Assembly: GCA_023659775.1 (NCBI GenBank)
Contig: JAGXOS010000005.1
Location: forward strand, 1-32,000
Direction of reading: 5' to 3'
DNA from: Methanomicrobia archaeon LH_S14
GTDB lineage: Archaea > Halobacteriota > Syntropharchaeia > Alkanophagales > Methanospirareceae
DNA length: 32,000 nt
Below, piece after piece: positions 1 through 32,000 of this stretch. Numbering within the stretch: the stretch's first letter is position 1; each line of letters opens with the position of its first letter. The position numbers and the translations under genes are program-made. The notes beneath the pieces are model-generated. The model had not been told where the DNA came from. It was given only the letters and a program-made list of their open reading frames with translations, and made no database searches.

Positions 1-2
1 CA

Positions 3-296
3 TACATACACTTAACGATACTTAGAACTATGAAAAGGGTAACTGTTACAAAGGCTTTTCTGCATCAGTTGGAAAAGTACGGGCGGCTCTATGATATAGA
101 ACTTGCGAAGGAATATTACCCGAAAAAGGAAGGGTCTTTTATCAAGGGTATGCTGGCAATGATGAAAGATTACAAGGATTTCGGCATGCGGATGTTTAAG
201 CACGGAAAAATGGGACCGAAAGCAATGTTTCCAGAGAAGATAAAGCGAACGGAGGAAGTGGAAATGAAGAAGATATTTGAAAAAATAGGTAAATGA
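3..296 (+). CDS. C-terminal part of a protein open at the window edge; possibly HdrC-like (position directly upstream of hdrB-like sequence)
   Basis: Frame 3 is open from base 3 with no upstream stop. It ends at TGA 294-296, immediately before the HdrB-like N-terminus. The call rests on gene order and weak resemblance only. Confidence 0.3.
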   Translation, partial: YIHLTILRTMKRVTVTKAFLHQLEKYGRLYDIELAKEYYPKKEGSFIKGMLAMMKDYKDFGMRMFKHGKMGPKAMFPEKIKRTEEVEMKKIFEKIGK

Positions 297-297
297 A

Positions 298-930
298 ATG
301 AAAGGAAAGGAAAAAAATTAGCATACTATCCTGGCTGTCCATCGGCTACTACCGCAATGGATCAAGATATGTCAACAAAGGCAGTGTTCGAGGTATTGGG
401 CGTTGAACTGGCGGAAGTGGAGGATTGGAACTGTTGTGGTGCGGCGGAAGCAGAGGACCCGATGCTGGTTTATGCGTTAAATGCGAGGAATCTTGCTATT
501 GCCGAGAAAGAGGGTTTTGATATCGTAACACCGTGCAGTATATGTTATTACAATTTAGCGAGGAGTAACAAAGCTCTAAAGGAAGATGAGAATTTACGTG
601 CAAAGATGAAGGAGATAGATGGCTCCCTGGACTATAAAGGCGGGATAAAGACGAGGCATATACTGGATGTCTTCGTAAATGAAATAGGAATGTGTTCCTT
701 TCAGTTACATGAAGACGAAGTGCTGTGGCGGTCCTTTAATGATGACGAGAGCGGACATAGCGTTTGAGATGGCGAAGAAGGTATTAAAAGCGGCGAAGCA
801 CGCTGGTGCGGATTGCATTGCACTCGCCTGTCCACTGTGCGGCATGATGCTGGATGCGAAGCAGCCAGATATCGAAAAAGCGTTAAATATCGAGATAGGC
901 ATGCCAGTTATTTATATCACGCAGTTGTTG
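298..930 (+). pseudogene. hdrB: HdrB-like (CCG-domain) heterodisulfide reductase subunit, disrupted
   Basis: The first CCG domain reads KLAYYPGCPSATTA...EDWNCCGA...TPCSICYYNL. The second reads CCGGPL...GADCIALACPLCGMMLD...PVIYITQLL. There is no in-frame start: ATG 298 joins the reading frame only if the A7 run at 311-317 gains one A. Roughly 50 aa expected between HILDVFVNEIG and VPFSYMKTKCCGG are missing, with a frame switch (3 to 1) around 688-708. The C-terminus is cut at about 921-930. Confidence 0.6.
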
Positions 931-1247
931 GAGGAGGAGTTGCAGGCATTACAGCAGCTCTTGACCTCGCGGATTCTGGTTATAAAGTATATTTGATAGA
1001 GAAGAATGTAGAGCTGGGAGGAAAGATGGCGGAGCTTGCGGAATGCAAGACCGGGTTATCACCATACGTGGTTAAGGTAGAGAATCATCCGAACATAGAA
1101 CTGATGCTGTCAAGCGAGTTAGAGAGTTTATCAGGCTCAGCAGGTGATTTCAAGCTGAAAGTGTCGGGCAAGGAAGTAGAAGCGGAGAGCGTGGTGTTAG
1201 CGCCGGGTTACGATATTCCCGAGGTAGCGAAGAGTTATGGATTGTGA
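921..1247 (+). pseudogene. hdrA: HdrA-like FAD-binding domain fragment fused onto the hdrB remnant
   Basis: VVGGGVAGITAALDLADSGYKVYLIEKNVELGGKMAEL is a Rossmann GxGxxG motif followed by HPNIEL. It lacks the N-terminal Cys-rich domain and the Cys-containing stretch after GGxMA. It is followed in another frame (about 1243-1320) by a short ...ETSVEGVL piece resembling a flavoprotein C-terminal motif. Confidence 0.5.
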
Positions 1248-1317
1248 AAACTGATAAGTATAGAGATATCGAGACGAGCCTCACGAACCCGCTGGAAACG
1301 AGTGTTGAAGGAGTGTT

Positions 1318-2439
1318 ATGAATGCGGCGCTTGGCATCGCAGATGCGGGATATGAAGTATATTTAGTGGAGAAAGAGCTTGAGTTGGGAGGCGGTTTGAG
1401 AGAAATCCAGGAGTTACAAAGTGGAGAGAAAGCTGCTGGCGTTTTAGCGGAATTTGTTGATAAATTTGGCGCCTGTGTAATCGCAACTGAAGCGAGGGAT
1501 TTCGTGCCTGAAGGTTACCATGGATATGGAAAAGAGAAGAACGTGGTAACGGTAAGCGAATTTGGACCCATGTTGACAGGCAAAATTGACGCCAATACAA
1601 TCGTGCTGATTCAAGATGTACCCGGGTCAGGGGAAGGGGAAGGGGTAAGTGCAAAGTACAGCAGCATAGAAGTGGTGGATAGCGCGTTAAAAGCGAAAGA
1701 GAAGAACCCAGATGTAAATGTCTTCGTGCTGTATCAGGACATAAAGACCTATGGCAAGTGGGAAGTGCTGTACAAAGAAGCACGCGAGAAAGGAGTGATA
1801 TTTCTCAGATACGATAAGGAAAAGCCACCGGAATACGAAGATGGAATTATCTCAATCTATGATGTTATATTCAACGATGAGATACAGATAAAGCCGGATC
1901 TGGTGGTGCTCAGCACACCGGCGATGCCTGCGGAGGAGAACGAGAGACTGAGCAAGATGTTTATGATTCCCTTGAAAAACGGATTCTTTATGGAAGCTCA
2001 GGAGCGACCGAAGATGGTTTTAACACCGGTTGACACGGTGAACGAGGGAGTGTTCATCTGTGGGTCTGCGGTTTATCCTGCAATGATAGACGAGAGCCTC
2101 GCGATGAGCAGTGCAGCGGCGTCGAGGGCATGTGTGCTGCTGGCGAAAGATTCCCTTGAGACGCCTGCGGTGACTTCAGTAGTTGATGAGCAGACATGTT
2201 CAGGGTGCGGCGTGTGTGCGGATATGTGTCCGGTTGAGGCGATAGAGTTGACGGAAGAACCGGTGCCTGTGATTACTTTCGGTGTGGCAACGGTGGTAGG
2301 CGGAGTGAAGAAGGTTGCGAAGGTCGGTGATGGCTGTATAGGCTGTGAAAGTTGTGCTTCTTATTGCCCTTCGGGTGCGATGTCGTTGCGATACTTTAAG
2401 GATAGGCAGGTCTACGCTCAGTTGGATTTTGCAGTGTAA
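1318..2439 (+). CDS. HdrA-like flavoprotein paralogue lacking the conserved Fe-S cysteines, with a C-terminal 2x[4Fe-4S] ferredoxin domain
   Basis: It is collinear with HdrA as I recall it: AALGIADAGYEVYLVEKELELGG, LIQDVPGS, YQDIKTYGKW, GFFMEAQ..PVDT, GVFICGS. Positions I recall as Cys-containing (IQCVGSR, YCSxxCC) read IQDVPGSGEGEG and YSSIEVV. The ferredoxin motifs CSGCGVCADMCP and CIGCESCASYCP are kept. Confidence 0.6.
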   Translation: MNAALGIADAGYEVYLVEKELELGGGLREIQELQSGEKAAGVLAEFVDKFGACVIATEARDFVPEGYHGYGKEKNVVTVSEFGPMLTGKIDANTIVLIQDVPGSGEGEGVSAKYSSIEVVDSALKAKEKNPDVNVFVLYQDIKTYGKWEVLYKEAREKGVIFLRYDKEKPPEYEDGIISIYDVIFNDEIQIKPDLVVLSTPAMPAEENERLSKMFMIPLKNGFFMEAQERPKMVLTPVDTVNEGVFICGSAVYPAMIDESLAMSSAAASRACVLLAKDSLETPAVTSVVDEQTCSGCGVCADMCPVEAIELTEEPVPVITFGVATVVGGVKKVAKVGDGCIGCESCASYCPSGAMSLRYFKDRQVYAQLDFAV

Positions 2440-2461
2440 GAAGTAAAGCAGTCTACTGAGC

Positions 2462-2477
2462 TTTTATTTTATTTTTT
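2462..2477 (+). terminator. oligo-T archaeal-type terminator after the hdrA-like gene
   Basis: TTTTATTTTATTTTTT lies about 20 nt after the stop at 2439. Confidence 0.5.
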
Positions 2478-2724
2478 AGATATCGCAGTATCGGATCTCC
2501 CAAGATGTGTTCAGTTTATTCCTTCTCGGACTTAGAGGCTTCCAGCTTTGCATGAATTTCCTCTTTTAACTCCTCCTCAATTTTAGCCTCGGTATCTATG
2601 CCCATATACGCAGCTACCTCTTTTATGTTTACCTCTTCGCCCTTTGTCTTCGCTGCCGCTTTTACCTTCTCCTATGGTGACAAAATATGAACTTTTTGTC
2701 CATTTTTCTATTATTTGATAGTAT

Positions 2725-2774
2725 TAGATGTGGTGGGGTGCCTGTGAATGGTTAATTCACGTTCACCACATCTA
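2725..2774. other. nested hairpin / inverted repeat in a non-coding stretch
   Basis: TAGATGTGGTG (2725-2735) pairs perfectly with CACCACATCTA (2764-2774). An inner stem pairs GTGAAT (2744-2749) with ATTCAC (2755-2760). A TATA-like TTTATATA follows at 2781-2788. Confidence 0.5.
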
Positions 2775-2860
2775 TTAAAGTTTATATACTAAAAAATATA
2801 AATATAGTTAACTGAATATCTAATAGGTGAACATTTAAGGAAAAGTGTGGATAAAAGACC

Positions 2861-3274
2861 TTAAATGCGATAGGGGAGAAGGAGACCACACCGCGATTGT
2901 TGGCAAGCCGGCTTTAAAAAGAGCCGAAGCACATGTAGCCGACATCGTGAAGAAAAACGAGGAAAAGCAGTCCTGAAAGCCTTTGCGAAAGCAGAGGCGG
3001 ACGGGATAGAGGGTGTGGGGTTACACCCAGTGCGATGCACAATTGATAGCATCATACGAAGAGGTTTGAAACAAAATGGTTGAATCTCATAACCTGGTAT
3101 CTCTTCTTCACTGCCTATCACAGATTCCTCAAATTTCTTGTAGCTCAGTTCCCCTTTGCGCTTCGCCTTTTTGAACTCACCCATTGCCTGTCCAAACGAC
3201 CTTGCGAGTTGCGGCACCTTAGAAGCGCCGAATAACAATACCGCTATTACTATAATCTCAGTTGTACCTATTAT
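2861..3274 (-). pseudogene. tatA: TatA/E-like twin-arginine translocase component without a canonical start; tail looks non-coding
   Basis: The minus-strand translation is (A)IIGTTEIIVIAVLLFGASKVPQLARSFGQAMGEFKKAKRKGE, the TatA TM helix plus amphipathic helix signature. The frame opens after a TAA, and the only start-like codon before the TM helix is ATA. The track ORF starts at an internal TTG. The last ~70 codons are R/C/P/S-rich and look like read-through. Confidence 0.45.
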
Positions 3275-3628
3275 CGCGGGCGAAACCCACGAGGGTTATA
3301 CCAAATTCGGTTGCATCTCGTATTGCCCGTTCAGTGGGTGCGGAAACGCTTATGGCAAGAGGGAAACCCGCAAAGAGCACCTTCCTCACGGTGGTATCAT
3401 TAAAGCATGCGTTTGTCGGGAAGAAGTAACTAAAACGTTTTCAGAAATCGCTATCCCCTTTTTTATGCATGTCCCTATGAGCTTGTCTATCGCGCAATGC
3501 CTGCTAATATCCTCAATAAAGATGCCCGCTCCATTTTGATCGAAAGCCGCAACCACATGCGTACCTCCCGTCGCTTTATACAATACGCCCTCCTCGCCTA
3601 ACTCTTTTATACATTTGTGTCGCTAAAA
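3258..3628 (-). pseudogene. fdhD: FdhD-like sulfurtransferase, C-terminal half only, frameshifted
   Basis: ELGEEGVLYKATGGTHVVAAFDQNGAGIFIEDISRHCAIDKLIG resembles the FdhD motif as I recall it (TGG.H...EDxGRHNAxDKxxG). After VLVTSSR the homology continues in another frame: VRKVLFAGFPLAISVSAPTERAIRDATEFGITLVGFARDNRYN*. The N-terminal half is absent. The stop overlaps the tatA-like start region. Confidence 0.55.
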
Positions 3629-3710
3629 AAATGAAAGCTTTTTATACTGCGTAATCTGAAAGTTATGTAAGTTATATTGATTCTATTGGATATAGGGAGA
3701 TAGAAGAAAG

Positions 3711-4856
3711 ATGCCAAAAAGAGAATATGCAAAAAGCTGTAAATCGGTGAGTGCAATAATGAGAACAGCGAAGCCAATATTGCCCCTGATAGTTATTGTC
3801 GTGTTATCGGTATCGCTGGTGAGTATGGCGATAACAGCGGCGGAAGAGGCTACACCTGACGTGACGGATTGTACGGGGTGCCATGCGGATATCGAAGATA
3901 CGGTCGCTAATTTCAATATGTCGCTGCACCATACTATCGGGGGGGTATACGGTGAGTTCGCACGAGGAGCGGGAGAGCAATTTAACATGAGTTCGCCTCC
4001 TGAAGGCTGTACTAAGTGCCATGTTGATTCGTGTGACAGTTGCCATAATGATTTCGCATCTTATCCAGGGTCGCCGGAGCACGGGAAAGCGGTAGAGATG
4101 GATACGTGCGTTGAGTGTCACCATTCGAGAGCGGGTGTGAACTATGTCGGATACCTTGGCGGTCATAAAAAGAAGGGACCAAGTGCAGACGTCCACCATC
4201 AAATGGGTTTAAACTGCACTGATTGCCACACACCTTCAGAGATACATGGCAACGGAGAAATGTATAGTAATGAAAAGGAGGCAGTGAAGGTAAGGTGTGA
4301 GGACTGCCACAACAGCCCAGGGAAAGAAGTCAAGGAAATGCCAGTAACGCAGTTCTCAACCGAGATACCGGCACACAAAATACACGAAGGAAAGCTCGAC
4401 TGCTCAGCATGCCACGCTGGATGGATGCAGACATGCTACAACTGCCATCTTGAGACCGGGAAAGCTGATAAATCGTACGTGGATGAGTTCCATCTCGGCG
4501 TTGGTTATGAAGGAGAGATAAAACCGTTCTACTACCAGCGAGTGAGCAAGGGGAATAAGTCATACGATAGATGGGTCGAATGGACACCACACACAATTTC
4601 CGCAACGGCGCACAACTGCAGTTTCTGTCATGAGAATCCGGAGCTGCTTGGTGAAAACCGAACAGGGATAGTGCTTGGACCAGAAGGTGCGAAGTTTATA
4701 CCACAAGAGATGATAGAGCGGATTTTAGCAGTAGAAGTGCCTGCGAGGACACCAGCGGAAACACCAGCAGCAACGCCTACACCACCAGGTTTCGAACTGA
4801 TATTCGCAGTGATTGCAATTGCAGTGGTTGTGCTTCTTGCAAAACGGAGACATTAG
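3711..4856 (+). CDS. nonahaem c-type cytochrome with N-terminal signal/TM and C-terminal PGF-CTERM archaeal surface-anchoring signal
   Basis: There are nine CxxCH motifs: CTGCH, CTKCH, CDSCH, CVECH, CTDCH, CEDCH, CSACH, CYNCH, CSFCH. A T/P-rich linker (TPAETPAATPTP) is followed by PGFELIFAVIAIAVVVLLAKRRH. A promoter-like CTTTTTATAC lies at about 3637 and an oligo-T terminator at 4897-4910. Confidence 0.9.
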   Translation: MPKREYAKSCKSVSAIMRTAKPILPLIVIVVLSVSLVSMAITAAEEATPDVTDCTGCHADIEDTVANFNMSLHHTIGGVYGEFARGAGEQFNMSSPPEGCTKCHVDSCDSCHNDFASYPGSPEHGKAVEMDTCVECHHSRAGVNYVGYLGGHKKKGPSADVHHQMGLNCTDCHTPSEIHGNGEMYSNEKEAVKVRCEDCHNSPGKEVKEMPVTQFSTEIPAHKIHEGKLDCSACHAGWMQTCYNCHLETGKADKSYVDEFHLGVGYEGEIKPFYYQRVSKGNKSYDRWVEWTPHTISATAHNCSFCHENPELLGENRTGIVLGPEGAKFIPQEMIERILAVEVPARTPAETPAATPTPPGFELIFAVIAIAVVVLLAKRRH

Positions 4857-4896
4857 GTAAAAAAAAAGTGTGAGGGTCTAAGCAATCGGCTGGACC

Positions 4897-4910
4897 TTTT
4901 TTTATTTTTT
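4897..4910 (+). terminator. oligo-T terminator after the cytochrome gene
   Basis: TTTTTTTATTTTTT lies about 40 nt after the stop. Confidence 0.5.
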
Positions 4911-4994
4911 GTTTCTCTGGCGTAGTGAGGATTTTAACTGATTTTAAATTTTATGATTTTATAATGCAAGATATATATTATATAAATAGTAATA

Positions 4995-5393
4995 GTGAAA
5001 ATGGCAACAAGAGAAGGAGATTGGTTAAGACAAGCAAAGAGAGATTTGGAGCATGCTCGGCATGCTCTTGAGGATGGAGATTATGAATGGTCCTGTTTTG
5101 CTGCTCAGCAGGCTGCGGAAAAAGCGGTGAAAGCACTTTATCAGAAACTCGGTGCTGATGCGTGGGGACATTTGGTAAGCACTCTGCTTTCCAATCTACC
5201 CGCCTCTATTTATCCAGAAGACGCATTAATAGAAAAAGCAAAGGAACTGGATATGCATTATATCCCTTCCCGTTATCCCAATTCCTATCCCTCTGGTGCA
5301 CCTTTTGAGTTTTACACCAGAGAGGGAGCAAAAAGAGTAATAGGATATGCAGAGGAAATTATCGCGTTCTGTGAGGATAAGATACTTCGATAA
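4995..5393 (+). CDS. HEPN domain protein (toxin-like partner of the following nucleotidyltransferase)
   Basis: WLRQAKRDLEHARHALEDGDY, FAAQQAAEKAVKALY and SRYPNSYP..FYTREGA match the classic HEPN layout. It overlaps the MNT gene. Confidence 0.8.
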   Translation: MKMATREGDWLRQAKRDLEHARHALEDGDYEWSCFAAQQAAEKAVKALYQKLGADAWGHLVSTLLSNLPASIYPEDALIEKAKELDMHYIPSRYPNSYPSGAPFEFYTREGAKRVIGYAEEIIAFCEDKILR

Positions 5394-5712
5394 GAAGTCG
5401 GTCGAAGAATCACTCAGGGGATATCTGAAAGAGATAGATGGAAAACACCCGGAAGTAGAGCGTGTGCTCCTCTTCGGCTCTTTTGTTCGGGACGAATGCG
5501 TGCCTGGGAGCGATATAGATTTACTCCTGATACTGAGTGCCTCAGAAGAGACCTTCTTGGAGCGAATACCACGCTTTTTGCCTTCTCGATTCCCGGTAGG
5601 GGTGGATGTATTCCCTTATACAGAGATGGAGGTGGAAAAGATGAAGGGAGGGGGGAATTTCTTTATACGAAGAGCTTTAGAAGAGGGAGTGGAGATTTTT
5701 CGAAGACGCTGA
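5347..5712 (+). CDS. minimal nucleotidyltransferase (MNT), partner of the HEPN protein
   Basis: LLFGSFVRDECVPGSDIDLLLIL is the GSxxxG...SDxDL motif. The true start may be GTG 5371. Confidence 0.8.
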   Translation: MQRKLSRSVRIRYFDKKSVEESLRGYLKEIDGKHPEVERVLLFGSFVRDECVPGSDIDLLLILSASEETFLERIPRFLPSRFPVGVDVFPYTEMEVEKMKGGGNFFIRRALEEGVEIFRRR

Positions 5713-5737
5713 TTTTATTCCCTATTCCCCTTTGAGA

Positions 5738-6775
5738 TTAATAGGGGTGCATAACGCTCGTTCGCTTAAATTGCTCGTTACTGAACAAGACCAAAAAATC
5801 GCTGATTCCCACTACTTTTGACAACCGTTCAGCCATTTCTTCTACCGATTCGCGTGTGTACCCATGAATTACGGTGAACAAATTATGCTCCCACTTTCCC
5901 GGCATTGTTACTCGCTCGTAGCTGTGTGTAATCTCTCTATAAGCGGCAAGCATGTTCCCAACGCGGTCTACATGTTCTTGAGGCACCTTCCACGCCACCA
6001 CCGCATTTGCCACAATTCCTACTTTTCGCTGGTTGATTGAGATACCAAGTCTTTTGATAACACCACCTTTTATCAACTTCTTTAACCGTGCAATCACCTC
6101 ATCCTGACTTATCCCTGCTTCTTTTGCGATTCTTTCAAAAGGCTCCTTTACAACCGGTATCCCATCCTGTGCGGCACGTAAAATAGCCTGGTCGGTCTCA
6201 TCCGGGTCTTGGTCGTCATCCGTGTTCATCTTCGTGCGTTCCATTTCTACTTTTGGTATGTCTCCTCCGCCGCCGTTATCTTTGAACTCTGTAAATTTAA
6301 AACGAACATCCACCTTAAACACACGAGTAGTGGGGAGGTCTAAGACGTCGGAGTCGGGGATTCCGGTTCTTTCCTTTATCTCTTCCACCGTGCTTCTTAA
6401 GTCCTTACCTCCACTACCACACGTTGTAACGGTGAACCAGAGGTTGTAGTCATGTTCACGCTGATAATTGTGCGTTACACTCATATATTCATTAACCACG
6501 CTGACGACCTCTTCCATTTTGTCCGCGGGCACGCGCATAGCGAGCAAAGTGGAGGAGCATGCCGCGATTTTTTGACCGTTGAGAATAGTGCGAAGTTTAC
6601 GAATAACACCGTCAGAGGAAAGCCGTTGGCAGCGCAATAACACCTCTTCTTCCGCGATTCCCAGCCCCCTCCCTATCTCAGCCCAGGGGCTTTTAGCCAC
6701 CGGGAACTTGTCTTGCAACTGTTGTAACAGTTCTTTATCCCGCGTATCCAGCTTACAGCGTTCTTCTGCACTCAA
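5738..6775 (-). CDS. fused AhbA/AhbB-type sirohaem decarboxylase (two Lrp/AsnC-like NirD/H-type modules)
   Basis: Two tandem modules each begin LD..D..LL..LQ / D..D..IL...Q..IPV...P (DKELLQQLQDKFPVAKSPW; DQAILRAAQDGIPVVKEPF). It lies next to an Ahb-type radical SAM gene. Confidence 0.7.
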   Translation of the reverse strand: MSAEERCKLDTRDKELLQQLQDKFPVAKSPWAEIGRGLGIAEEEVLLRCQRLSSDGVIRKLRTILNGQKIAACSSTLLAMRVPADKMEEVVSVVNEYMSVTHNYQREHDYNLWFTVTTCGSGGKDLRSTVEEIKERTGIPDSDVLDLPTTRVFKVDVRFKFTEFKDNGGGGDIPKVEMERTKMNTDDDQDPDETDQAILRAAQDGIPVVKEPFERIAKEAGISQDEVIARLKKLIKGGVIKRLGISINQRKVGIVANAVVAWKVPQEHVDRVGNMLAAYREITHSYERVTMPGKWEHNLFTVIHGYTRESVEEMAERLSKVVGISDFLVLFSNEQFKRTSVMHPY

Positions 6776-6865
6776 TTTTCATCACAAACCTTTTCTTTAC
6801 AACAATTATTTTTTCTTTTAGCACAGGTTTTCTTTTTTCTAAAAAGAAAAAGTGTTGCTTAGGAT

Positions 6866-7984
6866 TTAGGATTTTTTTTCTCCCCCTGGAATGTAAGGGC
6901 ACCACGGCTCCTCAGCTAAAAAGTCGCCTTTTAATTCCCCGGGCTCCTGCAGACCACCGCAGACGTCCACGAAACTCGTTAAGCCATAGGCTCGTGCACG
7001 ACACCCGCCGCAAATGTCCCGGTATTCACAGGCTCCGCACTTGCCTTTTAAGCGGTCGAAGTCACGCATAGCATTTAATATGGGCGACCCGAACCATATC
7101 TCTTCGAACGGCGTTTCTCGAATGTTACCCACTTTTACGGGCAGATAAGGGCAGGGTGTTACTTCCCCCGTGGGGTAAATGCGACAATAAGCGAGCCCTG
7201 CAATGCATCCGCGTGTCCACTGGTCCAGATTCAATCCCTTTTGTGATGCGATTCGCATAAATTGAGGTGCGCAGACAGGTCTAACCGCAAGGTTATATTT
7301 TGCGCTTGCTACCTTATCAAGCACTCCTTCTATCATTTGCTCATACATATCGGGCGATATGTCTTCTATCTCTTTCCCTCTGCCCGTAGGCACGAGAAAG
7401 AAGAGGTGAAACATACGTGCACCATGTTTTTCCGCTAACGCCATTATGTCATCAATTTCATCGTAGTTCTGCTGCGTCACGGTGGTGTTTACCTGAACGC
7501 CTATGCCATTTTCTATGCACGCGTCAATCCCGTCTAATGCTCGTTCCCATGCACCCTTCACGCCACGAAAAGTGTCATGACGGTCGGGAACCGATGAATC
7601 GATACTGACGGCAACTGCTTTTACACCGCTGGATTTTAGTTCCTTCGCAACGGAATCGGTTATCAGCGTGCCATTGGTGCCCATCGCCACGATTAAACCC
7701 TTCTCAGTTGCGTACCGGGCGAGTTCAAAAACGTCATCACGGAGCAGTGGTTCTCCACCACTCAGTATCAAAATAGGTTTGCTTACTTCCGCTATCTGGT
7801 CTATGAGCGCCTTCCCCTCTTCCGTACTTAATTCCTTTTTTCCTGCTCGTTCTCCTGCATCTATGTAACAGTGCGGACACCGCAAATTACAGGCGAAGGT
7901 CATGTTCCAGGAGATAAGTCGAGGTATAAAGTTTTTTCGTTCACTAAATGAATGTGAATGTTCTTGATTCTCGTTTTCAGACAT
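6866..7984 (-). CDS. radical SAM/SPASM enzyme of the AhbC/AhbD (alternative haem biosynthesis) type
   Basis: It has the CNLRCPHCY (CxxxCxxC) motif, GGEPLL, and a C-terminal Cys cluster CGACEYRDICGGCRARAY. A minus-strand promoter AACTTTATATAA lies about 45 nt upstream. Confidence 0.7.
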   Translation of the reverse strand: MSENENQEHSHSFSERKNFIPRLISWNMTFACNLRCPHCYIDAGERAGKKELSTEEGKALIDQIAEVSKPILILSGGEPLLRDDVFELARYATEKGLIVAMGTNGTLITDSVAKELKSSGVKAVAVSIDSSVPDRHDTFRGVKGAWERALDGIDACIENGIGVQVNTTVTQQNYDEIDDIMALAEKHGARMFHLFFLVPTGRGKEIEDISPDMYEQMIEGVLDKVASAKYNLAVRPVCAPQFMRIASQKGLNLDQWTRGCIAGLAYCRIYPTGEVTPCPYLPVKVGNIRETPFEEIWFGSPILNAMRDFDRLKGKCGACEYRDICGGCRARAYGLTSFVDVCGGLQEPGELKGDFLAEEPWCPYIPGGEKKS

Positions 7985-8048
7985 TGTGAACTATTTATAC
8001 TGTGATAGGATTTCAACTTCATGATTATATAAAGTTGTCGTTTTTTTT

Positions 8049-8507
8049 TTAATGGGTTGTGATTATCTCTAAGAAATCAACTCTTTTAAAATCTGGGTCG
8101 AAGGCGGCTATCTTATTGATTCCGTAATGCTTGCATGTTGCTGCGATTAAGGCATCGTTTGGAAGCAACCCGTATATTTTGCTGAATAGGTAAGAATCCT
8201 TAAAAACTTGCATGTTCAGGTCTAATACCTTTATTAGACCATTCTGAATAAGTTCAAAAACCACATCAAATCTGTTTTCAACTTCTTGCCTCCCAATTCC
8301 TTTGATCCAAGCCTTTTTTATCTCAAAAATATTGCCTTTTTTTATACTATCCCCCACAATACCCACGATTGTCTTAAACAACGTTTCTTCGAGGGCATTG
8401 ACCGGTACGAAAGCCTCGTGATGCGAAATTATCTTTTCAAGAGTTTTTATTTTCACATATAAGATTGCATCTATAAGAACCGAAGAGTCAATAACGACTG
8501 GATTCAA
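8049..8507 (-). CDS. vapC: PIN-domain ribonuclease toxin (VapC-like)
   Basis: [13 protein letters not shown] at the N-terminus, then [12 protein letters not shown] and AAFDPDF, give the PIN acidic residues. It overlaps the upstream small antitoxin gene. Confidence 0.75.
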
Positions 8508-8706
8508 GATACATCTCCTCCAATTTCTCTGGTTTTAAACGAATGGATGTAAACCTCCTTAGTTTGTCTAATATCTCCCTTGCTTTTTCACTTTTGTCTA
8601 CTTTTTCTTTTATTTCTATCCTTATTTCTTCCCCTTCCTTCAATTCCACGGGCATCAAAGGCTTAAACATACCCTTTTCATAGACAACCTCAATTGTTTT
8701 TTGCAT
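8488..8706 (-). CDS. small antitoxin (DUF104/AF2212-like) paired with the PIN toxin
   Basis: [28 protein letters not shown] is the typical N-terminal beta motif of this antitoxin family. It overlaps vapC by 20 nt. Confidence 0.55.
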
Positions 8707-8871
8707 CTCTCAACCCCTCCTTTATTTTTTTAGCTATAGTATTATTATTATCGGCTCCTGAGTATAAAAAGGTATTTTTTAAAACAATGAAACACGAATA
8801 AAGATAAGCGGGTTATATATAGTTATAGAAGCGATTACAGAAATAAAAGGCACAACTGTCGTGTGATGTAG

Positions 8872-10902
8872 ATGGGAATGGGAATGGAAGTAGAAATGGG
8901 AGAACTGTTCATAATCCTCGCTGGCATCTTGCTGGTTTTTGATTTTCTCCTGTTATCAAAAGCAACGGCAAAGGACAGGAAGAAACTTGAATACGCATTT
9001 TACACTTCTGCCATCGCTTGTGCGTTGGTCGTGGCTTCATACCTCTCGCTTACATGGGCTTTTGTATCCGATAAATTCGCCTTGAGCGAGGTTTATACCT
9101 ACAGTTCATCGGGTTTAGCCATCTGGTATAAACTCGGCGACCCGTGGATAGGAGCCAGCGGGTCAATGCTTTTTCTTACTTTTCTCTTTACCCTCCTCTA
9201 TTTCATCTATCGGTTTAAAGAACCCGAGGCTGAAAGAGGAAGCACGTTTCGTATAACGCTATACAAAACAACAGACGCTTTTCTCATCTTTTTTATCCTC
9301 CTGGTCTTGCTGCACAGCCCGTTTGAACATTTCCCTATGTCTATGTCTATGCAGACAGTGCTAACAGAGGGAGCAGGACTTAATCCATTGTTACAGACGT
9401 TCTGGGTGCTTATCCACCCGCCGATAGTTTTCTTAGGGTACGCATTTGTCTTTTTCGCATTTGCGCTCACGCTAACAGGCATGATAACGGGTGGGTTAGA
9501 AGAGCGTGAAAGAAGAACGTTAAAGCGTTCTCTTTATGCAGCATGGTTGTTTTTAGCTCTTGGAATAGCTCTTGGTGGTTGGTGGTCGTATGAAGTGCTG
9601 GGCTGGGGCGGGTACTGGTCCTGGGACCCGGTAGAAACGGCTTCTTTACTGCCCTGGCTTGCTCTTACTGCGTATTTCCATTTATCGCCTAAGAAGAGCA
9701 CCAGAGACGAGAACATGACAGGGGAATTTACGCTCCTGCTTACTTTTTTAGCTGTTATATTCAGCACTGCACTGACTCGAGGTGGGCTGTTAGAGTCCGT
9801 TCATGCTTTTGGCCGCTCACCTGTCGGGCCCGCACTGATGTTATTCGCAGCGGGCATTCTTTTTTCCTTTTTCTATCTATGTCGAAAAGCGAAAAAACCT
9901 CTTTATACCTTTGACGTTGATAGTTCTTCCCTCTCCTCCGTCTCCATCGTCATCGCATACTGGTCACTGATATTTCTCATGATAATATGCTTTCTTGGAG
10001 ATGCAGCGCCAATAATAGGCGGTTTATTCCGTGAGAACCCAATGACCACGAGTCCCGAATTTTATAACAAATGGTGTTTCCCCTTTACGCTCGCTTTCGT
10101 AGCTGCTTTAGCGGGCTGCAACGCCAGCGCATACATGGGTGTGAAGAAATATTTTGGGCTAATCCTTGCAGTGTTGGGCGTTGGAGTCGTTTTAGCGTGG
10201 CTCGGGCAGCCAACGCCAAATCCACTTGCTAATTTCGGGCTTCCTCTTATACTCGTGGCGGGTTTTACCATCGCATACAATTTCGCTCGATTATTGCTAA
10301 AGAAGAAATCCTCTTCACGATTGTGGGGCAAAACCATCGTGCATTTTGCAATCATCCTCATTTTAATCGGCGTTTTTGTGAGTTCCACTGCGGAAACAGA
10401 GAGCGGGTTCATCTTCGCAGAGCCGAATTCCACGATTGAGGCTCTGGGAATGGAAATCGAATTGAACGATTTTACCATATCTACCAGTACGGGAAGCGTT
10501 TACTCTGCACAGCATCACTTCAATATTCCTGAATACTCGGCACTAAAAATGGACGTAACTTCGATTAAAGATGCCGGGGACGTTCATCAGGGGGCTATGT
10601 GGATAAACTATTATTCAAATCATGGCGCTGTGTCGGAGCCTTTAATCATTTCAACGCTCACGGGCGACATATACGTTTATATGCAATCTACAAAATCCTC
10701 TTCGGATTCGCTGCTTTACGCGCTTATGGGGCAGAAAGTTCAACCTGAAAATTTTATCGTCAGCGTAAAAAGAATTCCATTAATCGGGTTTATCTGGACA
10801 GGGATATTATTACTGGGACTTGGAATGGCGGTGTTATTAGCGGGGGAGCTTGTGAATACAGGGGACAAAAATAAATTGTTGACACAGATTAACGCAGATT
10901 AA
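8872..10902 (+). CDS. ccmF: cytochrome c maturation haem lyase CcmF
   Basis: Polytopic membrane protein with the WWD signature WGGYWSWDPVE. The exact start is uncertain (MGMGMEVEMG). Confidence 0.8.
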   Translation: MGMGMEVEMGELFIILAGILLVFDFLLLSKATAKDRKKLEYAFYTSAIACALVVASYLSLTWAFVSDKFALSEVYTYSSSGLAIWYKLGDPWIGASGSMLFLTFLFTLLYFIYRFKEPEAERGSTFRITLYKTTDAFLIFFILLVLLHSPFEHFPMSMSMQTVLTEGAGLNPLLQTFWVLIHPPIVFLGYAFVFFAFALTLTGMITGGLEERERRTLKRSLYAAWLFLALGIALGGWWSYEVLGWGGYWSWDPVETASLLPWLALTAYFHLSPKKSTRDENMTGEFTLLLTFLAVIFSTALTRGGLLESVHAFGRSPVGPALMLFAAGILFSFFYLCRKAKKPLYTFDVDSSSLSSVSIVIAYWSLIFLMIICFLGDAAPIIGGLFRENPMTTSPEFYNKWCFPFTLAFVAALAGCNASAYMGVKKYFGLILAVLGVGVVLAWLGQPTPNPLANFGLPLILVAGFTIAYNFARLLLKKKSSSRLWGKTIVHFAIILILIGVFVSSTAETESGFIFAEPNSTIEALGMEIELNDFTISTSTGSVYSAQHHFNIPEYSALKMDVTSIKDAGDVHQGAMWINYYSNHGAVSEPLIISTLTGDIYVYMQSTKSSSDSLLYALMGQKVQPENFIVSVKRIPLIGFIWTGILLLGLGMAVLLAGELVNTGDKNKLLTQINAD

Positions 10903-10989
10903 CACGGATGAAATGAACAATGCCTTTAAAAATAGCTCATCCAACCCATCAAAAGAAAAAATCTGCGTAAATCCGTGTAAATATGTGTC
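10881..10989. repeat. imperfect 29-bp inverted repeat with internal 10-bp periodicity, flanking 51 bp, overlapping the ccmF stop
   Basis: GACACAGATTAACGCAGATTAACACGGAT (10881-10909) matches the reverse complement of ATCTGCGTAAATCCGTGTAAATATGTGTC (10961-10989) at 22 of 29 positions by hand alignment. Each arm is built of ~10-bp units (ATTAACRCRG). Confidence 0.5.
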
Positions 10990-11144
10990 TCAAATAGGGG
11001 AAGTTATACGGTATATACAATAAAAAAAAAACGATAGGGGAAAAAGTCATCAAAGTCAGAAAAAATCCACCTTTTCGACGTAACCATTTCCCCTTTTGGT
11101 TTGGCTCTTTCTTCAGTAAATGTTCCCTTTTCTCCTGCCCAATC

Positions 11145-11621
11145 CTACTTCGATATTGGATGGCAAATTGTGCAGGTTTCTGGTCTAACCGTTAGTCTAT
11201 GGTCATCATGGCAGATTATGCACTCATAACCACTATACTCCGGGACTTGCTCACCCATCCACGAGATATGCTCTTTATGCCCTTCTGGGTACTTCGCGCC
11301 TCCATGGCACTCCAGGCAAAAATCGCTTTTTGGAGCTTCGGGAATCTCATCTTCGATTTCTGAAGCTTCTATCCCTTTAATGTGCTCAATGCCATGCCCT
11401 ATGGGTGCTCCTTCCGGCCTATGACATTCGTGGCAATCCATCACACCAGCAGTTCCATGGGTTGAAACCTCCAGGGAGTCATAGAAGGGCTGCATCTCAT
11501 GACACATCTTACTACAACTCTCCGGTTTGTGCATATAGCTGGACATAGCTGCTCCAGCAACCGCAAGCACTATCACTGCCATAGCCAGACCAATAACAAC
11601 CATCTTTTTTGTGATTTTCAT
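11145..11621 (-). CDS. membrane-anchored NapC/NirT/CymA-like pentahaem c-type cytochrome
   Basis: It has an N-terminal TM helix. Four CxxCH motifs are present (CHECH, CLECH, CIICH, CTICH). A first site, CSKMCHEM..FYDS..STH, aligns with the NapC-family first-haem motif as I recall it (CxxCHEM...Y..S.H) but has CX3CH spacing. A promoter AAAACTTTATATAT lies about 50 nt upstream on the minus strand. Confidence 0.75.
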   Translation of the reverse strand: MKITKKMVVIGLAMAVIVLAVAGAAMSSYMHKPESCSKMCHEMQPFYDSLEVSTHGTAGVMDCHECHRPEGAPIGHGIEHIKGIEASEIEDEIPEAPKSDFCLECHGGAKYPEGHKEHISWMGEQVPEYSGYECIICHDDHRLTVRPETCTICHPISK

Positions 11622-11820
11622 ATCTATCGCTCCTTCCTTTCAGATGTTAGATTCATTTCAGGTGGGGATATATAAAGTTTTCGATTTTTTTCGCCTTTTC
11701 CGAATATACATTACATTTCTGAATGGACATCGTTAAAATACGAAATACAAAGACACCACTTGACTATTTGCTGTTCGATATAACAGATAAAGGCATAGCG
11801 ATCATCACTAAGTCATAAGA

Positions 11821-11852
11821 CAAACTTTCTTAAAAAGAAAGTTTGATCAAAG
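11821..11852. repeat. palindromic unit CAAACTTTCT-TAAAA-AGAAAGTTTG followed by ATCAAAG; related to two units at 17731-17783
   Basis: A perfect 10-bp stem joins 11821-11830 and 11836-11845. The 15-mer GAAAGTTTGATCAAA (11837-11851) is identical to 17767-17781 and contains the palindrome TTTGATCAAA. Confidence 0.6.
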
Positions 11853-11908
11853 AAACAAGATTTTTTATTTTCCGTAAACGCTTTTTATGATTTTCCACAT
11901 ATTATCGA

Positions 11909-12748
11909 TTAAACACCCAAAACCATTCTGAGTATATTTCTAACGGCAGGGGCAAGACCAATGACGAGAAGAGCCAGTAGAACGAGATTCTTTAGTTCCT
12001 TTTCTTTCTCGTCAAATCGCGTCTCTAACAGATATAACACGGGGATGAGTATTCCGAGCTTGAGTGGATACATTCCGGCTGCTGAACCAGCATGCTTTAC
12101 TATAATACCTTCTATCACGTGCTTTCCGCTGTAACCAAGTATATCAATGCCGATATATGAAGAAGAGGCATCAAGCAGATGAGCAGCTAAAACTGATACG
12201 TTCAGCTTTTCTGTTAGAAAATTTACACCAAATTTCGCTGCAATTCCGTATATCACGAGCAATATTATCCCGGAAATGCCAACAACAGCAAAAAGAACCC
12301 CGGGTAGAATTATTTCTTCCTTCCCAAATAGAATTATCAGGTTTATGAAGAGCCATATCACTCCGACCAGACAAAAAGGCACATTGTAGTTATAATCTCT
12401 TACTTTCGACCTGGATAATTTTACCGATATTGTAAGTATGGCGACGCAACAAAAGAACAGGAGAAAATAGATTAGAGGGGTGATGAGCATGTAGCTCAGG
12501 GGAGGAGAAAATAATTCCACGTCTTCCATTACCCTCAGGCTCGCGCCAACAAATATGTAAGGCGATAAGGCGGCGATAAAAGTTTTGTCTATCGCTATTT
12601 CGAGCTGCTTCAGTAATTTTAAAGTCAAAAAGAGACACAATACCAGTAATAAAGCCCATGTTATCGTATTTACTGGATTGTATCCGGTGTCATGGGTTAT
12701 AGGATGGATATAGTACGCGTAGATAAATTGTCTTATCGCTTCGAGCAT
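11909..12748 (-). CDS. polytopic membrane protein of unknown function (possibly DUF63-like)
   Basis: 279-aa ORF with about 7 hydrophobic segments and the N-terminus YYIHPITHDTGYNPVNT. The family name is from memory only. Confidence 0.55.
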   Translation of the reverse strand: MLEAIRQFIYAYYIHPITHDTGYNPVNTITWALLLVLCLFLTLKLLKQLEIAIDKTFIAALSPYIFVGASLRVMEDVELFSPPLSYMLITPLIYFLLFFCCVAILTISVKLSRSKVRDYNYNVPFCLVGVIWLFINLIILFGKEEIILPGVLFAVVGISGIILLVIYGIAAKFGVNFLTEKLNVSVLAAHLLDASSSYIGIDILGYSGKHVIEGIIVKHAGSAAGMYPLKLGILIPVLYLLETRFDEKEKELKNLVLLALLVIGLAPAVRNILRMVLGV

Positions 12749-12813
12749 ATTATGTTATATAAAAAACGTGGAATGCAAGGATATAAATGTGAAAAAGTGA
12801 AAAATCATAGATT

Positions 12814-13479
12814 ATGGATAACATAGGAAAAGCGGTGATTTTTTTCTCTTTGTTGGGCGTTTGCATCTTATACAGTATATCACTATTTGTAGAGCCTCCT
12901 TACGTGCCTTTGGAAGAAGTTGCAGTTAGAACTCATGAAGGTACGTTCGTACGTACAAAAGGTGTCATCACTGACTTCAGCGTCACGAAATACGGAAATA
13001 TGCTCACGATAAAAGGAAACAAAACAGAGCTGCTGATATTTGTTGATTCGACAGATGAGAGAAAGGAGCAATTGAACCTGAACTATGGCGATGAAATAGA
13101 GGTTCAAGGCAGAGTGCAGTTATACAGAGGTAGATATGAACTTGTAGCCGCTGAAAACTCGATAAAAAAGTTGAGTGCTGAAAAAGAAAGTACTATCTCT
13201 TTCGTCTCGCAGATAGCGATGCATCCGGAAGAGTATGAAGGGAGAAGGATAAGTGTTGTGGGTTACGCCGAGGACGTTTACAAGCACGTTTTTTATCTTG
13301 GCGATGAAAAAGGCAAATATCTGATGAGAGTGAAGGTTAATAATGGCTCTATCCCAATCTCAGAGCTGCAAAAGGGCGATAAAATAATTGCAGAGGGCTT
13401 GTTTTCTTATGACCCGGAAAATATGAGGTATGAGTTGAACTTGATCTCGTTGAGGCGGTGTGATAACTTCCTCATCTAA
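12814..13479 (+). CDS. membrane-anchored protein with two OB-fold-like modules
   Basis: An N-terminal TM helix is followed by two repeats of the pattern V.G.V......Y......G.......V..G...YRGRYEL, which is typical of OB-fold nucleic-acid-binding domains. Confidence 0.5.
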   Translation: MDNIGKAVIFFSLLGVCILYSISLFVEPPYVPLEEVAVRTHEGTFVRTKGVITDFSVTKYGNMLTIKGNKTELLIFVDSTDERKEQLNLNYGDEIEVQGRVQLYRGRYELVAAENSIKKLSAEKESTISFVSQIAMHPEEYEGRRISVVGYAEDVYKHVFYLGDEKGKYLMRVKVNNGSIPISELQKGDKIIAEGLFSYDPENMRYELNLISLRRCDNFLI

Positions 13480-14216
13480 AAAAAAAAACTTCTTTCAATC
13501 TCTCGATATCTGATTTTATTTCCGGATTGTCAGTCTCTTCGTAATATCGCTGTAGTTTGTTCAAAACAAACCTTTCTAAAGAAAGCTTTACCAAAGAACG
13601 CTTCGCAGTTGCGGTTTCAACGTTTTCATCGCTTCTCTTTTTGTCTTTCTCTCTCCAACATCCCGTCTAAATCGCTTCTTCATAACTTTCGTAACGGATT
13701 TATTAAATCTTTTTCTCTTATCTCGCGTATTAACTCTTCATTCATGCCGAATAAATCTTCAGATAGTGGGTCGCTGCCGACTTCAAACTTCAAAGTCTTC
13801 GAGTTTGTAAGACATTTTCTCGTAGATTGCATACATCGCCGCTTCATTATTTTGCTCTGTTTTATCTAAAATGTCGTAACTTTCAGCGTCGTAAAGTAAC
13901 TCTGCCGCTTCTTCTTCTCCCGCGGGAATAAATCCCGTTTCGATGGATTCATGAACAATTGTTCGCTGTGTTTCTGTTTAGCAGAGACTAAATTCATGTG
14001 TGCTTCTGCCAATTGCTCTATTGTTCTCTTGCTGGAGATATTACCAATGAGAATCTTGAGCTCGTCCAGATTTTGTATCTCTTCCATGAGCGGTTGTAAT
14101 CCAGTGGTAAAGAAATAGCCGACTGCAAACTTCGCACTAACTGAGTTCCTGAGCAGGTTCTTCACGTGCTCTAACAGGACTTCTTCACGGTTGTCTATTA
14201 TGTCGTGTGTGGGCAT
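13476..14216 (-). pseudogene. remnant of a PLD-domain/SNF2-type defence helicase: N-terminal ~100 aa plus frameshifted C-terminal pieces, core deleted
   Basis: MPTHDIIDNREEVLLEHVKNLLRNSVSAKFAVGYFFTTGLQPLMEEIQNLDELKILIGN is an N-terminal PLD-like motif. Protein-like sequence then continues in shifting frames: TIVHESIETGFIPAGEEEAAELLYDAESYDILDKTEQNNEAAMYAIYEKMSYKLEDFEV, then EVGSDPLSEDLFGMNEELIREIREKDLINPLRKL, then ...LERFVLNKLQRYYEETDNPEIKSDIERLKEVFFF*. A 7-bp tandem duplication (CTTCAAA x2, 13781-13794) creates one of the frameshifts. Confidence 0.55.
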
Positions 14217-14221
14217 TTGAT

Positions 14222-14510
14222 TATCCCTCCTTTTTCTCCACATTATAGTTCTCTTTCAAGAATTTAGTTAGAATCTCGAAGACCTTATTCATGTTGTTCC
14301 TTCTCTCTTCTGCGTTCTGTTTGGTATACCCCGGGAGGGAATCCATATAGGTTCAGCTTCCCAATTAGGGTAACGAGACAACGCCCATTCTTCTTCAAGT
14401 TCTATCACGTTTTCTTCAATAATATCATAATCAGAAAAAGCCTCCAAAAGATATGCTTCTGCGATCTCGAGGACTTTATTCCGGGTATTCATACGGTTGC
14501 CACCACCCAA
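14222..14510 (-). pseudogene. short HEPN-like partner of the upstream MNT, apparently frameshifted
   Basis: The ORF reads ...EEEWALSRYPNWEAEPIWIP, then stops. The HEPN-typical tail LPGYTKQNAEERRNNMNKVFEILTKFLKENYNVEKKEG* continues in another frame after the CCCC/GGG run at 14329-14340. Confidence 0.4.
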
Positions 14511-14923
14511 TAATCTTCTCTCGGTTCTATTATTTTCGCATCTACCATGCGTTGGAATTCTTCTTTAACCGTTGCAAACGTGCCATCATCGAGTAGTGGA
14601 ATGCCGTGCTTGAGGATGTTCAGTAACAGGGGATTGAAGTTTCTCAGGGTCGTGGAAATAATGTCTGTTCCTATAATTCTTGGCGAGACCTGACCTACAG
14701 AACGATAGAGCATTTTTCGCAGCGCTATTTCACAATCTCTGCGAGCACGCCGATCTTCAAAACGCTGCTTTACTACAACTAAAATATCTATATCGGAATA
14801 CTGTGTCTCTTTCCCCGTTGCGTAAGAGCCATAAAGTACTATACTTGATAATGAATTGCCGAAAAAGCTACTTAACTCTTCCAAGATTTTTTTACTTCTT
14901 CTTCGGACAGCATTTTTATACAC
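14489..14923 (-). CDS. minimal nucleotidyltransferase (MNT)
   Basis: VLYGSYATGKETQYSDIDILVVV. Confidence 0.8.
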   Translation of the reverse strand: MYKNAVRRRSKKILEELSSFFGNSLSSIVLYGSYATGKETQYSDIDILVVVKQRFEDRRARRDCEIALRKMLYRSVGQVSPRIIGTDIISTTLRNFNPLLLNILKHGIPLLDDGTFATVKEEFQRMVDAKIIEPREDYWVVATV

Positions 14924-14967
14924 TCCTTTGTTTTTTCATCTCCCAAAAAGAATAAAAATAATTTGAC

Positions 14968-15744
14968 ATGCGCATACTAATTAATCTTCGGGCCGCGAAA
15001 AATCAGGGTTATGAAAGTCTTTACCATCATAAGTTACAGGGATTCGTTTACGGGCTGTTGAGGGATTCGGGATTTGATGGGTTGCATGATAAGGGGGGCT
15101 ACAAATTCTTTTGTTTTTCAAATATCTTTCCTATAAAGGATATTATGGGTGCAGGCGAAGCGTTCAATTTGATTATCGCATCGCCGAATGCTGCGCTTAT
15201 ATCTTCAGTAGAGGGTGCGTTAGAGAAGATTTTGGCTGATGCTGATGGAAATGGAAGGGATGCAAACATAGGAGAAATGTCATTTGAGGTAGTGGGTTTT
15301 AAGAAGCTGGAGACGAAGCTAAAGAGGAAGGATTTGAGGGTGCTCACCGCCACGTCGGTGATAATCAGGATACCGGAGAGGAATTATGAGCGATATGGGA
15401 TACCAGAGGAGGAAAGAAAAGCGAGGTATGTTTACTGGCGTCCGAAATATTCATTTGAGGCTTTTTTGAAGCAATTAAGTGAGAATTTGATAAAGAAGTT
15501 CAATGATTTTTACGGCACGAAGCTGAGAGAATACGAACTGTTCGAGCAGTTTGTGTTCAGGCGTGCAACAGCGACAAAGGTGGTTATTGACGGCAGGGAA
15601 TACGTGATGGTGGGTAGTATGTGGGAGTTCGTATGGAGTTATATGGATGAAATGCAGCGAAGAGTAATAGAGTTTGGGTTGGATGCGGGATTTGGTGAGA
15701 GGAATTCGTTGGGGTTCGGGTTTGTGAATAAAATTTCTTTCTGA
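14968..15744 (+). CDS. cas6: Cas6 crRNA endoribonuclease
   Basis: Its N-terminus is typical of Cas6 (MRILINLRA...YHHKLQGFVYGLL). The C-terminal glycine-rich loop is GFGERNSLGFGFV. Only 44 bp separate it from the divergent MNT gene, so the transcript is probably leaderless. Confidence 0.85.
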   Translation: MRILINLRAAKNQGYESLYHHKLQGFVYGLLRDSGFDGLHDKGGYKFFCFSNIFPIKDIMGAGEAFNLIIASPNAALISSVEGALEKILADADGNGRDANIGEMSFEVVGFKKLETKLKRKDLRVLTATSVIIRIPERNYERYGIPEEERKARYVYWRPKYSFEAFLKQLSENLIKKFNDFYGTKLREYELFEQFVFRRATATKVVIDGREYVMVGSMWEFVWSYMDEMQRRVIEFGLDAGFGERNSLGFGFVNKISF

Positions 15745-15759
15745 AGAAAGAAATTTTAT
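15728..15759 (+). other. perfect 14-bp hairpin centred on the cas6 stop codon
   Basis: ATAAAATTTCTTTC (15728-15741), loop TGAA (containing the TGA stop), GAAAGAAATTTTAT (15746-15759). Confidence 0.6.
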
Positions 15760-15834
15760 GGCATAAAATAACGAGAAAAGTTTATAGGGTTCCATTTATA
15801 ATAATATGTGAATGGATAATGGAGGAGAGGAAGG

Positions 15835-16218
15835 ATGAGAGAAGAAGTATCCAATTGGTGGAAACAAGCATTAAAGGATTTGGAAAGCGCTAAGAAGAAT
15901 CTCGAAATTGAAGAGTATTATATTGCCGCCTTCTTATCACAGCAAGCTGCTGAAAAAGCCCTAAAAGCATTATACATTCATAAAATCAAAGAGTCGCCAG
16001 GACCAACTCATTCTTTGCTATTCTTAGGGAAGCGAGTTGGGATTCTAGAGGAATTTCACACAGCGCTCAGGAAGTTGAGTCCAGATTTTGTCATTACAAG
16101 ATATCCTGATGCTGTTCATGGTCTTCCATACGAACTTTATGACGAGGAGATTTCAAGGGAAAGGTTAGAGTTAGCCGAGAAGGTGATAAAATGGGTGAAG
16201 AAAGAACTGGAGAGATAG
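15835..16218 (+). CDS. HEPN domain protein
   Basis: WWKQALKDLESAKKNLE, LSQQAAEKALKALY and ITRYPDAVHGLPYELYDEE. It is a paralogue of the 4995-5393 protein. Confidence 0.85.
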   Translation: MREEVSNWWKQALKDLESAKKNLEIEEYYIAAFLSQQAAEKALKALYIHKIKESPGPTHSLLFLGKRVGILEEFHTALRKLSPDFVITRYPDAVHGLPYELYDEEISRERLELAEKVIKWVKKELER

Positions 16219-16544
16219 AAGGATTTTTGGAGAAAGTAAGAATAAGATTCAGTCCCGAAGCAATGATATTATTTGGAAGCAGGTCAAGAGGGGAATATTT
16301 AAAACAAAGCGATTACGACTTGATAATAGTCAGCAAAAAGTTTGAAGGCATGCATTTCCTTGAGCGGATATATCAACTCTTAGAGCTTTGGGATTGTGAT
16401 GCCGATGTAGATTTGTTGCCTTATACTCCGGAAGAGTTCAAGAAGAAAAAGGAGGAGATAGGAATTGTAAAGGAGGCAGTAAAGGAAGGGGTTGAGGTAT
16501 CATTAAAGCAAAAGGATTTCATGGATAAACGTGTCAAAATATAG
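16191..16544 (+). CDS. minimal nucleotidyltransferase (MNT)
   Basis: ILFGSRSRGEYLKQSDYDLIIV. It overlaps the HEPN gene by 28 nt. Confidence 0.85.
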   Translation: MGEERTGEIEGFLEKVRIRFSPEAMILFGSRSRGEYLKQSDYDLIIVSKKFEGMHFLERIYQLLELWDCDADVDLLPYTPEEFKKKKEEIGIVKEAVKEGVEVSLKQKDFMDKRVKI

Positions 16545-16569
16545 AAAATTATAGTAGGGAGTTGTCAAG

Positions 16570-17652
16570 ATGATAAGACGCGCGACTTTATCGCTTAACG
16601 AAGCGACAGGGGAGAAGAAGGTAGCGATAGATTTATTGATACAACAGTATCTTATCTTCCTGCAAAAGGTTATTAACACGCTCTGGAATCATAAACTCTT
16701 CTTTGGTACGTTTGTTCCCAAGAAATGGTATAAAGAGATAAAAAGCTCTTTAACAGAACGATACAAGCAATGTGCAGCAAAGCAAGCCTTAGCTATTGTT
16801 AAATCGCAGCGAAAGCGAGAGAAGAAAACAAAGCCGATTATTCATAATGCCTCTATCGAATTAGATTCACGATTCGTTACGATAGAACAAGGGAAAAACA
16901 GTTTCGACCTGTGGATAAAACTCGCTGTCTTAGGTGGGGAACCAATATATATCCCTGCAAAGTGGCATTATCACTTCAACAAGTTCTTTAATAACTCCGA
17001 TTGGACCCCGAAGAAATCATGCAGGTTGCGAAGAACGGATAAAGGATTATTCTTAGATATATTCTTTGAGAAAGAAGCGGAACAGATAAAAGAAGCGGGA
17101 GGAGCTGTTGGGCTCGACTTGGGATTTCGTAAATTAGCCGTTCTGAGCGATGGGCAAATAGTAGGTAAAGAGCTAAATAAGGAAGAGATAACCCGATTAT
17201 ATAATCGAAAAAACAGTCATTTGGTTATTTCAGAACTTATAAACCGGGAATTGAAGAAGATAGATTTTAATAATATCAAAACGCTTGTGGTCGAAGATTT
17301 AAAGAACGTAAAGAAGGGAAAGGGAAGAAAAGCAAAGCCCGGGAAAAGATTCAGTCGTTACGCTAATCGGTTGCTTGCACATTGGGCTTACCATCGTGCT
17401 CTGACCAAACTGGAGATGCTCTGTGAAGAGAACCGTGTTCAAATCGCGGGTGTGAATCCAGGAGGGACGAGTAAAGCCTGCAACAAATGTGGAAGCAAAG
17501 GGATAAGACGGGATGAAAGATTCGTATGTCCCACATGTGGAAATAAGGACGATGCCGACCATAATGCCGCATGTAACATACGAGACCGCTTTATCTCTCA
17601 GGGAGTATATGGTCCCCTGCCTGAAAACCACTTAGATGTTCCCTCTGGTTAG
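16570..17652 (+). CDS. tnpB: TnpB (IS200/IS605-family OrfB) RNA-guided nuclease-like protein; no tnpA nearby
   Basis: All three RuvC motifs are present: GLDLGFRKLAV (D), TLVVEDLKNV (E) and DADHNAACNI (D). The zinc finger is CNKCG...CPTCG. It starts 25 nt after the MNT stop. Confidence 0.85.
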   Translation: MIRRATLSLNEATGEKKVAIDLLIQQYLIFLQKVINTLWNHKLFFGTFVPKKWYKEIKSSLTERYKQCAAKQALAIVKSQRKREKKTKPIIHNASIELDSRFVTIEQGKNSFDLWIKLAVLGGEPIYIPAKWHYHFNKFFNNSDWTPKKSCRLRRTDKGLFLDIFFEKEAEQIKEAGGAVGLDLGFRKLAVLSDGQIVGKELNKEEITRLYNRKNSHLVISELINRELKKIDFNNIKTLVVEDLKNVKKGKGRKAKPGKRFSRYANRLLAHWAYHRALTKLEMLCEENRVQIAGVNPGGTSKACNKCGSKGIRRDERFVCPTCGNKDDADHNAACNIRDRFISQGVYGPLPENHLDVPSG

Positions 17653-17790
17653 GATGGAATATTTTTCTATATAAGTGGTAACTATAACAGCCGCCCTTAT
17701 CTTTGACTTGACTTCTGCCATGCTTATTCCACAAACTTTAAGAAAAGTTTGACCAACAACCTTTAGGAAAGTTTGATCAAAATCTTCTCA
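17560..17790 (+). ncRNA. candidate TnpB omega/reRNA and right-end region (position-based guess)
   Basis: In characterised TnpB systems the guide RNA scaffold spans the tnpB 3' end and the downstream transposon right end. Hairpins occur here at 17732-17751 and 17757-17775. The boundaries are unknown. Confidence 0.2.
17731..17783. repeat. two tandem palindromic units related to 11821-11852
   Basis: Unit a is CAAACTTT-AAGA-AAAGTTTG (17732-17751) followed by ACCAA. Unit b is CAACCTTT-AGG-AAAGTTTG (17757-17775) followed by ATCAAAA. The palindrome TTTGATCAAA sits at 17772-17781, 37 nt upstream of the cas8 TATA box. Confidence 0.6.
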
Positions 17791-17817
17791 GTCACTTAAA
17801 AAAGTTAGGGGGAAAGT

Positions 17818-17825
17818 TTTATATA
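17818..17825 (+). promoter_or_regulatory. TATA box (with purine-rich BRE GGGGGAAAG) for the cas8-cas7-cas5 operon
   Basis: GGAAAGTTTTATATAGG lies about 30 nt upstream of ATG 17855, implying a near-leaderless transcript. Confidence 0.55.
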
Positions 17826-17854
17826 GGGACATGAAAAATAGGTGTGTAAGATGA

Positions 17855-19420
17855 ATGAAGAGGCTAAGGGGGAAGGGGGTTAAAATAGAAATCCCGATTT
17901 ATAATGATGTTTGGATGGATAATGGGGTTGAAACATTTTATCACATTTTGAAAGAGGCGCAGAACAATAGTTTTAATGTAAATATTAACGCTGATTCTCT
18001 GCTACTAAATGTGACTGATTTCGATAAATTCCAAGAATCTATTGGTGTTGCAGTGAAGAACAGACGCTCAAATCTCATCGTGATTGCTGAGGACAAGAAG
18101 ACTGGTGAAACGAAACAGATAAAGAAGGATTATATCCTTATCCAAGAAGGGACGAAGGTCAAAGGAGAAGTAGCGTTTAAAGAGGGATTATACAATGAAA
18201 AAACTGCCGTTGACACCGTTAAAAAAGTATTTGACTTGATTGCCGAAGAAGGGACGCGCAATTGCATTATTTGTGGGAAACAGTTTTCCAAGCCTGTGAA
18301 GAAACTCCAGCAAGCTGCCTACCCATCTGTCACAAAGATTAAAAGCCTTAGTGGGGTAAGAAGTTACAAGGATGGTGAAGTCTACTCTTTTAAAGAATAC
18401 TTTGAGGACTTTTGTCCTACTTGCTATCTAATAGGGCTCTCTGAGTGGTCTGACGATGGAATAATTTATCGCACAATCCCTGGTGAAAGGTCCACCTTGT
18501 TTTTACCCAAGCTTAACAGCTTAGAGGAGTTGGCAAAATTCAAAGAATCATATCGCCCTCTTCTAAATAAGAGTTCTCGGTATCGCAACATACGGGTTAA
18601 GGAAGGCAGCGAAGAAACAGAAAATCCATCTGGATCTTTTAGCACTTTGATTTGCTTCTATGAGAAATTTTTCTTCGGTGTTGACAGAAACGAGGTAATT
18701 AAAAAATCTTGGGTAATGATGGAAGTGCCATTCGGTGCTGTTAAGAATATCAAGCTCAGCGTTATAGACCTTGCAGAATCTACTTTGCGAGTTATCAAAG
18801 AACTTTCCAATGAGGAAATAAGCATCTATAAAGAGATAATCGAGGAGATTTTCTTCTTTTACGACAATCCGAAAGGTGCTCCTGTGGACTGGAATCTAAC
18901 CGGGGAAATTAGAGAAAAACTCTCCGAAGCTATCCTGAAAGACGATTTCCGTTCCTTTGCAAGAAACATTCTTCCGAGGAAGGGCGGCCGAGTAGGCTAC
19001 TCAAAGGATACAAGACTTAATATAGAGGAGTTAATATATATTTGGAGGTTGAAAAATATGGGGCTGAATGAAGAAAAGTTAAAGACTATTAGGTCTGCGG
19101 GTAGAACAATTGCAGCGGCTTCTAAAGACCATCGAAACCTTTTATACAATTTGGATAAAGCGAAAGATAAATCAGCTTTGTTGAATGCTTTGCGACAGGT
19201 TAGCCGGAGAATAGCAGGATTGAAAGCAGAAGAGAAAGAGAAATTTAAGGGATTTATTTACCCTCCCGCTCTAGAGGACATTGTTTCATTGTTAGAAGAG
19301 CATGACACTGATAGCAAGTTCATTGAGGACATAAAAAATATTTTGGTAGTCTTTTCCTGTGTTGAATTTTCAAGATTAGACTACTTCAGAGAAAAAAAGG
19401 AAGGTGAGGCGAATGAATGA
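17855..19420 (+). CDS. cas8b: Cas8 large subunit of the Cst1 / CXXC-CXXC type (type I-B)
   Basis: It has CIICGK...CPTC zinc-finger-like pairs. Position (cas6 ... cas8-cas7-cas5-cas3) and size (521 aa) fit. Confidence 0.7.
19058..19420 (+). CDS. cas11: candidate internally translated Cas11 small subunit (in frame within the cas8 3' end)
   Basis: In-frame ATG 19058 is preceded by GGAGGT (19044-19049) at 8-nt spacing. The 120-aa product reads as helix-rich by composition ([32 protein letters not shown]...). Confidence 0.35.
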
Positions 19421-20336
19421 ATTGAAAGGACTGAACATTGTGTGGCTTTCTGAAACAGACCTAACGAACCTGAATGCGGGAGAAGGCGAGAGCAATTACA
19501 TAGATGTGAAGAAGTTCAAGAGAGACGGTATCGAATATCCCTATGTAAGCGGGCAGGCAATGAGGTTTTACCTCAAGGAGGCGATGAGAAGGAGCTTGGA
19601 AGATAAAGAGTACATGTGCATCCCTAATGACAAGGGAGAAACCTGTGGAGATATTAAAAAATGCATCATGTGCGACCTTTTTGGGTTCATGACAACCGTC
19701 AAAGGAAAAGGTGCTGTAACGAGGGTCTCTCCCGTGAAGGTCTCGCCAGCAATCGGGATGTTACCTTTTGATGAAAATGCAGCAAGTGGCGGCGCGGATT
19801 TTCTTACAAGACGCCACAGAGTTTCAGAAGGCACAAAGATGGAGGGCGATATTGTTAACGTCGAAATTGGTACAAATATCTACAAGGGCGGAGTCTCTAT
19901 CGATATGGTGCGCGTTGGCAGCAATGAAAAAATAGACGAAGAGAGAAGAGCTGTCTCTATAGAAAATGTTGTAGACGTTTCCGAGAAAAAGAAGCGTGTG
20001 AAAAAAATGCTCGAAGCGCTTAGATATCTCACAGATTATTCAAAGCAAGCGCGGCTATTAACAGACTTTTCACCCGATGTGATTGCTATTTCGTTACAGA
20101 ACAAATATGCCCATAGACTCCAGAAACTTTTTGAACTTTATGATGGAAGAGAAGTGAATATCCAGCGGTTGAACGAGATACTGGACGACGTCTCTGACTA
20201 CAGTGATAAAATACTATTCGGTATGGTTTCGGGCATAGTTAAAAACGAAACTGAAGTGAAAAAAGCTGTTGAAGCAAAAGGTATCAGTGTAAAAACACCA
20301 AGCAAAGTGCTTAATGAGGCGATGGAGTTGGTATGA
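19413..20336 (+). CDS. cas7: Cas7 backbone subunit (Cst2/DevR type)
   Basis: [34 protein letters not shown]...[18 protein letters not shown]. The ATG overlaps the cas8 stop (ATGAATGA). The track start GTG 19404 is also possible. Confidence 0.85.
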
Positions 20337-20339
20337 TGA

Positions 20340-20996
20340 ATGTTCGGCTTCAAGTTTAGACTCGAAGGACTGTATTTCGCCACCTTTAGAAAACCGACCA
20401 CAACGAGCCTTATAATGAGTTATTCTATCCCACCCTATACTACCATCAGGGGAATGATAGCGAATGCTTTGGGGATGATGAGGGATGAGCTCTCGATTCA
20501 GGATTGGATCACGATTGGCATAAAGCCAATAACTTTTTCAAATAGATCGAGAGAGTTGACAAAGATGCTTAAACTCAAAGGTACTGGTGAAACACATCAA
20601 AGGGTTTTTCCATCCGCACCGATGTTCAAGGAATTCTTAGTTTCACCTACCTACGAGATATACATTGCGGGAGAAGATGATAAAATAAATCAGATATACA
20701 ATGCTCTCATCTATCCTGCAAGACCCCTTTACATTGGAGCTTCGGATGACCTTGTCAACATCGAACCGTCAAAACCCATCGAAATCAAAAAAAATAGCGC
20801 ACGAGAAATTTCAGGAGTAATCGAAGGAATTCACGAAAAATGCTTTATAGAAAAAATCCCTTATAAATTTAACAAAAAGGGCAATAATTTTTCGCTTGAA
20901 TATAAAACTGTGTCGATACCGAAGGATGTGATTATAACTCTGAAAGAAGAAGTTGGATGTTGGCAATTTGATGGTGAGAATATATGGCTGGCGTGA
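20340..20996 (+). CDS. cas5: Cas5 (Cas5t type)
   Basis: [41 protein letters not shown] is a typical Cas5 N-terminus. Confidence 0.8.
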
Positions 20997-21295
20997 GAAA
21001 ACCTAAAGTTAGGAAAAGAGGTCCTAAAATTACCACTCCAAAAGAAATTTGTACAATAAAAGAATTCTTGGACGATATCGGCATAAATTACGATGGCTAT
21101 ATGGAATGGAATGATGGGAGTTGCACTTTTTTGATATCAAATTTGGAGGAAGAAGAGACTACTCTATTGGAGAAAGGATTAGGGCTTAAAAGCTTAGGTT
21201 ATAGCTTATTCTACTTGGAAACTAATGAAATAAACGTAAATGAGAAACTACAATATATAAAACCCGTTTTTACGAAAGAAGAAGTGAAGAAGTAG
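20984..21295 (+). CDS. hypothetical 103-aa protein (basic N-terminus, acidic body) inside the cas operon
   Basis: The start overlaps the cas5 stop by 13 nt on the same strand. [21 protein letters not shown] is followed by an acidic region. I recognise no family. Confidence 0.45.
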
Positions 21296-21316
21296 CGTGA
21301 GACAATTAGTAAAATA

Positions 21317-21655
21317 ATGGAATTTGAAAGAAAATGTTCGAGTGAAGGGAAGAAATGTCCCTTTGAATCCTCAATCCTCCAAATCCCAATCGCTACCAAA
21401 TGGACTGGTAATATTACTACAAATCTAACAGAGTTCAAAGATTTTGTCACTGATTTAAATAGCTTCTTCATAGAAAGTCTGAAAAATAGCATAGAAGACA
21501 GGCACAAAGCGCATGATTTTTGGCAGACTATGTACGCAATTAGACACGGATATTCACACGATAAAACAAAATGGAGGGAAAAGGATAAAATGAAAATCGC
21601 TCAGAAAACAAAAGAATTTTTTTTTTCAGGAAGCCATCGGAAAAGACCAACCTAA
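21317..21655 (+). CDS. hypothetical 112-aa protein with R-x4-H (HEPN-like) motif inside the cas operon; C-terminus uncertain
   Basis: MYAIRHGYSHDK fits the Rx4-6H pattern with a polar residue after R. A T10 run lies at 21617-21626. With one T fewer the frame continues as QEAIGKDQPNTSVGFVTCQFKLLEICSDFLDLLGETNGETG* to 21749. Confidence 0.4.
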   Translation: MEFERKCSSEGKKCPFESSILQIPIATKWTGNITTNLTEFKDFVTDLNSFFIESLKNSIEDRHKAHDFWQTMYAIRHGYSHDKTKWREKDKMKIAQKTKEFFFSGSHRKRPT

Positions 21656-21726
21656 CACATCTGTCGGCTTTGTTACATGTCAATTTAAATTACTAGAAAT
21701 TTGTTCAGACTTTTTAGATCTTCTAG

Positions 21727-24312
21727 GTGAAACAAATGGAGAGACTGGCTAAACTTCAATGTACTTGTAGTAACTGTAATTTTACAGTAAGTACTTCTAT
21801 GAGGGAGTGCCCCAACTGCCGGATGCAATTAACTTGGGAAAAAAATAATAAATACTTCCAAACACTCAGAGGGCACACCATCGATGCGCTTAAAATTCTC
21901 AATGCGTACATAGAAACAAACTCTGATATAATCGAACAGTTCTGCAAGCGCTGGCGGTTGAATAAAGAATCCTTCTTGAGGTGCCTATTTATCACTGTTT
22001 ATCTCCACGACATCGGAAAATTAACCAAGCAGTTTCAAGAAAACATTGGAAATGGGAAGACTTCTCAGAGATACCCGCATGCTTTTTACGGTCAGTTTAT
22101 TTTAAACGAGATTGATTTTCCATGTTTACTTGACGCACCCATAGCACCCATAGAAAAGGCTGCAATAATGGGGCATCACACGCAGTTACACTCTCAACTA
22201 TATTCTGGATATGAAGATTTTAATAAGCCCTCATTCCTTGAAGCAGACATAAAAGCGTTTGTTAGAGACGCAAAAGACATTCACAGTGAACTCAGTTTTG
22301 ATAAGTGGTTCTCATTTGACGAGTTAAATATCAATTCATTGCCAGAATCAAGAAAATTCACTCTAACATTGCAAGGATACCGTAAAGACGTAATAAATGA
22401 GACTTCTTCATTTGAGGATAAAGAGAAGTTAAAATCGATTTTCTGTTATATTTTCTCAATCCTTGAAACCTGTGATGATTATTCAAGTGCCGAGTTTTCA
22501 CAATTTATAAAGGGCTACAACGGTAGCGATAGCGTATTTGATTCCGTTATGAAAGAGCCGACCAAATATGTCCCATGGCTCTCTATCGATAATCCGTATG
22601 AAACAATTCTGGGCGAGCATAGCCCCTATGATTACCAAAACGACAGTCCAGGAAAGCTCTGTGGCGATGTTCCATTTTACGGCTTACTTTTTGCGCCTTG
22701 CGGCAGAGGAAAGACAGAGGCAGCTCTTATCTGGGCCTTAAAAGCTATGAAAAGATACCAAAGAAATAAAATTATTTTTGCCATGCCTACCCAGATCACA
22801 AGCAATGCAATGTGGGAAAGATTTTGTGAATTGTTCGGTGATGGAGGTACAAAAGAGGAAAGAATAAAATCCGGGAAAAAGTATGTCGGGTTGTTCCATG
22901 GCAAGAGTTTCATAAAGTTGAAGGGAGAGAAAGAAAGAGAGAAAGAAAATGAAGAGGACTTAACCGATGAAGATTTGGATGAGGTCAGGGGCGAGGCTTT
23001 CAAAGGCAAGATATTCTTTAAACCAATCACTGTGACCACAATCGACCACCTGATATATTCTTTCATCCATGGATTCTCGCAGGCTGATTTTGCCCTAGGA
23101 AATCTACAGAATGCTGTTATGGTTTTCGATGAGGTACACTATTATGAAAAGCAAACTTTGGAGCACATAATGACGCTTTTAGGATTGCTTAAAGAGATGA
23201 AAATCCCCCACCTCCTTATGAGTGGCACACTACCCAAATTTTTTATTGAAAAAGTTAAAGAACTAAATAGCGAGTATCAATGCCCTTTTACGGACGACGA
23301 AGGGTTAAGGTTTGAGCCTTTTAAAATTGAACTTCTATCTAAGGAAAAGTTGGTAACGAAGGATTGGATTAACGAAAAAGTCTTAACGGAGATAGAGGAG
23401 AATTATCATAAAAGCAGGATTCAGTTCATTATATTGAATACTGTTGAAAGAAGTAAATTAATTTACGAAACTTTAATTAACCGTTTACCTCAATCAGAAG
23501 ATTCTCCAAGGATAATTCTTCATCATTCACAGTTTACCTATATAGATCGCGAAAAGAAAGAGAGAAACATTCTACATAGCCTAAAAGAAGAAGAGTTACG
23601 TCCATTTATCTTGGTGGCTACGCAAGTCATTGAGATAAGTCTTGATATATCATGTGATTTAATGTACACAGAGTTAGCGCCCGGAGATGCACTCGGACAG
23701 CGTGGCGGGAGACTCAACAGGAAAGGACGAACATGGACTTCAAATGGAGTTGAACATTTGATGAGGGTTTTTATGACGGAAGAACTCGATGACGCTGAAC
23801 CCAAAAATCGACCATACGATCCAAATCTACTTAAAAAGACGATCGGAGTTGTAAATGATATGCCTTATTCGTACATCGGGCTGAAAAATGTATGTGATGA
23901 AATATACTCTGATTATGAGTTAACTACACCGACCCCTTTGAAAAATGTATTTAACGAATGCTGCCTCTTTGGCAAATCTCCTTATGAAATAAACTTTGGT
24001 GACGAAGGAAAAGCTAGATCGATCGAAATCCGAAGTGAAAAGGTTCAGAAACTCGATGTGATACCTTGGAGTTACTATGCCAATGATGTGGGTGAACTGA
24101 AGGTCGAGAATCAAGCCAAAATCCCACTTTGGTGGTATAAACAAGATCAAAAAGAGCATGGGGGCGTGACAAGATGCTTTGAACTCGTTAATAAATCAAT
24201 TGGCTGGAAAGAAAGACCTTATTGGATCTGTAAAATACCTTATAATAAGGAGATAGGCTTCGATTATAAGCGAGTTGATGACTGCGATTTTTCTGATGAT
24301 AATATTATCTAA
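21727..24312 (+). CDS. cas3: Cas3 HD nuclease-helicase fusion with an extra N-terminal Cys4 zinc-ribbon-like motif
   Basis: The HD motif is YLHDIGK, Walker A is APCGRGKTEAAL and the DEAH-like box is FDEVHYY. The N-terminus has CTCSNC-x10-CPNC. The start is GTG 21727 or ATG 21736. Confidence 0.9.
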   Translation: MKQMERLAKLQCTCSNCNFTVSTSMRECPNCRMQLTWEKNNKYFQTLRGHTIDALKILNAYIETNSDIIEQFCKRWRLNKESFLRCLFITVYLHDIGKLTKQFQENIGNGKTSQRYPHAFYGQFILNEIDFPCLLDAPIAPIEKAAIMGHHTQLHSQLYSGYEDFNKPSFLEADIKAFVRDAKDIHSELSFDKWFSFDELNINSLPESRKFTLTLQGYRKDVINETSSFEDKEKLKSIFCYIFSILETCDDYSSAEFSQFIKGYNGSDSVFDSVMKEPTKYVPWLSIDNPYETILGEHSPYDYQNDSPGKLCGDVPFYGLLFAPCGRGKTEAALIWALKAMKRYQRNKIIFAMPTQITSNAMWERFCELFGDGGTKEERIKSGKKYVGLFHGKSFIKLKGEKEREKENEEDLTDEDLDEVRGEAFKGKIFFKPITVTTIDHLIYSFIHGFSQADFALGNLQNAVMVFDEVHYYEKQTLEHIMTLLGLLKEMKIPHLLMSGTLPKFFIEKVKELNSEYQCPFTDDEGLRFEPFKIELLSKEKLVTKDWINEKVLTEIEENYHKSRIQFIILNTVERSKLIYETLINRLPQSEDSPRIILHHSQFTYIDREKKERNILHSLKEEELRPFILVATQVIEISLDISCDLMYTELAPGDALGQRGGRLNRKGRTWTSNGVEHLMRVFMTEELDDAEPKNRPYDPNLLKKTIGVVNDMPYSYIGLKNVCDEIYSDYELTTPTPLKNVFNECCLFGKSPYEINFGDEGKARSIEIRSEKVQKLDVIPWSYYANDVGELKVENQAKIPLWWYKQDQKEHGGVTRCFELVNKSIGWKERPYWICKIPYNKEIGFDYKRVDDCDFSDDNII

Positions 24313-24474
24313 TAAAAACAACCCTCATCTCCAACTCTGCTAAGCACACTTTCATTATCCATGTGGAAATAATTTCGAAAGACAGAAGATGCATGAAAAG
24401 CTAAATGGATAAAAAGAAAATTGCAATTCACGAAAACCCTAAATATTAGTAAACCATACTGTACGAATAAAACA

Positions 24475-24870
24475 ATGATACTTCCAGACCTAAAAAAGGA
24501 TTTTGAATTCATAAGAGACGAAGTAGAAGGAGTACTCCTATTCGGCTCCGCGGTGAAAGGCAAGCTAACCACGAGGTCAGATATAGACATTGCGCTGGTC
24601 AGACCAAGCACCAGGCGCGTGCTTTTCAGGGTATTTGAACGAGTTGGCGGTAAATACGACACAAAAATATTCGAGGATTTACCACTGCACATAAAAATGG
24701 ATATTATTAAGAACCACATAATTATTTTTGGTGACGAAGTGGAACTCTCTTACTACTTTTACCGGTTCAGAAAGGAATGGAAAGATATGGAATATCGGGT
24801 TTTGAGCAACCAATTTAAAAGTGTAAAGGAAATGATAAACCAGAGGAGGGCATGGCTAAAAAATGAGTGA
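24475..24870 (+). CDS. minimal nucleotidyltransferase (MNT/MntA-like)
   Basis: LLFGSAVKGKLTTRSDIDIALV. The likely start is ATG 24475 rather than the track start 24421. Confidence 0.8.
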   Translation: MILPDLKKDFEFIRDEVEGVLLFGSAVKGKLTTRSDIDIALVRPSTRRVLFRVFERVGGKYDTKIFEDLPLHIKMDIIKNHIIIFGDEVELSYYFYRFRKEWKDMEYRVLSNQFKSVKEMINQRRAWLKNE

Positions 24871-25237
24871 AAGATACCTCAAGAAGATGGAGATACTGGA
24901 AAGGGAACTGGAATACATAAACAGCCACGAGATAACGGACGAAGTAACAGAACGAGCCGCTCTTTATTCTTTGCAGGTATGCATCGAGTCCGGAATGGAC
25001 ATCATAGCGATGAAAGTAAAAGATCTCGGATTAGTTGTAGACGATGACTACACGAACATAGAAAAATTAATCCGGGAGAGAGTTATCGCATTAAAAGAAG
25101 GAGAGCTATTGAAAGAGTTCGATGGTATCAGAAACGCAATTGTTCATAAGTACAACCAACTTGATATGGATATCATAAAGGAAGCTCTGGAAAAGATTGC
25201 CGAGTTTGCAGAAGTGATATTTAAAATTGCAGAATAA
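24863..25237 (+). CDS. DUF86/HepT-type HEPN protein
   Basis: GIRNAIVHKY is the RNxxxH(K)Y active-site motif. It overlaps the MNT gene by 8 nt. Confidence 0.85.
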   Translation: MSERYLKKMEILERELEYINSHEITDEVTERAALYSLQVCIESGMDIIAMKVKDLGLVVDDDYTNIEKLIRERVIALKEGELLKEFDGIRNAIVHKYNQLDMDIIKEALEKIAEFAEVIFKIAE

Positions 25238-25244
25238 ATAAGAA

Positions 25245-25463
25245 ATGGATGTTGAAACCGACACCGGCGCACTATTGAGCAAAGAAATGTTCGTCAGCGG
25301 CACGCAAGTGAACTATTTTATAATATGCAAGACGAAATTATGGCTGTTCTCGCATTTCGTTACCATGGAACAGAGTTCCGACCTCGTCTCGTATGGCAAA
25401 CTCGTGCACGAAACGTCATACGGCGAAAAGAAGAAGGAAATTGTTATTGACGACCGAATATAG
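25245..25463 (+). pseudogene. cas4: Cas4 N-terminal fragment (~72 aa)
   Basis: VSGTQVNYFIICKTKLWLFSHFVTMEQSSDLVSYGKLVHETSY matches the Cas4 N-terminal region. The RecB-nuclease core and C-terminal Cys cluster are missing. It stops at 25461-25463. Confidence 0.65.
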
Positions 25464-25750
25464 CAGAGATTTTCAAGCCGTTTCTTGTTGACCGTGTGAT
25501 ATTCAAGCTGGTGAATAAGAATATGCTCAGCGATGCGGATTTTGTGCAAGAGCTAAAGTCATGTCTGCTGAACGATAAAGGGCGGCGGATATTTCTCGCG
25601 GAATGGGATGCTAAGTTGAAGACGACGATAAAGCATCGCGAGTTGAAACGAAACGTTTCTTATCAGAGGTTGATTCGGCTGGAGTGCTATAAGCTGACGA
25701 AGCATTTACTGGGCACGAAACCGTATAAGCCGTTTGTGATGTGGTGGTAA
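25451..25750 (+). pseudogene. cas1: Cas1 C-terminal fragment (~95 aa), catalytic core deleted
   Basis: [22 protein letters not shown]...[13 protein letters not shown]...[27 protein letters not shown] is the Cas1 C-terminal helical tail. The frame opens only at 25451, directly at the cas4 fragment end. Confidence 0.7.
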
Positions 25751-25751
25751 A

Positions 25752-25778
25752 AAACTTTTTTACGAATTAAAAAAGTTT
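25752..25778 (+). other. A/T hairpin between the cas1 remnant and cas2
   Basis: AAACTTTTTT (25752-25761), loop ACGAATT, AAAAAAGTTT (25769-25778). It places T-runs on both strands. Confidence 0.5.
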
Positions 25779-25811
25779 ATTAAAAAACCGCTTCGCTGTT
25801 TGCTTCGCAAA

Positions 25812-26075
25812 ATGTATGTAATAATCGTGTACGACATGAATGTGGAAAGAGTAGCGAAGATATGCCAGTATCTCCGCAGGTATCTGGATTGGGTGCAGAA
25901 TTCGGTATTTGAAGGTGAACTCACGGATTCGCAGTTCAAAAGGATAAAGCACGATTTAAAGGAGCTAATGCACGAGGATGAAGATTCCGTGCGGTTTTAC
26001 ACTTTCAGGACAAAAGAGCAGGTGAAGATCGAGACGATGGGCATTCTGAAGGCGGATATAGAGTGCATAATTTAA
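25812..26075 (+). CDS. cas2: Cas2
   Basis: MYVIIVYDM...RVAKICQYLRRYLDWVQNSVFEGELT...DSVRFY is the Cas2 ferredoxin-fold signature. Confidence 0.85.
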   Translation: MYVIIVYDMNVERVAKICQYLRRYLDWVQNSVFEGELTDSQFKRIKHDLKELMHEDEDSVRFYTFRTKEQVKIETMGILKADIECII

Positions 26076-26088
26076 TTGACATGGCGAT

Positions 26089-26123
26089 AATGCAAAATGC
26101 AAAATGCAAAATGCAAAATGCAA
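26089..26123 (+). repeat. perfect tandem heptamer (AATGCAA)x5 at the start of the CRISPR leader
   Basis: Read directly from the sequence. It begins 14 nt after the cas2 stop. Confidence 0.9.
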
Positions 26124-26195
26124 AATGCAAACTGTAAAATTCCGAAACAAATTATACTCATGTAAAAAGGAACGGTTTTACAGTAGTTGTGGATC

Positions 26196-26203
26196 TTTAT
26201 ATA
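26196..26203 (+). promoter_or_regulatory. leader TATA box (TTTATATA) for pre-crRNA transcription
   Basis: The archaeal TATA consensus lies 92 nt upstream of repeat 1, which predicts a start about 65 nt before the first repeat. Confidence 0.5.
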
Positions 26204-26294
26204 CTATGCGGGTTATTGTATATTCCAGATAGAGGTGTGTGAAAAGGGCAGTGGAAAGCGAAGCGAAAGCATAAAAGGGCCGATTTTCCGGGCT

Positions 26295-28979
26295 GTTAAA
26301 CACGGACTAAGATAGGATTGAAACACAAATCATGGATATGTATCATAGAGGCATAATAGATTGTTAAACACGGACTAAGATAGGATTGAAACATCATAGA
26401 AACTATCATAATCAATTATACCGCGGTGTTAAACACGGACTAAGGTAGGATTGAAACAAAAGTAACACCCGACAGCGACAAAGCGATAAAGCGAGTTAAA
26501 CACGGACTAAGGTAGGATTGAAACGCAACTCCTTCGGTATTATATTTCCTTCCATTTTTCTTTGTTAAACACGGACTAAGGTAGGATTGAAACTGTAGAC
26601 GGTATGAACGAAGCGGAAGACCCTATAGAGTTAAACACGGACTAAGGTAGGATTGAAACGAAATATCGTAAACATAGGGAAGGGAAAGATAGAGAGTTAA
26701 ACACGGACTAAGGTAGGATTGAAACATACGATAGTAATAGTATAATCCCTCAGGTAAATCTTGTTAAACACGGACTAAGGTAGGATTGAAACTTTAAGCA
26801 AACTATCAGTATCAAACTGCAAATTGAGGTTAAACACGGACTAAGGTAGGATTGAAACAGATTTATAAGGTATGTAACACATTCCTCCTTCGTTATCGTT
26901 AAACACGGACTAAGGTAGGATTGAAACAATTGACATTAGCTTGTCAGTGTAGTTTTTTACCGTGTTAAACACGGACTAAGGTAGGATTGAAACTACTGGT
27001 ATGAATACTGGTGGGACAGGGACGCAGGGTTAAACACGGACTAAGGTAGGATTGAAACGTTACAGCATCATTTACTATTTTAGCTGTTGTTACAGTTAAA
27101 CACGGACTAAGGTAGGATTGAAACCAAAATACAGGGACACACCGATATCATGTAACTCAAGTTAAACACGGACTAAGGTAGGATTGAAACCTCGCTATAA
27201 TTACCCTCTATCAGTTTGCTGTATGGGGTTAAACACGGACTAAGGTAGGATTGAAACAAAATAAAAAGCTTTTTCCAGTAAGAAGCCCCTAAGTTAAACA
27301 CGGACTAAGATAGGATTGAAACGAGCGAACCCAACTTTCTCTAACGTTTCTGTTACCTCGTTAAACACGGACTAAGATAGGATTGAAACGTTCTTTTCTC
27401 TCTATTTGCTCGTATCGCTAGTGCGTTAAACACGGACTAAGATAGGATTGAAACAATTGGAGCAATAGCAATAATGCTAACATTTAGGGAGGGTTAAACA
27501 CGGACTAAGATAGGATTGAAACTTAAATATATCACTCTTTTCTATTGGTATGTCCTCAGTTAAACACGGACTAAGATAGGATTGAAACATAGTATGCTTG
27601 AGGTGTTTTTCCTTCATGAGGTATAGTTAAACACGGACTAAGATAGGATTGAAACTCTTGTATTAGTATATCGTACATGTCCTGAGCATGGTTAAACACG
27701 GACTAAGATAGGATTGAAACCAAAATACAGGGACACACCGATATCATGTAACTCAAGTTAAACACGGACTAAGATAGGATTGAAACATAGGATATGCTAA
27801 CACACCATTTTTTGTTACATAGTTAAACACGGACTAAGATAGGATTGAAACAAATACATATATAGATACATGGTTTGATGAACGTAGTTAAACACGGACT
27901 AAGATAGGATTGAAACGAAGCACCACCGGGTGATTATACTATAACACCACCAGTTAAACACGGACTAAGATAGGATTGAAACATAATCTGCGTTGGATTC
28001 CCTTCTGCATCCCGTTCCAGGTTAAACACGGACTAAGATAGGATTGAAACTTTGTGTTTGAATCGGGACATACGTACAGTTTTCATGGTTAAACACGGAC
28101 TAAGATAGGATTGAAACAATTTTAATCTCGTAGGTTTCAAGGGGAAATAAATTGTTAAACACGGACTAAGATAGGATTGAAACTATTTAGAACGTATCGG
28201 CTCCGCTACATTCTCGTAGAGTTAAACACGGACTAAGATAGGATTGAAACTTTGCTTCGAGATAGCGTCCATACTCACCCAATCCGGTTAAACACGGACT
28301 AAGATAGGATTGAAACATATAATATCAAAATTCGAATTGAAAGCGGATTTCGGTTAAACACGGACTAAGGTAGGATTGAAACGGAATACATGTTAGAGTT
28401 TCAAAGGCTGCTTGAGGAGTTAAACACGGACTAAGGTAGGATTGAAACATGACACGTGAAGGGATTGAGATAAAATGTGCTTATGTTAAACACGGACTAA
28501 GGTAGGATTGAAACTCTCATATCACCTCCATTTCTGTTCGGTAGGTATTAGTTAAACACGGACTAAGGTAGGATTGAAACTATTCGTAGCTCTACTACCG
28601 TCCATCTCAAACCCTCGTTAAACACGGACTAAGGTAGGATTGAAACGGCGATTAACGGTTTAGGGCACTTTAGAGCGACGAAGTTAAACACGGACTAAGG
28701 TAGGATTGAAACTATTCATTGTATCTCCACACTCTGTCACTGCTGAATCGTTAAACACGGACTAAGGTAGGATTGAAACAAAAGCTTTTATGCGGTTTTT
28801 GTATAACATATATTTAGTTAAACACGGACTAAGGTAGGATTGAAACTAAAGCTCCCGCTGGAGAAGAGAAGAAAAGACTAATAGTTAAACACGGACTAAG
28901 GTAGGATTGAAACAGCATATATCAATCCGTTGCAGACAGAGATGTAACGGTTAAACACGGACTAAGGTAGGATTGAAAT
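26295..28979 (+). CRISPR. CRISPR array, 41 repeats x 30 bp, 40 spacers of 35-39 bp
   Basis: The repeat is GTTAAACACGGACTAAG[A/G]TAGGATTGAAAC. Its 3' end ATTGAAAC is the typical 8-nt crRNA 5' handle, so the transcript is on the + strand with the leader on the cas2 side. The last repeat ends GAAAT (degenerate). Repeats 1-2 and 16-31 carry A at position 18; repeats 3-15 and 32-41 carry G. Confidence 0.97.
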
Positions 28980-29361
28980 CTACCACGTATCTTCTTATAA
29001 CGAACTTGTATCTTGATTCAGGCTCGTATTTAGGGCTGGTTATGTGAAATTCGGTTTCTTCTTCGTCTGAAAATAGAACTACACAATCAGAGAAGCGTTT
29101 TAATATCTCTTTTAATACTGTCCTTTCGTTTGTTCTTGTTAATTTCTGAATGGTGAAATACAGGATGTAAAAATCGCTCCTTCTCGCAATGATTTTTCCG
29201 TCTATAATACTTTCCTTCGCGGTTTTAGTCCAATCTTCAATTGGTATTGGCAAATCCTGATAATTATAGTTCAGCAATTTGCAATACAATGTTCGAGCAT
29301 CGTCTATTCCGCTAAATTTTGTGATGCAATCAAACACCTGTGGAGGTTGGATATAGGGCAT
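28980..29361 (-). pseudogene. N-terminal fragment (~125 aa) of a larger protein, truncated at the last CRISPR repeat; faintly resembles N-termini of type IIG/BREX-type methyltransferase-like proteins
   Basis: The ORF runs from ATG 29361 into the terminal repeat, whose sequence supplies the last residues and the stop. The pattern ...IIARRSDFYILYFTIQKLTRTNERTVLKEILKRFSDCVVLFSDEEETEFHI is only recalled from memory. Confidence 0.35.
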
Positions 29362-29493
29362 TTATTTGTCTCCTGTAAATTTTTCGATGGATAATGCAAA
29401 TGTTAAAGGTTGTGATATAAAAAGGTTTCGTGGACTGATATACTTTTTGAATGAAAAGTATTTCACTTACATCCAGCTTAAAAAGTAAAAAAC

Positions 29494-31245
29494 ATGAACG
29501 AATACGGCTGGGAAAACAGAATACTCAAAATAGACCTTTCGGAATATCGAATAGATAGCTTTGTCCCTGAGGATGCTCTACTCAAAAATTATCTCGGTGG
29601 TCGGGGGCTGGGAGCGAGAATAGTGTATGATAATGGGCAGGTAGATGCACTCTCACCCGATAATGTGCTAATATTTGCCGCTGGTCCATTAACGGGCACC
29701 ACAACACCAGCCTCGGGCAGAGTATCGCTATCCACAAAATCGCCTTTGACAGGAACGATCTTTGATTCTAACTGTGGCGGTTCATTTGGTCCCGAACTGA
29801 AAAAAGCAGGATATGATGCAATAATTATCGCTGGTAAATCACCGGAACCGGTATTTATTGAAATAGAAGATGACCGAGTGGAGATAAAATCCGCAGGGAT
29901 GCTGTGGGGTAAAAACGTGAAAGAGACCACAAATCTTCTAAAAAAAGATAAGGCTTGCGTTGCTTGCGTTGCTTGTATAGGCAGAGCAGGGGAGAAACTT
30001 GTGCCTTTGGCTTCGATAATATCAGATTCTAATGGTGTTCATGCTTTTGGGCGCGGTGGTGTAGGTGCAGTAATGGGCTCCAAGAACCTGAAGGCAATTG
30101 TGGTAAAAGGCACGGGAAGAGTTAAAATTTACAACAAGGCAGAATTTTCAAAGCAGAAGAAAGCGATTAACCGGCTTTTAATTGCATGTCCGACCATAAG
30201 CAAAGGGCTGTCGGTTTTTGGAACGCCGTTTTTAGTAAAGATAACGAGCTGGATGAAAGTCCTTCCGGTAGCAAATTTCAGGAAAGCAGAGTCTGAGCCT
30301 GACTTCGACGTTACAACCTTTTTTGCAAAAACCATCACCGAGAAATATTCTCCGAGGAAAAAGGCATGCTATTCCTGTCCAATTGCATGTAAAAGAGAAG
30401 ATAAAGAAGGTAAGGAACTGCCGGAATACGAGACAATTGGTCTGATGGGTGCGAATATTCAAAACCCTGACTATGATGCAGTTGTTGAGGCAAACAGGCT
30501 CTGTAACGATTACGGCTTGGATACGATTTCTGTCGCCGGCGCTTTAGGCTGCTACTCGGAAATACGAAATTTATTAGGCATTTCGCACACTGAGCTTTTG
30601 AATCTAACGAGAATGATAGGAGAAAAAAAAAATATTGGCGAAAAACTTGGTAGAGGTGCAAAGGCTTTTGCTGAATCAGAAGGGCATCCTGAGAAGGCAA
30701 TCCAGGTAAAAGGGCTTTCGCTTCCTTCCTATGATCCCCGGGGTGTAAAAGGCCTGGGTTTCAGCTACGCTACTTCCAATCGCGGAGGATGTCATACAAG
30801 AGCTTATCTCGTCGCTCCGGAAATATTGAGAAAACCAAAGGCAATTGACCCTTACACGCTTGCGGGAAAAGCTGGTCACACAAAAGTATTCCAGGATAGA
30901 TTTGCCGCTGTTGATTCGCTTGTGGTGTGTAAATTCGCATTCTTCGGTGCAGGAGAGGAGGAATATGCGAATATATTAAGTGCCGTTACGGGTGAAAATT
31001 ATACTTCTGAGGATTTAATGCTCGTTGGCGAGAGGATATGGAACCTCGAACGGCTTTATAATGTAAGAGAAGGGTTTGGTAAAGAGGATGATATTTTGCC
31101 CGATAGGTTCTTTAAGGAGAAGGTGAATGGAAGAGTGATAGATAAAGAAGAGTTTTTAAAGACGCTTGACGAATATTATCGTATGCGTGGCTGGGATGAT
31201 AATGGCGTGCCTACGGAAGGCAAATTGAAAAAGTTAGGGATATGA
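29494..31245 (+). CDS. aor: tungsten-type aldehyde:ferredoxin oxidoreductase (AOR family)
   Basis: ILKIDLS...NYLGGRGLGARIVYD, IGRAGE, the [4Fe-4S] motif CYSCPIAC, RGGCHTRAY and MRGWDDNGVPT. Confidence 0.9.
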   Translation: MNEYGWENRILKIDLSEYRIDSFVPEDALLKNYLGGRGLGARIVYDNGQVDALSPDNVLIFAAGPLTGTTTPASGRVSLSTKSPLTGTIFDSNCGGSFGPELKKAGYDAIIIAGKSPEPVFIEIEDDRVEIKSAGMLWGKNVKETTNLLKKDKACVACVACIGRAGEKLVPLASIISDSNGVHAFGRGGVGAVMGSKNLKAIVVKGTGRVKIYNKAEFSKQKKAINRLLIACPTISKGLSVFGTPFLVKITSWMKVLPVANFRKAESEPDFDVTTFFAKTITEKYSPRKKACYSCPIACKREDKEGKELPEYETIGLMGANIQNPDYDAVVEANRLCNDYGLDTISVAGALGCYSEIRNLLGISHTELLNLTRMIGEKKNIGEKLGRGAKAFAESEGHPEKAIQVKGLSLPSYDPRGVKGLGFSYATSNRGGCHTRAYLVAPEILRKPKAIDPYTLAGKAGHTKVFQDRFAAVDSLVVCKFAFFGAGEEEYANILSAVTGENYTSEDLMLVGERIWNLERLYNVREGFGKEDDILPDRFFKEKVNGRVIDKEEFLKTLDEYYRMRGWDDNGVPTEGKLKKLGI

Positions 31246-31811
31246 GAAATAGGATGGAATTCGAAGAAAAACCATGGTTCAGAAAAGAATGGATAGGTAG
31301 CAATGCTAAAGCACCTGGTGTCTACATGGCTTTACTGTTAGTAAGATTCAGGGTGAGGTTGAGGACTGATATTCCTATTCTGTACAGTGACGAGGGAATA
31401 ATAGAGCAGAGGTTAGAACCTTACCTCTCAATTTTCCTGCGAGATAAAAATAAAAAGCTGGTAGAAGCGATAGATGCGGGAAAGGAGTTTTTCAAGGCTT
31501 TAGTTGAGCATACCACGTATAATGAATATGAGGGCGTCTTAGATCGTATTGAAACGGATTTTTATGAAATTTTCAAAGTAGCTTACCTTGAATATGTTAA
31601 CATTAATAGAAAGGAAATTGCGGGAAAAATAGCCGATTACGATGCTACTGCACTCACCAGGACATTTCTGAGCGATGTATCCGCAAACAGATTTTCTAAA
31701 GGTAAAATTACCCACGCAGGCAGTTCCATCTTGCTGACACCTTTCGCGGTGAGCTTATGGAATTTTACGGCTTATCAGAAGAAGATGTACGCAGGTTCAT
31801 GGAAATATTAA
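31242..31811 (+). CDS. hypothetical protein translationally coupled to aor; C-terminus uncertain
   Basis: The ATG overlaps the aor stop (ATATGAGA). I recognise no family. An alternative frame open from about 31713 to 31897 encodes the more protein-like ...ADTFRGELMEFYGLSEEDVRRFMEILRMSGIMFFDIVPAPVVEKEFVGSLRPEK*. Confidence 0.45.
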   Translation: MRNRMEFEEKPWFRKEWIGSNAKAPGVYMALLLVRFRVRLRTDIPILYSDEGIIEQRLEPYLSIFLRDKNKKLVEAIDAGKEFFKALVEHTTYNEYEGVLDRIETDFYEIFKVAYLEYVNINRKEIAGKIADYDATALTRTFLSDVSANRFSKGKITHAGSSILLTPFAVSLWNFTAYQKKMYAGSWKY

Positions 31812-32000
31812 GGATGAGTGGAATCATGTTTTTTGATATTGTTCCTGCTCCGGTTGTTGAAAAGGAATTTGTAGGAAGTTTACGTCCCGAGAAATAACAG
31901 AGCAAAAAATATTTTAGCGGAATTTCATCTTGGATTGAACAAGATTATAACGTGTTAATATGAAGATATCATAAGGATCGGCATATTTCAATGCCCAGCT

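Follow-up and report, generated by a model that had tools for sequence, protein, structure and literature searches.

A probable tnpA-less IS607-type tnpB element in an archaeal CRISPR locus, set in the stop codon of an MNT gene between cas6 and cas8b

Introduction

The 32,000 nucleotides of archaeal DNA analysed here (the window) contain a type I-B CRISPR locus in which genes for a HEPN protein, an MNT protein and TnpB stand between cas6 and cas8b. Do these three genes belong together? A preliminary description of the locus offered two readings. In the first, an IS1341-like element with the toxin-antitoxin pair as passenger had landed within the cas operon; in the second, TnpB is co-expressed with HEPN-MNT as one functional unit beside a CRISPR effector. 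Our analysis leads to a different answer. HEPN, MNT and tnpB form neither one mobile nor one functional unit. With a probability of roughly 85%, positions 16501-17685 represent a non-autonomous IS607 element, consisting of tnpB and its omega-RNA only, that sits in the MNT stop codon and is separate from the HEPN-MNT pair and from the hairpins on either side.

Gene content of the locus

The locus contains the following features:

14968..15744, + strand: cas6 (PF01881, E 1.3e-16; TIGR01877, E 8.5e-23), the upstream neighbour, outside the tnpB element
15728..15759, no strand: perfect 14-bp hairpin with the cas6 TGA in its loop (DNA fold -11.9 kcal/mol, z -6.07)
15835..16218, + strand: putative HEPN toxin gene (PF05168, E 1.4e-25; R-x5-H motif RYPDAVH)
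16191-16544, + strand: putative MNT antitoxin gene (PF01909, E 2.3e-12), overlapping HEPN by 28 nt
16570..17652, + strand: tnpB, 360 aa, RuvC D-E-D triad and zinc finger intact
17731..17783, no strand: two palindromic units, consensus CAAACTTTAGGAAAGTTTGATCAAAATGCTTCGC (Tandem Repeats Finder: 24-nt period, 2 copies)
17818-17825, + strand: TATA-like box TTTATATA, read from the sequence, upstream of cas8 (17855-19420)

The three gene calls and the TATA-like box were found where the preliminary description had placed them, and both the 28-nt overlap of HEPN and MNT and the start of tnpB 25 nt past the MNT stop proved accurate. From 17811 to 17955 the window is 76% identical to the region upstream of cas8 in genome G231. 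A search of positions 15000-19000 against Rfam gave no match.

The translations show GSRSRG...DYD in MNT and RYPDAVH in HEPN. A HEPN protein with R-x4-6-H thus adjoins a minimal nucleotidyltransferase with GS...DxD, the arrangement that defines HEPN-MNT pairs, and by these motifs 15835-16544 is a HEPN-MNT toxin-antitoxin pair with a putative toxin and a putative antitoxin. A metagenome scan with MNT returned a single close relative, locus L056, which holds a HEPN-MNT pair without tnpB at 85% nucleotide identity. The similarity is confined to 15832-16503, and the L056 pair lies in a non-cas context, adjoining ribosomal protein genes. In our reading, the pair between cas6 and cas8b is an older cassette in its own right. 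Searches with cas8 and cas7 for an orthologous locus in which cas6 adjoins cas8 found none among genomes G101, G231 and G015, where the G101 contig begins just upstream of cas8 and the other two carry other genes at that position; these three cas loci likewise yielded no empty site for the HEPN-MNT cassette.

Limits of the tnpB element

Other copies of tnpB were compared with the window, as the preliminary description had proposed, and they share the following limits:

16501..17685, + strand: IS607-type tnpB-only element, about 1,185 bp, with limits common to the other copies; the shared TAT leaves the exact boundary ambiguous
16539..16552, + strand: subterminal motif ATATAGAAAATTAT of the left end, paired in inverted orientation with 17659-17672

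In G002, a genome of a sister genus, contig C252 is 97-99% identical to the window over 16497-17202 and 17382-17685 only, and contig C194 (84% identity) loses similarity at 17685. Contig C169 of the same genome as the window (G000) carries a lone left end that begins at 16495, and contigs from public runs X1-X3 cover 16491/16497-17685 only and differ in their flanks. Identical ends with different flanks were thus found in G002 (C252, C194 and C219), in G000 (C169) and in the X1-X3 contigs. Five relatives, down to 61% protein identity, retain the right end, ...GTAACTAT, and similarity ceases directly after it. The left end follows GTAT in the window, in C252, in C169 and in L052, an orphan IS607-type element of Borrarchaeum, while the right ends all finish in ACTAT. 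The inverted repeat formed by 16539-16552 and 17659-17672 (I2) is 14 nt long and 93% complementary, and the left end of L052 holds a similar motif, AAAATATAGAAATCATAG.

The genome of the window, which is 66% complete, holds only one intact copy and one left-end remnant, and the TnpB clade was present in only four of the 400 genomes of the phylum that were searched; TnpBs at 83-85% identity exist (P0096-P0099). The near-identity with G002 might be due to how contigs of a single sample were binned, and not to transfer from genus to genus.

These limits bear directly on the first reading, a single IS1341-like mobile unit with a toxin-antitoxin passenger, ending in the hairpins at 15728 and 17731. 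Three compact genes on the same strand with a hairpin on either side do suggest such a unit, and the distant relative L052 also has MNT and HEPN genes within about 1 kb upstream. However, the other copies end at 16497 and 17685, and HEPN-MNT and both hairpins are absent from all of them, the very outcome that the preliminary description had named as refuting it. HEPN-MNT does not lie within the shared ends as cargo would: the copies have sequence in common only from 16497 on, past the native coding part of MNT. The pair stands alone in L056, and the left end of L052 lies outside the toxin-antitoxin pair, past a gene fragment that intervenes. A match to the left end about 90 nt upstream of tnpB in L052 was considered and dropped, because the split flanking gene sets the junction at about 310 nt.

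The hairpins give the same answer. At 15728-15759 none of 200 shuffled sequences folded as well. The structure named in the preliminary description is there, as are the palindromic units at 17731-17783, which begin 46 nt past the right end of the element. The role of element ends implied for them does not hold. The genome contains 80 perfect hairpins with stems of at least 10 bp, against 7-10 in shuffled genomes; many have the form CAAACTTTCTTT-NNN-AAAGAAAGTTTG, and the hairpin on the cas6 stop belongs to this A/T-rich palindrome family. The repeat CAAACTTTAGGAAAGTTTGATCAAAATGCTTCGC occurs at 13 sites on 10 contigs, often in tandem. No copy of the tnpB element includes the hairpin on the cas6 stop. 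Because both structures belong to genome-wide palindrome families and lie outside the sequence shared by the copies, they are not element ends; their position around the three-gene block is a coincidence, and they have no part in the element. We consider a single mobile unit with these ends extremely improbable.

Insertion in the MNT stop codon

The left junction of the element falls within the MNT reading frame:

16498..16500, + strand: left copy of TAT, with G before it; TAT is common to both junctions, and GTAT is the predicted target motif and TAM

Codons 1-103 of MNT (16191-16499) are native, while the 14 added codons and the present stop (16500-16544) are mostly supplied by the element's left end. 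The closest intact MNT proteins (P0001-P0003, 85-90% identity) have 103 aa and terminate in EV-stop. In L056 the gene ends in GAG GTA TAA (GAGGTATAA), and the first two bases of the right flank in the window, AA, complete the original MNT stop codon. Since removal of the element from the window restores the GAG GTA TAA of L056, the sequences place the insertion at a GTAT overlapping the last codon and the stop of MNT, originally GAG GTA T^AA. The empty joint would then read GAGGTATAACAGCC; the model for it is a cassette in a different context, 85% identical and paralogous or xenologous, as no orthologous empty site turned up in a close strain. Landing at this GTAT, the element would have extended MNT by 14 codons to a stop that it supplied itself.

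Affiliation with IS607

The preliminary description was right that the element contains no tnpA: no serine-recombinase TnpA lies within 16501-17685. Distant relatives with 61-71% identity (L051, L053) carry a C-terminal remnant of IS607 TnpA directly upstream of tnpB (NF033518, E 1.2e-22 and 2.8e-17). Since tnpA is lacking here and remnants persist in these relatives, we file the element as a tnpA-less IS607 derivative and not as a complete IS607. It has the traits of that family: the ends carry neither terminal hairpins nor inverted terminal repeats, the target is not duplicated, and the junctions have identical core nucleotides. In the window and in L052 alike, TAT occurs at both junctions, which fits a core-nucleotide mechanism with a scarless joint (bioRxiv 10.1101/2023.11.20.567912).

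A full-length IS607 TnpA (206 bits) is encoded on contig C68 of the same genome and is a possible helper in trans. It is part of another IS607 element and might fail to recognise these ends; the IS607 on C68 and the tnpB element have no recognisable end sequence in common.

Elements of the IS1341 group (IS200/IS605) have subterminal imperfect hairpins at both ends, which are recognised by a Y1 TnpA. One reading of the preliminary description had likened the element to these hairpin-ended elements, and tnpB-only elements are classically classed as IS1341-like. Moreover, the same genome has a Y1 transposase gene with one internal TGA on contig C55 (PF01797, E 4.1e-25), and the element resembles members of this group in being a single-gene tnpB element of about 1.2 kb. 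However, neither of its true ends forms a significant DNA hairpin (fold z +0.95 and +0.16), its relatives are tied to serine and not to Y1 transposases through the remnants upstream of tnpB, and the same trinucleotide at both junctions is expected of a serine-recombinase core. Mobilisation by a Y1 TnpA as an IS200/IS605 element is therefore unlikely, and the element is better described as IS607-type.

TnpB, omega-RNA and guide

TnpB has the RuvC motifs LDLG at 182, VVEDL at 240 and DADHN at 328, with CNKC at 304 and CPTC at 320. The catalytic residues D183, E242 and D330 do not vary in either of two alignments, of 12 and of 68 homologues; in the 68 homologues C307, C320 and C323 of the zinc finger are invariant and C304 is nearly so (PF07282, E 1.7e-15). 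The protein scores 103.9 bits against NF040570, with a cut-off of 100. Its AlphaFold model (pLDDT 86.3) shows a full TnpB/Cas12f fold, and Foldseek matched it to Cas12f, ISFba1 TnpB and ISDra2 TnpB with E values of 1e-16 to 2e-7 and a TM of up to 0.69. Judged by its residues and predicted fold, TnpB looks intact. The three RuvC motifs and the CxxC...CxxC zinc finger noted in the preliminary description are thus borne out, as is its picture of an intact-looking, tnpA-less mobile element within a cas locus.

The 3' end of tnpB and the adjoining flank are predicted to supply the RNA components:

17533..17685, + strand: predicted omega-RNA scaffold, comprising the tnpB 3' end and 33 nt of the right end
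17686..17705, + strand: predicted guide (right flank), adjoining the conserved right end, by the known TnpB mechanism (bioRxiv 10.1101/2023.11.20.567912)

Over the last ~155 nt, a consensus structure contains 43 pairs, of which 14 show compensatory changes, in an alignment of five sequences that lies partly within coding sequence. In the same alignment, from which the structure was itself derived, 91% of the cells are paired, compared with 42-48% in a control with the partners slid. Conservation halts sharply after AACTAT at the right end. Structure and covariation thus agree with the omega-RNA that the preliminary description had expected from the tnpB 3' region, and the predicted guide lies upstream of the cas8 promoter, as it had proposed. 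From this analysis we predict 17686-17705 as guide, GTAT as TAM and GTAT-AACAGCCGCCCTTATC as target.

By analogy with the IS607 and IS605 TnpBs already characterised, the tnpB transcript would be processed to an omega-RNA with a scaffold at about 17533-17685 and a guide from 17686 to about 17705. If the element were excised by a serine recombinase acting in trans, leaving the resealed joint GTAT + AACAGCC..., TnpB and its omega-RNA would cleave that joint, and repair from a sister copy would reinstate the element.

TnpB as a recruited partner

A further alternative is that the host recruited TnpB, either as a nuclease toxin controlled by MNT or, co-transcribed with HEPN-MNT, as an RNA-guided partner of the type I-B system. 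The start of tnpB 25 nt past the antitoxin gene on the same strand makes read-through transcription plausible, and TnpB exaptations beside antitoxins have been proposed for RHH/MazE-TnpB pairs (PMC10691335). Three other copies adjoin genes like those of toxin-antitoxin systems: in addition to HEPN-MNT here, the neighbours of this TnpB clade are, in G002, PaREP1 at one site and UPF0175 with a PIN-like gene at another and, in Borrarchaeum, MNT with HEPN.

Several observations argue against recruitment. The proposed RHH/MazE-TnpBs have rearranged catalytic sites, whereas TnpB here has the canonical D-E-D triad. The ends of the element are sharp, as in a transposon, its copies lie at unrelated sites, the junction between MNT and tnpB was made by the stop-codon insertion and is absent from the closest MNT relatives and from the related genomes seen, and none of the 40 spacers of the adjacent CRISPR array matches the element. 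The functional unit of the preliminary description finds no support beyond adjacency, since tnpB copies occur without HEPN-MNT and the L056 pair occurs without tnpB. Recruitment is accordingly a very doubtful reading. We give similarly slight credence to the idea that this TnpB clade prefers sites in or beside toxin-antitoxin genes, or that the MNT-tnpB junction has become an antitoxin-linked working module; either, if true, would be a new example of a TnpB recruited within a defence island.

Comparison with known systems

The element is an ordinary IS607-type insertion of a known kind. The IStron of Clostridium botulinum is a characterised IS607 element with TnpB and omega-RNA (Zedaveinyte et al., bioRxiv 10.1101/2023.11.20.567912). 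Both have a canonical TnpB RuvC site and lack terminal hairpins and inverted terminal repeats. In both, the (here predicted) omega-RNA runs over tnpB's 3' end and terminates at the right end, the right flank serves as guide, both junctions share the same core nucleotides with an inferred scarless donor joint, and the target motif doubles as TAM. In contrast to the IStron, the element in the window has neither tnpA nor a group I intron, its core and target motif is GTAT (TAT shared) instead of TGGG (GG shared), its left end is only about 70 nt long, and it resides in an ANME-1 / Methanophagales type archaeon.

The L052 element of Borrarchaeum shares the TnpB clade (63% identity), the right end ...GTAACTAT, TAT at both junctions, a similar left-end motif (AAAATATAGAAA), the lack of tnpA and a position inside a small gene. 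It differs in its left leader (about 310 nt versus about 70 nt), in splitting a DUF6125-like gene and in its host phylum.

The RHH/MazE-TnpB pairs, putative toxin-antitoxin systems (Altae-Tran et al. 2023, PMC10691335), also have an archaeal tnpB directly downstream of an antitoxin-type gene. In contrast to those pairs, the neighbour here is MNT, which already has HEPN as partner, the catalytic site is canonical, and the juxtaposition stems from a datable stop-codon insertion.

Implications for annotation

The value of the locus lies mainly in annotation: it should not be annotated as a novel three-gene system, and the correct order is cas6, HEPN-MNT cassette, orphan IS607-type tnpB element and cas8b. 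The striking hairpins of this genome are a dispersed repeat and should not be mistaken for transposon ends. Furthermore, for a compact (360 aa) archaeal TnpB clade tied to serine recombinases, the base-resolved insertion provides a clean natural example of the predicted TAM (GTAT), guide and omega-RNA boundary, which might be of use in mining for miniature RNA-guided nucleases.

In contigs of vent metagenome X4, similarity to the window is lost at 15758 and comes back at 17694, as two breaks that are not joined; these breaks hint at a variable segment at 15759-17693.

Structure of the locus

The tnpB gene belongs to an ordinary orphan IS607-type element inserted in a toxin-antitoxin (TA) gene, and that gene in turn lies within a type I-B cas locus. 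The window is contig C199 of G000, a metagenome-assembled genome of an archaeon (66% complete, 243 contigs) whose closest reference genomes carry the labels Methanophagales / Methanomicrobia. The open reading frames match the preliminary description:

14968-15744, cas6
15835-16218, HEPN gene
16191-16544, MNT gene, overlapping the HEPN gene by 28 nt
16570-17652, tnpB, after a gap of 25 nt
3' of tnpB, cas8-like gene, cas7 (type I-B Cst2/DevR model), cas5 and cas3
26295-28979, CRISPR array with 41 repeats

The TnpB motifs named in that description are real. So are the hairpin over the cas6 stop codon, with its 14-bp stem (z = -6.07), and the pair of palindromic units in 17731-17783.

Limits and copies of the element

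A search for other copies of tnpB defined both ends of the element, at 16497/16501 and 17685. Within the same genome, a DNA search found that an 82-nt stretch (16495-16576), which includes the tnpB ATG, recurs on contig C169 (L003 902-983). Unrelated sequence comes next, and about 100 nt past the point of truncation there is another, different gene of transposase-like type (253 aa, with an HTH N-terminus); this stretch is therefore a lone left end, the remnant of a second insertion in G000. Three copies were found in G002, a genome of the sister genus. The copy on its contig C252 shows 97% identity to the window in 16497-17202 and 99% in 17382-17685; between these parts, a deletion of 179 bp (at L030 1996/1997, equivalent to window 17203-17381) breaks the reading frame and removes the RuvC-II glutamate; one contig from public run X1 has the same deletion. 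The copy on C194 is 84% identical over 17089-17685, and that on C219 is degraded. The only intact close copy seen is the one in the window.

In the junction alignments, similarity starts at GTATCATTAAAG and stops at AAGTGGTAACTAT, and the flanks are unrelated in every copy. Likewise, contigs from runs X1-X3 match only 16491/16497-17685, with unlike flanks. More distant loci from Altiarchaeota (L051), Borrarchaeum (L052) and Methanophagales (L053, the same as L136), with 61-71% protein identity, all share the right end AACTAT, directly beyond which there is no conservation. From these shared ends it follows that the element spans approximately 16497/16501-17685. These limits leave out HEPN and MNT as well as the cas6 hairpin and the palindromes at 17731-17783. 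The suggestion that the HEPN-MNT pair is a passenger of the tnpB element is thus contradicted, since the copies in G000, G002 and X1-X3 share only about 16497-17685.

Insertion in the MNT stop codon

The left boundary lies within the annotated MNT open reading frame. The window's MNT has 117 aa, whereas its closest homologues in a large protein collection, at 85-90% identity, each have 103 aa and end in EG(M/I/L)EV. On metagenome contig L056, a HEPN-MNT pair has 85% DNA identity to window 15832-16503, and its MNT gene ends in GAG GTA TAA. The window junctions read GAGGTAT/CATT (left) and ACTAT/AACAGCC (right), with TAT at both, and in silico deletion of the element yields GAGGTATAACAGCC, the same E-V-stop as in L056. 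The element therefore sits within the MNT stop codon. After insertion, MNT kept its 103 native residues, and the left end of the element supplied a tail of 14 residues with a new stop. All four left junctions observed (window, C252, C169 and L052) have GTAT just before the left end.

The HEPN-MNT genes overlap and have the expected motifs; such pairs are among the most abundant predicted archaeal TA systems (PMC3632139). The L056 pair adjoins ribosomal protein genes, its similarity being confined to the coding region (15832-16503), and more distant relatives in genomes G004 and G029 also lie outside cas loci. Given these non-cas contexts, HEPN-MNT is a separate cassette. No related cas locus with cas6 directly adjoining cas8, which could date its arrival, was found. 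In contigs from a hydrothermal-vent metagenome (X4), similarity on the cas6 side runs to 15758 and similarity to the region upstream of cas8 starts at 17694, the sequence between being different; these contigs hint at relatives without the entire HEPN-MNT and tnpB segment.

Hairpins and dispersed repeats

The hairpins bracketing the block had been proposed as element ends. This was rejected, as both belong to hairpin or repeat classes dispersed throughout the genome and lie outside the element limits. G000 has 80 perfect hairpins whose stems measure at least 10 bp, compared with 7-10 in shuffled genomes. Many have the form CAAACTTTCTTT-NNN-AAAGAAAGTTTG, with at least 12 near-identical copies, e.g. 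on C177 (three), C171, C207 and C210. The hairpin at the cas6 stop belongs to this A/T-rich class and is long for it. Unit 17757-17782 is a member of a 34-nt dispersed repeat, a palindrome CAAACTTTAGGAAAGTTTG followed by ATCAAAATGCTTCGC, found at 13 or more sites on 10 contigs and often in tandem, frequently as 2-3 units with a 33-nt period:

Sites of the 34-nt repeat in G000
Window: 17731-17783, 11821-11852
C55: 15696-15790
C99: 13829-15564
C214: 4463-4520
C242: 2864-2925
C190: 1381
C240: 324
C12: 1009
C77: 10921
C187: 1667

The repeat may represent an archaeal REP/RAYT-like system, or terminators; the cas6-stop hairpin and the 17731-17783 units are genomic features, probably of a terminator-like or REP-like kind. 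On C55, an array of three units is separated by 4.3 kb from the gene of a Y1 (IS200-like) transposase, which has an internal stop (TGA).

Affiliation with IS607

Directly upstream of tnpB, L051 and L053 encode the C-terminal portion of a serine recombinase of the IS607 family (NF033518; E = 1.2e-22, profile positions 116-187, and 2.8e-17, positions 130-187, respectively). The true ends of the window element showed no DNA hairpin fold (z = +0.95 and +0.16). A 14-nt subterminal inverted repeat pairs 16539-16552 with 17659-17672, and L052 has a similar left-end motif. IS607 elements have no inverted repeats or palindromic ends, make no target duplication and carry an identical core dinucleotide at each junction; their donor joint is scarless and then cut by TnpB, the transposase target motif being the TAM (Žedaveinytė et al., bioRxiv 10.1101/2023.11.20.567912). 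The window element conforms to this description, with GTAT taking the place of TGGG. As tnpA is missing, which had been recognized previously, we classify it as a tnpA-less IS607-type derivative. Contig C68 of the same genome carries a complete IS607 (L146 82-1805), with a serine TnpA of 200 aa and a different TnpB of at least 392 aa; it is a possible helper in trans.

TnpB and the predicted omega-RNA

TnpB is full length in the window (relatives, 351-360 aa) and scores slightly above the NF040570 cut-off. D183, E242, D330, C307, C320 and C323 are invariant across 68 homologues, and C304 nearly so. Its AlphaFold model (pLDDT 86.3) matches Cas12f, ISFba1 TnpB and ISDra2 TnpB along the entire length.

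Structure prediction, proposed earlier as a check for an omega-RNA, revealed a conserved, covarying structure in the final ~155 nt of the element. In an alignment of five, partly coding sequences, the consensus has 43 pairs, 14 of them with compensatory changes, and 91% of the cells are paired, versus 42-48% in a control with partners slid by 1-3 columns. The stem ACCACUU/AAGUGGU links the stop codon to the right end, and of the four other relatives, three have changes on both its sides. The predicted structure looks as an omega-RNA scaffold should. The predicted guide would run from 17686 to ~17705, comprising the MNT stop remnant and downstream sequence, about 110 nt before the TATA box of cas8.

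Transcription would start from an A/T-rich left-end promoter or read through out of HEPN-MNT, and the tnpB transcript would be processed into omega-RNA, with GTAT as the putative TAM. A serine recombinase acting in trans could excise the element, the empty joint would be cut, and homologous repair would copy the element back.

Other copies of this TnpB clade occur beside TA-like genes (L030 1161-2699, L031 4949-6378 and L052 1412-2546): one in G002 near a gene for an RHH-PaREP1 protein (HEPN family), between ilvN and ilvC, another in G002 near a UPF0175 and PIN-like pair, and that of L052 near an MNT and HEPN pair. This may reflect chance in TA-rich genomes or a common island preference. In the 40-spacer CRISPR array, a 36-nt spacer occurs twice (27125-27160 and 27721-27756), and Tandem Repeats Finder detects a tandem period of 131 nt in the repeats beside it, an internal array duplication.

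Follow-up and report, generated by a model that had tools for sequence, protein, structure and literature searches.

The window analysed here (the whole stretch of 32,000 nucleotides) carries a CRISPR-Cas locus on the plus strand. cas6 (14968-15744; TIGR01877, E = 8.5e-23) precedes a probable gene for the cas8b large subunit (17855-19420), which matched no family model and was assigned by position only; in all related loci a gene of 500-530 aa without family matches was found at this place. They are followed by cas7 of the Cst2/DevR type (19404-20336; TIGR02585, E = 4e-44) and a type I-B cas5 (20340-20996; Pfam Cas_Cas5d, E = 5e-12), which also matched the NCBIfam models cas_Cas5t and cas_Cas5h, both below their cut-offs. 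cas3, encoding HD nuclease and helicase (21727-24312; NCBIfam cas3_core, E = 4e-92; cas3_HD, E = 1e-17), is apparently intact and has an alternative ATG start at 21736. With cas6, cas8b (by position only), cas7, cas5, cas3 and an adjoining CRISPR array, the locus is of type I-B. The array (26295-28979, plus strand) comprises 41 repeats of GTTAAACACGGACTAAG[A/G]TAGGATTGAAAC with spacers of 35-39 nt. The adaptation module cas4-cas1-cas2 is not intact. The first third of cas4 (25245-25463; positions 1-52 of 160 in the Pfam Cas_Cas4 profile) and the last ~38 residues of cas1 (25496-25750; positions 245-282 of 283 in the Cas_Cas1 profile) are left as remnants, and only cas2 (25800-26075; Pfam CRISPR_Cas2, E = 1e-22) is intact. 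Most of the module has been deleted, and the locus is eroding. Three HEPN-MNT (HepT/MntA) toxin-antitoxin pairs are also present in the window.

Two open reading frames lie on the plus strand between cas5 and cas3, ORF1 (20984-21295, 103 aa) and ORF2 (21317-21655, 112 aa). An earlier sequence-only reading had described them as two uncharacterized genes. The ORFs exist with the sizes given, and the 13-nt overlap of the ORF1 start with the cas5 stop agrees with the coordinates, but the two are not separate genes. Because their starts are offset by 333 nucleotides (21317 - 20984 = 3 × 111), they share one frame, and nothing but a TAG (21293-21295) and seven sense codons stands between them. Homologues matched at E = 1e-48 to 1e-68 in the search for homologous proteins, which identifies both ORFs as real coding sequence rather than chance. 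In every intact homologue, one protein of 234-255 aa spans ORF1, ORF2 and a tail that is frameshifted in the window, with Trp at the position of the TAG. We use X as the name for this family and for the gene intercalated between cas5 and cas3. Alignment to the intact homologues, which covers ORF1, ORF2 and the shifted tail, places the X pseudogene as a whole at 20984-21752. The reconstructed product has ~255 aa, and the stop of the corrected frame is the TAA at 21750-21752.

Two lesions were found in the window copy of X. The first is the in-frame TAG, located at a conserved Trp codon: the DNA alignment showed TGG in the related loci L001 and L002, and this Trp does not vary within the close family, with a conservation of at least 90% over all 39 members. 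ORF1, the N-terminal fragment, aligns to residues 1-102 of the homologue P0004. It comprises a disordered tail of basic character and a small alpha/beta domain, and it breaks off halfway through a long helix. ORF2 corresponds to a central piece of the C-terminal helical domain and then continues out of frame, and the position of its ATG is occupied by Ile, Leu or Gln in the homologues. The second lesion is a run of ten T residues (21617-21626), where the homologues have T6 (DNA alignment columns 660-670) and where every homologue carries EFFQD in the protein alignment. This 4-nt insertion shifts the frame by +1, and the frameshifted segment (21627-21752) would encode the last two helices. It had been proposed earlier that removal of one T from the run restores an extension reaching the cas3 start. 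This idea of a frameshift at the run was right in essence: the run was confirmed, and the removal gives 41 aa up to the TAA within the cas3 start region. The lesion itself, however, is a change from T6 to T10 and not from T9 to T10. The ancestral stop codon of X was removed in the window by small 3' indels. Since the homologues have TGG in place of the TAG and T6 in place of T10, the window copy of X is best described as a single gene with two inactivating lesions. The interval almost certainly holds one broken gene, with a TGG to TAG nonsense change and a T6 to T10 frameshift, and not two genes.

Scans of ORF1, ORF2 and repaired ORF2 against Pfam, NCBIfam and PADLOC gave no qualifying family, in agreement with the sequence-only reading, which could not place either ORF in a named Cas family, and X is annotated as "hypothetical protein" in every source. 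When ORF1 alone was used to search for homologues, only ORF1 itself was returned, owing to the sensitivity limit of the word index; the searches with ORF2 and with alignments found the homologues. The full-length close homologues number 13 (P0001, P0004-P0011, and P0014-P0017). The family is rare, with 36 clusters among 1.84 billion representatives. Methanoperedens, Methanobacterium formicicum and DPANN-labelled MAGs are among its hosts. In each of the 12 distinct loci for which context was available, X lies inside a type I-B effector operon, and in 10 of them the gene order is cas5-X-cas3 (the window, equivalent to L014, and L001, L002, L005, L006, L007, L009/L010, L011, L013 and L017). L005 stems from Ca. 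Methanoperedens and L009/L010 from complete genomes of Methanobacterium formicicum. The order in L012 is X-cas8b-cas7-cas5-cas3, and in L016 X lies between cas5 and cas3 but is inverted. In the loci examined, the start and stop of X usually overlap or abut cas5 and cas3. The sequence-only reading had called for a search for both ORFs beside cas genes in other genomes: conservation in type I-B operons was found, though as a single gene and not as a pair, and the idea of a cas-linked accessory protein was upheld by the conservation beside cas5 and cas3. X is very likely a conserved addition to a variant of the type I-B effector operon with the order cas6-cas8b-cas7-cas5-X-cas3. Literature searches covering the accessions, the place between cas5 and cas3, and HEPN in connection with CRISPR-linked genes or type I-B brought up no account of the X family.

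ORF2 contains MYAIRHGYSHDK. The codons for R-H-G-Y-S-H (21542-21559, plus strand) correspond to the motif R-[N/H/D]-x3-5-H of X, as seen in the 39-sequence alignment. Its His is the only invariant residue among the 39 members, down to ~20% identity, and its Arg is at least 90% conserved. The residue after the Arg is usually N, H or D, and T or I in a few members; the spacing between Arg and His varies from x4 to x6. HEPN domains are defined by R-x4-6-H with a polar N, D or H directly after the Arg (PMC3710099), and X shows this pattern.

The AF2 models reached a pLDDT of 84.7 for full-length P0004 and 92.9 for the C-terminal domain, which is predicted to be all-helical. In the P0004 model, residues 1-16 have a pLDDT <50, strands and helices occupy residues 22-83, and a helix spans residues 84-120. 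Arg-186 is placed in the helix 177-189 and His-191 in the loop 190-197, followed by the helix 198-216. The model of the C-terminal domain likewise has Arg-98 in the helix 89-100 and His-103 in the loop before the helix 110-128. Judged by the secondary structure of the models only, the motif lies where core helix 3 ends and the loop to helix 4 begins. The long helix before the motif (147-165) carries the acidic Glu-163, kept in at least 70% of X members, in an E-x2-K context that departs from the usual E-x3-[KR] of HEPN domains. A length-variable insert (alignment columns ~209-225) lies after this helix and before the motif helix. In the models, the placement of the motif corresponds to the helix and loop layout of HEPN domains given in PMC3710099, and the acidic helix and the insert may do so as well.

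Sub-threshold matches of X were obtained with HEPN_Apea (E = 0.0013, 0.056 and 0.18 for X members), HEPN_RiboL-PSP (E = 0.012), Abi_C (E = 0.2) and, for the family consensus, Ribonuc_2-5A/KEN (E = 0.0055). The Abi_C and Ribonuc_2-5A families we take to be members of the HEPN superfamily, in part on the basis of Table 1 of PMC3710099. Every one of these Pfam matches spans the R..H motif, and the three Apea matches put the His on the same profile column (~95-96). None of the curated HEPN models matched X at threshold, the best being HEPN_Apea with 19.6 bits against a cut-off of 24.4. The matches are suggestive but not qualifying. Profile searches of PDB sequences with 16- and 39-sequence X alignments yielded nothing meaningful. 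The profile searches against Pfam and PDB sequences that had been recommended earlier thus gave no confident HEPN match beyond the sub-threshold models of the superfamily. The recommended Foldseek search for a HEPN four-helix bundle returned only generic helical bundles from the PDB (best E = 0.31 for the full-length model and 1.4 for the C-terminal domain model), with no HEPN structure among the 50 matches listed for either model. Generic helical bundles were likewise obtained for the full-length model in BFVD, and the N-terminal domain gave a weak MotA-like match. Alignment of the X family with the HEPN and HepT proteins of the window by hhalign was insignificant. The best HepT alignment set motif on motif, which is trivial. 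As a different identity, an HD nuclease (Cas3'') was considered and rejected: conservation extends to no more than one H-D dipeptide, and an HD domain is already present in Cas3. The R-x4-H signature that the sequence-only reading had read as a HEPN pattern is thus the defining conserved motif of the family and lies in a HEPN-like sequence and secondary-structure context, whereas the structure search did not confirm a HEPN fold. The HEPN lead was probably right, and the balance of these results favours a divergent HEPN-type RNase domain in the C-terminal helical part of X.

X was compared with known HEPN proteins. Csm6 and Csx1, the ancillary HEPN RNases of type III systems, resemble X in being encoded in CRISPR loci, in combining an N-terminal alpha/beta with a C-terminal helical domain that carries R-x4-6-H, and in the presumed logic of adding RNA cleavage to the main effector. 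In contrast to them, X belongs to a type I-B operon, has a small N-terminal domain (~60 aa) with no CARF match, is encoded in a locus without Cas10 or a source of cyclic oligoadenylate, and lies between cas5 and cas3, within the effector operon instead of at its periphery. Neither sequence nor Foldseek searches matched X to Csm6 or Csx1. ApeA-type HEPN (PF18739), RiboL-PSP, KEN/RNase L and AbiJ provide the best, though sub-threshold, profile matches, aligned across R..H. Like X, ApeA-type and other defence HEPN RNases have a polar residue after the Arg and carry the motif where a helix ends and the following loop begins. However, the ~300-aa beta-rich domain at the N-terminus of ApeA is missing from X, which is found in a cas operon and not in a locus for restriction-modification or stand-alone defence. 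HEPN-MNT (HepT/MntA) pairs share the HEPN-type motif and are frequently embedded in archaeal cas neighbourhoods. Unlike these, X is twice as large, is not accompanied by a nucleotidyltransferase gene, and does not match PF05168 or PF01934, whereas the true HEPN/HepT genes of the window match those models at E = 1e-17 to 1e-36.

The best overall explanation, in which we have fair confidence, is that the X family is a type I-B operon component with a HEPN-type domain, recently inactivated in the window. X would have two domains, a small alpha/beta one at the N-terminus and, in the helical C-terminal part, a divergent RNase of HEPN type that is metal-independent. HEPN RNases have a composite active site that arises on dimerisation. 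The synthesis of X would be coordinated with that of the Cascade subunits and Cas3, and X would act at the interference stage, adding cleavage of RNA, either of target transcripts or in a collateral or growth-arresting manner, to a type I system that degrades DNA. The N-terminal domain may dock X to Cascade or Cas3, or may restrain X through them. This role as an interference-coupled RNase is proposed tentatively from the gene order. Type I CRISPR systems are seen as acting purely by DNA degradation, and HEPN RNases are the hallmark of types III and VI. A more far-reaching and somewhat doubtful version is that X is a catalytically active HEPN RNase and an integral, stoichiometric partner of the type I-B Cascade-Cas3, type I having independently gained a target-activated RNA-cleaving (collateral/abortive-infection) arm as in types III and VI. 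The literature searched describes no type I system equipped in this way. A conserved additional gene with a HEPN-type catalytic signature, built into the type I-B effector operon of Methanoperedens, Methanobacterium and a number of uncultured lineages, would amount to a new I-B variant and would point to RNA cleavage as an addition to type I immunity. The presence of X in the cultured Methanobacterium formicicum, with WP_048085285 as an intact homologue, makes direct testing possible.

Alternatively, X might be a non-catalytic structural or adaptor subunit, either a divergent Cas11-like small subunit or a factor for recruitment or regulation of Cas3, in which the Arg and His bind nucleic acid or a partner. 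Its location within the effector operon, with start and stop codons that overlap or abut like those of Cascade subunits, would fit this, as would the all-helical C-terminal domain and the lack of a fold-level HEPN match among the Foldseek matches listed from the PDB. The Cas11 small subunits (Csa5, Cse2, Cas11b) are also helical and encoded within type I effector operons, and fast-evolving large and small CRISPR subunits frequently escape profiles (bioRxiv 10.1101/270033). However, X differs from Cas11 in size, gene position and the extra alpha/beta domain: with ~240 aa and two domains it is bigger than a typical Cas11 and not a small all-helical protein, and no match to Cas11, Csa5 or Cse2 was obtained with Pfam, NCBIfam, PDB sequences or Foldseek. 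Moreover, family-wide conservation is limited to an Arg and a His with the catalytic HEPN spacing and a polar neighbour, and structural subunits seldom retain only an Arg/His pair like the catalytic one of HEPN. An adaptor role is therefore considered unlikely.

The same HEPN-like evidence would be compatible with an RNase of crRNA biogenesis, for example in trimming of the 3' handle after Cas6, rather than of interference or abortive infection. The 3' ends of mature type I-B crRNAs are trimmed by an unidentified nuclease, and cas6 was seen in six of the loci (the window, L006, L009/L010, L011 and L017). Yet crRNAs mature in the great majority of type I-B systems, which, given the 36 clusters of the family, have no X, and X adjoins cas3 and not cas6, which points to the interference stage. 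Such a function is improbable.

X would be functional in the window if the lesions were sequencing or assembly artefacts, or were bypassed by read-through of the TAG, for example with pyrrolysine, together with transcriptional slippage at T10. Slippage is known to occur at long stretches of T or A, the closest named relatives (Methanoperedens) belong to Methanosarcinales, and the amino acid sequence of X is otherwise well preserved. However, the Logan assembly of SRR14170923, an independent assembly, agrees with the window at 100% identity across 6339 nt, both lesions included, and a substitution plus a 4-nt insertion is unlike the typical single-base errors in homopolymers. TAG is an ordinary stop codon that terminates 5 of the 26 genes of the window, and pyrrolysine read-through was rejected on this ground. 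One gene would in addition require two independent rescue mechanisms, and the neighbouring cas4 and cas1 are destroyed as well. A functional X in the window is thus very unlikely. Least probable of all, to the point of being barely credible, are two separate small genes. Each ORF does begin with an ATG, and the first overlaps the stop of cas5, but they share a frame, a single protein spans both in 13 of 13 full-length close homologues and in the full-length members at greater distance, the ORF2 start codon is not kept and the ORF2 end is out-of-frame junk. The readings as a translationally coupled pair, a regulator pair or a type II toxin-antitoxin pair of adjacent genes, the last suggested earlier, were abandoned.

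A raised substitution rate was looked for in the window copy of X by means of invariant columns and dN/dS, and none was seen. The copy deviates at only 2 of 47 otherwise invariant columns, and dN/dS was 0.15-0.20 in pairs involving the window compared with 0.12-0.19 among intact copies. These values indicate that the intact homologues are under purifying selection and that the inactivation in the window is recent. With a truncated product and an eroding locus, X in this window presumably cannot perform the role proposed for the family. For the annotation of the window, the two ORFs become one pseudogene inside a decaying CRISPR-Cas locus.

The main interest of the gene between cas5 and cas3 (X, 20984-21752) lies in the protein family brought to light by it, the copy in the window itself being a pseudogene. 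Word-indexed searching across 5.8 billion clusters returned 17 X-family proteins; when 1.84 billion representatives were searched exhaustively with a profile, 36 members were found, nearly all of ~240 aa. The family is small and unannotated: the entry is "hypothetical protein" in every source that names it, and no qualifying model for X was found in Pfam, NCBIfam or PADLOC. All loci with usable context placed X in a type I-B effector operon. The order cas5-X-cas3 was conserved in 10 of 12 distinct loci, counting the window (L014). It was present in metagenomic loci (L001, L002 and L007), in MAGs of Candidatus Methanoperedens (L005) or labelled as Aenigmarchaeota (L006) and Woesearchaeota (L013), in loci L011 and L017, and in two complete Methanobacterium formicicum genomes (L009 and L010). 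X of these two genomes shares only 30% identity with the Methanoperedens copy; accessions are WP_048085285 for X of M. formicicum and MCZ7359179 for the intact Methanoperedens copy. X has moved upstream in the subfamily that diverges most (L012), giving X-cas8b-cas7-cas5-cas3. On an Atribacteria-labelled MAG contig (L016, 1-3076), X was flanked by cas5 and a gene for a cas3-like helicase but was itself encoded on the opposite strand. An overlap of 4 or 13 nt between the cas5 stop and the X start is usual, and at its 3' end X abuts or overlaps the start of cas3. Because the linkage outlasts sequence divergence and even relocation, it argues for a functional tie of X to the effector module. The L016 protein was the most divergent homologue. 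The closest X homologues came from Candidatus Methanoperedens; taken with the multi-haem c-type cytochrome genes of the window, this points to a Methanoperedens-like archaeon as its source. A borderline relative of 419 aa (P0053, L015 2539-3798; profile E = 2e-4) consists of a Y1 transposase domain of the IS200 type (Pfam E = 1e-6) fused to an X-like C-terminal R..H helical region; no cas genes were found near it on the short 4.3-kb L015 contig.

The protein architecture was predicted with AlphaFold2 for an intact Methanoperedens homologue (P0004, 16-sequence alignment; pLDDT 84.7, pTM 0.79) and for the C-terminal domain of family member P0002 alone (41-sequence alignment; pLDDT 92.9, pTM 0.88). 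The P0004 model comprises a disordered basic tail (residues 1-16), confined to the Methanoperedens-like subfamily, a small alpha/beta domain (residues 22-83), a long connecting helix (residues 84-120) and a helical domain (residues 130-246). Among 39 members, with identities down to ~20%, the sole invariant residue was a His, preceded by five to seven residues by an Arg that is at least 90% conserved. In most members the Arg is followed by N, H or D (LRHGYSHD, LRNYYAHD, LRDFYFHD, IRNIVAHD). HEPN RNases have this R-x4-6-H motif as their signature. In HEPN domains the motif lies where core helix 3 ends and the loop leading to helix 4 begins, a polar residue directly follows the Arg, helix 2 has a conserved acidic residue and a variable insert separates helices 2 and 3 (PMC3710099, Anantharaman et al. 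2013). In both AlphaFold2 models, the Arg ends a helix and the His begins the next loop. The long helix before the motif has a Glu in at least 70% of the members and is followed by an insert of variable length.

Sub-threshold Pfam matches were obtained to models of the HEPN superfamily, all of them spanning the motif: HEPN_Apea for P0011 (E 0.0013), P0026 (E 0.056) and P0034 (E 0.18), HEPN_RiboL-PSP for P0033 (E 0.012), Ribonuc_2-5A (KEN domain) for the family consensus (E 0.0055) and Abi_C for P0039 (E 0.2). The His fell on the identical profile column in all three HEPN_Apea matches. None of the matches reached the curated cut-off of a HEPN Pfam model, a search of PDB sequences with the X family found nothing, and no HEPN structure was among the Foldseek matches listed for either AlphaFold2 model. 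The HEPN-like R-x4-H motif of the sequence-only reading was a good lead, conserved across the family, but is not yet proof. On balance, we lean towards placing the C-terminal domain in the HEPN superfamily.

X has the same orientation as the Cascade genes and cas3, is tightly packed with them, is under purifying selection and has kept the catalytic-type Arg/His pair. We propose that X is a HEPN-type, metal-independent RNase made together with Cascade and Cas3. Its activity would fall in the interference stage: after target engagement, it would cut target transcripts or cellular RNA, and the small N-terminal domain may tether or gate it. In this proposed action X would resemble Csm6/Csx1 of type III and Cas13 of type VI systems, but it is a member of neither family. 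We regard it as unlikely that X is a structural subunit or adaptor without catalytic activity (Cas11-like, or recruiting Cas3), and as less likely still that it is a nuclease trimming crRNA 3' ends. The operons with X represent a subvariant of type I-B that has an additional, probably HEPN-type component. In the literature covered, which included the 2025 CRISPR-Cas classification and the survey of CRISPR-linked genes, no HEPN-like gene was found described within the effector operons of type I-B systems; this coverage is incomplete and the result therefore weak evidence.

In the window, the type I-B locus is on the + strand and comprises cas6 (14968-15744), a probable cas8b (17855-19420), cas7 (19404-20336), cas5 (20340-20996), cas3 (21727-24312), cas2 (25800-26075) and a CRISPR array of 41 repeats (26295-28979). 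Between cas6 and cas8b, a HEPN/nucleotidyltransferase pair (15835-16544) and a gene for a TnpB-like RNA-guided nuclease (16570-17652; NCBIfam guided_TnpB, E = 1e-29) have been inserted. A second nucleotidyltransferase/HepT pair (24421-25237) follows cas3, with mere stumps of cas4 and cas1 (25245-25750) between its HepT gene and cas2. Of cas4, the first third remains (Pfam profile positions 1-52 of 160), and of cas1 the last ~38 residues (positions 245-282 of 283); most of the adaptation module is lost by deletion. Apart from X, the effector genes appear intact, as does the array of 41 repeats.

Between cas5 and cas3, the sequence-only reading had placed two genes, ORF1 (20984-21295) and ORF2 (21317-21655). 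Its 13-nt overlap of the ORF1 start with the cas5 stop, its peptide MYAIRHGYSHDK and its T10 run at 21617-21626 were all found, and deletion of one T from the run gave the protein-like continuation that it had predicted. The two starts are 333 nt (3 x 111) apart, so that both ORFs are in one frame, parted by one TAG (21293-21295) and seven sense codons. With frame-repaired ORF2 as query, 12 proteins were retrieved (E = 1e-29 to 1e-68), most of 234-250 aa. Their N-termini resemble ORF1 (e.g. MAGVRKSKVRKK...EICTFKEFL...GSCTFLI...NVNEKL) and run on through ORF2, and their C-termini correspond to the frame-repaired tail (...FFQDAIGK.QPNTSVGFVTCQFKLLE.CSDFLD). In DNA alignments, the TAG of the window corresponds to TGG (Trp) in the homologues, and its T10 run to T6. 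This Trp shows no variation in the close family and is conserved to at least 90% in the wide one. Small 3' indels have also cost the window copy its ancestral stop, which in L002 overlaps the cas3 ATG. The alignments therefore define one gene of ~255 codons (20984-21752) with a nonsense mutation and a +4 frameshift.

It is very unlikely that X is functional in the window and the lesions reflect an artefact or recoding. An independent assembly of SRR14170923 (Logan) was 100% identical to the window over 6339 nt, both lesions included. One lesion is a substitution and the other inserts four bases, whereas typical sequencing errors are single-base homopolymer errors. A dedicated sense reading of TAG (e.g. 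as pyrrolysine) is unlikely because, of the 26 genes called with confidence in the window, 5 end in TAG. Erosion also affects the rest of the locus, as the cas4 and cas1 stumps show. X is dead in the window, a pseudogene in a decaying locus. L001 is a second instance of X and its locus decaying together: its X homologue (2204-2923) has its own 2-nt deletion, leading to a premature TAA and loss of the last ~22 residues, and its cas1 as called encodes only 190 aa. The window copy deviates at 2 of 47 otherwise invariant columns, namely the stop codon and a Thr-to-Lys exchange two residues past the catalytic-type His. dN/dS was 0.15-0.20 in pairs with the window copy versus 0.12-0.19 between intact copies, values that are indicative only because dS is close to saturation. 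Judged from sequence, the inactivation looks recent. The ORF1 product would be the N-terminal domain with half of the connecting helix, and ORF2 is without the last two helices; the reading of both as separate genes or a toxin-antitoxin pair is refuted by the homologue alignments.

Several minor features of the window were recorded. The Cas3 N-terminus has a CxxC...CxxC zinc-ribbon-like segment (CTCSNCNFTVSTSMRECPNC, 21727-21830) preceding the HD domain. A tandem AATGCAA heptamer (7.4 copies, 26089-26140) lies directly 3' of cas2, in the presumed leader before the array. Two repeat variants, differing by A or G at position 18, occur along the array in the blocks AA, 13 G, 16 A and 10 G, and one spacer is present in two exact copies (27125-27160 and 27721-27756), which suggests recombination or block duplication inside the array. 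The final repeat is degenerate (...GAAAT). A further HEPN/nucleotidyltransferase-type pair is located at 4995-5712, and a nucleotidyltransferase gene without partner at 14489-14923 on the minus strand. At 357-2439, heterodisulfide-reductase-like genes seem to be broken up: two pieces with CCG domains occupy different frames (357-767 and 709-996, the second without the first ~36 profile positions) and are followed by a FAD-binding piece in the third frame (813-1247) and a ferredoxin-domain piece (1318-2439), which may reflect further gene decay or contig misassembly. Multi-haem c-type cytochrome genes are present at 3711-4856 and 11145-11621, one with a PGF-CTERM archaeal sorting signal.
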